DNA of 64,000 bases from assembly GCA_016000045.1 (NCBI GenBank), contig JAECQY010000003.1, positions 77,893 to 141,892 on the forward strand, written 5' to 3'. The notes beneath the pieces were generated by a model that had not been told where the DNA came from, searched no databases, and saw only the letters and a program-made list of their open reading frames with translations. Shown here piece by piece: positions 1-64,000 of this stretch. This stretch comes from Myxococcaceae bacterium (lineage in GTDB: Bacteria > Myxococcota > UBA727 > JABDBI01). The position numbers and the translations under genes are program-made. The stretch's first letter is position 1. Every line of letters starts with the position of its first letter.

Positions 1-1
1 C

Positions 2-616
2 ACCAAGCTACTTTGGATGCCTTTGCTGGCTTCACCGCTGGTGGCGTTTGCATTCTCTCGAGCCATTCGTCGGGTGACTCACAAAGCCATCGATCGAAAT
101 GATACGCTTGCACGCGTTGAAAAGGTTTTTGCTTGGATTCAAGTAATTACAGCTTGTTTTATGGCTTTTGCCCATGGCAGCAACGATGTCTCCAATGCGA
201 TTGGACCTGTAGCGGCGGTGATTGCGATCGCTTTTAGCCACCACATCGTCATTACTTCTCAGGTTCCATGGTGGTTGCTGGGAATGGGCGGTATTGGAAT
301 TGTGTTAGGGCTTGCGACTTACGGTCGAAAGGTGATTGAAACCATCGGTCATAGTATTACCGAGATTACGCCAACTCGGGGGTTTGCGGCTGAATTTGGA
401 GCCGCTTTTACGATTTTGGTCGGGAGTCACTTTGGGCTTCCGCTGAGCACCACACAAGTATTAGTCGGAGCGGTGATTGGAGTCGGGCTTGCAAGAGGCA
501 TTTCTGGACTTAATCTGATCGTGATTCGCCGAATTCTGAATTCGTGGATCATCACCATGCCAGCAACTTGTGCCATTTCCATGGTTCTAAACGGGTTGAT
601 CGGCCTCTTCATCTAG
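2..616 (+). CDS. Inorganic phosphate transporter, PiT family (3-prime portion; gene starts upstream of the window)
   Basis: The frame is open to the window edge. The product is a polytopic membrane protein carrying the FAHGSNDVSNAIGP motif typical of PiT/PHO4 transporters. Confidence 0.85.
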   Translation, partial: TKLLWMPLLASPLVAFAFSRAIRRVTHKAIDRNDTLARVEKVFAWIQVITACFMAFAHGSNDVSNAIGPVAAVIAIAFSHHIVITSQVPWWLLGMGGIGIVLGLATYGRKVIETIGHSITEITPTRGFAAEFGAAFTILVGSHFGLPLSTTQVLVGAVIGVGLARGISGLNLIVIRRILNSWIITMPATCAISMVLNGLIGLFI

Positions 617-949
617 CCCTTGAGCGTTTTCAGGCAGCATGTTCAGCACGGTATTGACATCCAGTAGAGCGTTCTGAGCTTGGAGTGCTAGATTCGTTTT
701 CAAGCGATTCAACTGTTCTTCTTTTTCAAAAAGCTGATCCGCTAAATTCATATTCAGCAAAAGAGACATCTGATGCGCAGAAGCTGTTTTCGCTGCTCGT
801 TTAATTTCTTCTAATTTGCTTGAGACAAAATTTGCAAGACCGTGCAGGTAAGCATCGGACTTTTCCGTCCGAACCTGGAAGCGTTGGCCTTGCAGAGTCA
901 CCTCAACTTTTCGTTTTTCGCCGCTATTCATGCGGGGAGAGCCTAACAC
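587..949 (-). CDS. zapA: Cell division protein ZapA-like
   Basis: A 120-aa ORF. The N-terminal strand pattern (VEVTLQGQRFQV) followed by a helical coiled-coil tail matches the ZapA layout as I recall it. An alternative start is at 931. The 3-prime end overlaps the convergent PiT gene by 30 nt. Confidence 0.6.
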   Translation of the reverse strand: MLGSPRMNSGEKRKVEVTLQGQRFQVRTEKSDAYLHGLANFVSSKLEEIKRAAKTASAHQMSLLLNMNLADQLFEKEEQLNRLKTNLALQAQNALLDVNTVLNMLPENAQGLDEEADQPV

Positions 950-1016
950 GTGGCAGATACGAAAAACAAGAGCGGTTTCTTCAATAAAACCAAGTTAACA
1001 TAATATTCATTATGGG

Positions 1017-1844
1017 TCACAAGATTTTTAACACGTCCGCCAAAATCGTGGTGACAATTTCAAAGGTGATCCAAAGAATAATGACCCATTCTTGCAAGAA
1101 CGAATAGCGCGTATTCACTTCTTGATTTAAAACCTGCACCAAATCTTTGAGCATATCCATCCGCTTATTAAGGACGTTAATTCGCGCAGTCACTTCTAAG
1201 TCCTGCGAAATCATTCGGTAAAGCGGCTCCAATTCCGAATGCTCCCAGAAAAAATCCGGCGTATCAAAAACATTGGAGTACAAGTTAATCGAGTTTCGCT
1301 CCAAAATAAGCTCGCCCATGACTCGTGTTAGCTGCTTTCTGGAAAGCTGTATGCGACCTTTGACCGCTAAGTCTTTGGGAATATCTTCCATGCTGGCGAT
1401 TCGCTTCGCCATGCGTTTTTCAAAGATTTCGAGCTTAACAGACTGAGCCAAACCGTGCGCAAAAGCCAATTTGGTAACCAAGTCGTTGTTTGGAATCGTG
1501 ATGTCATCTCTCAGAATCTTCGCGACGCGACCAATCGAGTAACGCGATTCTTCGATTTCGATTTCAGGCACCGGGTCGCTTTCAAAGGGCCGTAATCGAA
1601 ATAGGATCTCCTGCTCTTCAGCAATGCTAAGGCCCCACATCACCACGGTTCCATTCGAAAAATAGAAGACGTCCCCTTTGTCTTCTCCTTCATAGTGGTG
1701 AATCACGTGACTGCTTCGAAAATACGTCACCAAAGCCTTTTGCTCTTGCAAATGCTCCAGGAGCTCCTTCATCTGGTAACTGTTGGCTGTACAGTAGGCA
1801 CTGCACCGACGAGAACTTTGTGTTTCCGTAATTTCTACTTGCAT
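1017..1844 (-). CDS. RMD1/DUF155 family protein
   Basis: A 275-aa ORF with one C-terminal TM helix. Overall resemblance to DUF155 (RMD1/Sif2-like) proteins, recognised by eye only. Confidence 0.55.
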   Translation of the reverse strand: MQVEITETQSSRRCSAYCTANSYQMKELLEHLQEQKALVTYFRSSHVIHHYEGEDKGDVFYFSNGTVVMWGLSIAEEQEILFRLRPFESDPVPEIEIEESRYSIGRVAKILRDDITIPNNDLVTKLAFAHGLAQSVKLEIFEKRMAKRIASMEDIPKDLAVKGRIQLSRKQLTRVMGELILERNSINLYSNVFDTPDFFWEHSELEPLYRMISQDLEVTARINVLNKRMDMLKDLVQVLNQEVNTRYSFLQEWVIILWITFEIVTTILADVLKIL

Positions 1845-1872
1845 ATTTATTGCATTAATTTAAACACATTCA

Positions 1873-2727
1873 ATGACTATTGGCAAGAAAATCAGGCTCA
1901 TCGAATCTCGGGTTATCGAAGCGACTCAAGAAACTCAAGATACCTGGACCCTTCATTTTCAAACGGAGGACCGAAATTATTTGCCGGGTCAATTCTTGAG
2001 CATCGACCCCAAGCAATTTCCGGAACTCTCTGAACTCGTTGCCTACTTAGAAGCCAAAAAAGGAAAGCGTGAAGTGGTACGCGCTTATTCCATGGCTTCG
2101 GCACCTCATGAATCAACGGTATCAATTACCATCAAACCCGAAAGATTTTCCCCCGAACATGACGACTACCCCCCTCTCCTATCTCCATTTTTAGCTTCTG
2201 CTGCCATCAAAGGTCGCTTGGTTCGATTTTTAGGTTACACGGGGCCTTACACGCTGCCACTCGATCTACCTGAACACACCGATGAAGTTTTGCATCTAGC
2301 AGCTGGATCTGGCATTGTGCCCAATTTTTCTTTGTTAAAGGACCAATTAATTCAAAACCGGCATCCAGAAGTTCGGCATACTTTGGTTTACGTGAACAAA
2401 ACCGAAGAAGATACGATATTTCGCACGCAGATTGAACTTTTGGCTCATCAGTATCCGGATCGATTTCGTTATGTTCCTGTCCTAACCCGAGAACAAAAAG
2501 CAGGCGTCTTTTATGGAAGACCCACTCTTGACTTGATTCGATCGCTCATGAACGATCCCAATCGAGTCCTCGTCTACGCTTGCGGCTCAGAAGTCTCCAA
2601 GTGGCATAGAAAAAAAGCAGAAATTTCTGGCATTTCACCGACTCCAAGATTTATTGAATCGATTTCTCACATGATGAAAGAAATTGGAATCGATCGAAAG
2701 CGATTCAAATTTGAATCTTATGGATGA
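1873..2727 (+). CDS. Ferredoxin-NADP reductase-like FAD/NAD(P)-binding oxidoreductase
   Basis: Carries the RAYSMAS (RxYS FAD-binding) motif and an AAGSGIVP nucleotide-binding motif, at the length typical of the FNR-like family. Confidence 0.7.
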   Translation: MTIGKKIRLIESRVIEATQETQDTWTLHFQTEDRNYLPGQFLSIDPKQFPELSELVAYLEAKKGKREVVRAYSMASAPHESTVSITIKPERFSPEHDDYPPLLSPFLASAAIKGRLVRFLGYTGPYTLPLDLPEHTDEVLHLAAGSGIVPNFSLLKDQLIQNRHPEVRHTLVYVNKTEEDTIFRTQIELLAHQYPDRFRYVPVLTREQKAGVFYGRPTLDLIRSLMNDPNRVLVYACGSEVSKWHRKKAEISGISPTPRFIESISHMMKEIGIDRKRFKFESYG

Positions 2728-2809
2728 AATTTTCTAGATAATTTAAACATTGTTATAGATTTAATTTTTGTTTATATTTTTATAAAAATAAAAAGTAAAA
2801 ATCCCATCT

Positions 2810-4642
2810 TCAACGCACGCACCGAACAAAGCGCGCATCGCCGACGCTATCTGAGCCGACGAGTCCAAAATCGAAATACACGCTCCACGCATAGGACGGG
2901 GACACACACGAATAACGCGTTGATGTCCAAAAGGTGCCCTGCGGTGTACTCGGAAAAGCCGTCGAGTTGATGGTCGGACCCGGATATGCCACGTGAACAT
3001 CCAGAAGCGTCGATAACTCTTTGATATTCGGAAGACGCCAGCTCAAACCATCCAGATTCAAACCCGTACAATAAGCCTGGGCCCCACCCCAGTTGTAAGT
3101 TCCAGAAACCGTTCGCTGCCAAATCAAGCCCGTCACCGTGTCTAACACCTGTGTGCTGTTAAAAGTATAACGATCCACCTCTCGAACCGCCGACAAGGGT
3201 CGCACACAGCGCGTAAAGCCACTCGCAGGCACTGAAGAACAACTACTATAACCCTGGCTACAAACAAGGCCCGCGTAACCGGCACCGTTGCCATAACTCA
3301 CCCACCAGGCACTCTCAGAGTAACCCTGTAAAGCGTCGGAGGACCAATAGTAACTGCTTTGCGTGCCTGGGAAGAAATCCAGATCCATGCTGGGACCAGC
3401 GCAATTCATCGTATAATCCACCAAGGTTTGAAGTTCCACGTGTGTGGGCAAACGCCAGTCTCCAAGCCCAAACTCAAACAAATTAGCACAATAGGCCTTG
3501 GAAGCTGTCCAATTGCCCGCAGGCGCACTCCCTACCTTTTGCCACTGCAAACCCGTCATTCGATCCGTGATAACCCCTGGAACCGATTCAAGGTAGCGAC
3601 CCGTTTGATTGGCGTTATCTCGATAGACACCGGTTGTCACTTGCCAATTCGCCCACTCAGGGTTCCAAACCACGAGAGCACTGGGGCTGAGGGTCGGGCT
3701 GAACGACTGGGTAGAGCTCAAAGTTTGGGACGCACTGAGAGTCCTGCTTGAGCTTCCACTAATCGACTCCGCATCACTCAGCGTAGGAGTATACTTTCGA
3801 CTCAAGCTTAAGCTCTCGGTGAAAGAATGACTGAGCGTACCCAGCAAACTCAAAGTATTTCTGGAAGAGGCTTTGCTCAAGGTTTGACTCCGTGTTGGTG
3901 CTTGTGAAACGCTTATAGACGCAGTTTGAGAGGCACTGAGAGTCCTGCTTGAGCTTCCCGTGACCGACTCTGCATCACTCAGGGTAGGAGTGTGCTTTTG
4001 ACTCGGGCTTAAGCTTTGGGCAAAAGAGTGACTGAGCGTACCCAGCAAACTCAAAGTATTCCGAGAAGAGGCTTTGCTGAGGGTTTGGCTGAGCGTTGGT
4101 TTTGTTTGCGAAACACTCGCAGACACGGTGCACGTTGGCATCCGATCGAACAAACGAACCGCATAAGACTGGGAGGATAACGATGTCTTACCCGTCCAAT
4201 CCGCGTAAAAACTCACCAATAAAATCGCGCTTTCGGTAATTTGATGCTCGTATTCCAAAGGAAGCAAGGAACTTTGTCCGCAACTCTCCGGTCTGCCCAA
4301 AGCGGTGGTGGAGTTGATCTCACACAAAACGTGCTCGATGTGAGTGTTCATGAAAATAGAACAATTGGCCACAAATTGGCCCGTATAATCCGGCATCGCT
4401 TGAATCGCCGGGGTCAGCTCGGCAAACAAGGCCTTCAGTCCGGTCGAAAACAATTGTTTTTGCTGGGCGGCAGGCAATGTCTGGTTCGAAACGAGCTGCG
4501 TTAGTGCCTGATTCGCCACGGTATCCGTTATCTGGCTTTGATTAAGCCAGGCAGCAATGGCGGCTTGTCCCAAAATCAAGAATACTAAAAGCCTTGCCGG
4601 CCTAAAGCACCGTGCTTGGGTTTTTAGATTTTTCCTAATCAC
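2810..4642 (-). CDS. Secreted DUF1566/Lcl-C-terminal-like (C-type-lectin-like) repeat protein, paralog 1 (N-domain + Ser/Thr linker + modules A and B)
   Basis: Has a signal-peptide-like N-terminus (LLVFLILGQAAIAAW) and a Ser/Thr-rich linker. Two modules follow with the pattern TGLQWQK..W..A..YC..L....DWRLP...EL..L ... RCVR. Paralogous to 6473-8059 and 8320-10683. Confidence 0.85.
   Translation of the reverse strand: MIRKNLKTQARCFRPARLLVFLILGQAAIAAWLNQSQITDTVANQALTQLVSNQTLPAAQQKQLFSTGLKALFAELTPAIQAMPDYTGQFVANCSIFMNTHIEHVLCEINSTTALGRPESCGQSSLLPLEYEHQITESAILLVSFYADWTGKTSLSSQSYAVRLFDRMPTCTVSASVSQTKPTLSQTLSKASSRNTLSLLGTLSHSFAQSLSPSQKHTPTLSDAESVTGSSSRTLSASQTASISVSQAPTRSQTLSKASSRNTLSLLGTLSHSFTESLSLSRKYTPTLSDAESISGSSSRTLSASQTLSSTQSFSPTLSPSALVVWNPEWANWQVTTGVYRDNANQTGRYLESVPGVITDRMTGLQWQKVGSAPAGNWTASKAYCANLFEFGLGDWRLPTHVELQTLVDYTMNCAGPSMDLDFFPGTQSSYYWSSDALQGYSESAWWVSYGNGAGYAGLVCSQGYSSCSSVPASGFTRCVRPLSAVREVDRYTFNSTQVLDTVTGLIWQRTVSGTYNWGGAQAYCTGLNLDGLSWRLPNIKELSTLLDVHVAYPGPTINSTAFPSTPQGTFWTSTRYSCVSPSYAWSVYFDFGLVGSDSVGDARFVRCVR
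2828..2938 (-). other. Hypervariable VR-like tip of module B, paralog 1
   Basis: A hand codon alignment of four copies (2828-2938, 6491-6601, 8338-8448, 9208-9318) shows variation concentrated in codon positions 1-2 with position 3 fixed as C/T. Both flanks are near-identical. Confidence 0.6.
3719..4090 (-). repeat. Tandem duplication of a 201-bp (67-aa) Ser/Thr-rich unit inside paralog 1
   Basis: The protein segment SQTLSKASSRNTLSLLGTLSHSF..TPTLSDAES..GSSSRTLSASQT occurs twice with period 67 aa. The DNA anchor tcaaagtatt is at 3850 and 4051. Confidence 0.85.
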
Positions 4643-4763
4643 GATTCGCCATTGCTAGCGCAAGAGAGAAAGCAAGAAAAGGCTTTGGAGTTCTAAATGG
4701 GATATCAAGAAGCCGCATGGCGTTCTGCTTGATGGAACCCCTGAACCATGAGATACTGCCCCT

Positions 4764-6317
4764 ATGCGCTTTTTTAACACAGCCGGGCCGATTGTCCCCA
4801 GTGACCACTATTTTGTTCCCGGTCGTTCGCATGAATCCGAAATCAGGAGCCTGATAGAACAAAAAAAATATTTCGTGCTTCATGCGCCTCGGCAAACAGG
4901 CAAAACCTCGGGCATCTTAAGCTTGACGGATAAAATCAATCAAGAAGGTCAATATACTGCCCTTTATGTCAATGTAGAACCAGCACAGGCCATGCGAAAT
5001 CATGTGAAGGATGCGATTCGGATGATTGTAGACCAAATTCGGTTGGGGTTATTAGCCTATTTCCCGAATGATCCGGTTTTAAGTTATTTCGATTCGGCTA
5101 GAAAATACGAAGATAGTACTGGCAATGAGTTGGGGGCCTTTCTCCAATTCTGGGCATCTCAGCGCCCAAAACCGATTCTATTGTTTATCGATGAAATAGA
5201 TTCTTTAGTGGGTGATTCATTGATTGCCGTATTGAGGCAGTTACGAGCTGGCTATAGCCAAAGACCTCGCCTATTTCCCTCTTCTGTTTGCCTGATTGGG
5301 GTTCGCGATATCCGAGATTACCCCATCTGGTCTGAAGCCACTCAAGCCGTTATTCAGGGAGGCAGTGCCTTTAATATCAGTGCCAAGAGTCTATTTTTAG
5401 ATACTTTTCATTTTGAGCAAGTCGCTGATTTGTACGCTCAACATACGCGTGAAACGGGTCAGGTATTTGAGGAAGATGCCGTTCGATACGCCTTTGAGCA
5501 AACCGGAGGACAGCCATGGTTAATCAATGCCATGGCCTATCAAGCGTGCTTTGACGATATTAAAGACCGCACGCAACCCATTACGAAAGCCGTGTTCGAA
5601 CGGGCCAAAGAGGTTCTGATCGCCCGGCGAGACACCCATTTAGATGTTCTGATCGATCGCTTGCGAGAACCCAGGATTCATCGAGTTATTAGCGCGATTT
5701 TGTTGGGTGACCCTGTCTTTGACTTACCTCAGGACGATTTGTCTTACTCCATCGACTTGGGCTTGATTAAACGAGATGAGAACAAAAACTTGGTCATTGC
5801 CAATCCCATCTATCAAGAAATCATCCCCCGAGAACTCACCCATGCTATCCAAGCCTCCATGGTCCAACAGACCGCTTGGTATCTAAACTCGGATGGCACT
5901 TTGAACATGCAGAAGTTGCTGGAAGCCTTTGTGCAGTTTTATCGAGAAAATTCAGAAATGTTGGTTCCGAACATGGGCTATAAAGAAGCGGGGCCGCATC
6001 TGCTCTTAATGGCCTTTCTGCAACGAGTCATCAACGGAGGCGGAAAAATCCATCGTGAGTACGCATTAGGGCGTAAACGTGTGGATCTTTTGGTGGAGTT
6101 TAAACACCAACGTTTTGTCATTGAAACCAAGATTGATTACGGCCCTAAAACATTAGTCGATGGTTTGGAACAGACCGCAGATTACATGGATAAAAACAAT
6201 TCCACCCAGGGCCACCTCTTGTTGTTTGACACCAAGAGTCAAAAGACTTGGGATGAAAAGATTTATCAAAAGGCCCACTCAGTTGGCTTGCGAAGCATTC
6301 AAGTATGGGGGCTATAG
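4764..6317 (+). CDS. Predicted AAA-ATPase with C-terminal PD-(D/E)XK nuclease-like domain
   Basis: The N-terminus is MRFFNTAGP...HY, followed by a Walker A (APRQTGKTS) and Walker B (LLFIDEID). The C-terminus RVDLLVEF...FVIETK fits a PD-(D/E)xK motif. The layout resembles AAA-ATPase_like plus PDDEXK_9 proteins. Confidence 0.75.
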   Translation: MRFFNTAGPIVPSDHYFVPGRSHESEIRSLIEQKKYFVLHAPRQTGKTSGILSLTDKINQEGQYTALYVNVEPAQAMRNHVKDAIRMIVDQIRLGLLAYFPNDPVLSYFDSARKYEDSTGNELGAFLQFWASQRPKPILLFIDEIDSLVGDSLIAVLRQLRAGYSQRPRLFPSSVCLIGVRDIRDYPIWSEATQAVIQGGSAFNISAKSLFLDTFHFEQVADLYAQHTRETGQVFEEDAVRYAFEQTGGQPWLINAMAYQACFDDIKDRTQPITKAVFERAKEVLIARRDTHLDVLIDRLREPRIHRVISAILLGDPVFDLPQDDLSYSIDLGLIKRDENKNLVIANPIYQEIIPRELTHAIQASMVQQTAWYLNSDGTLNMQKLLEAFVQFYRENSEMLVPNMGYKEAGPHLLLMAFLQRVINGGGKIHREYALGRKRVDLLVEFKHQRFVIETKIDYGPKTLVDGLEQTADYMDKNNSTQGHLLLFDTKSQKTWDEKIYQKAHSVGLRSIQVWGL

Positions 6318-6472
6318 CACACTCCTTTGTCTAGGCCAAATTAAGCCAATTTAAAATGAGTATCATACGAATTTTCCAACAGATGAACAAATTTTACGCA
6401 TATTTCTAAATGTCTTCATAGGTTTTATTTTTGTCTATATTTTTATAAAAATAAAAAGTAAAAATCCCGTCT

Positions 6473-8059
6473 TCAACGCACGCAGCGAACATAGTAGGGA
6501 GGACTGATGCCATACGTGCTGACGTTGCCATAACCGAAATACACGACCCACGCACCGGACGGGGACGTGCAAGAATAAGGCGTTGATGTCCAAAACCAAC
6601 TCTGAGGCGTGCTTGGAAAAGCCGTCGTGTTCATTGTTGGACCCGGAGATGCTACGCGAACATCCAGAAGCGTCGACAATTCTTTGACATTGGGAAGACG
6701 CCAGCTCAAACCGTCCAGATTCAAACCCGCACAATAAGCCTGTGCAGAACTCCAGTTATAGGTTCCAGAAACCGTTCGCTGCCAAATCAAGCCCGTTACG
6801 GTGTCCAGAACCTGCGTGTTGTTAAAAGTATAACGATCTATCTCTCGATCTGCTGACGAGGGCCGCACACAGCGTGTAAAGCCACTCGCCGGCACTGAAG
6901 AACAACCACCATAACCCTGGCTGCAAACAAGACCTGCGTAATAGGAACCGTTGCCGTAACTCACCCACCAGGCACTGCCTGGGTAACCCTGTAAAGCGTC
7001 GGAGGACCAATAGTAACTGCTGGTTTGAGTGCCTGGGAAAAAATTCAGATCCAGGCAGGGGCCAGCGCAATCCATCGTGTAATCGACCAAGGTCTGAAGT
7101 TCCACGTGTGTGGGCAAACGCCAGTCCCCAAACCCAGACTCAAGCAAATCAGCGCAATAGGCCTGGGCAGCCGTCCAATTGCTAGCAGGTGCACTCCCTA
7201 CCTTTTGCCACTGCAAACCTGTCATCCGATCCGTGATAACCCCTGGAACGGATTCAAGATAGCGGCCCGTTTGATTAGCGTTGTCTCGATAGACACCCGT
7301 TGTTACTTGCCAATTCGCCCATTCAGGATTCCAAACCACCTCATCGCTCGTGCTCAAAGAGTGCGACAGATTAGCCGAGTCTGTTGCGACTGAATCGCTT
7401 GGAGTAATTGATTGAGTAACAGTTTGGCTAAGCGACACGCTCCTGCTCGACAACAAACTCTCTGTAAGACTAATCGTTGAGCTAGCAGAACCCGTGGTGC
7501 TATTATTCATCCGGCTTACGGAATCTGTGTCGGTTTGAGTGCTGTGGCCACTCATGGAATTTGACTGTGTCACAGATTGTGAAAGCGTCGATGGCAATTT
7601 GTCATACAACCAATACATTACCTGGGGATGCTGCACAGGGGCCAGACCCACAATAATGCGTGCCTGGAGAATATTACTCTTGTGTAACTGCGTCAAATAC
7701 TCCGCTGGAAACGGTTGCTCTGCTTCGCAGAATTTCGAAATTTGTCGAACCTCTTCAAATTGCGCATCACATACAATCTGGTTAATTTCAGCATCAAAAA
7801 ACACAGAGCAATTTGAACTAAAAGGCTTCTTGCAACAACCCGGTAAGGCTCCGAGATGAGGCCCAATAAGAGCCCATAATCCTCTCATGGCATTTTGTGT
7901 CACGAGTTCTTTGGATAAAGAGCTTGTTTGATTCTTGAGCTGCGTCAGATTTGAAAACTGTTGATTCAAAAATGCAGAGAAGCCATTTCGAAGCACAAAG
8001 CCTGCTTGAACCGGTAAAAACAGCAATAACAGCCATGAACCCAAACACCGATTCATCAT
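6473..8059 (-). CDS. Secreted DUF1566/Lcl-C-terminal-like repeat protein, paralog 2 (diverged N-domain + Ser/Thr linker + modules A and B)
   Basis: Has a signal peptide (LLLLFLPVQA). Modules A and B are roughly nine-tenths identical to paralogs 1 and 3 at the DNA level by eye, except at the C-terminal tip. The ~50-bp 3-prime flank is shared with paralog 1. Confidence 0.85.
   Translation of the reverse strand: MMNRCLGSWLLLLFLPVQAGFVLRNGFSAFLNQQFSNLTQLKNQTSSLSKELVTQNAMRGLWALIGPHLGALPGCCKKPFSSNCSVFFDAEINQIVCDAQFEEVRQISKFCEAEQPFPAEYLTQLHKSNILQARIIVGLAPVQHPQVMYWLYDKLPSTLSQSVTQSNSMSGHSTQTDTDSVSRMNNSTTGSASSTISLTESLLSSRSVSLSQTVTQSITPSDSVATDSANLSHSLSTSDEVVWNPEWANWQVTTGVYRDNANQTGRYLESVPGVITDRMTGLQWQKVGSAPASNWTAAQAYCADLLESGFGDWRLPTHVELQTLVDYTMDCAGPCLDLNFFPGTQTSSYYWSSDALQGYPGSAWWVSYGNGSYYAGLVCSQGYGGCSSVPASGFTRCVRPSSADREIDRYTFNNTQVLDTVTGLIWQRTVSGTYNWSSAQAYCAGLNLDGLSWRLPNVKELSTLLDVRVASPGPTMNTTAFPSTPQSWFWTSTPYSCTSPSGAWVVYFGYGNVSTYGISPPYYVRCVR
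6491..6601 (-). other. Hypervariable VR-like tip of module B, paralog 2
   Basis: Same hand alignment as for 2828-2938. Confidence 0.6.
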
Positions 8060-8319
8060 TCACACCCCTTCTCGAGGATGTGAAATTGAATCAAATAAGT
8101 ATTATATTTAAATATAAAATAATTAAAATTGTCATACATCTCTAATTCCGAAATAGGAAGAATTATAAATGCAAGCTCAAATCTAAAGCAATTCTCTCGA
8201 CACACTCTAAGTGTTCTCCATAAACGTGACAACCACTATTCCATCCAATAACTCACACGAAATTGCGTGCTCATCAAGGACTCGACATCTACGGCGACGC
8301 AAAGGGCCAGAATCCCTCC

Positions 8320-10683
8320 TCAGCGCACACAACGGACAGAGTAATTAGAGCCTAGGCCAGCGTTGATCACAGCACCTCTGAGGAAATAGACCAACCAGGC
8401 GTACAACGAAGGCGCACACGAATAAGGCGTTGATGTCCAAAATGCAGCCTGAGGTGTGCTCGGAAAAGCCGTCGTATTGATCGTCGGACCCGGGTATGCC
8501 ACGCGAATATCCAGGAGCGTCGACAATTCTTTGACATTGGGAAGGCGCCAGCTCAAACCATCCAGGTTTAAACCCGCACAATAAGCCTGTGCCGAACTCC
8601 AGTTATAGGTTCCGGAAACCGTTCGTTGCCAAATCAAGCCCGTCACGGTGTCCAGAACCTGTGTGTTGTTAAAGGTATAACGATCCACCTGTCGATCCGC
8701 CGATGAGGGTCGCACACAACGGGCAAAGCCACTCGCAGGCACTGAAGAACAACCACCATAACCCTGGCCACAAACAAGGCCAGCATAACCGGCACCGCTA
8801 CCGTAACTCACCCACCAGGCACTGCCCGGGTAACCCTGCAAAGCGTCGAAGGACCAATAGTAACTGCTGGTTTGAGTGCCTGGGAAAAAATCCGGGTCCA
8901 CGCTGGGCCCAGCGCAACTCATCGTATAATCGGCCAAGGTCTGAAGTTCCACATGCGTGGGCAAACGCCAGTCCCCAAATCCAGACTCAAACAAATCTGC
9001 GCAATAAGCTTGGGCAGCCGTCCAATTGCCCACAGGCGCACTCCCTACCTTTTGCCACTGCAAACTGGTCATCTGATCCGTGATAACCCCTGGAACCGAT
9101 TCAAGGTAGCGGCCCGTTTGATTGGCGTTATCTCGATAGACGCCGGTTGTTACTTGCCAATTCGCCCACTCGGCATTGTAAACCTGAGGAGAACACACAC
9201 AACGAACATAGAGCGTATTACTGATGCCATACGTGGCGACACTACCATAACCGAAATTCACATTCCACGCGCGGGACGGGGACGCACACGAATAAGGCGT
9301 CGACGCCCAAAACCCAGTCTGATACGTGCTTGGGAAAACCGTCGTGTTGATGGTCGGACCCGGAGATGCCACGCGAACATCCAGAAGCGTCGATAATTCT
9401 TTGATACTGGGAAGACGCCAGCTCAAACCGTCCAAGTTTAAACCCGCACAATAAGCCTGAGCCGCGCTCCAGTTGTAAGTTCCGGAAACCGTTCGTTGCC
9501 AGTTCAGGCCCGTCACGGTATCCAGAACCTGTGTGTTGTTAAAGGTATAACGACCTACTTCTCGATCTACCGACCAGGGCCGCACACAACGGACAAAGCC
9601 GCTCGCAGGCACTGCAAAACAACCACCGCTATAACCCTGGCTACAAACGAGGCCTGCGTAATAGGCACCGCTGCCGTAACTCACCCACCAAGCACTCCCA
9701 GGGTAACCCTGTACAGCGTCGGAGGACCAATAGTAACTGCTGGTTTGAGTGCTTGGGAAAAAATCCCGATCGACGCTGGGACCAGAACAATCCATCGTAT
9801 AATCCACCAAAGTCTGAAGTTCCACGTGTGTGGGCAAACGCCAGTCTCCAAACCCAGACTCAAACAAATTGGCACAATAGGCCTGGGCAGCCGTCCAATT
9901 GCTAGCAGGTGCACTCCCTACCTTTTGCCACTGCAAACCGGTCATCCGATCCGTGATAACCCATGGAACCGATTCAAAATAGCGGCCCGTTTGATTGGCG
10001 TTATCTCGATAGACGCCGGTTGTCACTTGCCAATTCGCCCACTGGGGGTTCCAAACCACCGGAGCGCTTGGGCTTGTGGTAGGACTTAGAGAGATAGACT
10101 CGGTAGGGCTCAAGGTTTGGCTGAGCGCTGGTCCTGTCTTTGAAACACTCGCAGACACGGTGCACGTTGGCATCCGATCGAACAAACGAACCGCATAAGA
10201 CTCGGAGGATAACGACGTCTTACCCGTCCAATCCGCGTAAAAACTCACCAACAAAATCGCGCTTTCGGTAATTTGATGCTCATATTCCAAAGGAAGTAAG
10301 GAACTTTGTCCGCAACTCTCCGGTCTCCCCAAAGCGATCGTGGAGTTGATCTCGCACAGAACCTGCTCGATTTGAGTGTTCATGAAAATGGAACAATTGG
10401 CCACAAATTGGCCCGTATAATCCGGCATCGCTTGAATCGCCGGAGTTAACTCGGCAAACAAAGCCTTCAATCCGGTCGAAAACAATTGTTTTTGCTGGGC
10501 GGCAGGCAATGTCTGGTTCGAAACGAGCTGCGTTAGTGCCTGATTCGCCACGGTATCCGTTATCTGGCTTTGATTAAGCCAGGCAGCATTGGCGGCTTGT
10601 CCCCAAATCAAGAATGCTAAAAGCCTTGCCGGCCTAAAGCACCGTGCTTGGGTTTTTAGATTCTTCATAAGCCATCTGCGCAT
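8320..10683 (-). CDS. Secreted DUF1566/Lcl-C-terminal-like repeat protein, paralog 3 (N-domain + short linker + modules A-B-A-B)
   Basis: A 787-aa ORF. The N-terminal ~185 aa are nearly identical to paralog 1, and the A+B module pair is duplicated in tandem. The true start is probably at the MKNLKTQ codon (10668). The 5-prime end overlaps the upstream membrane-protein gene. Confidence 0.85.
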   Translation of the reverse strand: MRRWLMKNLKTQARCFRPARLLAFLIWGQAANAAWLNQSQITDTVANQALTQLVSNQTLPAAQQKQLFSTGLKALFAELTPAIQAMPDYTGQFVANCSIFMNTQIEQVLCEINSTIALGRPESCGQSSLLPLEYEHQITESAILLVSFYADWTGKTSLSSESYAVRLFDRMPTCTVSASVSKTGPALSQTLSPTESISLSPTTSPSAPVVWNPQWANWQVTTGVYRDNANQTGRYFESVPWVITDRMTGLQWQKVGSAPASNWTAAQAYCANLFESGFGDWRLPTHVELQTLVDYTMDCSGPSVDRDFFPSTQTSSYYWSSDAVQGYPGSAWWVSYGSGAYYAGLVCSQGYSGGCFAVPASGFVRCVRPWSVDREVGRYTFNNTQVLDTVTGLNWQRTVSGTYNWSAAQAYCAGLNLDGLSWRLPSIKELSTLLDVRVASPGPTINTTVFPSTYQTGFWASTPYSCASPSRAWNVNFGYGSVATYGISNTLYVRCVCSPQVYNAEWANWQVTTGVYRDNANQTGRYLESVPGVITDQMTSLQWQKVGSAPVGNWTAAQAYCADLFESGFGDWRLPTHVELQTLADYTMSCAGPSVDPDFFPGTQTSSYYWSFDALQGYPGSAWWVSYGSGAGYAGLVCGQGYGGCSSVPASGFARCVRPSSADRQVDRYTFNNTQVLDTVTGLIWQRTVSGTYNWSSAQAYCAGLNLDGLSWRLPNVKELSTLLDIRVAYPGPTINTTAFPSTPQAAFWTSTPYSCAPSLYAWLVYFLRGAVINAGLGSNYSVRCVR
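8338..8448 (-). other. Hypervariable VR-like tip of terminal module B, paralog 3
   Basis: Same hand alignment as for 2828-2938. This is the most divergent of the four copies. Confidence 0.55.
9208..9318 (-). other. Hypervariable VR-like tip of internal module B, paralog 3
   Basis: Same hand alignment as for 2828-2938. It ends in VRCVC and reads straight on into the next module A (SPQVYNAEWANWQV). Confidence 0.55.
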
Positions 10684-12067
10684 CTTTCAACACTTCTCCG
10701 AAGCTCTGGAGAGTTGGATTGGACTCGAACAACTCTTCTGCAGTCGTTAATTCGGTTGCTTCTGGGATAAAATCCAAATCTTCAAAATTTAAATCAATGG
10801 GTGTTTGTGCGCGAGTAGAAGGGGCCCAATCGGCCTCTAAAGCAGGTAGGCTTCCCTGCAAGGGGCCTGCCATTTCGGTCAGCAAAATCCCTGCGGCTTC
10901 GCTCGAAGAAGAAGACTTGGCCAAGGCGTTAAGCTTTTTCGAAGGGCGAAAATGCTCGTACCAACTTTTGAAACGCAGCCCAATATCAAATAGAGTCTTC
11001 AGCATCATTGCGTATTCGGTGACTACCACGATGGTTTGAGTAACGCTTTTTATCTTCTGCTGCGTCTCCTCCGATGCCGTGGCAGAAGCAATGGCTTGTG
11101 TGCTGAGAGCTATCGCTTGCAAAGCCGCGACGGCGGCATAAAATCTTTGAGCATGTTGATTTTGATTGGGCCACAACGCGAACTGAGACAATGCGTAAGC
11201 ATCGTAAACAGCCATCCCCGCCCACAACAAATTTCCACAGTCTGCTTGCAACGCCTGATACGATTGAAGAGCTCCGACAGCCATCGAAGTCATAAGCTCA
11301 ATCAAAATATACCATTCTCGATCCTTTCCATAGGTTTCAAACAGCTCGCCATATTTCGCCAGCCAGGCTGAAGATGGGGGCATATCTACCCACTCTTTTT
11401 CATGAGCATCCCAGCGAGCCTTGAAAAATCGAGGATGCAAGGCCACGCCTGCGACACTCGTTCCCATGAAAGACAGAATCAAAGAGCCTGATCCTACACA
11501 GCCTTGAAGAATATTCCCTTGTCGGATCAAGGCAAAAGACGAAGAGGTGGTGGGAGAGATCAAAAACAAAACCGGCAACACCAAACTTCCTGGAAAATGA
11601 GCTCGAGAAGCTCCGAGTTTGTAGGCGACAGCGCTCCAGATTCCCACGGCTCCTGAAAGCAACAGCCAATTTCCGACGACTGCTCCAAGGTGATATTGCA
11701 AGTTACCACTCCCAAGCGATAATTGCGTTGGGCTTTCTGACCACCCTAAAGAACCCGTTTCGGGTGGCAAACTGTCTTCGCAAGACAGCAGGCTAAGCGT
11801 TAAACCGGCTCTGGCATTTTGCGCCACTTGACTCGGGCCCACCGAAGTCACCGTACTTAACAAAGTCGACACGCTGCTGCCTGTTTTTGTGGCTTGCGTC
11901 AAAGCAACCGGCAAAGCAGGCTCTGGAAAAGGGCTCAATTCATCCCAGATCAAGCAAACCCTGGATTCTGGTCGAGGACATGGAAAATCCGTCGCTCCAA
12001 AAACAAGTGCACTCCCAAACACCCAACTGAAGGCAACAATCCGTTTCATACACTCCGAAACCTGCAA
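10634..12067 (-). CDS. Polytopic membrane protein of unknown function (family member 1), co-oriented with and overlapping paralog 3
   Basis: A 477-aa ORF with an N-terminal signal-like segment (start possibly MKRIVAF), several hydrophobic helices and an acidic C-terminus. Clearly paralogous to 63006-64000 (for example SLGSGNLQYHLGAVVGNW versus SLGSTDLHYTNGAVFGNW). I recognise no family. Confidence 0.7.
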   Translation of the reverse strand: MQVSECMKRIVAFSWVFGSALVFGATDFPCPRPESRVCLIWDELSPFPEPALPVALTQATKTGSSVSTLLSTVTSVGPSQVAQNARAGLTLSLLSCEDSLPPETGSLGWSESPTQLSLGSGNLQYHLGAVVGNWLLLSGAVGIWSAVAYKLGASRAHFPGSLVLPVLFLISPTTSSSFALIRQGNILQGCVGSGSLILSFMGTSVAGVALHPRFFKARWDAHEKEWVDMPPSSAWLAKYGELFETYGKDREWYILIELMTSMAVGALQSYQALQADCGNLLWAGMAVYDAYALSQFALWPNQNQHAQRFYAAVAALQAIALSTQAIASATASEETQQKIKSVTQTIVVVTEYAMMLKTLFDIGLRFKSWYEHFRPSKKLNALAKSSSSSEAAGILLTEMAGPLQGSLPALEADWAPSTRAQTPIDLNFEDLDFIPEATELTTAEELFESNPTLQSFGEVLKDAQMAYEESKNPSTVL

Positions 12068-12147
12068 AAAAATAATCGCTATTTTATGCTCAAAAGCAAA
12101 TCTCTAGAACAAGATTCACGATCTTGAAAGATACTTTCTTAAACTTT

Positions 12148-14211
12148 CTAAAAAATATCGCGATCGCCTTTGGCATTCAAAATCGGACCTACAACCCCTT
12201 CTCTTTCCATCTGGTCAACCATCTTCGCGGCACGATTGTAGCCCACACCCATTTGGCGTTGAAGCCAACTGGTGGAACATTTCTGAGTTCGGCGAACGAT
12301 TTCAATCGCTTCTGCATAGCGTTCGTCGTTCGAGTCTGAGCTACCGCTTCCTTCCCCACCCTCTTCTTCGCTTCCGGCCACGATGCTCATGTCGTACTCT
12401 GGCTTAGACTGAAGCTTCCAAAAATCCACCACACGCGAAAGCTCTTTTTCCGATATAAAAGCCCCATGAACTCGAACAAGTTCTGAACTACCCGATGGAA
12501 TCATCAGCATGTCCCCTCTGCCCAAAAGCTTCTCAGCCCCCGATCGATTAATAATCGTTTTTGAGTCTTGAGAAGCCGAAAGCCGGAACCCCATTCGAAC
12601 GGGGAAATTCGCTTTGATCACCCCGGTGATAATATCAACGCTCGGTCGTTGAGTGGCCAGCATGACGTGAATCCCCGCAGCACGAGCTTTTTGGGCCAGT
12701 CGCATCACATAAACTTCAACGTCTTTCCCAGCAACAGCCACTAAGTCCGCATATTCATCAATCACCACCACAATAAAGGGCATGCGATCGGCTAAATCGA
12801 CTTTTTCGTTGTATCCCGCAATGTCTCGGACTCCCACCTCGTTCATCTGCGCGTAGCGCTTATCCATTTCTCGAACAGCCCATTTCAAGGCAAAAGAAGC
12901 TTTCTTGCTATCAATGATCGGCGGCAGCAAAAGATGCGGGATCCCTTCGTAAATGCTTAATTCAAGCATCTTCGGGTCAATCATCAAGAATCGCACTTCT
13001 TGCGGAGTCGCCCGGTAGAGAATGGAACAAATCATCGCGTTCACGCTCACCGATTTCCCGGAACCGGTGGTCCCCGCAATCAACACGTGCGGCATATCCG
13101 CCAAGTTGACAAAAAAGGGCTTGCCTTCGATGCTTTTACCAACAGCCATGCATAACTTGTGCGGCTGTTCTCGATAGCTTGGGTGAGCCACGATCTCTTT
13201 GAGATAAACGGTTTCTCGTTGTTCATTGGGAAGTTCAATCCCAACGGCTCCCTTGCCCGGAATGGGAGCCACAATTCGAACGTGCAAAGCCGTCATGGCC
13301 ATGGCGATATCGTCTGCCAGGGCGGCAATTCGAGAAAGCTTGATTCCAGGCGCTGGAACAAACTCAAAACAAGTCACCACGGGACCTGGGCGAATTTCAC
13401 GCACTTGCCCTTCAATGCCAAATTGACGAAAGGTTTTCTCTAAGCGCTCTGCCTGAGCCTTCATGAGTCGTTCATCGATCTGAATCGGAGGAGGCGCGTC
13501 GTAATCCAACAATCTCAAAGGAGGCAGTTCGAAAGGAACCTCTTGTTCCGCTTGAACAATGTATTCTGGAACTTCCAGTTTGGGCTTTTCGACAACGGGA
13601 ATCGTCCATGGAGCGGGTGGTTCTTTGGCAACCGTGGAGGGTGTTTGTATTTTTAAAACAGAAGTTGTTTCCGTTTTTTTGGGGGATCTCAGCGGCCAAC
13701 GCAGACGAATTGGAACTCCCATCAACAAAACCCCAATGAGACTGAGGCTCATGGAGAAAATCCACATACCGGTTGGATGCAGAAGTGTTGTAAGACCCTG
13801 GTGAATGCTCCAGCCCAATAACCCACCCCAAGGAAAAGAAATGAAGGCATTTCCCTGACCCAATGCTCCCAAAATCGCTGAATTACCAACGAGGAGGCAA
13901 AATGCACCGATTAAAACCGGTGGACGAACGAATCGAGATTGTCTCCAAAAGAAAGAACCGGACAAAAAAACCAGAAAAACCGGCAGGATCCAAGCCAGAA
14001 AACCGAATAAGGTGTAGAGCGCGTTTGACAACAACGCTCCCCCAGGGCCTATCCAGTTCTGGATTCGATAGCCTCCATGCGGGTAGACGAAATTATCCGA
14101 CACATCGAATGAGAGCAACGAGAAGAACACCAGGAGCGCAAAAGCCCCCGAAGCTACCCCCAGCACATCCGGCAATAAAGCGTAATTTTTCTTACTGGGT
14201 TCCATGTTCAA
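12148..14211 (-). CDS. ftsK: DNA translocase FtsK
   Basis: N-terminal TM helices are followed by a motor domain with Walker A GTTGSGKS and a C-terminal winged-helix gamma domain (STSWLQRQMGVGYNRAAKMVDQME). Confidence 0.95.
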   Translation of the reverse strand: MNMEPSKKNYALLPDVLGVASGAFALLVFFSLLSFDVSDNFVYPHGGYRIQNWIGPGGALLSNALYTLFGFLAWILPVFLVFLSGSFFWRQSRFVRPPVLIGAFCLLVGNSAILGALGQGNAFISFPWGGLLGWSIHQGLTTLLHPTGMWIFSMSLSLIGVLLMGVPIRLRWPLRSPKKTETTSVLKIQTPSTVAKEPPAPWTIPVVEKPKLEVPEYIVQAEQEVPFELPPLRLLDYDAPPPIQIDERLMKAQAERLEKTFRQFGIEGQVREIRPGPVVTCFEFVPAPGIKLSRIAALADDIAMAMTALHVRIVAPIPGKGAVGIELPNEQRETVYLKEIVAHPSYREQPHKLCMAVGKSIEGKPFFVNLADMPHVLIAGTTGSGKSVSVNAMICSILYRATPQEVRFLMIDPKMLELSIYEGIPHLLLPPIIDSKKASFALKWAVREMDKRYAQMNEVGVRDIAGYNEKVDLADRMPFIVVVIDEYADLVAVAGKDVEVYVMRLAQKARAAGIHVMLATQRPSVDIITGVIKANFPVRMGFRLSASQDSKTIINRSGAEKLLGRGDMLMIPSGSSELVRVHGAFISEKELSRVVDFWKLQSKPEYDMSIVAGSEEEGGEGSGSSDSNDERYAEAIEIVRRTQKCSTSWLQRQMGVGYNRAAKMVDQMEREGVVGPILNAKGDRDIF

Positions 14212-15469
14212 AAATCTTAGCAGGGTTTAGAATTTGCTCTGGATCAAATACTTTCTTAATCGCTCTTTGCAAATCGATGACGACAGCGGATTGTTCCAAT
14301 GGCAAATACGGCTTTTTCACCAATCCAATCCCATGCTCACCTGAAATAGTTCCATTTAATTCGATGGTTAACTTAAATAGCTCAGAAAGAATGTGAGCTT
14401 GTTTTTCTGGTCCAAGGACAGAATCGCTTAGTATCTGAGCGTGCAGATTGCCCTCTCCCACATGGCCGAAAATCGCTGTTTCAATCCCCCAAGAATCTCC
14501 TAGATGCTTAAAACGCTTTGCAAATTCAGGCAATCGATTCAAGGGTATCGCGATATCTTCCGAGAGTTTATGCGGAGCACGGCGTTGCAAATTCTCACTC
14601 AATTGTCTTCGACGGCTCCAAATGCGCCGCCTGTTCCCTTCATCAAGTGCTATCTCCGATTCAACAACACCTTGAAGATTGCGCCAACTTGCTTCGGGCA
14701 TTTCCGATTCAAGCTCCAGCAATACGCTGGCTTGACCCTCTCCACAAAGCTTATCCGCGAATTCAAATACGCGGGGCAAGATGCCTGTTCTTAAAATTTG
14801 AAAAACCGATTCCATCGCACTCTCATCGCTTTGAAACCAGAGCTGAAGGGTTTGAGCAACCGGGACTTTCGGGATCACTTTCAGAACTATTTCCGTTACC
14901 AGTGCCAAGGTGCCTTCGCTGCCACAGATCAAAGAGACCAAGTCGTAACCGGCAACTCCTTTCAGTGTTTCTTTGCCCAAGCGAACGATTTGCCCATTCG
15001 CCAGCACCACCTCAAGACCGAGTACATAGTCTCGCGTGGGACCGTATTTCAGGGAACTGGGACCGGCTGCATTGGTTGCAACGTTTCCTCCAATGGTACA
15101 ACGGCTCAACGAATTCGGATCGGGAGGATAGAAGAGGCCCTGTTCATCCAAAACCGCTTGAAACTCAGCCAGTACAACTCCCGGTTGAACCCGAGCGGTG
15201 CGGTTGATGGCATCAACGGAAAGAATCCGGTTCATTTTCGAAAAATCCAGGACCAGGCTTGGCCCCACAGGCACACAGCCGCCTGCTTTTCCAGTTCCAG
15301 CCCCTCTGGGAACGACGCACCAGTTATTTTTCCGAGCAGTATCCAAAGCCATGCGTACTTGCTCACTCGTTTCTGGGAAAGCCACGGCACAAGGCAGGCA
15401 AGGCTGAACCCCAGCGGCTTCATCCTGAGCATAACGCTGCAAGAGTTGTGGAGCAGTTTCAAATCTCAT
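14192..15469 (-). CDS. FAD-linked oxidase (GlcD / D-lactate dehydrogenase-like)
   Basis: Shows the FAD_binding_4-type N-terminal region (VVPRGAGTG) and the FAD-oxidase C-terminal region (GTISGEHGIG). Confidence 0.8.
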   Translation of the reverse strand: MRFETAPQLLQRYAQDEAAGVQPCLPCAVAFPETSEQVRMALDTARKNNWCVVPRGAGTGKAGGCVPVGPSLVLDFSKMNRILSVDAINRTARVQPGVVLAEFQAVLDEQGLFYPPDPNSLSRCTIGGNVATNAAGPSSLKYGPTRDYVLGLEVVLANGQIVRLGKETLKGVAGYDLVSLICGSEGTLALVTEIVLKVIPKVPVAQTLQLWFQSDESAMESVFQILRTGILPRVFEFADKLCGEGQASVLLELESEMPEASWRNLQGVVESEIALDEGNRRRIWSRRRQLSENLQRRAPHKLSEDIAIPLNRLPEFAKRFKHLGDSWGIETAIFGHVGEGNLHAQILSDSVLGPEKQAHILSELFKLTIELNGTISGEHGIGLVKKPYLPLEQSAVVIDLQRAIKKVFDPEQILNPAKIFEHGTQ

Positions 15470-15475
15470 GGGTAC

Positions 15476-17056
15476 TTAATCAACGTAAAACTCCGCATAG
15501 CTCACTTGGTGATCCATGAGCTGGATACCTTGCATCTCCAATAAGCGATTGCTGACCGTGCGGGCAAAAGTCTGATCGTGCGTTGCAAACAAAACAGTCC
15601 CTGGGAACGATTTCACCGCATTGTTGAGCGCTGTAATCGATTCCAAATCCAAGTGATTCGTCGGGTCGTCAAAAAGCAAAACATTGGGTCCCAGCAACAT
15701 CATGCGAGCCAATAGACAACGAACCCGCTCTCCTCCGGAAATAACGCCGCATTGCTTCAAGGTTTCTTCGCCGGAGAAAAGCATGCGACCGAGAAAACTA
15801 CGGATAAAATTCTCTGATTTATCTTCGGAATATTGTCGCAGCCAATCGATCAAATTGCTATCCAGCCCTTCAAAGTAAGGATTCTGATCTTTGGGCAAGT
15901 AAGCGGGCGTTACGGTAGAACCCCAACGAATGGTTCCAGAATCCACCGGCAGCTCCCCCATCAATGCCTGGAAAAGCGCTGTCCGGGCCAGCTCGTGATC
16001 ACCAACGACAATCGCTTTATCGCCTTTTTTCAAAGAAAATGAGATATTATCCAGCAATTTTTGACCATTTTTAGTCAAACAAAGGTCTTTGACTTCGAGA
16101 ATAATGTCGCCAGCTTCTCTTTTTTGCTGAAAGAGAATATTCGGCCTCTTTCGACCCGATATCGGCAGATCTTCAATGGTTAATTTCTCAAGCATTTTCC
16201 GCCGAGAGGTCGCCTGTGCCGACTTGGAAGCGTTAGCGCTAAATCGGGCAATGAAGGCTTCGAGTTCTTTGGCTTTTTCTTCTCGTTTCTTATTTTCGCT
16301 GGAACGAAGCTCCAAAGCCAATTGGCTGGACTGCTCCCAGAAATCATAGTTACCCGTGTAAAGTTTGGCTTTCCCATAATCCACGTCAACCGTATGCGTG
16401 CAAATCTTGTTTAAGAAATGCCGATCATGGGAAATCACAATGACGGTGTTTGGGTAGTTTAAAAGGTAGTTTTCAAGCCATCGTATCGACTTATCGTCCA
16501 AATGGTTGGTGGGTTCATCCAAAAGCAAGTTGGTTGGTTTTCCAAACAAGGCCTGAGCTAAGAGAACCTTTACTTTCTGAAGGCCTTTCAAGTCTCGCAT
16601 GGTGGTAGACAACAGGTCTTGCATGATGCCAAGCCCTGCCAACAAAGTTGCGGCATCGGTTTCCGCTTCGTACCCGCCCAGTTCGGCGAATTGATTTTCG
16701 AGCTCACCCGCTCGCTCGCCGTCGGCGTCTGAAAAATCAGGCTTCGCGTACAAAGCGTCTTTCTCTTTCATCAACTTAAAAAGCTTTGTATGGCCCATCA
16801 AAACGGTATCGAGAACCGTATTGTCCTCGTATTGAAAATGATCTTGCTTCAAGACCGACAAGGTATCGTTCGGACTCATCTCAACCGTCCCCGAACTCGC
16901 TTCCTGCTCACCGGCTAAAATTTTCAGAAGAGTCGATTTGCCAGCGCCATTGGCCCCGATGATTCCGTAGCAATTACCGTCCGTAAAAACCAAATTAACG
17001 TCTTCGAATAACTTACGGCTGCCAAAAAACAGTGAAATCTTATGCGTTTTAATCAT
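15476..17056 (-). CDS. ABC-F family ATPase (YbiT-like)
   Basis: Two ABC cassettes (GANGAGKST, and a degenerate second Walker A), two signature/Walker B sets (LLLDEPTNHLD, LLFDDPTNHLD) and no TM domain. Collinear with E. coli YbiT as I recall it. Confidence 0.85.
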   Translation of the reverse strand: MIKTHKISLFFGSRKLFEDVNLVFTDGNCYGIIGANGAGKSTLLKILAGEQEASSGTVEMSPNDTLSVLKQDHFQYEDNTVLDTVLMGHTKLFKLMKEKDALYAKPDFSDADGERAGELENQFAELGGYEAETDAATLLAGLGIMQDLLSTTMRDLKGLQKVKVLLAQALFGKPTNLLLDEPTNHLDDKSIRWLENYLLNYPNTVIVISHDRHFLNKICTHTVDVDYGKAKLYTGNYDFWEQSSQLALELRSSENKKREEKAKELEAFIARFSANASKSAQATSRRKMLEKLTIEDLPISGRKRPNILFQQKREAGDIILEVKDLCLTKNGQKLLDNISFSLKKGDKAIVVGDHELARTALFQALMGELPVDSGTIRWGSTVTPAYLPKDQNPYFEGLDSNLIDWLRQYSEDKSENFIRSFLGRMLFSGEETLKQCGVISGGERVRCLLARMMLLGPNVLLFDDPTNHLDLESITALNNAVKSFPGTVLFATHDQTFARTVSNRLLEMQGIQLMDHQVSYAEFYVD

Positions 17057-18234
17057 GGGAGGAGTCGCAGACTAGTAAATCGGTTCAAAATGTCAATCTG
17101 TCGTTGAATGAAAAGATTCGCCACCGTATTTCCGGTCACGCTCAAAAAAGTAGCCATGGGATCGATTAAAAGGCTAATGGCCACGATGGACATCAAGGCT
17201 TCTTGAGGAAAACCATAGACGCTCAAAATGAACAGTTCTCCGATCGAACCTCCACCCGGAATGGCACCCATCACACATCCCACCAAGACGGACACCCCGA
17301 CAGCACTCATGAAAACAGGCCAGCTCGCCAAGTCCTGATGATAGAACGAAAATAAAAACGCAATTTTACACATTCCTCCCATCACAGAACCTTGTTTGAA
17401 TAAAATCGCTCCAATGGGGGTACTCACTTCGTAAATGGACTTTGGAATCTGGAGTCTCTCAGCCGCTTTTAGATTGGCAGGAATGCTCGCAATGCTGCTA
17501 CACGTCGCCACCGAAGTGAGCGACGGCAGTACCAGTGCCGGAAACAAGGAACGGCCTACCAGACAAAAAGCAAATCCAAAAAGAACCAGGGCCCAAATTC
17601 CGCCCCAAAGATGGTAAATGACAAGAATTTCAAGATATTTTGAAATCGCCTCACCCCCCATTTGGCCGACCAAAGAAGCAAAAAAGGCCAAAAAGCCCAG
17701 CGGTGCGAATTTCATCACCCGATCGAACATGCGCATCAACAACTTCTCAGCCACAGCAAAGCAGTCTTGGCATTTCTGATCCTCTCGAGCGGCTAGACCC
17801 GTCAAAATAGAAAAAAGAATCAAAGCTAGGATATTCTTCGTGGCAAAAAGTTCGGTCCAATTCGTTACCGAAAAGAAGTTCTTAACGATGAAAAATAGAT
17901 CGATTTCTGCCAATACCGGCGCCTGAAGTGAGCTTTGGGCACTCGGATTCCCATGGAATAAGCCAATCAACACAAGACCCGTTGCCAAAGCAACCATCCA
18001 ACTCAAAAAGCCGTAGACAAGACCCATCGCCATGAAAAGATTTCGAGATTGCTGCCGATGACCGAGCTTCGAAATTGCCCCTGATATCGAGAAAAATACC
18101 AACGGCAAAACCGTCACCAAAAGCAAATTGATAAACGCATCGCCCAGCGGTGCCAACGAGCGGCCGAAAGCCGGAAATTGCATACCAAGCATCCCACCCA
18201 ACACGATGGACACGATTAAAATAACCTGAGTCAT
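17053..18234 (-). CDS. Dicarboxylate/amino acid:cation symporter family transporter
   Basis: A 393-aa polytopic protein with an ATCSSIASIP motif resembling the SSxxTLP motif of the DAACS/SDF family. Confidence 0.7.
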   Translation of the reverse strand: MTQVILIVSIVLGGMLGMQFPAFGRSLAPLGDAFINLLLVTVLPLVFFSISGAISKLGHRQQSRNLFMAMGLVYGFLSWMVALATGLVLIGLFHGNPSAQSSLQAPVLAEIDLFFIVKNFFSVTNWTELFATKNILALILFSILTGLAAREDQKCQDCFAVAEKLLMRMFDRVMKFAPLGFLAFFASLVGQMGGEAISKYLEILVIYHLWGGIWALVLFGFAFCLVGRSLFPALVLPSLTSVATCSSIASIPANLKAAERLQIPKSIYEVSTPIGAILFKQGSVMGGMCKIAFLFSFYHQDLASWPVFMSAVGVSVLVGCVMGAIPGGGSIGELFILSVYGFPQEALMSIVAISLLIDPMATFLSVTGNTVANLFIQRQIDILNRFTSLRLLP

Positions 18235-18238
18235 TCAC

Positions 18239-19000
18239 TTATCCCAACAACGAAGAGCCAGTTTCGATACTGCTTCGGATGAAATCGTCTATCATGTTTT
18301 GATACAAAGGGAAATTATGGCGAGTTTGCTCGATATGGCCTTGGACTCCAAAGATCCATTGATCGGGGCCTGCCCATTCGACGATTTCCACCAAACCATC
18401 TTCCGCCCAAGCACTCGCTCTCAAGCTGCTTGCCAAGTCTTTGATTCCTTGATGGTGTCGAGAAGACAGGTAGTAGCTCTGCGTCTTAAAGAAATTAAAC
18501 GTCCTAGACTGAGAATCAATTCGTATAAAATGCCCTTCGGCCCAACCATCTGGCCCTGACTCGTGCAACACCTTGGATTTTGGCAGCTCCTCGTAAAGCG
18601 TCCCCCCTTCTGCGACGTTGATGAGTTGCAGACCTCGGCAAATCCCCAAAATCGGGATTCGCTTCTTTTTCGCAGCTTGATACAGTTCGATTTCAAAATC
18701 ATCGCGCCTTCGATTAGGAGCGTAATCCAGCGGCCGCTTCCAAGGCATGTTGCAACCCGCACGATAAACAACCCGGGGCTTCGGTTGATACAATCGAGCA
18801 TCCAAGTCTTGGCCTCCTATAATCAACAAACCCTCTAAAATCTTCATCACCTCGGGATCTTGCGTCAGCAAAACAGGAATGCCCCCAGCGGAAGCAATCA
18901 AATCCACGTAACTCTGCGCAAGCATCACCAGCGGCTTTTCGAGAATGGTTGAAACGGTGGTAATACCAATGATGGGTTTTCTCGCAGCGGTCATGGTCAA
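18239..19000 (-). CDS. Class I glutamine amidotransferase-like, peptidase C26 / gamma-glutamyl-GABA hydrolase family
   Basis: Carries the GICRGLQLINVAEGG nucleophile elbow and a downstream His (VQGHIE), typical of PuuD-like C26 proteins. Confidence 0.75.
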   Translation of the reverse strand: MTMTAARKPIIGITTVSTILEKPLVMLAQSYVDLIASAGGIPVLLTQDPEVMKILEGLLIIGGQDLDARLYQPKPRVVYRAGCNMPWKRPLDYAPNRRRDDFEIELYQAAKKKRIPILGICRGLQLINVAEGGTLYEELPKSKVLHESGPDGWAEGHFIRIDSQSRTFNFFKTQSYYLSSRHHQGIKDLASSLRASAWAEDGLVEIVEWAGPDQWIFGVQGHIEQTRHNFPLYQNMIDDFIRSSIETGSSLLG

Positions 19001-19029
19001 AATCCTCTAAGCACGATACAGTTTACAGC

Positions 19030-19443
19030 ATGGCAATTCAATTGAACTCTTCCTCATCTGGAAATTATCACCCCATGAGCGAGATCAATGTAACGCCATT
19101 GGTTGATGTCATGTTGGTTTTGCTGGTTATTTTTATGGTTACGGCTCCCATGATGACCTCGGGTCTTGATTTACAGCTCCCGGAAGCCACCGCTCATGAA
19201 ATTGCTGGAGCGGATCAAAAACCCACTTTAAGCCTCACTCAGGATCGAAGAATTTTTTTAGGGGAACAAGAAATCACCTTAGATCAGGTCGCAGATACCC
19301 TCAAAAAGTCCAAAGAGATCCTCCTGCACGCGGATCGAAAGCTTCCTTATGGATACGTCGTCAAAATCATGGGAGCGTTGAAAGCAAACGGAGTCGATAA
19401 CATCAGTTTGGTAACCGAAGCAGCCGGAGATGAGCTTGAGTAG
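19030..19443 (+). CDS. tolR: Biopolymer transport protein ExbD/TolR
   Basis: Has the [20 protein letters not shown] signature. The gene lies directly upstream of the tolA-like and tolB genes. Confidence 0.8.
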
Positions 19444-20092
19444 ATTTGGGCTGGCGATTGCTGGAAGCTTAGTCCTGCATGGGCTCTTCGTTGCTTTTTA
19501 CCTCTTGGATGCCTGTAAACCTACGATTAGGCTGGACTCTGCAAACATTCAGGTTCGCTTAACACGCCTGGGGACTCCTCGCGATGAGAAGTTACTGCCT
19601 CGCTTGGATGCTTCAGAATATCAACCGCCAGCTCCTCAAGCTATCCCAAAACCCAAAGAGGCCAAGCAGGCGGTCAAGCCCATGGATCCAAAACCGAGCC
19701 ATCCATTGGATCTTCTTAAAAAGCGTTTTGGAAAACCAAGCACGGAAGGCCAAAAAGAAGGCAGCAGCTTAGGAACTTCACTGTCCCGTGAGATTGCCCA
19801 TTCTTACGAACTGCAAGTCTCTGAAATTTTACGTGAGAGCTATGAAATTCCGCGTGTGATCTCAGAGCGAGAAGCTCGAACCCTGAAACTTTTCGTACGC
19901 CTTTGGATTGCTCCCACCGGACACCTGATCCGCATCCGCGTTGAAAAAGCGTCCCGAAACAGGCGCTTTGATCAAGCTGTATTAGAAGCCAGCGAAAACA
20001 TTCACAGCTTTGGCCCCCCTCCTCTCACGCTGGCTCGCCAGTACCAAACCCAGGGTCTTTTGATCCAATTTTGCCCCATGGAGTGTTCATGA
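19430..20092 (+). CDS. TolA/TonB-family energy transducer-like protein
   Basis: Has an N-terminal TM anchor, a Pro/Lys-rich spacer (QPPAPQAIPKPKEAKQAVKP) and a small C-terminal domain. It sits between tolR and tolB. Confidence 0.6.
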   Translation: MSLSRFGLAIAGSLVLHGLFVAFYLLDACKPTIRLDSANIQVRLTRLGTPRDEKLLPRLDASEYQPPAPQAIPKPKEAKQAVKPMDPKPSHPLDLLKKRFGKPSTEGQKEGSSLGTSLSREIAHSYELQVSEILRESYEIPRVISEREARTLKLFVRLWIAPTGHLIRIRVEKASRNRRFDQAVLEASENIHSFGPPPLTLARQYQTQGLLIQFCPMECS

Positions 20093-21210
20093 TTCGAATC
20101 AGCCTTTTTGTACTTTGTGCTTTTTGGACTTTTGCCCACATTAAGGTCGAACAAGCGCGTTTTCGGCCCTTTCAGATCTCCATCACAGGCCAAGCCGAAC
20201 TCTGCCCGATCATTCTGGAAGACTTGGAACTTTCAGGGGTCTTCAAATCTGCTCAGCCCTCTTCAGCAGAAGCCCAAATTGAAATTTCTTCTGACCCGCA
20301 AAGCATCCGGGTGAAAGCTCAAAACAAGCTTTTTCGCTATCAATCCCCAGCCTCACGCCAACTAGCTCACCGGATTGCTTCCGATCTCTATAAGCTCTTC
20401 ACCGGGGAGCCTGCTTTTTTTAATTCAAAAATCGTTGCCTCCAATGAGAAAAAACAGATTATCTTGTTAGACTTTGACGGAGAAAATCCGAAACCCATCA
20501 CCACCCACCCAAGCATAAATATCTTGCCCATTTTCTCGCCAAACGGCCAAGAAATTGCATTCACCAGCTACGCCCGAAACAATCCAGACCTTTACAGCAT
20601 CCGCACCGACCGCAGCCATTTAAGAATCCTCTCAAATCGCCCTGGAATCAACTCGGGGGCTTCATTTTCTCCCAACGAACAAGAGATCGCGACGACTCTC
20701 TCATACGAAGGAAAAAGCGACATCTATTTGATGGACACCCAAGGACAAAATCTCCGGAAATTAACTTCGGGATTCTCCATCAATACCTCTCCTTCCTTCA
20801 GCCCGGATGGCAAACAAATTGCTTTTGTTTCCAATCGATCGGGTAACCCGCAAATCTACACCATGCATCAAGACGGCTCGCATATCAAAAGAATCACCTG
20901 GCAAGGAAAATACAACCAATCACCCAAGTGGAGTCCTTTGGGCGATCAGATTGTCTTTACGGGACGCGATGAGCAAAAAAACTTCGATGTCTTTCTGGTC
21001 AACGTTCAAAGCGGTCGAGTGACTCGTGTCACCCAGGATCAGGGTCGAAATGACGAGGCATCGTTTGCTCCCAATGGACGGATGCTCGTATTCGCTTCCA
21101 CCAGAAATGGTGGACGTGACTTGTTTATTTCAAATCTGGATGGCACATTCCAAAAGCAAATCACACGAGGCGTCCAGTACTGGACACCTTCTTGGGGGCC
21201 AAACCTGTAG
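20071..21210 (+). CDS. tolB: Tol-Pal system beta-propeller protein TolB
   Basis: Shows repeated PD40-type blades (FSPNGQEIAFTS, FSPDGKQIAFVSNRSG, WSPLGDQIVF, FAPNGRMLVFAS). The probable start is MIRISLF at 20089. Confidence 0.85.
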   Translation: MPHGVFMIRISLFVLCAFWTFAHIKVEQARFRPFQISITGQAELCPIILEDLELSGVFKSAQPSSAEAQIEISSDPQSIRVKAQNKLFRYQSPASRQLAHRIASDLYKLFTGEPAFFNSKIVASNEKKQIILLDFDGENPKPITTHPSINILPIFSPNGQEIAFTSYARNNPDLYSIRTDRSHLRILSNRPGINSGASFSPNEQEIATTLSYEGKSDIYLMDTQGQNLRKLTSGFSINTSPSFSPDGKQIAFVSNRSGNPQIYTMHQDGSHIKRITWQGKYNQSPKWSPLGDQIVFTGRDEQKNFDVFLVNVQSGRVTRVTQDQGRNDEASFAPNGRMLVFASTRNGGRDLFISNLDGTFQKQITRGVQYWTPSWGPNL

Positions 21211-21218
21211 GGACCTGA

Positions 21219-21881
21219 ATGGTACACGCTTTATTTAATCAAATTGCGCCAAAATACGATCTTTTAAACCGTCTCCTCTCTTTTGGTCAGGATCAACTTT
21301 GGAGGAAAAAAGTTGCTTCCTTGCTTCCTGAGTCTTCGAATTTACACATTCTGGACGTTGCCACAGGAACGGCCGACTTAGCCATTCAGTTTTTTTCTCA
21401 GAATCACCCAGCGGCTCAAGTCATTGGAATCGATATGGCCGAGCAAATGCTTCGATTTGGCCAAAGCAAAATTGAACGCCTAGGGCTTTCCGAGCAAATT
21501 CATCTTGAGCCAGGAGACGCACAAAACCTTCGCTTTGAAGATCATACTTTCGACGTCGTCACCAGCGCATTTGGCTTGCGCAACATGCCAAATCGAGAGC
21601 AAGCACTCGCCGAGATGATGCGCGTTTTGAAGCCCAACGGTCGTCTCATCGTTCTTGAATTCTCTCTTCCCCCCAACGCTTTGATTCGCCTCTTCTACCT
21701 CTTCTATTTTCGCCATATCCTTCCTTATATGGGTGGGCTCATTTCCGGAGACTACCAAGCGTATCGATACCTCAACCGGTCGGTTGAAGAGTTTTCAGAA
21801 AAAGTTTTTCACAAGATGCGACGAATTCCGCTCTGCTTTGGAGTGGCAACCATCTATGTCACTGATAAACTGGCTTCGTGA
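21219..21881 (+). CDS. ubiE: Demethylmenaquinone/ubiquinone C-methyltransferase UbiE/MenG
   Basis: N-terminus FNQIAPKYDLLNRLLSFGQDQLWR, SAM motif LDVATGTAD, and a C-terminal YRYLNRSVEEF. Confidence 0.9.
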   Translation: MVHALFNQIAPKYDLLNRLLSFGQDQLWRKKVASLLPESSNLHILDVATGTADLAIQFFSQNHPAAQVIGIDMAEQMLRFGQSKIERLGLSEQIHLEPGDAQNLRFEDHTFDVVTSAFGLRNMPNREQALAEMMRVLKPNGRLIVLEFSLPPNALIRLFYLFYFRHILPYMGGLISGDYQAYRYLNRSVEEFSEKVFHKMRRIPLCFGVATIYVTDKLAS

Positions 21882-22914
21882 CAAGCCAACGCCTCGTTTC
21901 TACCTTGGCTCACGAGCAGGGTATGGGATTCGTTTTGAAAGCGATCAGCCGGTCTTAGGATCTTTTGGCTTGCTTCGATTTGATTCAACCAAAGGCTCTG
22001 ATGCGGATTGGGAACCTTTTGGCAATTCACGTTTCATGGTTCCCATCGAGGTCCAAACTGCGAATCCAGTTCGATCGAACCGAAGGTCCATCGCGAAGCC
22101 TCACCAGAATCCAGCCACTTCGATCGAGTCCGATTGGGAGCAACCTTTTCAAGAAGCCTATGAACTCTTAAAAAATCAATCCCTTCGCAAACTCGTTTTA
22201 GCTCGCAAAAGAATCTACTCTCTGAGCAGTGAGCCAAATCCATTGGATTTGTTGCAAGGTCTCATCGAAGCCTTTCCCACGTGCACGCCCTACTATTTCG
22301 AACCCCAGCCTGGAATCGTCTTTCTAGGCAGCTCTCCAGAGCAACTTTACCGGCGTCAATCTCAAAATTTTTACACCGAAGCTCAAGCGGGAAGCATGCC
22401 ACGAGGACTCTCACTCGAAGAAGATCAACAAAATCAACAGATTCTTGAAACCAACGACCGATTCATTCATGAACACGAAATCGTCGTGAACAACATTCTT
22501 CTTAGCCTTCAAAGCCTCTGCTTAGATTACCGGATCACTCTGAGGCGCGAAGTGGTCAAACTTCCCAACATCATGCACCTTCGAACTCAGTTCCAAGGAG
22601 TATTAGCTCCATCGATCACCGATGAACATATTTTAACCGCTCTGCATCCAACCGCTGCTGTTTGCGGATGGCCGATTGTTGAGAGTCGAAAATCCATTTC
22701 CCAGATAGAGTCCTTTGATCGTGGATTTTATGCCGGTACAATGGGTTATATCGGTCCTATGGAAAGTGAGTTCTATGTTGCCATACGAGGAGCGCTACTT
22801 CACTTTCCGAATTTAAGCGCTTTTGCAGGAGCGGGTCTGGTTCCAGGCTCGATTTCAAATCTGGAATCGAATGAAATTAGCCATAAAATGTCATTTTGGG
22901 AAAAACTACTATGA
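21856..22914 (+). CDS. menF: Isochorismate synthase (MenF-type)
   Basis: Has chorismate-binding C-terminal motifs (LHPTAAVCGWP, FDRGFYAGTMGY, AGAGLVPGS). I placed the start at the internal Met (MSLINW) to avoid a 150-nt overlap with ubiE. Confidence 0.8.
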   Translation: MSLINWLRDKPTPRFYLGSRAGYGIRFESDQPVLGSFGLLRFDSTKGSDADWEPFGNSRFMVPIEVQTANPVRSNRRSIAKPHQNPATSIESDWEQPFQEAYELLKNQSLRKLVLARKRIYSLSSEPNPLDLLQGLIEAFPTCTPYYFEPQPGIVFLGSSPEQLYRRQSQNFYTEAQAGSMPRGLSLEEDQQNQQILETNDRFIHEHEIVVNNILLSLQSLCLDYRITLRREVVKLPNIMHLRTQFQGVLAPSITDEHILTALHPTAAVCGWPIVESRKSISQIESFDRGFYAGTMGYIGPMESEFYVAIRGALLHFPNLSAFAGAGLVPGSISNLESNEISHKMSFWEKLL

Positions 22915-24329
22915 GCTCATCCTATTTCTCACCGATTTCACCCTCAATCCTGCAACACATACGAGATCCCCAAAGCCTTGTTCGAGATCCAAGCCAAGAG
23001 ATTTATACCAATCGAAGCCTGGATCTCAGTTCCATCGAAGCCATTGGCTTTGATATGGACTATACTCTCGTCAACTATCACAAGAAACCCATGGAACAGC
23101 TCCAGTACGAGATGACCCTTGAGTATCTCGTAAAGACATTGGGCTATCCAGCGGATCTGTATCAACTTCAGTACGATCCGAATCTAAGTATTCGAGGATT
23201 GGTGGTCGATAAGCGTTATGGCCTTCTTTTAAAAATGGATATGCATGGGCAAGTTTGGAGAGCCAAGCACGGTTATCGAGCGCTCGCCAGCGAAGAAATC
23301 AAGGATCTCTATCAAAATCATAAGATCAAAATCACTTCAGACTTCGCTTCGCTCGACACCTTATTTGCGATGCCCGAGGCCTCCTTGTACTGCGATCTCG
23401 TCCATTTTTTTCGTCATCAATCTCCGAATTTCGCTCAAATTTTCGAAGATATTCGACACTCGATCGATACGATTCACTCAAATGGTTCGCTCAAATCCAT
23501 CATTCGAAAAGATTTGCCTCGCTTCATCGAAACACACAACGATATTGCTCTCACGCTTCATAAACTACGTTCATCGGGTAAAAAGCTCTTTCTATTAACC
23601 AACAGTCACTTCGACTACACCGAAACCGTGATGAGCTATTTGTTGGGAAACTGGATGCCCTATTTTGATTACGTCATCACAGACAGTCGAAAGCCTGCTT
23701 TCTTTACGGAAGGAGCTCCTTTTAAAAAAATATCTGAGAAGTCTTCGCATCCTATCTATGAAGGTGGCAATATTGCTGAATTTGAAGAAATGGCCGGCCT
23801 AGTCGGTGGGAAGGTTCTTTACGTAGGCGATCACATCTACGGAGACATTGTGCGAAGCCGCAAAGAAACTCTTTGGAGAACTTGCCTGATCGTCGAAGAG
23901 CTTCCACGAGAAATTGAATTATCAATGCGTTTCACACCTGAACTCGATCAACTCAGACAGATTGATCAAGAACGCATCACCCTAGATAAGGAAATTGGCC
24001 TTCATCGGGCTCTACTCGCCTATTTGGATTCCACCGGACTTCAGGCAGAGGCCGTTCGACTGCGGAATGAAATGGAGGCCGCCAAAAAACACCTGGGGAG
24101 CCTTGATCGCAAAATGGATCTCGTCCAAGACGACCTTGAAAGGCGATTTCATCCATTTTGGGGCGAACTCTTCTACGAACACCACGACTTAAGCCGCTTT
24201 GGTTCTCAGGTAAAAGCTTATGCTTGCATCTACACTTCTCGTATTACCAATTTCCTCCCTTACAGCCCCATGCATCATTTCCGAAAGCGAGCCGAGTTGA
24301 TGAGTCACGATCTGCCATTTCGATTCTAG
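22896..24329 (+). CDS. HAD-IG family 5-prime-nucleotidase (cN-II-like)
   Basis: IYTNRSLDLSSIEAIGFDMDYTLVNY matches the 5_nucleotid family N-terminus with the DMDYT HAD motif I. GDHIYGDI is HAD motif III-like. Confidence 0.8.
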   Translation: MGKTTMSSSYFSPISPSILQHIRDPQSLVRDPSQEIYTNRSLDLSSIEAIGFDMDYTLVNYHKKPMEQLQYEMTLEYLVKTLGYPADLYQLQYDPNLSIRGLVVDKRYGLLLKMDMHGQVWRAKHGYRALASEEIKDLYQNHKIKITSDFASLDTLFAMPEASLYCDLVHFFRHQSPNFAQIFEDIRHSIDTIHSNGSLKSIIRKDLPRFIETHNDIALTLHKLRSSGKKLFLLTNSHFDYTETVMSYLLGNWMPYFDYVITDSRKPAFFTEGAPFKKISEKSSHPIYEGGNIAEFEEMAGLVGGKVLYVGDHIYGDIVRSRKETLWRTCLIVEELPREIELSMRFTPELDQLRQIDQERITLDKEIGLHRALLAYLDSTGLQAEAVRLRNEMEAAKKHLGSLDRKMDLVQDDLERRFHPFWGELFYEHHDLSRFGSQVKAYACIYTSRITNFLPYSPMHHFRKRAELMSHDLPFRF

Positions 24330-24482
24330 CGAAATATTGAATCGAACCCTTAACATGGAACACATTTTCGATGGGCAAAGTTTTTGAACAGCTTCAGATC
24401 TTGTTCTCGGGCAAATTGAGGAGCTTGAGAAGGACTAGAATAGACTTTTTGCCTAGCTAGAACGTCGTCATTACTTCGTCGG

Positions 24483-25100
24483 CTAGGCCTCCTCGCAATT
24501 GTAGATGTCAAGTAATTCGTTGACAAGAGTTGGCAAATTCCCCTGGGGTCTCTTCCCTGCTAATCCCTGATGAGGACGCAACTTGTTGTAGTATAATAAG
24601 TACTTAAAAAGCTCTTTTTTTAAAGAATCAATGGATTCAAAATAGGTTCCTTCAATCAGGTCCTCATTCAACGTCTTCCAAAAGCGCTCTACTTTACCGT
24701 TCGTCTGCGGGCGGTAGGGTCTCGTGTAACGATGTTTGATGCCCAATTCCATTAACAATCTTTCAAAAGGATGGTTCTTCTTGCTAGCCGATTTTTGGGG
24801 ACCAAACTCAGGACTATTATCCGTGATGGCCTCAGCAAATCGAATATCAAAGCGGTCACCTATTTGGTTCAAGCAATGAAGGGTTGAAAACATGACCGAT
24901 AGCGCTGTGATGTCGTCCATAACCTCAGCCCAAGCCACTCGAGTACAACTGTCAACAACACAAACTAAATCGTAGCGTTTGGGGTCATTGACGACCGTGT
25001 CTTTAGATAAGTGATGGCAATCGATGTGCGCAAGCTCGCCCGCTTTTTCCTTGATGATTTTTCGTTTTTCTTCACGCATGGCAGGAGTTTTCCGATTCAT
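24483..25100 (-). pseudogene. IS481/IS3-type transposase fragment (integrase catalytic core only, N-terminal HTH missing)
   Basis: Has the rve core HIDCHHL...VVDSCTRVAW...DNSPEF...RPYRPQTNGKVERFWKTL. It lacks the ~100 aa normally preceding the core and abuts another IS at about 25140. Confidence 0.75.
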
Positions 25101-25139
25101 CGGATAGCGTTTTAATATTCCATAAATGCAACCAGGTGT

Positions 25140-25897
25140 TTAGTCCCTGGTTGTGATGGTTTGGTTGAGTCCTGAATGATTGTGGCAGATTTTGCCATGA
25201 TTTTAAATAAATTCGTAAGGAGTTAGCCCTTTTAGAGTTTTAAGGCGCTTTGCAAAATTACAGGGATTGAGAAAATCCCTGAGGTGCTGACTAAGCTGCT
25301 GATGTGTCTGATAGGGATACTTTTTCACTGTCGCTTCTTTAATGGTCCGATTCATCCGTTCTACCTGGCCATTGGTCCATGGGTGATTCACTTGTGTCAG
25401 ACGATGCTCAATGTCTTCTTGCTGGCAGATCCGATCAAAAATAGGCGTCAATGCCTATTTCTGATCTCCGCGGTTCGTAAACTGAGCACCATGGTCTGTT
25501 AAAAGGGTATGGATTTTATAAGGAACAACCTGCACAAGGCGCTTAAGAAACTCGGCAGCTTCTATTTTTCCATACTTTTCCAAGAGTTCAGCGTAGGCAA
25601 ACTTCGAGGTTCTATCAACCGCTACGAACCTATAAAGTTTACCTTCTTCTGTATGCACTTCCGTAATATCGATATGAAAATAGCCAATGGGATAATTTTT
25701 GAATTTCTCTTTCTTGTTTGGCTGCTCGACAGTGCTGGGCAGTCGACTAATCCCATGACGCTAGGCTCGTTTGACTATTTTATATCTCTCGGCACACTGC
25801 CTTTGTCGTTCGGGCGCATCCATGAAGTATTTGTCCAGTATTTTCTCCCAAGTTGCTTTTGGCACACCATAGATACCATCGCAGTCTGGGACTAAAC
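25140..25897 (-). mobile_element. Internally deleted IS481-family element with frameshifted transposase
   Basis: The transposase survives as fragments: YFHIDITEVH / EGKLYRFVAVDRTSKFAYAEL..VPYKIHTLLTDHG, and DIEHRLTQVNHPWTNGQVERMNRTIKEATV...LKTLKGLTPYEF. The ends carry the inverted 11-mer tgtttagtccc (25138-25148) / gggactaaaca (25888-25898). Confidence 0.7.
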
Positions 25898-26248
25898 ATC
25901 TAACAATCTCGGCTGTATAAAAACAGCAAATATTCAAAAAAAGCGAGGTTAAGTCAAATCAAATCTCTATTTTTCTCGATCCTCGAAGTGGAAATCGAGC
26001 CTTGTTGTCGCTCAACCATATCTGAGCCATCTGCGGGCTTATTCTGAGGCCTTGGATGTATCGGGCTCTTGAAACTGATCATAAGACGGAACGGAACTCG
26101 ACGCTTTGCTTGCTGATGAGAAGGTTTGTAGGATTCAAGAAGCTTACTTTCGAGCCCAACAAATCCAGATTAAAAAACAAGGATTGCAATTCAAATTTTA
26201 AAGGAATAGTGAGGATTTTGACTGAAATGTAGTCCATAGGAGTTCGAA

Positions 26249-28249
26249 ATGAATAAGTCTTTTCTTGTCTTCCTTCATGTGTTTTTCATCTGTTCCGTTT
26301 CTCAGGCTGAGCTGGCCGTTCGGCATCCAATTGGTTTTCATGGTGCCTTTAGGACCATCGGCAGTCTGGTTAAGTTGCAAACAAGTCGTTCTCGCTTAAG
26401 TCAAAGTTTGTTTGTGTTTCCCCTTTTGTCGAACATCGCTTCGGTTATCCAAGAAGGAGTTGTGAAGACAGAAGAAATAAACAAAGAGGCGAAGCGGAGG
26501 CAAGATGAGTTCAAAAGTCTCTTGAAGCGCGAAAAAACGTTTGAAGAGCTTGTCAGAGAACGTAAAGAGCGCATCAAAGAGCTAAGGCGGCAGATTGATG
26601 AGGCGCGGCATTCCGTGAAACGAATTGGTGAGGGCCAGTCTGTTGAGGAGATGCAGGCTGAGTTGTATGAGCTTTTGAGAGAACCTGTGAAACTAGGACT
26701 TATGTCAGAATCTGATGATGAAGTTGCAGGTGTATTTGATCCGAAGGCAGGAGACCTTGAGCAACCAATTGTTCTGGGTTTTTATGTTGTGCCAGGAATA
26801 CGGATGGCATCGCACGGGAGCGAACAAAAAGCTTCTGAAAGTGATTTGAATGAAGTCTTAAAAAATGATATAATGCCGTCTCGTACAGGGAAACCACTTG
26901 ATGGAGTGTCATCGTACAAGCCCCAAACAAAAGAATTGCATCTAGGGGAAGAGCCATCCATGGTGCCTATGATTATACATCGTCCTGTCAGTTCAAAACA
27001 TTATGCTCTGTACATAGGTAACGGCCTTGTTGTTCACTACTTTCCTGATGAAAGTGCCTCTAATCTTCGTGAGTTGAGCAAATGGGGATCATCGACGCGT
27101 GTTCGAGTTGACACATTGGTACGATTTCTTGATGGTGAGCAAACTTTTTTTGAGGTTTTAAGTGATCGCCCAAGCAAACCCGAAGAGACTATTGCCCTAG
27201 CTCTTCTAAATCTCGGGCGCGCCAATTGGGGCCTAATCAATGAAAATTGTCATCACCTTGCCTTGTTTTGTGTAAAATACCCAGTCAATGGTCATGAAAA
27301 TGATCCTTATCTCCACAACTCAGTTGATGAAACAATTGTTGGCTCATTTTCCATATTTTTTTGGAGAGCAATTAGCAATTCGATTAATAGAAATGGTAAT
27401 TTTTTAGTTTTTAAGAATGGCTCAGAAAATCCCACTCGTGATCTATTTATTGAGGCTGCAAAAAAAATTATGAAGGCTAGAACAGAGTTGGAAGTAAGAA
27501 ATACTATTGCTGAGTTGCCTAATACAACGACATTACAATGTGAAGGGATGAGACTGACAAAGCCAAAAGGGAAGCGTGAATCTGAGGCAACTTCCAAATC
27601 TCCTGTCTCCGATGTCAAAGTTGAACAATCAACCCCAGCATCAGAAGCGGGATACGTTCCTGTTTCCACAGAACAGCCTTCGATGGCCAATATTGACGTT
27701 TCGCCTCGCTCTCGAAGGCAATCGGGAGCGGGACACGTTCCTGTTTCCGCAGAACAGCCTTCGATGGCCAATATTGACGTTTCGCCTCGCTCTCGAAGGC
27801 AAATTGCCGAAGAACTCTCAAGAAAACCAGTCGCTTTTTCGCAACAGGTTCGTCAACCTGCTACCAATGTGTCTCGATCATTGCGGCACATACAAACCAC
27901 AGGTCTTACTGTAACGTTTGAGGTTGAGCCTTTACCGTTTTCGATGGATCAAATTAGAATAGATGTCAAGCAATGGGAAGATCACTATACCTGTAGTGTA
28001 TCCTGTGGAGGGAAAAAGTATACGCGGACAGAAAGAATACCCAATTATACTTCTGGTTATGTAAAGGTAGGAGAAAGGCCAACTTACAAAACAAAATTAG
28101 AGGGCAAACGCCTTTACATTACTATAGTGCCTGGGCCGCATGTAAACAATGAAACTTCGGTACGCCGTAATGAGGTCGAGCTTGAACTGCGAAGCGCTGG
28201 TGAGCAGATCAAGGGTTTACCAAGGACCATTAAATTGCCGCTTAATTAG
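26249..28249 (+). CDS. Secreted multidomain protein with LRAT/NlpC-P60-like catalytic domain
   Basis: An AGGAG Shine-Dalgarno sequence lies 7 nt upstream. The protein has a signal peptide (FLVFLHVFFICSVSQA) and a charged coiled-coil region. HYALYIGNGLVVHY ... NENCHHLALFC matches the His...NCEHF-type Cys motif pair of the LRAT/H-REV107 family. A 27-aa tandem repeat and a C-terminal beta-rich domain follow. Confidence 0.75.
   Translation: MNKSFLVFLHVFFICSVSQAELAVRHPIGFHGAFRTIGSLVKLQTSRSRLSQSLFVFPLLSNIASVIQEGVVKTEEINKEAKRRQDEFKSLLKREKTFEELVRERKERIKELRRQIDEARHSVKRIGEGQSVEEMQAELYELLREPVKLGLMSESDDEVAGVFDPKAGDLEQPIVLGFYVVPGIRMASHGSEQKASESDLNEVLKNDIMPSRTGKPLDGVSSYKPQTKELHLGEEPSMVPMIIHRPVSSKHYALYIGNGLVVHYFPDESASNLRELSKWGSSTRVRVDTLVRFLDGEQTFFEVLSDRPSKPEETIALALLNLGRANWGLINENCHHLALFCVKYPVNGHENDPYLHNSVDETIVGSFSIFFWRAISNSINRNGNFLVFKNGSENPTRDLFIEAAKKIMKARTELEVRNTIAELPNTTTLQCEGMRLTKPKGKRESEATSKSPVSDVKVEQSTPASEAGYVPVSTEQPSMANIDVSPRSRRQSGAGHVPVSAEQPSMANIDVSPRSRRQIAEELSRKPVAFSQQVRQPATNVSRSLRHIQTTGLTVTFEVEPLPFSMDQIRIDVKQWEDHYTCSVSCGGKKYTRTERIPNYTSGYVKVGERPTYKTKLEGKRLYITIVPGPHVNNETSVRRNEVELELRSAGEQIKGLPRTIKLPLN
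27647..27803 (+). repeat. Two tandem copies of an 81-bp (27-aa) unit inside the LRAT-like gene
   Basis: gcgggaYacgttcctgtttccRcagaacagccttcgatggccaatattgacgtttcgcctcgctctcgaaggcaa starts at 27647 and again at 27728. I saw only two mismatches by eye. Confidence 0.9.
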
Positions 28250-28457
28250 GTATTAACGGTTTCGACATGGGCATTGTTCATTGTGTGATGGCGGGCTCTC
28301 CCTGAGAGAGCAAACATGCTTCAAACGCTTGTGAGAAGGCTTGTAAAGCGGGATTACGTGTATTTGACTAGATAACTCAGCCTTGGATGATAGGACGGCA
28401 AGAACAAAAGTTTTGCTGAGACTGTAAAATAGTTTGTGTAACTGGTCGTGTTATTGA

Positions 28458-29290
28458 TCAAACCGACACTCGATCCCCGGATATCATCTGAAGCGAGCCC
28501 AGTATCACTGGCCTGTCTCGCTTGTTTCTGAAAAAGTCTTTTAAACCAATTTTGAGCGCCTCGTCTGTAGGAAAAAAGCCCTTGGCTTTAGTCACTTTTC
28601 GAAATGGACGATGCAGCGCTTCCACAGCATTGGTCGTATCAATCATCTTACGGATTTCCTCCCGGAAACAAAGCATGTGGAAAGGTGAGCCAATTATCTC
28701 GCCATCCCTTGACTGCACTTCTTGATTTGTCATCCACTTGGTCTCTAGATTTCCAGAGCCGCTTCAGCAAGTTCACGAGAGGAAGCCCCCGGTAGACACA
28801 CTTTAGATCGGCTACAAACTTTTTCTGGCAACGTGAAGCCAGGTATTTGGGGCTGCTGCGGATTGGGTAAACGATGCAAAGCTGAACCAGAAGTGAGGCC
28901 CTCCGCCTCAGACAGCCATAATCCCAATACATCGACTTTTCACTGAGGATTGATTCCGATCACGCTCTTTGGAGACCACTTTCAAATCCATTCTAATTTT
29001 GTAGTGAACGGCATCTCTGAAAAGAACCGCATAGACATCATCTAGGGGGTGCCTTGCCATTCCTGAATGCCCTCAAACACTTTATCCGTAATTTTTGAGA
29101 TGAGCGCGGACGAAACGTCGACTCCCTGAAAGCTTTCAAGCTGAGATTAAATATCTCAAACACTCATGCCCCGAGCATACATACCTGTAATCTATTCTTC
29201 CAAAGTAGCATCCGTCTTCTCATAGGGCCTGGGCTTCAAAGTCTTTTCATGAGGTGAATATCCCACATGATGTTCTTGCTCTACCTAAAG
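28458..29290 (-). pseudogene. IS256-family (mutator-type) transposase remnant, multiple frameshifts
   Basis: Minus-strand fragments in different frames: GMYARGMSV..ISKITDKVFEGIQEWQ, LVQLCIVYPIRSS..KKFVADLK, ELAEAALE, KGWRDNWL and IDTTNAVEALHRPFRKVTKAKGFFPTDEAL. These are collinear with the IS256 transposase as I recall it. Confidence 0.7.
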
Positions 29291-29299
29291 AACCTGAAT

Positions 29300-29560
29300 C
29301 CCCTTTATTTTTCCACACATTAAGCATCAAAAAAGGTCATACGAGCAAAGCCCTTGGCATGAGATAAACGAAACGGGAATAAGAAATCAAGTTCGGAAAT
29401 TCTGAACGCAAATGTCGACCGACATAGTCCAAGTACTAGGTCTTAAAATTGCGATATCCTGAGTTCTGAAACAGAATAAGGATTGCCATTATCTGGGTGA
29501 GGGATAGTTCTCCTAGACGTCGACGGATTTTCATTGCATTTCATATCCCCAGTTGTTTCT
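29300..29560 (-). pseudogene. IS982-family transposase N-terminal fragment
   Basis: The minus-strand translation LTQIMAILILFQNSGYRNFKT.YLDYVGRHLRSEFPNLISYSRFVYLMPRAL matches the conserved IS982 N-terminus. It is cut off by the IS256 remnant. Boundaries are approximate. Confidence 0.5.
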
Positions 29561-29729
29561 CAAAATCTTCTGGAAGGGCCTGAAAAAATCGCCAACAATG
29601 CAAAATATTTCTGTCATCTTGTTTTCTCCTGTGTTGAGTGAGAAAAGCAGGATGATCTTTAAAAACTCCAATGTGAAGAAAAAATCTTTTATTTTTAGCC
29701 TGTTGAGAATCTCTTAAACGAAACTCAGG

Positions 29730-29987
29730 TTAATCTAATAAAAGCTTAAAGAACAGATCCCCAGCTCGATCGACTTTCAGGTCCGAAATGGATTTGAGGC
29801 TTTGAATGAGCTGCATCAGAGCCCGACCCGACTGAGATCGAACCGCTTGGGATCGCATGACAAACTCTGAATCACAGACCGGGCAACAGATTTCGCCTTG
29901 ATCCAATCGTTCGATATAGTCTTTCTCTGTATCGAACAGTCCTTCAAAGCGGTGCCCTGCCTCACATTCAAGCTTTAAGTCATACAT
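29730..29987 (-). CDS. DUF1178-like zinc-ribbon protein
   Basis: MYDLKLECEAGHRFEGLFDTEKDY....CPVCDS resembles the DUF1178 N-terminus. Confidence 0.55.
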   Translation of the reverse strand: MYDLKLECEAGHRFEGLFDTEKDYIERLDQGEICCPVCDSEFVMRSQAVRSQSGRALMQLIQSLKSISDLKVDRAGDLFFKLLLD

Positions 29988-29993
29988 GTGTCA

Positions 29994-31820
29994 TTAGTTA
30001 TGCTTCTCAGCCCGTTTTCGGTCATTTTCTTTTAAATAAATCTTTCGAAATCGAAAATGATTCGGAGTGACTTCAACCAGTTCATCGTCTTCAATGTAAT
30101 CGATCGCTTGTTCCAGCGTTAACTTTCGTGCCGGAGTCAAAACAATATTTTCATCTTTACCCGCTGCTCGCATATTGGTTAACGCTTTTTCTCGGGTAAT
30201 ATTGACTGGAATATCATTATCTCGACAATGTTCGCCAACAATCATTCCTTCATAGGTATCTTCATTCGACTCCACCAATAAGACGCCTCTTTCTTGCAAT
30301 GAAAAGCAAGCATAAGGAGTCACTCGACCTTGATTCATGGAAATCATGACACCGTTTTTACGTTTGGGAATCTCACCCTTCCAAGGAACAAAATCTTCAA
30401 AAATATTGGTCAGAATTCCTTCCCCCCGCGTCATGGTTAGAAAGTCGTGCCTGAACCCCATGAGGCCTCGAGTAGGAATCAAAAACTCCATTCGGGTAAT
30501 CTTGTGTTCGTTGGTATCAAAACTTTGCATCTCTCCTTTACGCTTCGCTAAAGCATCGATCACGGCCCCTGAATTCTCTTCCGGAACTTCAACGTAGACG
30601 CGTTCCAAGGCTTCATGCAAAATTCCGTTGATTTGCTTGGTAATCACTTTTGGTTTGGATATGCAAAATTCGTAGCTTTCTCGACGCATTGCTTCAATCA
30701 AAACGGCTAAGTGCAACTCTCCTCGCCCAGACACCCGCATGCTTTCTTGCGAATCTGGCAGTTCTTCAATTCGAAGCGTAATATTGGCCTTCTTTTCCTT
30801 ATTCAAACGATCCCGAATCTTGTTCATGGTGATATTTTTGCCATCTTGTCCAGCAAAAGGGCCTGAATTCACCATAAAGTTAACCGAGATGGTCGGCTCT
30901 TCGACTCGCAAAGCCGGCAAAACTTGAACATGGTCTGGATCGGATAGAGTATCTCCAATCAAAACATCGGGAACCCCATAGAGATTCACGATATCGCCAG
31001 CACCTGCTTCTTCTATGTCCACTTGCTGGATTCCATGATAGCCTTTGATTCGAGTCAGTCGAAGCGTCTTTTGCTCACCTTGAGCAGTCACGTGTGTGAC
31101 AGCCGTTCCCTTTCGAACGGTTCCATGCAGAATACGCCCACAAGCTCCACGGCCTAAATATTCATCGTAGGGAGCCGTCGCCACTTGCATCAAAAAGGGT
31201 TTATCCAATTCACCGCCCGGAGCTGGAACTGCATCCACAATGAGCTGAAGCAAAGGCGCCAAGCTGTCCCTGGGATCGTCTAAAGACTTGCAAGCATAGC
31301 CTGATAAACCAGACGCATAGATATACGGAAAGTTTAATTGCTCATCGTTTGCCGAGAGTTCGACAAATAAATCAAAAGTCTCACTCAAAACACGGTCTGG
31401 ATCCGCATGCGGGCGATCGACTTTGTTAATAATCACCAAAGGACGCAATCCTCGTTTCAGCGCCTGACTCAAGACGTAACGTGTTTGCGGCATAGGACCC
31501 TCTCGCGCATCCACCAATAAGAGCACAGAGTTCACCATATCCAAGACTCGTTCAACCTCGCCTGAGAAATCGGCGTGTCCCGGTGTATCGATAATATTGA
31601 CTTTATAATCGCCAAAGGAAATCGAGCAATGTTTTGCAAAAATCGTAATCCCGCGCTCTCGTTCTTGGTCATAGGAATCCATGACGCGCTCCGGTACCGC
31701 TTGATTCTCTCGAAATACTGCGGACTGCTTTAAAAGCCCATCCAAAAGGGTTGTCTTTCCATGGTCAATATGAGCAATGATCGCAACATTGCGAATTTTA
31801 TCCGGAGTTATTTGGGTCAT
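29994..31820 (-). CDS. typA: Translational GTPase TypA/BipA
   Basis: Has the GTPase motifs [17 protein letters not shown] and NKVD. At 608 aa it is collinear with BipA. Confidence 0.95.
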
Positions 31821-31954
31821 AGAAGCGGCACCCTAACAAAATGGCGCAGTTATGCAATGCGCTACTGATGAAATCAGGGCAACCGTAAAGTCGTCGTAGT
31901 CGCCTTTATTGCGGAGCAGGAGCGGGAATGGCCGATGGGGGCTTTAGCTATCTT

Positions 31955-33106
31955 CTACTTTGCTGATTCTTTCAGAACCTCTACGGCCACATGAAATAGT
32001 TTTGAGCTCAGCACACGGCTAAACTCTAGCAAACGATTTCGCTGATCCGCTGAGAATACATTGCTTTTCAACAAACGCTCCCACTCTTCTTCCGAGATAC
32101 TTCGAGATTGATTTTCCAAATTTAGGATGAGGCTGCTCAAATTCCGTATTTTTTTATCCTGATCGTAAGCAAGAGCTTGCTTACGAATAATCGTTTCCGC
32201 TAAAAGAGCTTTGCCTTTGCGCTCATTCAGATTTTCTGAGACCACCTGAGATAAATCATCAATATTATACAAATAAACGCCATCAATTTGAACAATATCT
32301 GGGTCAATATTGCGCGGCACACCAATATCAATCACAAAAAGTGGACGATAGCGGCGTAGCCTCATGATGGAACGCAGTGCGTTTGCTGTGACTAAATAAG
32401 CCTGGGTCGTAGCAGAAGCAACGAGTAAATCCGGTTCGAGAAGATCTTGCTGCAGCGAAAAATCGGTTCCGACGGATTGGATCTGCGTCCCTTTTTCTTT
32501 GAAATGAGAAGCCGCTAACGAGCCCATTTCCCCACGTCCTAAGAGCAAGCACTTGAGAGAACTTAAATCTCCAAATACTTTCTCAGCCAGCTGAACTGCA
32601 GCATAAGAAACTGTGACTGGATTTTTGCCCAACTCTGTTTGAAAGCGAATCTTTTTGGCAGCATGAAAAGCTTGGGAAAATACCCGGGTTAGTTTGGGTC
32701 CGGCAGTCCCACTTTCTTGAGCCCTTTTAAACGCCGATTTGACCTGCCCAAGGATTTGCGGTTCTCCAATCACCAGCGAATCCAGCGAAGAAGCGACTCG
32801 CATCAACTGAGTAAAAGCGTGTTGACCTTGATAGCAGTACCAATGCGGCGCCAATATTTGAGCTGGTATTCGGTGGTAGTCCGTCACAAAATCTTGTAAG
32901 GCTGCTTCGGCAAAATCTTTGTGACCTTGAGCGTAGATTTCAATGCGATTGCATGTGCTCACAATCGCAGCCTCATCAACATACTCGGAAGCGACAGCTT
33001 GCAACAAAGCCTCGTTTAAGCGTTCACTGGAAAAAGAAAGCCGCTCTCGAAGTTCCACCGGGGTTTTTTGGTGATTAATTCCTAAACACAGAAAGTCAGA
33101 GCCCAT
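31955..33106 (-). CDS. hemA: Glutamyl-tRNA reductase
   Basis: LGINHQKTPVELRERLSF and the active-site STCNRIEIY, plus the NADPH motif LLGRGEMG. Confidence 0.9.
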   Translation of the reverse strand: MGSDFLCLGINHQKTPVELRERLSFSSERLNEALLQAVASEYVDEAAIVSTCNRIEIYAQGHKDFAEAALQDFVTDYHRIPAQILAPHWYCYQGQHAFTQLMRVASSLDSLVIGEPQILGQVKSAFKRAQESGTAGPKLTRVFSQAFHAAKKIRFQTELGKNPVTVSYAAVQLAEKVFGDLSSLKCLLLGRGEMGSLAASHFKEKGTQIQSVGTDFSLQQDLLEPDLLVASATTQAYLVTANALRSIMRLRRYRPLFVIDIGVPRNIDPDIVQIDGVYLYNIDDLSQVVSENLNERKGKALLAETIIRKQALAYDQDKKIRNLSSLILNLENQSRSISEEEWERLLKSNVFSADQRNRLLEFSRVLSSKLFHVAVEVLKESAK

Positions 33107-33584
33107 AATGCTGGCTCCAATGAAAATAATTCAAAAGGAAAAAACCGAGAAGCATGGCCATACTTCCAGATAAACTGACAAAAACCGCTTTTCGTCCACG
33201 CCAACCAGCCTGCCAACGAGCCAATAAGACGAAAGCAAAGAGTAGCCATACGCAAACGGACCAAAGCTGGCGCGGATCGAGGTACCAATATGGTCCCCAG
33301 GTCTGATAGGCCAATATCGAGCCTGCAAACATTCCCAATGTCATCAAAACAAACGCCACAAACAATAGAAAAAGCCCGAACTGATCCATCTTGTGAAGCG
33401 AAGGCAATGAACCGATTCGCTTTTTACGCTTCAGGTTTGCATCTTGCCTCAAATACAAAATCGAGATGAGCGCCGAGAGCACCAAAAACACATCGGAAGC
33501 AAGCGATGAAAGGAGGTGTATCCAAAGCAAATGGGCCTCACAACAAAGCAAACGCCACCTCCGCAGCATGCAGAGTTTTAGCAA
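33096..33584 (-). CDS. Cytochrome c assembly (CcsA/HemX-like) family protein, unusually short
   Basis: Carries the Trp-rich motif WGPYWYLDPRQLWS (WGxxWxWDPKE type) and TM helices. It is only ~160 aa, and its start overlaps the hemL 3-prime end. Confidence 0.6.
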   Translation of the reverse strand: MLKLCMLRRWRLLCCEAHLLWIHLLSSLASDVFLVLSALISILYLRQDANLKRKKRIGSLPSLHKMDQFGLFLLFVAFVLMTLGMFAGSILAYQTWGPYWYLDPRQLWSVCVWLLFAFVLLARWQAGWRGRKAVFVSLSGSMAMLLGFFLLNYFHWSQHYGL

Positions 33585-34833
33585 TATCTTCCTTCGTGTG
33601 AGCAGAGCTCATGAAACCTGCTTCATACGCACTTGGAGCGAAATAGACACCTCGCTTCAACATCTGATGAAAAAACTGAGCATATCGCACAGGATCCACA
33701 TAGCGCTTCGCTTCTTCATAGTTGGTCACTCGACCCGGCTCTTTTAAAAAGTAGATGCCAAACAGGGTGCCGATCGAACTGATTTGAACCAAGATCCCTC
33801 GCCGACTTGCAAGTTCATTCAAGCCCTCTACGAATTCACGACAAAGCTGAGAAGTGTATTCAAATCTTCCCTCCGATAACCAAGCTCTCAGAGTGGATAA
33901 ACCAGCAGCCATGCCAAGGGGATTTCCAGAAAGCGTACCCGCTTGATACATATTTCCAACAGGAGCCACCTGCTCCATAATCTCCTGACGAGCACCATAC
34001 GCTGCCACGGGCAAGCCCCCACCAATCACCTTACCCAAACACGTAATATCCGCTTGAACATCGAAATGGGTTTGAGCCCCTGGAATCGCTGCACGAAATC
34101 CAGTCATCACTTCGTCTATAATCAGTAAAGCTCCGTGCTCATCGCAAAGCCGGCGTAAGCCACTTAAAAAATCATGCTGAGGCAACACCAAACCCATATT
34201 GCCCGCAACCGGTTCAACGATGATGCCAGCTATCTGACCTGGATGCGCTTCAAACAAAGTTTCAACGGATTTCAAATGATTGTATTGAGCAACCAAGGTG
34301 TCTTGAACCGAATGCAGGGTCACTCCAGAGCAAGCCGATAGGCTTAAGGTCGCCAGACCGCTACCGGCTTGCGCCAACAACATATCTGCATGCCCGTGAT
34401 AATTCCCCGAAAATTTGATGATTTTATCTCGTCGAGTAAAAGCACGAGCCAGTCGGATGGCGCTCATCGTTGCTTCGGTGCCACTGTTGACAAAGCGAAC
34501 TTGATCCATCGAAGAGAAAAGGGACACCAGCAATGCCGCCAATTCCGTCTCTGCTCGAGTGGGGGCACCAAAACTGGTGCCATTTTGCGCCGACTGAACA
34601 ACGGATTCGACCACCGTAGGAAAAGCATGACCTAAGACCAAAGGCCCCCAGGAAAGGACGTAATCTACATATTGATTGCCTTCCACATCAATCAAAAAAG
34701 CCCCTTGACCCTTTTCAATAAATATCGGTGTTCCACCCACTGAGTGAAAGGCTCTGACAGGACTATTCACTCCACCTGGAATCAGGCTTTGAGCTTGCTC
34801 AAAGCAGCGCTCGTTGGTTAACCGATCATTCAT
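33538..34833 (-). CDS. hemL: Glutamate-1-semialdehyde 2,1-aminomutase
   Basis: GGVNSPVRAF near the N-terminus, the PLP lysine context CLGKVIGGG, and a length of 431 aa. Confidence 0.95.
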   Translation of the reverse strand: MNDRLTNERCFEQAQSLIPGGVNSPVRAFHSVGGTPIFIEKGQGAFLIDVEGNQYVDYVLSWGPLVLGHAFPTVVESVVQSAQNGTSFGAPTRAETELAALLVSLFSSMDQVRFVNSGTEATMSAIRLARAFTRRDKIIKFSGNYHGHADMLLAQAGSGLATLSLSACSGVTLHSVQDTLVAQYNHLKSVETLFEAHPGQIAGIIVEPVAGNMGLVLPQHDFLSGLRRLCDEHGALLIIDEVMTGFRAAIPGAQTHFDVQADITCLGKVIGGGLPVAAYGARQEIMEQVAPVGNMYQAGTLSGNPLGMAAGLSTLRAWLSEGRFEYTSQLCREFVEGLNELASRRGILVQISSIGTLFGIYFLKEPGRVTNYEEAKRYVDPVRYAQFFHQMLKRGVYFAPSAYEAGFMSSAHTKEDIAKTLHAAEVAFALL

Positions 34834-35518
34834 TAGTTGGCTCCCATTTGGCTAAATTCCAGGCGCTATTAAAAAATTGCCATTCATAGCGAACTGCTAA
34901 AGCATAAGCTTCTAACATTCGATCCCATACAGACAAATCGACTTTCAGAGCCTCTTGATTCATGATCGCCCGAATCTCTTGAACACTGTTCTTGAAATCG
35001 GATGAAGACCAAGCATCCATCCACGACTGATAGGGATTATCGCTCACAGGATGCTGAAGCATCCAATCCGCCACTCGTTCGTAAACAGTGTAACAAGGTG
35101 TCATTGCGGAAAGTCCAACTGCAAAAGAAAAGAAAGCCGAAGATAGCTCAAAATCCGAATAGGCTTGGCAGCTAGGACATTGTTGCGAATCATGTTCGCT
35201 TCCCGTCGCGCCGTATTCAAGAGAATCGATCGCCGCTTTCGTTAAAAATTTCTTAACGGTTACATTGTGCGTGCGAATCGACAAAGCCGAGAGAACGTCT
35301 GCGTAACGGGTGCTGTAAAGTCGATCTTGTTGTTTGTAGTAGCGGTAATTTTCAACTTTAAGAGTTCCATTTGCCAGAGTTTGAACGAAAGGATGGTTTA
35401 AAATGCGAATCAACAAAGGCTCTGTTCTTTGGTCTGCAAGATCCATAAAATTCGACCCAAAAGCACTGAAAGCCATCAAGCTGAATAACCATGCGCAACG
35501 GGTAGAGCTTAATTTCAT
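34826..35518 (-). CDS. tenA: TenA/thiaminase-II family protein with hydrophobic N-terminus
   Basis: HPFVQTLANGTLKVENYRYYKQQD is TenA-like, and the gene is in thiamine-gene context. The first ~20 aa look like a signal peptide (CAWLFSLMAFSAFG). Confidence 0.65.
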   Translation of the reverse strand: MKLSSTRCAWLFSLMAFSAFGSNFMDLADQRTEPLLIRILNHPFVQTLANGTLKVENYRYYKQQDRLYSTRYADVLSALSIRTHNVTVKKFLTKAAIDSLEYGATGSEHDSQQCPSCQAYSDFELSSAFFSFAVGLSAMTPCYTVYERVADWMLQHPVSDNPYQSWMDAWSSSDFKNSVQEIRAIMNQEALKVDLSVWDRMLEAYALAVRYEWQFFNSAWNLAKWEPTNE

Positions 35519-35531
35519 GCCAATCTTCCCT

Positions 35532-36326
35532 TCATCCTAGGATCTTCCAATGATGACAAACAGGGCCGGCTCCGGCACCTATCGAATACGGACTTGAGCG
35601 ATTCATGGCCCCATTCAAATAGGATTTTGCGAGGGCTACAGCTTCACTGAGAGGATGTCCGAACGCAACATAGCACGCAATGGCTGCAGATAGAGTACAG
35701 CCTGTTCCATGAGTGTTGCGGGTTCGAATCCAAGAAGAACGAAAATAGGTTCCTTGAGTTTTACCAAATTTCAGCAAATAATCCTCTGCGTGATCAAAGG
35801 TACGCGTATTCCGATGACCCCCTTTGATCAGCACAGCCTTAGGTCCTATTGAAAGAATCTTATGTGCCATGCTCTCGACGTGATGCTCGCCAACCAAAGC
35901 AGTCGCTTCGTCAAGATTAGGCGTCAGAAGATAGGCTCTGGGAAATAAATACTCTCTCAAAGCGAGTATGGCATCGTTTTCAAGAAGACGATGCCCGGAT
36001 TGTGAAATCATCACCGGGTCAATCACCACTGGAATCGCTGGGTAACGCTTCAAACAATTGGCTACGATCTCAACCACATTGGCGTTGTAAAGCATTCCCA
36101 ATTTAATGGCATCAGCCCCAATATCCTCCAGGACCGCTTCGATTTGTTCTTGAATGAAACTAGGCTCGACCGGAAAAACCCCTTTAACGCCTCTTGTATT
36201 TTGAGAAGTCAAAGCTGTAATGGCAGTTGCTCCGTAGCAGCCAATGGCCGAAATGGTCTTAAGATCGGCTTGAATTCCGGCTCCCCCACCAGAATCGGAG
36301 CCAGCGATCGTTAAGACACGCTTCAT
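35532..36326 (-). CDS. thiD: Hydroxymethylpyrimidine/phosphomethylpyrimidine kinase
   Basis: TIAGSDSGGGAGIQADLKT, KxGML and GTGCTLSAAIA motifs. Confidence 0.9.
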   Translation of the reverse strand: MKRVLTIAGSDSGGGAGIQADLKTISAIGCYGATAITALTSQNTRGVKGVFPVEPSFIQEQIEAVLEDIGADAIKLGMLYNANVVEIVANCLKRYPAIPVVIDPVMISQSGHRLLENDAILALREYLFPRAYLLTPNLDEATALVGEHHVESMAHKILSIGPKAVLIKGGHRNTRTFDHAEDYLLKFGKTQGTYFRSSWIRTRNTHGTGCTLSAAIACYVAFGHPLSEAVALAKSYLNGAMNRSSPYSIGAGAGPVCHHWKILG

Positions 36327-36916
36327 ACCACAAGGGCCTTGGCAGCCTCGCAGGGAGATGAAGAACGACAGATTGCGCTTACAACGGCTACTCCATCCGC
36401 TCCAGCATTCAAAACTTCATGAATATTGCCGCGGTTCACTCCACCCACTGCGATCAATCGATGCCGACTGATGGAACGGGCTTTCCGAACGCCTTCCAAG
36501 CCAAAAGGTGCCTTTGTGTCCTCTTTGGTATGTGTTTCGAAAACAGGGCTTAAGGCCAGATAGGCAACCTCAAGCGGTTCCGCTTGCTCGACATCTTTCA
36601 GCGTTTCGGCTGTCAAACCGATGATCATATGAGCCGGCAAAATCCGGCGAGCCACTTCGTAAGGCAAATCAGACTGCCCGATATGAACTCCATCCGCACC
36701 GATGGCCAAAGCAATATCAACGCGATCATTCACGACCATCGGAACCTGCAATTCCCGGCATACTTGCCTGACAATAAGACCTTGTTCGTAAAAATCGCGA
36801 TCGTTGTAGTACTTGTCTCGCCACTGAACCAAGGTAACCCCCCCGCGGACCGCTTCCCTAATCAGGGCAGGTAAATCTGCATGAGGCTCTAAAACCAATT
36901 GTAATTTCATAAACAC
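36323..36916 (-). CDS. thiE: Thiamine-phosphate synthase
   Basis: VQWRDK, NDRVDIALAIGADGVHIGQSD and IAVGGV motifs. Confidence 0.9.
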   Translation of the reverse strand: MFMKLQLVLEPHADLPALIREAVRGGVTLVQWRDKYYNDRDFYEQGLIVRQVCRELQVPMVVNDRVDIALAIGADGVHIGQSDLPYEVARRILPAHMIIGLTAETLKDVEQAEPLEVAYLALSPVFETHTKEDTKAPFGLEGVRKARSISRHRLIAVGGVNRGNIHEVLNAGADGVAVVSAICRSSSPCEAAKALVV

Positions 36917-37713
36917 TCCACTGCTAACAATGACTTGACTATTTCTTCATCCAAATTTGCTAAAACATCCAGAAAGACTGTTTGATAGCTTCCTAGACCA
37001 CAGCCCGTTGAAGCTGCTTTCTCACCTGCAATGCAAATCGAAGCCATTGCATGAAGAGAGGCTGAAAACAAAACGGGTTGAACAGCACAAAAAGCCGCTA
37101 TCATGGCAGAGGCTAAGCAGCCCATGCCCGTGATACGAGCCATCATCGCTGTTCCATTGTAAAGTCGAGCGGTTCCTTGGCTCTGAACGATTAAATCATC
37201 CGGACCACTAACCACCACGACACAACCATATTGCTGATTGATTGAATAGGCGTACTCCAGCGCTTCGGCTGGCAACAACGAAGTCTCAACTCCTCGAGTC
37301 GTTGATTTCCCTCCCGCTAATGCAGCGACTTCAGAAGGATTTCCACGAACCACACAAACGCCTCCGATTTCAAGCAACTCCTGAACAATCCGGGTTCTGC
37401 AGGGTGTGGCACCTGCTCCAACCGGGTCTAGAACCACAGGCTTTCCAAGTTGAGACGCTTGACGAAGTGCGCGCTTCATGACTCCAACCATCATTCGATC
37501 GGCTGTGCCGATATTTAAGACCAGCGAATCTGAAGAAGCGACGAGTTCCTCTATTTCCTCTTCTGCCTGCGACATCACAGGTGCAGCCCCTATGGCTAAC
37601 AATCCATTCGCAACCCAACCCGCAGAAACAAAGTTAGTTAAATTTAAGACCAGCGGCTTGTTGCGCCTTACCAACTCCAAATCACGAACAATCGAATGAA
37701 AATCCAAATTCAT
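36907..37713 (-). CDS. thiM: Hydroxyethylthiazole kinase
   Basis: PLVLNLTNFVS and GAAPVM motifs. I placed the start at the internal ATG (MNLDFHS), which gives the usual ~268 aa. The longer TTG-start ORF reaches 37782. Confidence 0.85.
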   Translation of the reverse strand: MNLDFHSIVRDLELVRRNKPLVLNLTNFVSAGWVANGLLAIGAAPVMSQAEEEIEELVASSDSLVLNIGTADRMMVGVMKRALRQASQLGKPVVLDPVGAGATPCRTRIVQELLEIGGVCVVRGNPSEVAALAGGKSTTRGVETSLLPAEALEYAYSINQQYGCVVVVSGPDDLIVQSQGTARLYNGTAMMARITGMGCLASAMIAAFCAVQPVLFSASLHAMASICIAGEKAASTGCGLGSYQTVFLDVLANLDEEIVKSLLAVECL

Positions 37714-37814
37714 ATCGCAGCCATACAGATGTAATTCTCTTCGAGCAAGCCCATGGCTGTCGCAATTCCTCAAAAAAAACAACCCTCCATTGCAATCCTA
37801 ATATTGCATCTGGC

Positions 37815-39125
37815 ATGATGGAAGCAATGATAACAAATCTCCTCGCTGCGCGTTCGCAAATGGGCTTATCCTTGGGATTCCACATTATCTTTGCCATTTG
37901 CGGCATCGGAATGCCTCTACTCATGTGCATTGCGGAGTGGGTCTACCTCAGGACCAACAACCTACTTTACTTGACTTTGGCCAAACGCTGGTCACAAGGT
38001 ACGGCAATTATGTTTGCGGTGGGAGCCGTATCCGGAACTGTTCTATCCTTTGAACTTGGCTTACTTTGGCCAACCTTCATGAAGTTCGCCGGTCCTGTCA
38101 TTGGAATGCCTTTTTCTCTAGAAGGCTTTGCATTTTTCTTGGAAGCCATCTTTCTCGGAATCTATCTCTACGGATGGGAAAAAATCTCAACGAGAGCGCA
38201 TTGGTTAACAGGAGTGATGGTCCTGATCAGCGGCACGAGTTCTGCGATTTTAGTGGTTGCAGCAAACGGTTGGATGAACACCCCAACGGGCATCACGATT
38301 CAAAATGGAGTCGTTACGCACTTTGATCCCTTCGAAGCGATGAATAACCCAGCCTGGCTGCCTCAGTCGTTGCATATGGTTCTAGCAGCTTATGCTTCGA
38401 TGGGATTTTTTGCGGCAGGGATTCACGCCATCGGACTCCTGAAGAAACCCGAGAATCTGTTTCACCAGACAGGGCTTCGGGTCGCCTTCTGGGTCGGCGC
38501 AGTGACGATTCCCTTGCAACTTGCAAGCGGCCATTTAAGCGCCATGCATGTGGCTCAATACCAGCCCATGAAACTTGCGGCCATGGAAGGGCAATGGAAA
38601 ACAGAAGCAGGAGCCCCTCTGCGAATCTTCGGCTGGCCCAATGAGAAAGAGCAAAGAACCGAGTTCGCGATCGAGATACCGAAAATGCTGAGCTTTCTAG
38701 CCTATGAAAACCCGGATGCAGTCGTCCGAGGCATCGCAGACTTCCCCGTCGATGAGCGCCCTCCCATTTGGCCCATTCATGTAAGCTTTCAAGTCATGAT
38801 CTTCGCAGGTATGGCCATGCTGGCAACAGCCTTGCTCGGAGTATTTTTGCACGGAAAGAAAAAATCTTTTGAATCGACTCCTTGGTTTTTAAAGTTACTG
38901 GCTTTGTGCTCTCCCATGGGTTTCATCGCGGTGGAAGCAGGCTGGATGGTGACAGAAATCGGTCGACAACCTTGGATTATCTGGCATACGATGAGAACCA
39001 GTGAAGCTTTAACGCCAATGCCATATCTTCAAATTCCATTTTTATTTTTTACAGGTCTGTATGGCATTTTGTCATTCATTGTTGTCTACTTGCTTCGAAA
39101 GAGGGTGTTTCATGTGGACGCCTGA
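37815..39125 (+). CDS. cydA: Cytochrome bd-type quinol oxidase subunit I
   Basis: The N-terminus LARSQMGLSLGFHIIFA is followed by the GWMVTEIGRQPW motif. The short Q-loop form, 436 aa. Confidence 0.9.
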   Translation: MMEAMITNLLAARSQMGLSLGFHIIFAICGIGMPLLMCIAEWVYLRTNNLLYLTLAKRWSQGTAIMFAVGAVSGTVLSFELGLLWPTFMKFAGPVIGMPFSLEGFAFFLEAIFLGIYLYGWEKISTRAHWLTGVMVLISGTSSAILVVAANGWMNTPTGITIQNGVVTHFDPFEAMNNPAWLPQSLHMVLAAYASMGFFAAGIHAIGLLKKPENLFHQTGLRVAFWVGAVTIPLQLASGHLSAMHVAQYQPMKLAAMEGQWKTEAGAPLRIFGWPNEKEQRTEFAIEIPKMLSFLAYENPDAVVRGIADFPVDERPPIWPIHVSFQVMIFAGMAMLATALLGVFLHGKKKSFESTPWFLKLLALCSPMGFIAVEAGWMVTEIGRQPWIIWHTMRTSEALTPMPYLQIPFLFFTGLYGILSFIVVYLLRKRVFHVDA

Positions 39126-40167
39126 GTATTTACTGGCGGCGGTTTTATGGATCGCCTTGTGCATCTACATGCTCACAGCAGGAGCTGATTTTGGAGGAGG
39201 AATCCTGGATCTTCTCTCATTTGGACCACACCGGGCAGAAAAAAGAAAGCTGATCGCAAATCAGATCGCGCCCATTTGGGAATCGAACCATATTTGGCTA
39301 ATTATCATCGTGGTTCTTCTATTTGTGTGTTTTCCACTCGTTTTTGAAACCATCAGCATTGTTCTCCACATTCCACTGACACTGGTGCTTGTGGGGATTA
39401 TTCTAAGAGGGTGTTCATTCATCTTTCGTGCATACGACCTTCCGAACAGCCAAACTCAAAAGACTTGGGGCTTTATCTTTGGAATTGCCAGCCTATTGAC
39501 ACCTTTCATGCTGGGAATCTGCTTAGCCACCATTGCATCTGGCCAAATACCGACTCTGCCCTCACCCACCTTCATTGACGGTTCCTGGGGAACTTCAAGG
39601 CAGATCATTGATCAAGATTTTTATTTTTATTTTATCGGGCCATGGCTTCAGAAATTTCCGGTGATCATCGGATTTTTAACTCTCAGCCTATGCGGCCTGC
39701 TATCCTCACTTTATCTTGTTCTGCGCGCCAATTCCGAAAAGCTCAAAAATGATTTTCGGAAATTTGGAATTCTCTTTGAAGTCTTGACAGCGGTCTCGCT
39801 TTTAATAGCTATTTTTACATCTCGAACGGATGCCCCGAGGCTCCACGAGGCTCTTCTTTATGAAGATTGGTCTCTTGCTTTACAGGCCCTGACATTTCTA
39901 AGCGCAATTGTCTTGTTTTCGGCTTTGCGCAAGGGCTATGACCGAGTTGCGCAATTAGCTGGCATCAGTCAAGTCCTTCTTGTTCTTTTAGGGTGGGCGC
40001 TCGGGCAATTTCCCTATCTGATCGTAGATACTCATACCATCTTAGATAGCGCCGCTTCACGTGCGATTCTAAACCCAGTTTTAATTGCTTTAGGTGTTGG
40101 AGCCTGTGCCTTGATTCCTTCTTTCATCTGGCTCTATCGCCTGTTTTCACCCACCAAGCCGGTTTGA
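39112..40167 (+). CDS. cydB: Cytochrome bd-type quinol oxidase subunit II
   Basis: A polytopic protein with LTAGADFGGG near the N-terminus. The start MWTPEY overlaps the cydA stop by 14 nt. Confidence 0.85.
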   Translation: MWTPEYLLAAVLWIALCIYMLTAGADFGGGILDLLSFGPHRAEKRKLIANQIAPIWESNHIWLIIIVVLLFVCFPLVFETISIVLHIPLTLVLVGIILRGCSFIFRAYDLPNSQTQKTWGFIFGIASLLTPFMLGICLATIASGQIPTLPSPTFIDGSWGTSRQIIDQDFYFYFIGPWLQKFPVIIGFLTLSLCGLLSSLYLVLRANSEKLKNDFRKFGILFEVLTAVSLLIAIFTSRTDAPRLHEALLYEDWSLALQALTFLSAIVLFSALRKGYDRVAQLAGISQVLLVLLGWALGQFPYLIVDTHTILDSAASRAILNPVLIALGVGACALIPSFIWLYRLFSPTKPV

Positions 40168-40239
40168 AATCAGATTTTTGGGTCCCAAACTGGCAATGAA
40201 CCCTTCAGCAATGCTACGCTGAGGCATGGAGAGGAAGGT

Positions 40240-40470
40240 ATGGTTCCAGTGTACGCACCGTCTAATGAAATCGAAGGCCAACGCATCGTCCGTTTTTTGA
40301 TTAGCGAGCGCGTTGCCGCCATGCTTGAAGTGAGCTCTCCTCTACCTCAACCACTGGAATGGCATACTCTCCGGATCCTAGCTCCCGAAAAGCAACGTCC
40401 AAAAGCCATTGAACTGATCGCAACAGCGCGTTTGGATCAGGTTATCGCCGACAATGGCATGTTTTTATGA
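40240..40470 (+). CDS. Small hypothetical protein
   Basis: A 76-aa ORF in an otherwise empty interval. I recognise no family with confidence. Confidence 0.35.
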   Translation: MVPVYAPSNEIEGQRIVRFLISERVAAMLEVSSPLPQPLEWHTLRILAPEKQRPKAIELIATARLDQVIADNGMFL

Positions 40471-40671
40471 ATGCTCTTGCAACTCTTTTTTCGAACCATC
40501 GGCCATGAGTTGCTCGATCTTGCCTTGCATGTCTTGCAAACGTTTCTCGGCTTCTTTCACCGTCTGAACACCTTTTTCGTAGACTTCTAAACTCTTTTCC
40601 AGGGCTAAGTCGCCTTTTTCCAGCTGACTCACCAAGCTCTCTAAATTTTTCAATACTTGTTCAAAGTCCAT
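40465..40671 (-). CDS. xseB: Exodeoxyribonuclease VII small subunit
   Basis: FEQVLKNLESLVSQLEKGDLALEKSLEVYEKG is the canonical XseB pattern. The gene overlaps xseA. Confidence 0.9.
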   Translation of the reverse strand: MDFEQVLKNLESLVSQLEKGDLALEKSLEVYEKGVQTVKEAEKRLQDMQGKIEQLMADGSKKELQEHS

Positions 40672-41869
40672 CTTTGCTTTTCACCTCAACTCCTAAAATT
40701 CCATTCGACAGTCGCACATCGACCGAGCTCCCTAAATGAACCTGTTCCAACTTGCTCACCACGTGACCTTCAAAAAATACAGCCCCATAGCCCCTGGCTA
40801 AGACTTTCAACGGCGAAAGAGCCTCTAATTTGGTCACGCTGGAAACCATTCTTTCGCGTGTGCTCTGCAAACGCTTGGATAAAACTTTTTCTAATTTCTG
40901 AGCCAGGGCATCCAAACGTTGCACCGTAGTCAAAAGCCGAACCTTCGGAGAAACAAAACGTTTAGAAAGACGCTCTAAAAGCAAATGCATTCGGTTGAGG
41001 GTTGCCTGAACCTGCTTGTGCAGGCGCGCCTCAAAACGCTTCAAAGCCTGCCGAAGCTCAGCCTTGTCTGGGACAGCTGTTTGCGCAGCATGCGTTGGAG
41101 TTGCGCACCGCAAATCTGCTACAAAATCAGCAATGGTGAAATCTGTTTCGTGACCGACCGCGCTAATAATGGGTGTTTTGCACGCATAAATGGCGCGCGC
41201 GAGAACTTCTTCGTTAAAAGCCCATAAATCTTCCAAAGAACCCCCGCCTCGACCGATAATAATCAGATCGCAGTTCTGGCTTTCCAATCGTTTAAGAGCT
41301 ATGGCCAGCTCTTCCGCAGCCCCTTGGCCTTGCACACGAGCGGGAGACAACAGCACCGATTGACCGGGCATGCGATGCTTCAGAATTCGAAGCATGTCCT
41401 GTAAAGCAGCTCCCTGTGGCGAGGTCACAATACCCAATACTTTTGGGAAAAATGGAATCGGTTTCTTTGAGGCCGAATCAAAAAAACCCTCTCTTTCTAA
41501 CTTTTGCTTCAGTTGCTCAAAAGCAAGCGCAAGCGCGCCGGAACCGACCGGTTCCATGCTTTCAACAATCAGCTGTATCTTACTTTGAGGAAGATAAACC
41601 GACACCCGGCCCGTCAGCAAAACCTGCAAACCATCTTGCACTTCGAATTTGACTCGATCGCAGGACCCTTTAAACATCACCGAGGGCAAGGTTGCTTGTT
41701 CATCCTTCAAGTCAAAATACCAGTGGCCTGAGCGCCAGGGCTTAAAGGAAGAAATTTCTCCCACAACAGTCACCTGCCGATAACCTGTTTCAAGATCCTG
41801 CCGAATCCTGGCAACCAATTGGCTGACCGTTAAACTTGAGTCCATCACCCGGTTCATTGAGGAGTTCAT
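40661..41869 (-). CDS. xseA: Exodeoxyribonuclease VII large subunit
   Basis: LTVSQL...VVGEISSFKPWRSGHWYFDLKD (OB fold), followed by GRGGGSLEDLWAFN. The start is ambiguous among Met codons at 41845-41869; the ORF extends to 41974. Confidence 0.9.
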   Translation of the reverse strand: MNSSMNRVMDSSLTVSQLVARIRQDLETGYRQVTVVGEISSFKPWRSGHWYFDLKDEQATLPSVMFKGSCDRVKFEVQDGLQVLLTGRVSVYLPQSKIQLIVESMEPVGSGALALAFEQLKQKLEREGFFDSASKKPIPFFPKVLGIVTSPQGAALQDMLRILKHRMPGQSVLLSPARVQGQGAAEELAIALKRLESQNCDLIIIGRGGGSLEDLWAFNEEVLARAIYACKTPIISAVGHETDFTIADFVADLRCATPTHAAQTAVPDKAELRQALKRFEARLHKQVQATLNRMHLLLERLSKRFVSPKVRLLTTVQRLDALAQKLEKVLSKRLQSTRERMVSSVTKLEALSPLKVLARGYGAVFFEGHVVSKLEQVHLGSSVDVRLSNGILGVEVKSKDGL

Positions 41870-42085
41870 ACAAAATCGCAATAGGGACACAAAGCTCGAT
41901 CCCAATACCCATTCTGACAAATTGAGCACTGCATCAAGGCAAATCCAAATAAAAGTTTTTGGTTCTGGAACCATAGGATTGGATGGTCAAATAACCGGTT
42001 TGAAACAACAAGGCCGGCGACCACCATCATCGTGATCGTGCATGCCGAATTGAAAATCATCTTTATTTAACTTAGCAACGAACTT

Positions 42086-42493
42086 ATGGAATCACGCTGG
42101 ATCAAAATTTTTCAAATCGCAGCCGCTTTTCTAGGTTTTACAGCCGTGCTACTGGGAGCTGTCGGCGCTCACATTTTATCGGAGTCTCCGAGCCTTAAAA
42201 GCTTTGAAACCGCAACTCGATTTCAGCTTATGCATGCCATATTTCTGATCGTAGTTTCTTCGCGATCGCGTGCCACAAGCTCTCTTATCAGCATCGGCTG
42301 CGTATTTTTTTGCGGATCAATTTACTTGAAAACGATGACAGGAATGGAGTTTTGGTCAAATTTCACACCCATCGGCGGACTATTGCTGATGGCTGCTTGG
42401 ATGAGCGTTGGCTTCCTAACAACTCGAGTGCATCCATGCGAGTGGGCGCGTCCGTCGCCAAATGAAGTCTCTTCCGAATATCATCGTTTATGA
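42086..42493 (+). CDS. DUF423 (YgdD-like) small membrane protein
   Basis: Four TM helices with LGAVGAHIL near the N-terminus, as in DUF423 proteins. Confidence 0.65.
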   Translation: MESRWIKIFQIAAAFLGFTAVLLGAVGAHILSESPSLKSFETATRFQLMHAIFLIVVSSRSRATSSLISIGCVFFCGSIYLKTMTGMEFWSNFTPIGGLLLMAAWMSVGFLTTRVHPCEWARPSPNEVSSEYHRL

Positions 42494-42641
42494 GCCTCTA
42501 CATCCTGTCCTACAGCTTGCTCTATATCTTTGCTATCACTGGAATGGTGAACAATATCTGTTGAAACGTCTTGCTTTGAGAGCTGAACCCTGTTGTCATC
42601 AAACACAGACTCAAGCAGGGTTGATTAGGAAAGGTAGGCTT

Positions 42642-42974
42642 ATGGCACAAGAACTGGATTCATTCAGCGACTACATCATTCATGACCAGCTACAGGCTCT
42701 GCAAATCCGGGGCCGCAGAATGTTTGGTGGAGTCGGGCTTTATCGAGGCATGACATTTTTTGGGCTTATCTGGCAAGGAACCCTTTTCTTTAAGACAGAC
42801 GATCTTAGCCGCAATCCATATCTGAAAGCCAATATGAAGCCATTTCAACCCAACCCCAAACAAATTTTAAAATCTTACTACCAAGTACCCAATGAAATTG
42901 TTGAGAATCGTGAACAGTTGATGCTTTGGGCTAAAGAAGCCATTCGAATTGGACAAGCTGCCTCTAAACCTTAA
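42642..42974 (+). CDS. TfoX N-terminal domain-like protein
   Basis: RRMFGGVGLYRGMTFFGLIWQGTLFFKTDD matches the TfoX_N pattern. I placed the start at the internal Met (MAQELD). Confidence 0.6.
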   Translation: MAQELDSFSDYIIHDQLQALQIRGRRMFGGVGLYRGMTFFGLIWQGTLFFKTDDLSRNPYLKANMKPFQPNPKQILKSYYQVPNEIVENREQLMLWAKEAIRIGQAASKP

Positions 42975-44155
42975 TAGAAACCCAAGAACGGATCTTGAAT
43001 CATGGGAACAAAACGATTCCGCACCTCTCCTGACCAATAAAGCGATCCTGTGATGATATGGATTCGATCGGATTCAAAAGTTTCCGTCGCTTCACAGACG
43101 TCTTGAAATCCAACCTGTTGAAACAAGGCTCTGAGCTCTGCTGCAGGAACCGCTCTCGGCACACGAGACTGCCCAACGCGCACGGATAGCTTTGGACTCA
43201 CTTCATACCATAAAGCCGCTATGTCTTCGACCGAATGCCCTTGGGTACAACCGATCCAAAGAACAGCCTCCGATAAAGAGTCTCCCAGATCCTCGCGTAA
43301 AGAGTCAATCAGCGTTTGGGTGCCATCCGGGTTATGCGCGCCATCGATCAATACTTTTGGATTTTCTGAGATCCACTCATATCGGCACGGCCATCTTGTT
43401 TTTCGAAGCCCATCTTGAATCGCTCTTGAAGACACATCGATCCCTGCCGATCGAATCAAGCTCACAGCCAAGCTCGCGTTTTGAGATTGAAACGAGCCTT
43501 TGAGTCCCAACTCCCATGACGGTTCAATCGATTGGTAAGCATTGCTTCCTCCCATTCGGCAAAAAACAGCGTCTACTTCAGGCTCTTGAGGGCTCCAACA
43601 AGCAGGTACTCCTGGCTTTAGGATGCCAGCTTTTTCAGCTGCTATTTCCAGTAAATTGTCTCCTAGCCACTCTTGATGATCCAATCCAATTCTTGAGATC
43701 CCAACAGCCAAAGGGGTCAGGACATTGGTAGCATCCAGTCGTCCTCCCAAACCTACTTCGATCACAGCCATGTCAACTTTTTGCTCTGCAAAATAAAGGA
43801 ACGCCATCACCGTCAACCGCTCAAAAAACGTGCCTCCTTGGGGGAGTATCGCTTGTAAACGTGCAAAATCAGCTTCCGAGATCATGCATCCATTCATTGC
43901 AATTCGTTCTCTCGCGCAAGCAAGGTGCGGACTTGTGTAAAGCCCGACTTTGTACCCTTGCTCTCTTAAAATCGAAAACGCAAAAGCACAGGTGCTTCCT
44001 TTGCCATTTGTACCAGCCACATGCAAAGAGGAGAAGCCTCTGTGAGGGTTCCCAACACGGGATAATAAAAGACGCATACACTCAAGTCCCATCTTTGGAT
44101 TGGAACCTGCATCCAACAGTTGTCTTAGAGCAGTTAGGTAATCTTCACTTTGCAT
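42971..44155 (-). CDS. folC: Bifunctional folylpolyglutamate synthase / dihydrofolate synthase
   Basis: HVAGTNGKGST P-loop in a Mur-ligase-like layout, 394 aa. Confidence 0.85.
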   Translation of the reverse strand: MQSEDYLTALRQLLDAGSNPKMGLECMRLLLSRVGNPHRGFSSLHVAGTNGKGSTCAFAFSILREQGYKVGLYTSPHLACARERIAMNGCMISEADFARLQAILPQGGTFFERLTVMAFLYFAEQKVDMAVIEVGLGGRLDATNVLTPLAVGISRIGLDHQEWLGDNLLEIAAEKAGILKPGVPACWSPQEPEVDAVFCRMGGSNAYQSIEPSWELGLKGSFQSQNASLAVSLIRSAGIDVSSRAIQDGLRKTRWPCRYEWISENPKVLIDGAHNPDGTQTLIDSLREDLGDSLSEAVLWIGCTQGHSVEDIAALWYEVSPKLSVRVGQSRVPRAVPAAELRALFQQVGFQDVCEATETFESDRIHIITGSLYWSGEVRNRFVPMIQDPFLGFY

Positions 44156-44424
44156 GAAAGCGTTTTTAGCATAGAAAACGCTCGATCGTTCGGGCCCTTT
44201 ATCCCAACAACATCTAGATGAGGGTGTTGCTCCCTCAACAAACTTGATTTTTTTTGAAAAGACTTTCCAAGAAAAACCAGATGCACTCCTCCTTTTTCGA
44301 TTTGTTTCAAGGCAGATTCGACCGTATTCGTATAGAGTAATTCAAGAGGAGAGCGTAGAAAAGCAACCTTTTCTAAGTACATTGGAAAATCATTTAGATT
44401 ATCATCGATCAATAAAATTTTCAT
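44134..44424 (-). CDS. Truncated receiver-like (pseudo-receiver) protein
   Basis: MKILLIDDN matches a REC N-terminus. The expected phospho-acceptor Asp position reads VHLVFLG, and the domain is only 96 aa. Confidence 0.45.
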   Translation of the reverse strand: MKILLIDDNLNDFPMYLEKVAFLRSPLELLYTNTVESALKQIEKGGVHLVFLGKSFQKKSSLLREQHPHLDVVGIKGPNDRAFSMLKTLSCKVKIT

Positions 44425-44652
44425 ACTGCGCCACCTTTGTCTTGGATCTTAACTCAACTCGGGTGCTCTGGAATAGCACGGGTTCAATTTAATGCTTGCC
44501 TCAGCGTATCACCGATGAAAAACGGGTCCCCCAGGCAAAGTAGAAGCGCCATTCCCAGCTAATCTCTCCTGAAATTTAACATGTCGGATGATAAAATGAC
44601 GCGAGAATCCCACTCCTAGAAGCTCCCGAGGAAAAGGTCGCCGGAAAAATTG

Positions 44653-45489
44653 CTAGTCGTACAATAGGGCATCCAGCTCTTCCAAGTGTCTCAAAAGTGT
44701 TGACCACGCTTGTTCAAATGAATCTCTCTTGCCAGCAAGACTAACTGAGTTCCAGGCATGCTTCAGTACCCACGGATTCAAAACAGAAATATGCTGAAAA
44801 AACGAGGGTGGGATGGGAGTGTTTCTATTTTGAAAAGTGGTTTGTATTGAGGTCTCTAATCTTTTAGAATTTTTGCAGATGGAGAGCAGTTTAAGCAAAT
44901 CAAAGACATCCTTTGCTCTGGAATTACTTTCTGATCGCCGGCAAAGAGTTTCCAGTTTCTCAGCCAAGATGCTTTCAGGCGGGTAGACTCGCCATGAAAT
45001 TTCGGAATTTGTTTGGATGAGTGGAATCATTTTTTGAGTTTTCGGAATTTTAGGAATGCGATCTCCCAAGCCAATATCCAAATGTAGACGTGAAAGTTTG
45101 TGAATTTGTCTTGTCAGCGGAATACTTCCGATCTGAAAAGCACAATCAAACCGATATCCACCCAGTTCATGGTGAGTAACAAGTTCTTTTATGGTGATAT
45201 CGCCATACCAGAGATCATCCTTGAGATCGGTTCTCAGGGCTTCTGTTACGCAGTTTATTAGACTCGATTTGGATAACGAGAGGGCAGAAGCATCTATATC
45301 GCGCGTAAATCGTGGGTGAGAAATTGTTTTAAATAAAACAAATCCACCTTTGAAAATGACATGCTTTCTTAAAATAGAGTGATGCTCAAGGCGTGCCACG
45401 ATACGTTCTAAGCCTAGAAGGACCCGAAGTTGATTAATGTGCATGGAATTGGTTTTTGCCAGATCCATTAGTTTCTGATGAATGCTCAC
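44653..45489 (-). CDS. Nucleotidyltransferase AbiEii/AbiGii-family toxin (type IV TA)
   Basis: Has a GGFVLFK...FTRDIDA motif typical of DUF1814/AbiEii. Its start overlaps the upstream AbiEi stop by 4 nt. Confidence 0.8.
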   Translation of the reverse strand: MSIHQKLMDLAKTNSMHINQLRVLLGLERIVARLEHHSILRKHVIFKGGFVLFKTISHPRFTRDIDASALSLSKSSLINCVTEALRTDLKDDLWYGDITIKELVTHHELGGYRFDCAFQIGSIPLTRQIHKLSRLHLDIGLGDRIPKIPKTQKMIPLIQTNSEISWRVYPPESILAEKLETLCRRSESNSRAKDVFDLLKLLSICKNSKRLETSIQTTFQNRNTPIPPSFFQHISVLNPWVLKHAWNSVSLAGKRDSFEQAWSTLLRHLEELDALLYD

Positions 45490-46175
45490 AACAATACCTC
45501 GATAACGGGCAGGAGTTTCTGAATGACTCCAAGTTGGTTGGCCATTTTTATTACAGCGTTTAATGTTGTTTTTTTTTCGAGAAGTGCCTGGTTTAAGGCT
45601 TGAAAACCTATGCTTTTACCCAGGTAACGAGATTTTGTAATGGCCTCAACCAAAGTTCTTTCAAGCGATGTCATTCGAAGCCCAGTTTGAGATACAATAC
45701 CGATTTCAAAATAAGGATGGGTTACACGAACCAGTCTGAGGTCAGGTTGCTTAGATCGTTTAGACCTTGGAACCATAATCCAGGTTTTATGGGGGATCTC
45801 GTCTGTCAAGTGGTAGTAGGCCAAGGCGGACAACAAACAGATTGCACTGGGTTCTCCTATGCGCAGCAAGGCAGATTTGAATAGGTCAGTTTCACAATAA
45901 TCACGAGCCCCAGTCGCTCTGAAAATCCCGCGTTCCAATTGCTCAATGCGCCTTTGCTGCAGCCAAATCCTAAGTTTTTTATAGGAAATACCTTCCTTGC
46001 ATGCCTTTTCAATTGAAAAGGGTGCGTGCTGAAGACCAGATGGAAGGAGATGAGACACGACACAAAGGTGACACAATATGTAAAAAGTGTCAACTTTATG
46101 CCTTTTTTTGAGAGCTTTCCGGACATGTCTCCAAATAAAGAACTCACTTGTGAGCATCCCTTCTTTCATGCACAC
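45486..46175 (-). CDS. AbiEi-family antitoxin / transcriptional regulator (type IV TA)
   Basis: GISYKKLRIWLQQRRIEQLERGIFR ... SALAYYHLTDEIPHKTWIMVP matches the AbiEi layout. The true start is probably downstream of 46175, because coaD starts at 46191 on the other strand. Confidence 0.75.
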   Translation of the reverse strand: MCMKEGMLTSEFFIWRHVRKALKKRHKVDTFYILCHLCVVSHLLPSGLQHAPFSIEKACKEGISYKKLRIWLQQRRIEQLERGIFRATGARDYCETDLFKSALLRIGEPSAICLLSALAYYHLTDEIPHKTWIMVPRSKRSKQPDLRLVRVTHPYFEIGIVSQTGLRMTSLERTLVEAITKSRYLGKSIGFQALNQALLEKKTTLNAVIKMANQLGVIQKLLPVIEVLL

Positions 46176-46190
46176 TCCAGAAACTTATTA

Positions 46191-46676
46191 ATGCGAAGCG
46201 TCATTTATCCCGGAAATTTTGATCCTATTACCAACGGCCATCTGGACATCATTCAGCGCGCCACATCGGCGTTCGATCATGTTGTCGTTGCTCTCACGCA
46301 AAATTCGAGCAAAACGCCTACTTTTAGTCTCGAAAAACGTTTCGAACTGATACAAGTTTGCACCAGCGAGTTTAAGAACGTCGAGATCGACTCCTTTCAA
46401 GGTCTTTTGGTCGATTACGCGAAATCACGCCACATTAAAACAATTTTACGGGGCTTGAGAGCAATCAGTGACTTCGAATATGAATTCATGATGGCAAACA
46501 TGAACCGCCGAATTGCAGATGATATCGAAACCGTCTTTATGATGACTCGTGAAACTAATTTTTATGTATCCTCTAAATTGGTGCATGAAGTTGCTCGCTT
46601 GGGAGGAAACGTGGAATCCATGGTCCCCAAAGCGGTTTCAGAAGCTCTATCCCATTTGACAAAAGCCTCGAATTAG
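46191..46676 (+). CDS. coaD: Phosphopantetheine adenylyltransferase
   Basis: MRSVIYPGNFDPITNGHLDII is canonical CoaD. The ATG at 46191 gives 161 aa. Confidence 0.95.
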   Translation: MRSVIYPGNFDPITNGHLDIIQRATSAFDHVVVALTQNSSKTPTFSLEKRFELIQVCTSEFKNVEIDSFQGLLVDYAKSRHIKTILRGLRAISDFEYEFMMANMNRRIADDIETVFMMTRETNFYVSSKLVHEVARLGGNVESMVPKAVSEALSHLTKASN

Positions 46677-46708
46677 GACTAGAGTGAGCGTTCTGGAGAT
46701 TTTTAAGA

Positions 46709-46951
46709 ATGGCCAATCACGTTTCTGCAGCCAAACGACATATTCAATCCGAAAAGCGACGTTCGCGTAATCGTGCTGCTAAAAGCGCTTTACATACCCA
46801 AATCAAAAAAACACAGGGTGATATGGGCCCAGAGGCCATCCGGCTTGGCCAACAAGCACTAGCGGTCGCCGCCCGCAAAGGCGTGATCCACAAGAAAGCA
46901 GCTTCTAGACGCATCTCTCGTTTGATGAAAGCGGCTCAAAATCGCGCGTAA
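46709..46951 (+). CDS. rpsT: 30S ribosomal protein S20
   Basis: MANHVSAAKRHIQSEKRRSRNRAAKS is the typical S20 N-terminus. The product is basic and 80 aa long. Confidence 0.95.
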   Translation: MANHVSAAKRHIQSEKRRSRNRAAKSALHTQIKKTQGDMGPEAIRLGQQALAVAARKGVIHKKAASRRISRLMKAAQNRA

Positions 46952-47712
46952 GTACTGATCGACAGTGGGCCGAGTTTAAGCTCTCCCACTTCTGCTTTTT
47001 TTTCATAAAATACCTTTCCAATGAGCAATTTCAAATTCTGAGGGCTCATGTTTTGGGCATAGCTGTTCAACAGAAAGAACGATTCGTTGCTTCGTAAAAG
47101 CACCTTACAGCTCACCAATAAATTTAAAATCTCTTTTTGAAACACAAATTGTTTGTTTTGAGCCAGTCCAAAAGGCGGCGGATCCAAAATAATTCCATCG
47201 TAACGATTGCCTCTCTTGAACTCCCGTTCCGCAAATTTTTGAGCATCGTCCACAATCCATCGTATGCCTTTCATTTGATTTCTTTGAGCATTCGCTGAAG
47301 CCCAGGCAACCGTTGATTTGGATGCATCGACGTGTGTCACGCAAGCGCCTGCTTTCGCGCACACCAAACTAGCAACACCCGTGTAAGCAAAAAGATTGAG
47401 TACTTTAAAGCCGGAGCGAACTCTTTTGCTAAGCCACTTCCAGTTTTGTTCTTGTTCTGGAAAAATTCCAATGTTTTTAGATTGTGATTGCCGAAGTTCA
47501 AACTCCAAAGACTCGTAGCGAATCAGCCAAGGCTCAAGTCTGGGTTGCCAATCGTACCGATTTCCCACAAGATCTCGGCATAGGCTATGCGGCCTCCAGT
47601 TCAAACTCGATGCTTCCTGTTGAGCCAAAGCTTCCGGGCGCTCCAGAATAACACTCCCAAAACGCTCAAGTTTACGCCCTCTTCCAAAGTCCACCAATTC
47701 ATAGTCTAACAT
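46936..47712 (-). CDS. Class I SAM-dependent methyltransferase (RlmI/PF10672-like catalytic domain)
   Basis: VLNLFAYTG and IILDPPPF motifs. I placed the start at MLDYELV, just after the rimI-like stop. Confidence 0.7.
   Translation of the reverse strand: MLDYELVDFGRGRKLERFGSVILERPEALAQQEASSLNWRPHSLCRDLVGNRYDWQPRLEPWLIRYESLEFELRQSQSKNIGIFPEQEQNWKWLSKRVRSGFKVLNLFAYTGVASLVCAKAGACVTHVDASKSTVAWASANAQRNQMKGIRWIVDDAQKFAEREFKRGNRYDGIILDPPPFGLAQNKQFVFQKEILNLLVSCKVLLRSNESFFLLNSYAQNMSPQNLKLLIGKVFYEKKAEVGELKLGPLSISTYARF
46964..47004 (+). terminator. Possible intrinsic terminator after rpsT
   Basis: An imperfect hairpin agtggg..gag...ctc..cccact is followed by a run of eight T (46996-47003). It lies inside the 3-prime end of the convergent methyltransferase ORF. 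Confidence 0.4.
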
Positions 47713-48122
47713 GCTGAAACTCCATTTTCTTTGGGCGAACAACGTCGCATCACCCAAGCACTTTCAGGATAATAATTCAGGCGCTTGCAGATTTTTTCAA
47801 AGCCTAAATTTTCATAGAACGCGATTGCTTGAAGATTTAATTCACTGACTTCAAGCCATAAATCAAGCCCTTCAAGTGCCTTGATCAGCTGCTTAGCATA
47901 ACCCTTCCTCCGCACATGAGGTGCTGTCATGATGCGAAATACCCAGCGTTCATCTGCCAGCTGGCGAGTTAATAAAACAGCCGCTTCTGGAATTCCATAG
48001 CAATGCGCATCCGCGTGAAGCAGCTCTTCTTGGATAGCAGACTTGGACCAGGGTTTTTCAAAACACAACGAATCAAGCTGGGCAATCCAGCCCAGATCTT
48101 CTAAGGCCAGCTTTCGAATCAC
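47706..48122 (-). CDS. rimI: GNAT N-acetyltransferase, RimI-like
   Basis: A 138-aa protein with the acetyl-CoA motif RRKGYAKQLI. Its size and layout match ribosomal-protein-alanine acetyltransferase. The symbol is tentative. Confidence 0.6.
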   Translation of the reverse strand: MIRKLALEDLGWIAQLDSLCFEKPWSKSAIQEELLHADAHCYGIPEAAVLLTRQLADERWVFRIMTAPHVRRKGYAKQLIKALEGLDLWLEVSELNLQAIAFYENLGFEKICKRLNYYPESAWVMRRCSPKENGVSAC

Positions 48123-49033
48123 TTCAAAAAGCCCAAAACAATGTGATTAAATTCGACATTAAACTCAATATTGGGAGCGTGCCGAGCTCCTTCAATCACT
48201 TGAAGCTGAGCTTCTGCTCCAAAATAATCTTTTAATCGTTTCCCGATCTTCAATGGAAAAATCGTATCGTCGCTCCCCCAAACGATGAGCACATGCTTGG
48301 GGTGTATCTGAAGACGATGGCGAACCCGTGTAAAGTTGGACACCAAATCCTCCAACAAAGCTGTACGTTGACCTTCTGGGTTGTCTTGAACGTACTCGAT
48401 CAAATCTTTTTGAACAAAGAATGGAACCCACGGTGGGTTTCGATAAGCAATATCAAGCAATCGTTTCAGCCCCGAATGAGTCCGCGGGAGAATAATCTCA
48501 GCCGGATTTTTGGCTTGAAATCGCTCCAGCAGCTCCTCGTAATCTTGTGGATTATATACAGGTCCTGGCGAAGCAACAAAAATAGCTCTTCCAACTTGCT
48601 CCGGAGATTCTGCCAGCAATAGCATGGCCACCAAGCCGCCGTACGAAATGCCCATCACATCGGTCTTTTGAATTTGCAGATGTTCTAAGAGATTTTTAAT
48701 CGCTCGAGCTTGATGTTCTACGGAAAAGTCGGCCTTAAGCGAATACGATCCTCCAAACCAGAGCAAATCGGGCACGATCAAGTGAAAATGTTTGGCTAAT
48801 TCTAGAATTTGAGATTCCCAAGCAACGGTTCCATCTGCTCCAAATCCATGAAGCAATAGAAGAGTCGGGCCTTTTCCGCCTTTCCAATACCGGATCGTAT
48901 CTTCACCCAATCGAATCTCTTGGGATTGAAGGCCCACTTGACGGACATTGCGCTCAACATAACGCTTCTGCAATTGAACTAAATTACAAGAAGAACCCAT
49001 TATGGTAACAAAAAAAATAATTAAATAATGCAT
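48119..49033 (-). CDS. Alpha/beta-fold hydrolase
   Basis: LLLLHGFGADG oxyanion region, GISYGG nucleophile elbow, and a C-terminal His (GARHAP). Confidence 0.8.
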   Translation of the reverse strand: MHYLIIFFVTIMGSSCNLVQLQKRYVERNVRQVGLQSQEIRLGEDTIRYWKGGKGPTLLLLHGFGADGTVAWESQILELAKHFHLIVPDLLWFGGSYSLKADFSVEHQARAIKNLLEHLQIQKTDVMGISYGGLVAMLLLAESPEQVGRAIFVASPGPVYNPQDYEELLERFQAKNPAEIILPRTHSGLKRLLDIAYRNPPWVPFFVQKDLIEYVQDNPEGQRTALLEDLVSNFTRVRHRLQIHPKHVLIVWGSDDTIFPLKIGKRLKDYFGAEAQLQVIEGARHAPNIEFNVEFNHIVLGFLK

Positions 49034-49050
49034 TAGGATGTAATATCAGT

Positions 49051-51306
49051 TCAATTTTTTTGATATCCGCAGCTTGGACACTTTATCTGAGCTCCAGAGC
49101 GAAGAGTTTTTTCGATGAGATAGAGATTATTGCAAACTGGACATGGCGAATTAACCGGCTTATCCCAAGATACAAAATCGCAAGAAGGATAATTGCTGCA
49201 GCCATAAAAAACCTTGCCTTTTTGACTTCGCTTGACAGCGACTTCCCCATGACAGCCAGATTTAGGACATTTAACACCCGTCGGCATCGGCATCGTAAAA
49301 GCACACTCTGGATAGCGGCTGCATCCCAAAAATGATCCAAATTTACCGCGCTTAATCACCAAGGGTGCTTCGCAGGTTTTACACGCCAAGTCCGTTTTTT
49401 CTTCTGCCAGAGGAACAATGTTTCCATCTACCCGAGAAAATGCCATGGTATTTTTACAAGCAGGGTAGCCTGAGCAACCTAGAAAGCTGCCTGTTTTTCC
49501 CCATTTCACAACCATCTTATGCTCAGCGCATTTCGAACAAACAAAATCCGTTGGCTCCTCCATGCGTTTGACGTCTCGCATGGATTCTTTAGCGCCCAGC
49601 AGTGTTTGTTTAAACGGTTCGTAAAAAGCCCTCAGTACTTGTTTCCAATCAGCGGCACCTTCTTCGATTTTATCTAAATTTTCTTCCATCCCAGCCGTGA
49701 AAGCGACTTCCATAATTTGAGGAAACGAATCCACCAACAAGTCGGTTACCAGAGAGCCGAGTTCCGTTGGAAAGAAGCGCCCTTCTTTTTTCTCAACGTA
49801 TTCTTTATCTTGGATCACGGACAAAATACTCGCGTACGTCGAGGGGCGACCGATGCCTTTATCTTCAAGCTCTTTAACCAAACTGGCTTCCGTAAACCTT
49901 GGTGGAGGCTGAGTGAAATGCTGAAGCGCTTCCACATTCTTGAAATCAATGGGATCTCCTTGAGCCAATTCCGGTAAAAGCGTCTTTTCTTCCTTTTGCT
50001 CACTTTGAGCCTCGCGATCGTCTTCATCGACCTGTTCACGATAAACCCTTAGAAAACCTTCAAAAACCAACACCGAACCGGTTGCACGAAGCGTATGCCG
50101 GCCTGCTGCAATATCGACTTGCGTTTGATCGTACTGAGCGGGTGTCATCTGAGAGGCCACAAAGCGCTCCCAAATTAGCTGATAAAGCTTGAATTGGTCT
50201 GGTTTTAAAAAGCTTTTTACCTGATCAGGATGATACTGCATCGAAGTGGGTCGAATCGCTTCATGCGCCTCTTGAGCGCTCTTCTTAGTCTTAAAATAGT
50301 TTGGTTTCTCCGGTAAAAAATCCGTTCCAAAATTCGACCCAATATAGCCACGAACAGCAGCTATCGCTTCTTCGCTCACTCGAGTTGAGTCGGTACGCAT
50401 GTAAGTGATGAGACCAACGGTCCCTTCTTCGCCCAAATCAATCCCTTCATAGAGCGTTTGAGCCAGCATCATGGTTTTTTTACTGGTAAAGCGAAAAGCC
50501 CTGGCCGCATCTTGCTGTAACTTGGACGTGATAAAGGGAGGACCCGGCCGCCGTTGACGTCGGGTTTTTGTCACTTGCTCAACCAATGCTTTGGCCTGCT
50601 CTATTTCCTGTTTCGCAGCATAGGCCTGCTCTGCCTCTTTCAGCTCCACTTTCTTTTGGTCTGTTTTGATAAGCTTGGAAGTAAACAATGGTTTTTTACC
50701 GGCATCGCTGGATGCTTCCACAGACCAATACTCTTCGGAAACGAACGCTATAATTTCGCGTTCACGATCCACAACCAAACGTACCGCCACAGACTGGACG
50801 CGGCCAGCGCTGAGACCTCGGCGGACTTTTTTCCACAAAATTGGGCTAATTTGGTACCCAACAACCCGATCCAAAACCCGACGAGCCTGTTGGGCATCGT
50901 AAAGATCGGAATTCAACTCACTGGCATGCTTAAAGGCTTCTTTGACTGCTTTTTGCGTAATTTCATGAAAACGAACCCGGAATATCGGTGTGTTTTTTGC
51001 TTTTTCTTGAATCAAATTGCGCAAATGATAAGCGATGGCTTCGCCCTCGCGATCCGGGTCAGGAGCTAAATAGATCGCCTCCGCGTGCTTTCCGGCATTT
51101 TGGATCTCTTTGATGACCTTGGATTTGCCTTCAATCGGAACGTACTCAGGCGTAAATTCGCCGCTTTCTAAATCAACGCCCATTCGATTAGGAGGCAAAT
51201 CGATGATATGGCCCACCGAGGCTAAGACTTCGTACCCATGACCGAGGTACTTTCGAATGGTTTTGGCTTTTGCTGGAGATTCAACGATTACGAGTGATTT
51301 TGCCAT
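49051..51306 (-). CDS. topA: DNA topoisomerase I
   Basis: N-terminal TOPRIM domain (LVIVESPAKAKTI, DPDREGE), the active-site region ITYMRTDS, and several C-terminal Cys4 zinc ribbons. Confidence 0.95.
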   Translation of the reverse strand: MAKSLVIVESPAKAKTIRKYLGHGYEVLASVGHIIDLPPNRMGVDLESGEFTPEYVPIEGKSKVIKEIQNAGKHAEAIYLAPDPDREGEAIAYHLRNLIQEKAKNTPIFRVRFHEITQKAVKEAFKHASELNSDLYDAQQARRVLDRVVGYQISPILWKKVRRGLSAGRVQSVAVRLVVDREREIIAFVSEEYWSVEASSDAGKKPLFTSKLIKTDQKKVELKEAEQAYAAKQEIEQAKALVEQVTKTRRQRRPGPPFITSKLQQDAARAFRFTSKKTMMLAQTLYEGIDLGEEGTVGLITYMRTDSTRVSEEAIAAVRGYIGSNFGTDFLPEKPNYFKTKKSAQEAHEAIRPTSMQYHPDQVKSFLKPDQFKLYQLIWERFVASQMTPAQYDQTQVDIAAGRHTLRATGSVLVFEGFLRVYREQVDEDDREAQSEQKEEKTLLPELAQGDPIDFKNVEALQHFTQPPPRFTEASLVKELEDKGIGRPSTYASILSVIQDKEYVEKKEGRFFPTELGSLVTDLLVDSFPQIMEVAFTAGMEENLDKIEEGAADWKQVLRAFYEPFKQTLLGAKESMRDVKRMEEPTDFVCSKCAEHKMVVKWGKTGSFLGCSGYPACKNTMAFSRVDGNIVPLAEEKTDLACKTCEAPLVIKRGKFGSFLGCSRYPECAFTMPMPTGVKCPKSGCHGEVAVKRSQKGKVFYGCSNYPSCDFVSWDKPVNSPCPVCNNLYLIEKTLRSGAQIKCPSCGYQKN

Positions 51307-52148
51307 ACAATTTCTGCGCCTTTTCGGCTAATTCTACCGGTCAACTCAAGTCGAAGCAAGTCGGACTGGATTTGAGAAATCGGAAGATGAAGCGCATCGC
51401 ATAGAATGTCAAGCGTCAATGAGCCTTGATGTCGCTGAAACAGCGCCTGCCAAGGGTGTTGCTCTTCAAGGCAATCGCTTTTAGAAGACGATTTTTTTTC
51501 TAAGCCCAAAGCGTTGACAAGCGCTGAAAGCTCAAAGAGTGCACGGGCTTCCTGGTTTTGAAGAAGACTATTCGAAGCCGATGCGAGCGGATTGTCCGGA
51601 TCACCCGGTATGGCCCAAACCGGTATTCCGATCTTTTGAGCATACCGAGCCGTATGAAGCGTTCCTGAATTTAGAGTCCCTTCGACAATCACAACTGCAT
51701 CCACCAAAGCTGCAATATACTGATTTCTGGCTACGAAAAGGGTTTTTCCAATTTGAGTCTCCGGAGCAAAAACAGTTACCGTCGTTAAAAGGGAACCTAA
51801 TTTTCTGAGTCGCTCGGGGCGTTCATCGCCCTCCAAGCGCGCAGGTTCTCCTAAAACCGCAAGCGTTTCTGCTTCGACGGAGATTGCGCCCCGATGAGCA
51901 GCCATATCAATCCCAATGGCTCCTCCTGAAACGATCAAAACGCCTGACTGGGACAATTGAGCCGCTATGTTAAACGCTCGTTTGAGGCCTTGCTCGGAAG
52001 GCTTTCGAGTCCCTACAATCGCTACCGATGGCAAAAACCGGAGCAATTCCGCATTTCCCCGAACATAAGCGCATTTAGGCACGCTCGGAGCTCGCAATAA
52101 ACGCCCAAGTACGTGAGGATGATGAAGGCCGAGAACTTGACAGATCAT
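51288..52148 (-). CDS. dprA: DNA-processing protein DprA
   Basis: VAIVGTRKPS and SGGAIGIDMAAHRGA motifs. The gene lies upstream of topA. Confidence 0.85.
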   Translation of the reverse strand: MICQVLGLHHPHVLGRLLRAPSVPKCAYVRGNAELLRFLPSVAIVGTRKPSEQGLKRAFNIAAQLSQSGVLIVSGGAIGIDMAAHRGAISVEAETLAVLGEPARLEGDERPERLRKLGSLLTTVTVFAPETQIGKTLFVARNQYIAALVDAVVIVEGTLNSGTLHTARYAQKIGIPVWAIPGDPDNPLASASNSLLQNQEARALFELSALVNALGLEKKSSSKSDCLEEQHPWQALFQRHQGSLTLDILCDALHLPISQIQSDLLRLELTGRISRKGAEIVWQNHS

Positions 52149-53923
52149 GTTCTTAAAACAACCCGATCGCGGCCAGCTCGCTTGGCTTGATAAAGAGCCC
52201 GATCCGCAGCAGCAATTAGATTCGACTCCAATTGATCAGGATACCAAGCCACTCCAATGGACACCGAAAGATGCTTCAAAGGCTGCCCCGAAGCACCGGA
52301 CACCTTCAATCCTCGAACGGCTATTCTTAATTTCTGAGCCACCTCGAGCCCGGAGTCCGGGCCAGTTTGCGGTAGAATAACACAAAACTCCTCTCCTCCA
52401 AAGCGTGCCACCCCATCCACTTTTCGGACCGACTCTTGTAAGCAACTGGCTATTTCCTTCAACACGAAATCTCCCATGACATGCCCCATTCGATCGTTAT
52501 AGTCCTTGAAATGATCGACATCGATCATCAACAAAGTCATCGGAGTGTCAAAGCGATTGGAACGAATGATTTCATTCGCAATCAATCGTTCCATGGCTCG
52601 GCGATTCATAAGCCCCGTCAAAGGATCGGTCGTAGCGAGTTGAACCGTTTCCTCGTAAAGCTGTGCATTTTTAAGCGATATCGAAACCAAAGCTCCTAAG
52701 GTATCCAACATCACGACGTCTTGTTCATCAAAGGCATAAGCCTTTTCATGAAAAAAGCTCATCACGCCAATGACTCTTCCTTGATACAACATAGGAATCG
52801 ACAAAAGAGAGCCTTTAGGCATTTCAGGTCTGTCCCTGAAAAGGACCCGATCGTCTTCCAAAATGTTATTCACCAAAATGGGCTTTGCTTCTTGACCGGC
52901 CGTACCGGTAATTCCTTCTCCAAACGAAAAACGCAAATTTTTATAGGCGGATGTGTCCAGAAATCCACACCCTATTTCAAGAACAAATTGATTCTCCGGT
53001 GACAGCAAATAGATTCCAAAATCAGCCCATCCAAGCCTTTCCTTCAACAAGCTGTATAGCCGCCCAGCTAAAGACTCCTTTGTTAAAATAGCCCCTAATT
53101 GATGAGCGGCGTCCATTAACAATTCTTGCGCTTGAATACGCCGCTTCAGACTTTGGTTCGCTTGCTCTAGGCGGGCTTTGATGGAAAGTTGCTCATGGGC
53201 CTCTTGTAAGTCATGTTCCCACTCGATTTCTCGCACCTGCATGCGTGTCAGAGCAGATAAAAGTTTATTGAACGCGACGCTCAGGATACCGACCTCATCC
53301 ATGTTATCCACTTTGGCGCGCACCAGAAAAGATCCCTTTTCGGCCGTGCCCATGGCTGAGATCAAGCGAGTTAATCGAACTCCGACAATCCCATGAGTCA
53401 TCCAGCCAATCATGGCAGCCAAAATAAGGATCACCAGCCAAAACGAGAAGGCTAGCTTCACTAAGAATAGCTTTGATTCGGATTGGATCGCTTTTAAATC
53501 CATCACCACTTCGATGGCTTTGACTCTGGCATCGTGGGTTGAAATACGTTTTGTAACGTATAGAAGTGTTCCCACTTGCTTTTCGCCCTGCTCGTAAGCT
53601 TCCTTTCGAGTACTCTGACTCGGATCACTGCTGTAGAGCACACGGTTCCCTGCGCCCATAATTCGGACAAACGCCACTTCCGAGGAGCCGACGAAATCGA
53701 GCATAATTTCGCTCATCGCCTCTGCTTGATCACGCCGCTCGATCGTCTGGTAAACGGAAGCGATCGCATCAGAAACCATATGAGCATGCTCAATCGCATG
53801 TTTCCGATCCATCTTGATCTGGATTGGAATCAAGAATGAAAAAACAAAAGCAGAAAGCGCTAAACCAAAAAAAACGATTCGAAGCGCTATTTGCTTAGAA
53901 ACAGACAGATTTTTTTTAAACAT
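52145..53923 (-). CDS. Membrane-anchored HAMP-GAF-GGDEF diguanylate cyclase
   Basis: Two TM segments flank a periplasmic region, followed by HAMP, a GAF-like region and a GGDEF domain with active site GGEEF. An RKVD I-site lies 5 residues upstream. Confidence 0.85.
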   Translation of the reverse strand: MFKKNLSVSKQIALRIVFFGLALSAFVFSFLIPIQIKMDRKHAIEHAHMVSDAIASVYQTIERRDQAEAMSEIMLDFVGSSEVAFVRIMGAGNRVLYSSDPSQSTRKEAYEQGEKQVGTLLYVTKRISTHDARVKAIEVVMDLKAIQSESKLFLVKLAFSFWLVILILAAMIGWMTHGIVGVRLTRLISAMGTAEKGSFLVRAKVDNMDEVGILSVAFNKLLSALTRMQVREIEWEHDLQEAHEQLSIKARLEQANQSLKRRIQAQELLMDAAHQLGAILTKESLAGRLYSLLKERLGWADFGIYLLSPENQFVLEIGCGFLDTSAYKNLRFSFGEGITGTAGQEAKPILVNNILEDDRVLFRDRPEMPKGSLLSIPMLYQGRVIGVMSFFHEKAYAFDEQDVVMLDTLGALVSISLKNAQLYEETVQLATTDPLTGLMNRRAMERLIANEIIRSNRFDTPMTLLMIDVDHFKDYNDRMGHVMGDFVLKEIASCLQESVRKVDGVARFGGEEFCVILPQTGPDSGLEVAQKLRIAVRGLKVSGASGQPLKHLSVSIGVAWYPDQLESNLIAAADRALYQAKRAGRDRVVLRT

Positions 53924-53976
53924 ACAACCGATTCCAACGTATTTGTTCCAACCCTAACACAACTAAACGCAAATCT

Positions 53977-54198
53977 GTGCTAGCAATTCAACTCGTTATG
54001 CGGCGTCCTTTCAGTCATTCGCTCAACTTCTACCTGAAACAAACCGGAACCCCTCGCTATTCGGTTCGGTATGTTGAGCGATTCGTTTTTTTCAGTTGCG
54101 TTGGGGCCGCCATCCTTGCTTCGGAACTTGAACCTTTATCGCTGCTGACAGTTCCCGTTCTAGGCTGGCTTTCCCATCGAAGAGACATCTTTCGATGA
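53977..54198 (+). CDS. Small hypothetical protein upstream of the NuoC-like gene
   Basis: A 73-aa ORF with a GTG start whose stop overlaps the next ORF. I am not confident it is coding. Confidence 0.3.
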   Translation: MLAIQLVMRRPFSHSLNFYLKQTGTPRYSVRYVERFVFFSCVGAAILASELEPLSLLTVPVLGWLSHRRDIFR

Positions 54199-54689
54199 TC
54201 GCCATTCCATCTCATAAAATGGGTCCATTTTTGGATTTCATGGGTCTTCGTTCAAACGATTCCTTCATCTCCTATGCATCTTATTCCAGCGTAGAGCCCC
54301 CCTTTTTCGAGCATCCTGCAGACATTCAACCCCTCTCTTGCGATATCTCGGAAGATTCTCTCTTGAAGAGCCTGGAAACTCAAGAACCGAAAGTACTCCT
54401 GGACCTTTTCGCGATTGATCAACACACTCATTTGCTGCTTCGATATGAATTTGATTCCCTTCGCTTAACCATACCAGTCCCCGATCATTTACACATGCCA
54501 AGTCTCACGGACCGCTTTAAAAGTGCCTGCTGGCTTGAAAGAGAGTGCTTTGATCTCTTTGGCATTGTGTTTGAAGGGCATCGAAATTTAAAACGCTTGC
54601 TTTTGTATCCCGAATTCACAGGATACCCCCTTCGAAAGACCTATCCATGGACAAAAGCTCAGCCTTTGGTGCCTCACCATGCAAGATGA
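54195..54689 (+). CDS. NADH-quinone oxidoreductase subunit C-like (Complex1_30kDa domain) protein
   Basis: ACWLERECFDLFGIVFEGHRNLKRLLLYPEFTGYPLRKTYP matches the conserved NuoC core (WxEREhxDhFGhxFxGHPxLRR...G.PLRKD). Confidence 0.7.
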   Translation: MIAIPSHKMGPFLDFMGLRSNDSFISYASYSSVEPPFFEHPADIQPLSCDISEDSLLKSLETQEPKVLLDLFAIDQHTHLLLRYEFDSLRLTIPVPDHLHMPSLTDRFKSACWLERECFDLFGIVFEGHRNLKRLLLYPEFTGYPLRKTYPWTKAQPLVPHHAR

Positions 54690-55482
54690 ACTGCTCCTTT
54701 CTCCGCACGAGCGAGAGTCTTGCCGCTTTAAATTCTACGGACTCGCAGCGGGACAATATGAACACGTTATCCTTCCGACAGATCCAGGACAGCCATTTCC
54801 CATCTATCTGCGACTTGTTTTAGAAAATCGAAATATCCTCCGAGTAGAGAGTGAAATAGGTTGGTCCCATCAAGGCATTGAAAAGCTGCTTGAATATCTG
54901 GAACCAGAAGCAGCTTGCGTTGAAATTCGTCGTGTTAACTTTCTCTGTCCTCATCACTGCGAAAATGCCTATCGCTTGGCAAGCGGAATGCCTGCTTTGA
55001 ATCCATCCATCTTGGCAGAAGAAGCCAAACAGTATCATCTCTTTTTTGTTCGCCGCATCTTAGGGCTTCTGCAAGAACAATCTTTGTTGCGTCTGTCTTA
55101 TCAAAACCTCAATCAATTTCTGAAGAAGTTCAAATCCTGTCAACGCGTTCAAAACGCCTTGATGGGAAAAGGGTCGATTCTGAAGGCAGAAGCTCTTTCT
55201 TACGGGCTCACAGGACCTTCGCTCGAGGCGTGTGAAGCTTCTCATTGTGGCGACGCTTGGTCTCGGGTTTTGATCAAATTAGCTGAAATAGAAAACCCCA
55301 ATCCTAATCGAGCACCTGAAGGTCTGTTTCAAGTCAACATTCTTGGCGGTCGCGTGCGGGTTCGAACGCCTTCCTTTTTTCATGCAGCAGCCTTGGAAAC
55401 CATCCTGGTTGGATCTCGCGTGAACGACATCCCAATCATCCTCGCCTCATTGGGCATGGTAGGCACTGAAATGGATCGCTAA
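54679..55482 (+). CDS. Shortened NuoD-like (49-kDa subunit / NiFe-hydrogenase large-subunit fold) protein
   Basis: The N-terminal part IYLRLVLENRNILRVESEIGWSHQGIEKLLE resembles LRLxLxLDGExVxxxxPHIGxLHRGxEKLxE. The C-terminus VRTPSFFHAAALETILVGSRVNDIPIILASLGMVGTEMDR resembles the NuoD end (IRAPGFAHL...DIVFGEIDR). It is only 267 aa, so the middle of the fold is missing. Confidence 0.6.
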   Translation: MQDELLLSPHERESCRFKFYGLAAGQYEHVILPTDPGQPFPIYLRLVLENRNILRVESEIGWSHQGIEKLLEYLEPEAACVEIRRVNFLCPHHCENAYRLASGMPALNPSILAEEAKQYHLFFVRRILGLLQEQSLLRLSYQNLNQFLKKFKSCQRVQNALMGKGSILKAEALSYGLTGPSLEACEASHCGDAWSRVLIKLAEIENPNPNRAPEGLFQVNILGGRVRVRTPSFFHAAALETILVGSRVNDIPIILASLGMVGTEMDR

Positions 55483-55501
55483 ACCTTTGTCGTTGCTGCG
55501 A

Positions 55502-57895
55502 TTACGAATGCGCAGCAGCCCAGTTTGTTGCAATTCCACTTTGAACCTTCATGGGAACTTTGAGTTGAACCGCTCCTTCCATGATCTTGGCAACCTCAAA
55601 CACCACTTCTTGCGCGATCGGCTCTGGCACTTCCAACACCAGCTCGTCATGCACCTGAAGCAATATCTTGACTTGAGGGAACTTCGCCTCGAGATATCGG
55701 TCCACATCCAGCATCGCTTTTTTCACAATATCAGCAGCGCTACCTTGAATCGGTGTGTTGATGGCAATGCGCTCGGCCCGAGCGGCAAGCATGCGATTTT
55801 CGGAATTTAAATCCTGAACAAAGCGCCTTCGACCTAAAAGCGTTTTCACCAACCCCTCGCGCTTGGCTTGCTCTAGAAGTTTGTGATGCCATAAATAGAT
55901 GCCTGAGTACCGCTCTTGGTATTTTTTCAAATAGATTGTGGCATCTGCTCGGGATAAATTCAGAGTCTCACTCAGCTTATAGGCACCCATTCCATACAAA
56001 AGCCCAAAATTGATCGTCTTAGCGATTCGTCGCTGCTCTGAGCTGACATGCTCCAGTTTAAGATCAAAAATTTCGCTCGCGGTTCGAACGTGCACATCTT
56101 GATCTTGAGCAAACGATTCCAATAAAACCGGATCTTCTGTAACGTGGGCAAGAACTCTGAGCTCGATCTGAGAATAATCCAACGAGGCCAATCGAAAGCC
56201 TGGAGAAGCTATAAACGCTTCTCGAATTCGTTTGCCCTCCTGCGTTCGAATCGGAATATTTTGCAAGTTGGGGTCGCTGGAACTTAAGCGTCCTGTAGCA
56301 GCTACAGCCTGGTTAAATACAGTATGGATACGTCCCGTTGTTGGGTCCGCCAAACGAGGAAGAGCGTCAATATAAGTCCCTTTAAGCTTTGAAAGCATGC
56401 GGTGCTCAAGCAATAATTTGGGCAAAGGATACTGCTGAGCCAGCTCTTCCAAGACATCCGCGTCTGTTGATTGGCTGGTCTTGGTCTTGCGCAAAGACTG
56501 GTATTGAAGCCGGTTAAACAAAACATCAGCCACTTGTTTGGGGCTTCCCAGATTGAAAGAAAGGCCCGCCAAGCGGTGCGCTTCATCCTCAAGATTTCGG
56601 AGTCTAGCACCGAATTGTTGGCTCATCTCTTGAAGTAAATGAAAATCAAGTTTAATCCCGTTTGCCTCAATCTTGGCGAGGAGATTCTCCAATGGAATCT
56701 CAAGGGTGTCATAAAGCTCCCAGAGCCCTTCTTGCTGAAGTTGTGCCTCTAAAATTTGAGTCAATTTCAGAACGCCGATCGCTTTTTCTTGAGCGCTATC
56801 TGGAATTCGGCCAAGGTGATTCTCAAATAGTGCATCCAGTTCGTGCTTTGCATCCGGATTCAAAAGATACGAAGCAATCATCGGATCTCCAGAAATCTGT
56901 CCGCATTTCAAGCTTCGCTTGGCATCGTAAGCCACCAGTCCAAGATTTTCAGAGGATTCCGAGCTTCGCACTCCTTCAAATACCCCCAATCGAGAAGCAT
57001 CCAGCTTCATTTCAGGCTCTTGTTTCTGAACCGATCGAGCACTTTTTTTGAAATCGAGTTCTTCGAATAAATTTTCCAGAACCTCCCAATGCGGATCTCG
57101 GCTTTGCATATCCTCTAAGCAAAAGTCCAAATCCACGGCACAATCAATCGTCACCAGTTGTTTGCTTAAACGAGCCATATCGCTGTCTCTCATCAATTTT
57201 TCACGCCTTGATTTCTGAGTCATCAAAGGTGCGTAGTTTAAAATCGATTCAAGCCGGCCATGCTCTCGAACCAGTTCAGCCGCCGTTTTTTCACCAATGC
57301 CTCGGACCCCAGGCACGTGATCCGATGCATCTCCAGCAAGCGCCAAAACATCGATCACCTGATGCGGAGGCACTCCAAATTTTTCAATTACTTGAGGAGC
57401 TCGAATAAATTGCTCGGATCCAGTCCTCAAAGCACGAAGTTCATCCAGCAAACAAACCCGATCGTCCACCAACTGCATCATATCTTTGTCGCCCGTTACA
57501 ATCACAACTGGGTGACCGGCTTCCAAAGAGCGCTTGGTCAATGTTCCGATTAAATCATCCGCTTCAAAACCTGGTTTGCGATACTGCTTAATCGCAAAAG
57601 CATCCACCAAGCGTTGAATGAGGGCAAACTGCGGGACCAAATCGGGAGGCACGGGCGGGCGATTCGCCTTGTAGTCCGCGTAAAGCTCGTGACGAAAATT
57701 CTTTCCCCCGGGGTCAAAAGCAATGGCCAGATATTTCGGCCGATGCTCTTTCAAAAGCTTTTGCAACAGAGTCATAAAGCCATAGACCGCATTGGTTGGA
57801 ACGCCTCGTTTCGAAGTCAGAGGCCGAATCGCGTAATAGGCTCGAAAAATATAGCCTGAGCCGTCAATGATATAGACCGGTTCTTTCATTGTCAT
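55502..57895 (-). CDS. polA: DNA polymerase I
   Basis: Has the 5-prime nuclease domain (IIDGSGYIFRAYYA) and polymerase motifs DYSQIELR, RRxAKTINFGLLYG and QVHDEL. The central region is short and I could not see an Exo I DxE motif. Confidence 0.95.
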   Translation of the reverse strand: MTMKEPVYIIDGSGYIFRAYYAIRPLTSKRGVPTNAVYGFMTLLQKLLKEHRPKYLAIAFDPGGKNFRHELYADYKANRPPVPPDLVPQFALIQRLVDAFAIKQYRKPGFEADDLIGTLTKRSLEAGHPVVIVTGDKDMMQLVDDRVCLLDELRALRTGSEQFIRAPQVIEKFGVPPHQVIDVLALAGDASDHVPGVRGIGEKTAAELVREHGRLESILNYAPLMTQKSRREKLMRDSDMARLSKQLVTIDCAVDLDFCLEDMQSRDPHWEVLENLFEELDFKKSARSVQKQEPEMKLDASRLGVFEGVRSSESSENLGLVAYDAKRSLKCGQISGDPMIASYLLNPDAKHELDALFENHLGRIPDSAQEKAIGVLKLTQILEAQLQQEGLWELYDTLEIPLENLLAKIEANGIKLDFHLLQEMSQQFGARLRNLEDEAHRLAGLSFNLGSPKQVADVLFNRLQYQSLRKTKTSQSTDADVLEELAQQYPLPKLLLEHRMLSKLKGTYIDALPRLADPTTGRIHTVFNQAVAATGRLSSSDPNLQNIPIRTQEGKRIREAFIASPGFRLASLDYSQIELRVLAHVTEDPVLLESFAQDQDVHVRTASEIFDLKLEHVSSEQRRIAKTINFGLLYGMGAYKLSETLNLSRADATIYLKKYQERYSGIYLWHHKLLEQAKREGLVKTLLGRRRFVQDLNSENRMLAARAERIAINTPIQGSAADIVKKAMLDVDRYLEAKFPQVKILLQVHDELVLEVPEPIAQEVVFEVAKIMEGAVQLKVPMKVQSGIATNWAAAHS

Positions 57896-57921
57896 GGTTT
57901 CAAGGTCTAGCTTTTATTCGA

Positions 57922-58731
57922 TCAGCGGTCTAGCTGTTGACTAAACCAGCCTCCCGTAAAGCCATCCAATTCAGCCGTCAATTCCTCCGTTTTAATTTGA
58001 GCTTCCATTTTGCTTGATGCATCTGAAAATCCATTCAGCTTGATTTGAAGCTGCAATCTTCGTCGATCAAAGTAAGTTTCGTTAACTTTGCGTAAGATTC
58101 GCTCTCGCATCAAGGACTGACGTGAAAATTCATGTCCCACAGAAAGCTCCTCACGATTAAAAACCAAATGATTCAAATGCCATTCAAACCGCACCTGAAA
58201 ACGCCACTCGTGTCCTTGACGAGCACTCAGTTCGTCGAGATCTCCGGGTCTATCGCGACTAGAAACCCAACGCCCAAAATGAGGAGAAAACCCTGTTTCA
58301 AGGCGGGGTAACCAATGAGCTTTGCGAGCCCTGGAAATCCAGTTGCGAAGCTGCTGCGGATGCGCATTTGCATAACGCAAGGCTTCTTCTTGGACTTTTT
58401 GAATCGAAGGTTCTGCTGAATGTTCTTTGAACAACTCATGAAGTTCTGAATCTGCCATCGAGTCATTTTTTTGGATCGCTTGACGAGCTTTGGAAAAACG
58501 CCCTACCGTGATTTGGGTTTTAATTTTCTCGAAAAGCTTGGCTTTCATACCTGGAATCAACATCAAGTCTTCAAGGCGGCTGAAACCTCCCTTTTCATGC
58601 CGGTGTTCCAGCATTCGTTCAGCCATTTTTTGACCGATGCCTTCAACCGTCATCAATTGCTTTACAGAGGCTTGATTTAAATCAATCAGTTGAAAAGAAA
58701 GTAAAACTCCAAGTAAGAACACTCTTGGCAA
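57922..58731 (-). CDS. ComEA-like helix-hairpin-helix protein with extra C-terminal domain
   Basis: N-terminal signal/anchor, then IDLNQASVKQLMTVEGIGQKMAERMLEHR...GGFSRLEDLMLIPGM (HhH pair), followed by ~170 aa of unknown fold. Confidence 0.65.
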   Translation of the reverse strand: MPRVFLLGVLLSFQLIDLNQASVKQLMTVEGIGQKMAERMLEHRHEKGGFSRLEDLMLIPGMKAKLFEKIKTQITVGRFSKARQAIQKNDSMADSELHELFKEHSAEPSIQKVQEEALRYANAHPQQLRNWISRARKAHWLPRLETGFSPHFGRWVSSRDRPGDLDELSARQGHEWRFQVRFEWHLNHLVFNREELSVGHEFSRQSLMRERILRKVNETYFDRRRLQLQIKLNGFSDASSKMEAQIKTEELTAELDGFTGGWFSQQLDR

Positions 58732-58736
58732 ATCAT

Positions 58737-60035
58737 CTAGAAACCCATTCTATTTCGATTTCGAAAAAACCAGATCGGCAGCCCCGTCAAAATGAAGAGC
58801 GTAGAAAGCAAAAGGGTTTTCCAACCTACCTGAGAAAGAGCTAAAACGCAGAACAGAACCGCTATCGTTCCCAATGCATATTCGAAAATAGAAGATTCTT
58901 TTCTAATTTTCAAAAGTCTTATAAAAGCAAAACAGGAAATCAAATAAACATATAAAAATGCCACAACTGAAAAATCAATAATCTGAGCTAGCTGCTCCGA
59001 TACGCTTGAATGCGTCGTGCCGTATAATAGAGGCAGGATGCCTGCTGCGCTGATCAGGAGTGACCAATAGGGAGCGCCGTTTCGATTGGTCTTTCCAAAT
59101 ATTTTAGGCAACAGTTGATCATGAGCGAGGCCCAAAGCAATTTGGCTGCTTGCTAGCGTCCAGGCATTGAGAGTTCCAAGGCAAAGAATGGATGCAATCA
59201 AAGACACCATCAAATACCAACTGCCTCCCAGCAAGCTTTGCGCCATGTCCGCATAAGGCGCTTTGGAATGCTCTAGAGCACTGGCAGGAACCGCACCCAA
59301 CACGCCTAGGCTGTTAAAGAGATAAAGAATCGCAACGGAAAGTGTTCCGAACACCACTGCTTTCGGAATTGTCTTCGTTGGATTCTCAACGGATTCGGCA
59401 GCAATCGTTCCTGATTCGAGCCCAATAAAACCCCACAAGGTTAAAAGAAGCACGCGGCTCACAATAGAGGTGCCGGACATTTCAGCGACTGCAGCAGAAA
59501 TTTGAATGTTTTGAGGATTGAAATAAAAAATTCCGATACAAGGCAAAATGACCAATGGAATGAATTTCAGCAAGGTGAATATCTTTTCCATGCTGCCGGC
59601 GGCATGCACCCCTTTCCAATTCAAAGCCGCCACGCAAAACAACAAGATAGCTTCTACCCCTAGCATCTGGGTAGGGCTAAAGGGTCCAAACAAGGGGCTC
59701 AAATAGCCTGCTGATGCAACCACCACCGCTGTGGTGCTCACCCAAGAAACGACCCAATAAGTCCAGCCCGTAAAAAATGCAGCATCTTTGCCAAAAGCTT
59801 GATGAATGTAGACATGCGGACCACCCGTTTTAGGAAACCAAGTACACATCTTCGAAAATACAAGCGCCAAAGCCAAAGCTCCAATCGCCGAAAACCCCCA
59901 ACCCAAGAGGCTATACCACCCAAAGGGGGCCAAGTTCGCCGGCAACATGAGAACCCCTGAACCGATCTGGCTGCCGGTGACCAAAGCAAAAAGAGCCCAA
60001 AATCCTATTTTCATGCTCGGGGGCTTATAAGCCAT
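58737..60035 (-). CDS. APC-superfamily amino acid permease
   Basis: A 432-aa protein with about 12 TM helices and an N-terminal GSGVLMLP-type motif. Confidence 0.8.
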   Translation of the reverse strand: MAYKPPSMKIGFWALFALVTGSQIGSGVLMLPANLAPFGWYSLLGWGFSAIGALALALVFSKMCTWFPKTGGPHVYIHQAFGKDAAFFTGWTYWVVSWVSTTAVVVASAGYLSPLFGPFSPTQMLGVEAILLFCVAALNWKGVHAAGSMEKIFTLLKFIPLVILPCIGIFYFNPQNIQISAAVAEMSGTSIVSRVLLLTLWGFIGLESGTIAAESVENPTKTIPKAVVFGTLSVAILYLFNSLGVLGAVPASALEHSKAPYADMAQSLLGGSWYLMVSLIASILCLGTLNAWTLASSQIALGLAHDQLLPKIFGKTNRNGAPYWSLLISAAGILPLLYGTTHSSVSEQLAQIIDFSVVAFLYVYLISCFAFIRLLKIRKESSIFEYALGTIAVLFCVLALSQVGWKTLLLSTLFILTGLPIWFFRNRNRMGF

Positions 60036-60070
60036 ATTTTTCGGAACTCCAAGGTATTAAGCCTGATCTG

Positions 60071-61150
60071 CAGCCATTCTCGCGAACTTAGAAAAAGGGC
60101 AAGGGATGCAAGAGGAATCGGTTATTTCAACAGATTGTGTCACACCCTCAGCTACTGTTGTAGCGATGCTCCGGTAAGATTTTCAAATACAGACCTAAAG
60201 CTTTCCAGCATAAAAAACTTAAAAATAGCCCGCAGGTTTTCGCAGACTCTTTCGCTCGTTGAAAGCTTTTATCCGATAGCTTTGAAAGCTGATCAATCAG
60301 AAACGCCACAGCATCAACAAACCCAGATTGCTGCACAGATTCTGATGCCCGTACCCACCATTGTGCCCCACCTCATAGCCTTGGTTCTTCAGCGTGTTAA
60401 ACGTTTCGTTTTCAATCCGCCAACACGCTCGGCCCCTCGCATCACCGTTTCGAGCGTCGATTCCGATTAAAGGAAGATCCGTGATCCAAGCAAAATGCTG
60501 CTTTTTGCCTTGGGCGTTGATTCTATCGTATTCCAAAAAATTCATTTTTTTCTCGAAAAAAAGTGCCGTTTAAAGGCACTTGATTCAGGAAGCGATAACG
60601 TTGGGTGAGGCAACGAATCAACTCTGTGAGCGAGGAGGAATCAATCCTGTCGTAAAGCAGGCATAGATTCCCAGGCTTGGCGGTAATGATAAATTTCAAA
60701 TCCAATTCTTGAAGCAGTTCCAGATGCTTGCCGGCCGCGTACAGACCATCTTCCGTCACCACTCTCTTTAAGCGCGGGTGTTCTCTCTCAAAAGTCGCTC
60801 CGCCCCTCGTTGTCGCAATCGTTTTTGGTGAAGATTTCAGACTTCTGAACTGCCTCCGGAGCCAAGGGAATAACTTACTTTTGATGAGGGTGAACTAAAA
60901 CATCAGACAATACATGGTGGTAATAGATCTTTTGACCACTCTCAAGCTGCTTGACACAGCAATCATCGCAGAAAACTTTGAAGGAGGTATGATGTCCACT
61001 GCCGTCCACGGAGAGAAGATAGTGCTGGTTCCAGAAGGGTAAGATCCCACTATCTTGGCACGCTATGCAAAAGCGAAGAGGATTTTGAAGATGCCTCGAA
61101 GGCTTCTGGGCAAGAGCTGCTTTCGGCCTGAACTAGAAAGCGATTTCATC
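60071..61150 (-). pseudogene. Decayed DDE transposase element, copy A (IS4-superfamily / ISNCY-like)
   Basis: Minus-strand fragments in several frames: VDGSGHHTSFKVFCDDCC..YYHHVL..VHPHQK, VTEDGLYAAGKHLELLQELDLKFIITAKPGN and ARGRACWRIENETFNTLKNQGYEVGHNGGYGHQNL. Boundaries are approximate. Confidence 0.7.
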
Positions 61151-61549
61151 CCTTGAGTGGATCACGTTTTGATTTTCCTGACAATAAGCTCCAAAATTTA
61201 CGAAAGTAATTTAGAACCCCATTCATGAAAGCGCGTCTAAACACTATAATTTATTTTGGCGGAAATCGCTGGATTAAAACCCCTAATAAAGCCCAGCGAA
61301 TAGGCCCGCGCAGGAAAAATCACCCACCACCTGGAAGCTAGTCCTTGGCAACCAAACTTAGGCAGGAAACAAATAGTGCTGCATAACTGCGGATCTGATG
61401 GGGATTAAAAAAAATTTATTGACACTTTTGAAGGTGATACTCCCCCTCTCCCCCCAAACAGATGAAGAACAAATCGCCTGCCCGACATCCATCGAGCCAA
61501 ACTCCCTAAGAGAGGTATCCAGTTTTTGGATATATACCTCAAGATGACA

Positions 61550-62026
61550 TCACGGCTGTCCAGGTCGAATCAAATCAGGATGGTTCTCGTCCAGGATCTC
61601 ACCGCTTGGTAATCTATCCCCCAAACGAATACAAGGCTGGCTAGGTAAGTAACCACACGCTGTCCCTTCGGGACAGCACCCTGGACCGCTAGGAGCACAG
61701 CATCGATTTGCCTTGGCACAACAGCTAGGAGCACCAGTAAAAGAGCAGCAATTTTGTGTTTTTTCGCAACAATAAGGGCCGTAATCACTCATGCAAGAAG
61801 TTTTATTGCTTTTTGGAAGACAAACACCGCTGGCACAGCACACAGTAGCATTGTTTACACAACATGCAGTACCGCATAATGATTGGCCTCCTGAACACTT
61901 TAAAGTGACACTTTCATTACTTTCAGAAGTGGTATTTTGGTCCTTCTCATAAGCTTCCGCTAACAACACACTAGGGGAAAGTATCAATAAACCGAAAAAA
62001 CTGATTACCATCAATATGTTTTTCAT
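61550..62026 (-). CDS. Small secreted cysteine-rich protein
   Basis: The ATG at 62026 is preceded by AAGGAG at a 7-nt spacing. The protein has a signal peptide (MKNILMVISFFGLLILSPSVLLAEA). About 20 Cys occur in ~95 residues, mostly as CC doublets. I recognise no family. Confidence 0.7.
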   Translation of the reverse strand: MKNILMVISFFGLLILSPSVLLAEAYEKDQNTTSESNESVTLKCSGGQSLCGTACCVNNATVCCASGVCLPKSNKTSCMSDYGPYCCEKTQNCCSFTGAPSCCAKANRCCAPSGPGCCPEGTACGYLPSQPCIRLGDRLPSGEILDENHPDLIRPGQP

Positions 62027-62092
62027 TCGTGAACTCCTTGCCATCGTGCTACGGAGACCATTTAGCAGTGTCAATACCGTGTCTGGGTCCAA

Positions 62093-63058
62093 CAGCCATT
62101 CCCGCGAACGTGGAAAAATAGCAAGGGATGCAAAAGCAATCGCTTATCTTTGAGAAAAATACTTCATTTTGACTGATTCAAGCTACGAGAAAATAAACCG
62201 GCCCCTAGATCCTCAAAAAAGGAAATTAGCAGTGAGAACAGATTGTGCCACACCCTCAGCCGCTGTTGTACCGATGCTTCGGTAGGATTTTCAAATACAA
62301 ACCTTCAAAGTTCTCCAATATAAAAAGCTTAAAAACAGCCCGAACCTCTACTCATAAAACTCGATAGCTCTTCGCAGACGCTTTCGCTCGTTGAAAGCTT
62401 TAATCCGATAGCCCGAAAGCTGATCAAGCAGAAACGCCAGCAGCATCAATAAACCCAAATTGCTGCACAGATTCTGATGCCCGTGCCCGTAATTATGCCC
62501 CATCTCATAGCCTTGATTCTTCAGCGTGTTAAACGTTTCGTTTTCAATCCGCCAACGCGCTCGGCCACATCGCATCACCGTTTCGAGGATCGATTCCGAT
62601 TAAAGGAAGATCTGTGATCCAAGCAAAATGCTGCTTTTTGCCTTAGGCGTTGATTTCATCGTATTCCAAAAAATTTACTTTTTTCTCGAAGAAAGTATCG
62701 TTTAATGGCACTTGATTCAGGAAGTGATAACGCTAGGTGAGGCAACGAACCAACTCTGTGAGCGAGAAGGAATCGATTCAGTCGTAAAGCAAGCGTAGAT
62801 TCTCAGGCTTGTCGGTAATGATAAATTTTAAATCCAATTCTTGAAGCAGTTCCAGATGCTTGCCGGCCGCGTACAGACCCATCTTCCGTCACCGCTGTCT
62901 TTAAGTGCGGATGTTCTCGTCTAAAATCTCTCAAAAGTCGCTCTGCCGCTCGTTGTTCGCAATCGTTTTTGGTCAAGACTTCACCTCCGGAGCCAAGGGA
63001 ATGACTTACTTTTGATGAGGATGAACTAAAACACCACAGAATACATGGTGATAGTAGG
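62093..63058 (-). pseudogene. Decayed DDE transposase element, copy B (5-prime truncated)
   Basis: A direct repeat of copy A with many point differences, small indels and an extra ~86 bp (62148-62233). It retains ARWRIENETFNTLKNQGYEMGHNYGHGHQNL. Homology to copy A stops near 63058, where the membrane-protein gene sequence begins. Confidence 0.7.
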
Positions 63059-64000
63059 GGATTATTTTGGCCGATGCTAACCAAATTTGATTCAGGCTAT
63101 CGGGATCCAGCGTTTGACGAACTGCTCCAATCAACGCGGCGACAGCTTCTAAACTCGCTACTGTAAGCGAGAAAAATCGATCGAAGCGCTCTTCTTGAGG
63201 CTGCAACCCGAGAACTGCTCCTGCAAATCCACCGTAAACCGCAAAGGTGCTCCATCCAAGTTTTTGGCAGGATACAAAGGGCTCTTGTTGAATCGCGGCT
63301 AAGGCACCTGCGGAAAAACTCATCAAACATTCTGCAGCCAAGAACGGGTAGCGATTGGCTTTAACGTCTTCAAATAGCACGCCGTATTGAGCCAAAAAAG
63401 TTGAATCACCGTTTCTTCGATGCAGATGAATGGCCCTTGGAATCTGGCCCCGATGGCTCCACAGCCAGTAGCTCATGCCAATCACCCCAGCGAGATTGGT
63501 TGCGATGGATAAGCTTCCAAAGATCTTTTCGATGGTATTTCCTTGCCTGGCCATCACCGTTGATGCTTGAGTCGTCGGCGACATAAAATACAGAAACGGC
63601 AACACAGCAAAACCCGGAAATCGTGTTTTTCGAACTCCAAATTTTTTCGACAAACCCCAATGGACGATTTCAATCCCCCCAATGACCAACCAATTCCCAA
63701 AAACCGCGCCATTGGTATAGTGCAGATCGGTGCTCCCCAAGGAGATCTGCGTAGGACTATCTAACCAACTCAAGGGCTCAACCTGAAACTCGTCTTCGAA
63801 GTCACAAGAGAGAATGGCCACGAGCGCGCCCACACGCGCTCCCTGGCTCACGGTGGTAGGAGAGACTGTTGCGATATTGGCAACGCTCGCGATTTTACTT
63901 CCGAGGACAGCCGTCTCAATCACCTCTGGCGGTAAAATCTCCGGAATCAGAGGCTCTTGCATGCTAAGATTCAAATAAAGTCTTGGAGATTCCCAATTGC
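63059..64000 (-). pseudogene. Polytopic membrane protein family member 2, 3-prime truncated by IS copy B; 5-prime end beyond the window
   Basis: Paralogous to 10634-12067 over the N-terminal two thirds. The frame is open to the window edge. The ORF tail (IIPYYHHVFCGVLVHPHQK) is translated IS sequence. Confidence 0.7.

Follow-up and report, generated by a model that had tools for sequence, protein, structure and literature searches.

Diversity-generating retroelements (DGRs) with targets of the DUF1566 type are already known, as are DGRs with multiple targets and DGRs with remote targets. Variable regions (VRs) of the DUF1566 type constitute the CLec2 class, to which 14% of the catalogued DGRs belong (PMC5758913), and the same domain type is the commonest DGR target in human microbiomes (PMC4159848). 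An accessory gene, Avd or HRDC, is not a universal component, being found in 74% of DGRs (PMC5758913), and the large metagenomic surveys of these elements are by their own account unable to detect remote targets (PMC8144416).

In the LdtA system of Legionella pneumophila (CLec2, PMC5758913), the target is an exported protein with a DUF1566-like C-type-lectin fold, at whose C-terminal end the VR is located; the template codons are of the AAY type, and the IMH presumably encodes a few conserved residues at the 3' end. The proteins described here appear similar in all these respects, the likeness to the CLec2 class being one of shared DUF1566 Pfam assignment. However, in Legionella the reverse transcriptase (RT), the template repeat (TR) and the target are found in one cassette with a single VR, whereas here there are at least 12 putative VRs, of which five lie inside tandem domain arrays, and no RT or TR was found within about 55 kb to one side or about 10 kb to the other.

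The DNA analysed is a stretch of 64,000 nucleotides (the window), in which three paralogous genes carry four hypervariable domain tips. We consider these tips, with a probability of roughly 0.8 as judged from sequence comparison, to be VRs of a DGR.

Tandem lectin-domain genes and their genomic context

The three genes (Table 1) encode signal-peptide proteins with tandem Lcl_C/DUF1566 C-type-lectin domains. Pfam PF07603 was matched by two stretches of paralog 1 (E=1.3e-53) and by four of paralog 3 (E=2e-104); the scores for the three genes were 180.7, 185.6 and 344.6 bits, the gathering cut-off being 34.9, and the match extends to the final residue of the domain. An AF2 model of the A+B unit of paralog 2 (pLDDT 79, pTM 0.81), used as a query for Foldseek, retrieved C-type lectin-like domains, including the C-terminal domain of Legionella Lcl (8q4e, probability 1.00). 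An earlier note on this sequence had assigned the tips to a C-type-lectin-like, DUF1566-type domain; family membership and fold are confirmed by Pfam, AF2 and Foldseek, the fold at the level of a predicted structure. Because they combine signal peptides with Ser/Thr-rich stalks, the proteins are probably surface or secreted ligand-binding proteins. The Ser/Thr-rich linker of paralog 1 contains a 201-nt duplication, detected by a repeat search. Otherwise, among about 45 ORFs of the window, Pfam recognized housekeeping genes, an AbiEii toxin, an IS3 integrase fragment and the like, and nothing else.

The domain order of paralog 3 gives this protein one internal and one terminal B tip. Mapping of the tips on the ORFs showed that the tip coordinates proposed in the earlier note were right. 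In each B domain the putative VR comprises the final 22 codons ahead of VRCVR, with 19 hypervariable codons per tip.

Table 1. Coordinates of the lectin-domain genes, putative variable regions, 3' blocks and control tips in the window.
Feature	Positions	Strand	Size or sequence	Remarks
Paralog 1	2810-4642	-	610 aa	ORF call; signal peptide, N-terminal domain type 1, Ser/Thr-rich linker, Lcl_C 'A', Lcl_C 'B'
Paralog 2	6473-8059	-	528 aa	Signal peptide, N-terminal domain type 2, Ser/Thr linker, Lcl_C A and B
Paralog 3	8320-10683	-	787 aa	N-terminal domain type 1, then A-B-A-B (four Lcl_C domains)
Putative VR, paralog 1	2828-2893	-	YAWSVYFDFGLVGSDSVGDARF	Backbone group alpha; hypervariable codons 2828-2884; last codon of VRCVR/VRCVC ends at 2813
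Putative VR, paralog 2	6491-6556	-	GAWVVYFGYGNVSTYGISPPYY	Backbone group alpha; hypervariable codons 6491-6547; last codon of VRCVR/VRCVC ends at 6476
Putative internal VR, paralog 3	9208-9273	-	RAWNVNFGYGSVATYGISNTLY	Backbone group alpha; most AAT codons among the window copies; hypervariable codons 9208-9264; last codon of VRCVR/VRCVC ends at 9193
Putative terminal VR, paralog 3	8338-8403	-	YAWLVYFLRGAVINAGLGSNYS	Backbone group beta; hypervariable codons 8338-8394; last codon of VRCVR/VRCVC ends at 8323
Conserved 3' block, paralog 1	2792-2827	-	GTT CGG TGC GTG CGT TGA AGATGGGATTTTTAC	Candidate IMH-like homing signal
Conserved 3' block, paralog 2	6455-6490	-		
Conserved 3' block, paralog 3, terminal copy	8302-8337	-		Diverges more past the stop codon
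Conserved 3' block, paralog 3, internal copy	9172-9207	-		Coding here (VRCVC-SPQVYN); runs into the next A domain
A-domain tip, paralog 2	6863-7000	-		Internal control
Equivalent A-domain tips	3200-3337, 8710-8853, 9580-9723			

Contig 16 of assembly GCA_015999675.1 is identical to positions 1-4554 of the window, except for nine mismatches at the chimeric end of the contig. From this identity, eight further tips found on other contigs of that assembly (loci L001, L002, L003 and L009) were taken as paralogs of the same genome, bringing the total to at least 12 tips in at least eight genes. All 12 tips (four from the window and eight from other contigs) were compared, although several of the codon statistics below use 11 copies. 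A literature search on the assembly accession and the locus tags gave nothing relevant, and a look-up of contigs encoding paralog 2 or the more distant homologue P0007 returned none.

Considering that this is a metagenome-assembled genome, the tips might be thought to represent a chimeric consensus of a mixed population, and indeed the NCBI assembly breaks at every copy of the family and one contig end is chimeric between paralogs. Nevertheless, the two assemblies are identical at the base level over paralog 1, tip included, and agree at the protein level over the internal tip of paralog 3, and every copy is an intact ORF in its own genomic context, so that an assembly artefact is hardly credible.

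Codon and adenine pattern of the tips

In the four window copies, 25 of the 38 columns at codon positions 1 and 2 of the tip are variable, as against 34 of 204 in the rest of the B domain (Fisher p=2.6e-9), whereas at position 3 the tip (11/19) does not differ significantly from the flank (47/102, p=0.45). The excess of variation at positions 1 and 2, which the earlier note had seen in a manual alignment and proposed for a formal analysis, is therefore significant relative to the rest of the domain. The seven sets of NNY codons listed there were all found as written. Over the 81-nt core we counted 33 columns invariant in all four copies, one more than the 32 reported before, while the remark that only one of them is a coding-strand A stands; in the rest of the B domain, A accounts for 45 of 225 invariant columns. 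The invariant skeleton of the tip matched the window exactly four times and was never matched in 100 shuffles.

When all 12 tips are considered, about 12 codons are seen to be saturated at positions 1 and 2, with A as the commonest base, while the third base remains C or T. In 11 copies, five hypervariable codons are consistently NNC or NNT and show all four bases at positions 1 and 2. In the same 11 copies, A is present in 29 of the 30 variable columns at positions 1 and 2, often as the commonest base, and the variable position-3 columns lacking A, eight in number, are all C/T/G differences of the backbone. None of the 13 columns invariant in all copies is an A. The hypervariable codons encode residues such as Y, N, G, S, D and T, but never K, E or W, and Q only once. 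No stop codon, frameshift or indel was found in the putative VRs of the 12 copies, and the alternating scaffold W-x-V-x-F-x-x-G-x-V is strictly retained.

The pattern has exceptions. Several codons across the copies are NNR (TTG, ACG, AGA, CAA), and the caveat that the terminal copy of paralog 3 (8338-8394) contains several non-NNY codons (TTG, AGA, CTA) proved correct, as did the related one that the variable columns are too many for a single template.

Every putative VR is followed by GTY-CGN-TGY-GTG-CGY, and about 18 more nucleotides are kept after all terminal copies, including the approximately 50%-divergent L009, and partly also in the internal copies. No GC-rich hairpin was seen after the tips. 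In the tips of the A domains, a control within the same proteins, the sequence is conserved, invariant A's are retained and the changes are ordinary synonymous ones; these tips were rejected as diversified regions. Two variable codons further upstream, following 'PQ' (2933-2938 in paralog 1), were likewise excluded from the VR, as their position 2 is never A and their position 3 varies freely.

Backbone groups and flank divergence

The non-adenine backbone of the tips falls into two tight groups, alpha and beta, which differ at about 25-35% of the backbone columns, plus looser members; copies L002:2352, L001:first and L001:2496 are outside any tight group. Two tips located on other contigs of this genome share the beta backbone of the terminal tip of paralog 3. 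It should be kept in mind that these groups were defined after the data had been seen, a selection from which only the test on L009 and the statistics over all copies are exempt. Among invariant columns, A was found in 1 of 33 in the VR and 51 of 245 in the flank for the beta group (p=0.015), and in 0 of 25 and 40 of 209, respectively, for the alpha group (p=0.010). Variable columns containing A made up 79% (beta) and 78% (alpha) in the VR versus 52% and 57% in the flank.

The contrast between codon positions is sharpest for the pair L002:1485 and L003:11342, which differ at 17 of 24 positions 1 and 2 of the 12 hypervariable codons and at none of the 12 third positions (p=4.5e-5, or 0.0025 after correction for 55 pairs), while their flanks differ at 28 of 102 third positions. 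In the beta group, pN is 0.36-0.42 in the VR and pS only 0.055-0.106, compared with a flank pS of 0.32-0.36; within backbone groups pN/pS amounts to 4-8. Beta copies show between zero and two position-3 differences in 19 codons, both involving A, whereas about 27% of the third positions differ in their flanks, which would mean that the last rewriting was recent relative to the divergence of the paralogs.

Backbone and flanks are uncoupled. In L009 the flank DNA is 46-51% different (0.54-0.66 at position 3), and yet its VR differs from the alpha copies at only 4-5 of 19 third positions (p=0.005) and is followed by the same 3' block. The distance between backbones is unrelated to that between flanks (Mantel r=-0.006). 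At the hypervariable positions, copies with near-identical backbones are 0.58 apart and the others 0.61.

Diversifying (positive) selection on point mutations in the ligand-binding loop of paralogous adhesins, with no template involved, would be in keeping with surface-type proteins of lectin fold and with an excess at positions 1 and 2 confined to the exposed tip. We regard this as very unlikely, considering that it leaves unexplained why variation is centred on A, why the third positions of the saturated codons are untouched (0/12 vs 17/24), why synonymous divergence in the VR is below that of the flank, and how an approximately 50%-divergent paralog comes to have the same tip backbone; moreover, K, E, Q and W are avoided even though a single transversion in codons for N, D, H and C would produce them.

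When all copies are pooled, VR pN/pS is about 1.0, with a VR pN of 0.44 close to the flank pS of 0.36, and these pooled values alone would resemble relaxed constraint, i.e. neutral drift between paralogs of an unconstrained loop. Such a loop would hardly remain free of indels, stops and frameshifts in 12 copies, nor strictly keep its scaffold, nor show a pN/pS of 4-8 within groups. In addition, the hypervariable distance is already saturated when the backbone distance is near zero, and the A-specific pattern would find no explanation; relaxed constraint is thus highly improbable.

The proposal in the earlier note that the tips vary by DGR adenine mutagenesis is supported by the saturation of positions 1 and 2, by the depletion of A in conserved columns and its enrichment in variable ones, by the AAY-type repertoire, by the uncoupling of backbone from flank and by the conserved 3' block. 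The two backbone groups point to at least two template variants, and at least two templates probably lie behind the tips. The heterogeneity of the backbones and the NNR codons further require some ordinary mutation, old events or more than one template.

Search for a reverse transcriptase and a template

The earlier note had suggested looking for an RT ORF with an adjacent template; neither was found in the window or in the about 131 kb of the same genome that the search covered. No YxDD motif was present in six frames in the window or in loci L001-L003, L005 and L007-L009, and no RVT Pfam hit was obtained among the called genes of L001-L003, L005, L009 and L012. Allowing up to three mismatches, the tip skeleton matched only the four tips in the window, and the best result of an adenine-tolerant sliding search of the window had 24 non-A mismatches in 99 nt; neither search gave an extra copy in the other loci. 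Skeleton scans of larger collections returned one chance match among species-representative genomes (a non-DUF1566 gene of Thalassotalea, L004), one among JGI metagenomes (an archaeal membrane protein, L006) and none in IMG/VR; the source genome is absent from these collections, as is any relative carrying a cognate TR. With the B domain as a query, tblastn gave no match in phages and, in plasmids, only non-DGR DUF1566 genes (from Vibrio, Leptospira and Hydrocarboniclastica plasmids), while a search for related loci in viral contigs gave one weak match, with neither an RT nor a VRCVR-type tip. The template can be known only by reconstruction from the comparison of VRs with each other. Two putative templates were reconstructed, TR-alpha being roughly TGG AAY GTG AAT TTC AAT AAT GGM AAC GTC AAC ACG AAT AGC ATC AGY AAT ACN AAC TAT GTT CGT TGY GTG CGT and TR-beta roughly TGG ATG GTC AAT TTC AAC AAW GGT AAT GTG AAC AAC AAT GGC ATA GGC AAT AAT AAC TAT GTC CGT TGT GTG CGC.

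This result bears on two further explanations. The tips could be fossil VRs, once rewritten by a DGR whose RT or TR no longer exists or functions, and now changing by ordinary mutation only. The failure to see RT or TR in about 131 kb would agree with this, as would the heterogeneous backbones, the NNR codons and the columns that vary without any A; on the other hand, that span is only part of the genome, and the near-identity of beta third positions, set against the divergence of their flanks, indicates recent rewriting. A fossil origin is therefore rather unlikely. More doubtful still is a genome with no resident DGR-clade RT and TR, in which the at least 12 tips of at least eight genes, five of them internal, would be rewritten in trans by a visiting mobile element (phage- or plasmid-borne), or by an undescribed adenine-targeted templated process; in a milder version, a single RT would use two or more diverged templates, each for a subset of remote targets of its own.

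Proposed mechanism

If the tips are VRs of a DGR, a TR RNA encoded elsewhere in the genome would be copied by an error-prone reverse transcriptase inserting random bases opposite template adenines. The cDNA would then take the place of the 3'-terminal 66-80 nt or so of each B domain, the replacement probably being anchored by the GTY-CGN-TGY-GTG-CGY block and the approximately 18 nt beyond it. About 12 template codons of the type AAY (or NAY, ANY) would become NNY in each copy, so that each tip could present some 15^12 different binding surfaces while its C-type-lectin scaffold stayed unchanged. This rewriting would concern at least 12 tips in at least eight genes and draw on at least two template variants. 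In this scheme the RT, the TR(s) and present-day activity are parts that we infer, whereas the domain family and fold, the hypervariability with its adenine-centred restriction to positions 1 and 2, and the independence of tip backbone and flanks were seen directly.

Comparison with known systems

The mechanism proposed is that of the prototype DGR, Mtd/Brt of Bordetella phage BPP-1, i.e. adenine-specific mutagenic retrohoming directed at the 3' end of a gene for a C-type lectin, the scaffold codons of which contain no A. However, BPP-1 diversifies a phage tail-fibre gene from a compact cassette with a GC-rich IMH and a hairpin, whereas the genes described here are chromosomal cellular genes with no such hairpin seen.

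Non-DGR Lcl_C proteins (Legionella 8q4e, Bdellovibrio Bd2740 8oks, and the DUF1566 genes of Vibrio and Leptospira plasmids) share the family and the fold, but not the hypervariable, AAY-patterned tip. The distant homologues P0007 and P0009 of this lineage have tips with K, E and W and with A-bearing scaffold codons.

Thiohalocapsa PB-PSB1 (Dore et al. 2024, PMC10907252) has multiple DGR loci, some of them incomplete, as well as targets that contain several VRs or are diversified in trans, and in these features the two cases would be alike. In that multicellular bacterium the targets are putative antigen-sensor/conflict proteins and the RTs and TRs have been identified, while here the targets would be secreted tandem-lectin proteins, with RT and TR unseen. 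The DGR of Treponema denticola (TvpA and seven remote targets; PMC4891356, PMC5758913) is apparently alike in that one element serves many scattered targets far from the RT. Its targets, however, are CLec domains of the FGE-sulfatase type, all matching a single TR, whereas the DUF1566-type tips studied here need at least two backbones.

The present case shows that VR families can be recognized by comparing paralogs alone, without RT or TR. Three features serve this purpose: the third base of the NNY codons does not change, A is nearly absent from conserved columns, and the tip backbone is uncoupled from the flanks. If the retroelement is confirmed, an uncultured bacterium (labelled Myxococcaceae by NCBI) would use eight or more genes for secreted tandem-lectin proteins, and no fewer than 12 VRs, for programmed hypervariation, placing it at the high end of known target numbers, with internal VRs and probably more than one template.

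Lectin-like genes and their copies

The three paralogous genes of the window (see table) encode proteins that begin with a signal-peptide-like stretch and an N-terminal domain of ~170 aa, which comes in two types, followed by a Ser/Thr-rich linker and by Lcl_C domains (DUF1566, PF07603; 180-345 bits in Pfam, cut-off 34.9 bits) arranged in one or two 'A+B' pairs. One A+B unit, modelled with AlphaFold (pLDDT 79, pTM 0.81), matches tandem C-type lectin-like domains; among its Foldseek matches are snake-venom lectins, the C-terminal domain of Legionella Lcl (8q4e) and a fibre tip of Bdellovibrio (8oks). By these scores and matches, the hypervariable 3' end of the B domain, hereafter the tip, was correctly called lectin-like in an earlier note made from the sequence alone; the rest of the B domain is referred to as the flank. 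Linker length varies among the paralogs. Long ORFs antisense to the lectin modules, present in every copy, are most likely by-products of repeat codon composition rather than genes. The gene at 10634-12067 may be co-transcribed with the lectin genes, because it overlaps the start of paralog 3.

Features of the window and of related loci of the same genome
Feature	Position	Strand	Remarks
Paralog 1	2810-4642	minus	ORF
Linker duplication, paralog 1	3722-4100	minus	201-nt tandem duplication, 85% identity, Ser/Thr-rich part
Paralog 2	6473-8059	minus	ORF
Paralog 3	8320-10683	minus	ORF
Antisense ORFs	3359-3751, 7025-7393, 8872-9396, 9496-10089	plus	over lectin modules
Alpha tips	2828-2884, 6491-6547, 9208-9264; L001:3366, L002:615, L009		grouped by backbone comparison
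Beta tips	8338-8394; L002:1485, L003:11342		grouped by backbone comparison
P0013	L009:51-1145 (JAECQV010000019.1)		DUF1566 paralog much more diverged than the others (41% identity with paralog 2); has the twelfth tip
AAA-type ATPase	4764-6317	plus	517 aa; weak AAA_35, AAA_22, AAA_16 matches; separates paralogs 1 and 2, on the other strand; no evident link to tips
Paralogous protein pair	10634-12067, 63006-63974	minus	33% identical over 280 aa, E=8e-42; no Pfam match
5'-nucleotidase	22896-24329	plus	eukaryote-type cytosolic family, PF05761, E=2e-140
IS3-type integrase fragment	24483-25100	minus	rve_3; adjoins 5'-nucleotidase gene
LRAT/NlpC-like protein	26249-28249		666 aa
Tandem repeats	27640-27801	plus	two of 81 nt, 95% identical, within preceding ORF
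AbiEii-type nucleotidyltransferase toxin and partner	44653-46175	minus	toxin E=5e-25; upstream 229-aa partner without Pfam match; probably type IV toxin-antitoxin
Broken element, two copies	60071-60926, 62093-63057		~2.13 kb apart, 81-93% identical; short ORFs resemble transposase remnant (…RWRIENETFNTLKNQGYE…), no Pfam match
Cys-rich ORF	61550-62092		180 aa, secreted-looking; between the element copies

A protein search returned close relatives only in the NCBI MAG GCA_015999675.1, labelled 'Myxococcaceae bacterium'. Its contig 16 is identical to window 1-4554, save for nine mismatches within the first 200 nt of the contig, so that the MAG and the window represent the same genome; the mismatched end is an assembly chimera between paralogs. 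Contigs 5, 14, 18 and 19 carry additional family members in different genomic contexts. In total there are 12 B tips in at least eight genes, five internal to A-B-A-B(-A-B) arrays and seven terminal. The MAG assembly is broken at nearly every copy of the family: the contigs L001, L002, L003, L005 and L012 each end inside a member, and one of these ends is a paralog chimera.

Variation of the tips

The earlier note had claimed that four tips vary as adenine mutagenesis by a diversity-generating retroelement (DGR) would make them. The four tips, with all the codon sets named there, were found at the positions claimed, and their ~81-nt core contains 33 invariant columns (32 in the earlier count), only one of them A, against 45/225 in the flank. 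Over the 20 codons of the tip, the four A+B units show 14/10/13 variable columns at codon positions 1/2/3, compared with ~3/2/7 per 20 codons outside it. The codon-position test named in the note gave an excess at positions 1-2 (25/38 columns variable in the tip, 34/204 in the flank; Fisher p=2.6e-9) and none at position 3 (11/19 and 47/102; p=0.45), confirming that the tip hypervariability is far beyond chance. The A-domain tips of the same proteins, an internal control, are conserved, with many invariant A's and ordinary synonymous change alone.

Across 11 closely related copies, hypervariability affects the codon two before a conserved Trp and ~12 of the 19 codons after it, while the scaffold W-x-V-x-F-x-x-G-x-V...G-[IVLM]...VRCVR is retained. 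At five of the hypervariable codons, every one of the 11 copies reads NNC or NNT and positions 1-2 take all four bases; Tyr is encoded without exception by TAT in two columns and by TAC in another. A is present in 29 of 30 variable columns at positions 1-2 and is frequently the most common base there; the variable columns that lack A number nine, and eight of these are third positions alternating C, T and G. The hypervariable residues are Y, N, G, S, L, D, T, V, A, F, I, P, R and C; K, E, W and H are absent, Q occurs once, and the four M residues all lie within the I/V/L/M column. No indels or stop codons were found in the tips.

Over all pairs, pN and pS are 0.44 and 0.44 in the tip against 0.078 and 0.36 in the flank, a figure for which, taken alone, relaxed constraint with neutral drift between paralogs would suffice. 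The pairwise structure of the divergence, however, rules this out and leaves drift extremely improbable. Flank position-3 divergence is 0.16-0.39 in every pair, whereas that of the tip is bimodal, being 0-0.16 within and 0.4-0.58 between two groups of tips, alpha and beta, defined by their non-adenine backbone. In beta, tip third positions differ at 0, 2 and 2 of 19 codons (both '2's involving A), compared with 16-17/38 columns at tip positions 1-2 and 25-28/102 flank third positions. For one beta pair, the 12 hypervariable codons differ at 17/24 sites at positions 1-2 and 0/12 at position 3 (p=4.5e-5, or 0.0025 when corrected for 55 pairs). Ordinary selection on point mutations is likewise a very improbable source of the variation: within beta, tip pN is 0.36-0.42 and tip pS 0.055-0.106, the latter below the flank pS of 0.32-0.36. 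Invariant columns are A at 1/33 in the tip and 51/245 in the flank for beta (p=0.015), and at 0/25 and 40/209 for alpha (p=0.010), and 79% and 78% of variable columns contain A in beta and alpha tips, against 52% and 57% in flanks; as the groups were chosen after the data had been seen, group-free tests were added.

The flank of the paralog P0013 is highly diverged from that of every other copy (46-51% of bases and 0.54-0.66 of third positions differ). Compared with alpha copies, its tip has just 4-5/19 changed third positions (p=0.005), and its VRCVR codons have 1-3/15 changed bases; past the stop codon, ~18 nt (TGAAAACGGGGATTTT) match the corresponding stretch in the window terminal copies (TGAAGACGGGATTTTT). 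Tip backbone and flank distances are uncorrelated (Mantel r=-0.006, p=0.58), and even pairs whose backbones are nearly identical have a saturated hypervariable distance (0.58, against 0.61 in others).

Proposed mechanism and templates

P0013, the uncoupling of backbone from flank and a saturation independent of relatedness indicate that the ~80-100-nt tip block has its own history, in which non-A positions are copied faithfully and A positions randomised. To our knowledge, DGR mutagenic retrohoming is the sole described process giving such a pattern, and it is taken as the mechanism for this reason; it would rewrite the tip block and keep its non-A backbone. The internal evidence supports the reading of the earlier note, and we put the probability that the tips are products of DGR-type adenine mutagenesis at about 0.8, inferring a reverse transcriptase (RT) and a template repeat (TR) for the proposed DGR. 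That the tips are fossil variable regions (VRs), whose element has since been lost, is unlikely, because the beta backbones have hardly diverged at all, which points to recent activity.

One template is insufficient for all copies: A would be required at 44/57 columns, and at eight variable third-position columns no copy has A. The caveat that the variable columns are too many for a single TR holds. The backbones form two tight groups, alpha and beta, differing at ~30% of backbone columns, and some looser members, and are most simply read as coming from at least two template variants, with some ordinary mutation. The reconstructed templates are AAT/AAC-rich, like known TRs (PMC5758913).

Search for the RT and template

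The RT and template that the earlier note proposed to look for were sought in ~131 kb of the genome, and neither was found. The YxDD motif is absent from all reading frames of the window and of the other loci read, no RVT domain is listed among the called genes of the same-genome loci, and the Pfam matches of the window are those of ordinary chromosomal genes. The tip skeleton has no copy in the window beyond the four tips, whether 3 mismatches are allowed or matching is adenine-tolerant; scans of species-representative genomes and JGI metagenomes, in both of which the source genome is absent, gave chance matches only. Measured from the window tips, the nearest possible RT is over ~10 kb away on the left and over ~55 kb away on the right, which makes the tips remote targets at best of an element unlocated within the ~131 kb. 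As the TR would be another copy of the assembly-breaking repeat, the cassette of RT and TR may lie on a short contig of this genome that was left unbinned.

Comparison with known DGRs

VRs of DUF1566 type form the CLec2 class of Wu et al. 2018, exemplified by Legionella LdtA and comprising 14% of 372 curated DGRs (PMC5758913), and DUF1566 is the commonest target domain of human-microbiome DGRs (PMC4159848). Multiple or remote targets are documented, with seven in Treponema and eight in tandem in Stenotrophomonas (PMC5758913), as are internal VRs, several DGRs in one genome and trans-acting elements (PMC5758913, PMC10907252); metagenome surveys state that remote targets escape them (PMC8144416). 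The lectin family behaves like a DGR target family of the DUF1566 type and, as no RT or TR was found in ~131 kb, is best filed as a probable further member of that type rather than as a demonstrated DGR. Since DUF1566-type, multiple, remote and internal VR targets are all already known, its novelty is modest; of interest are the many VRs, their internal position in tandem-domain arrays, the evidence for more than one template, and a VR signature that can be recovered without the template.
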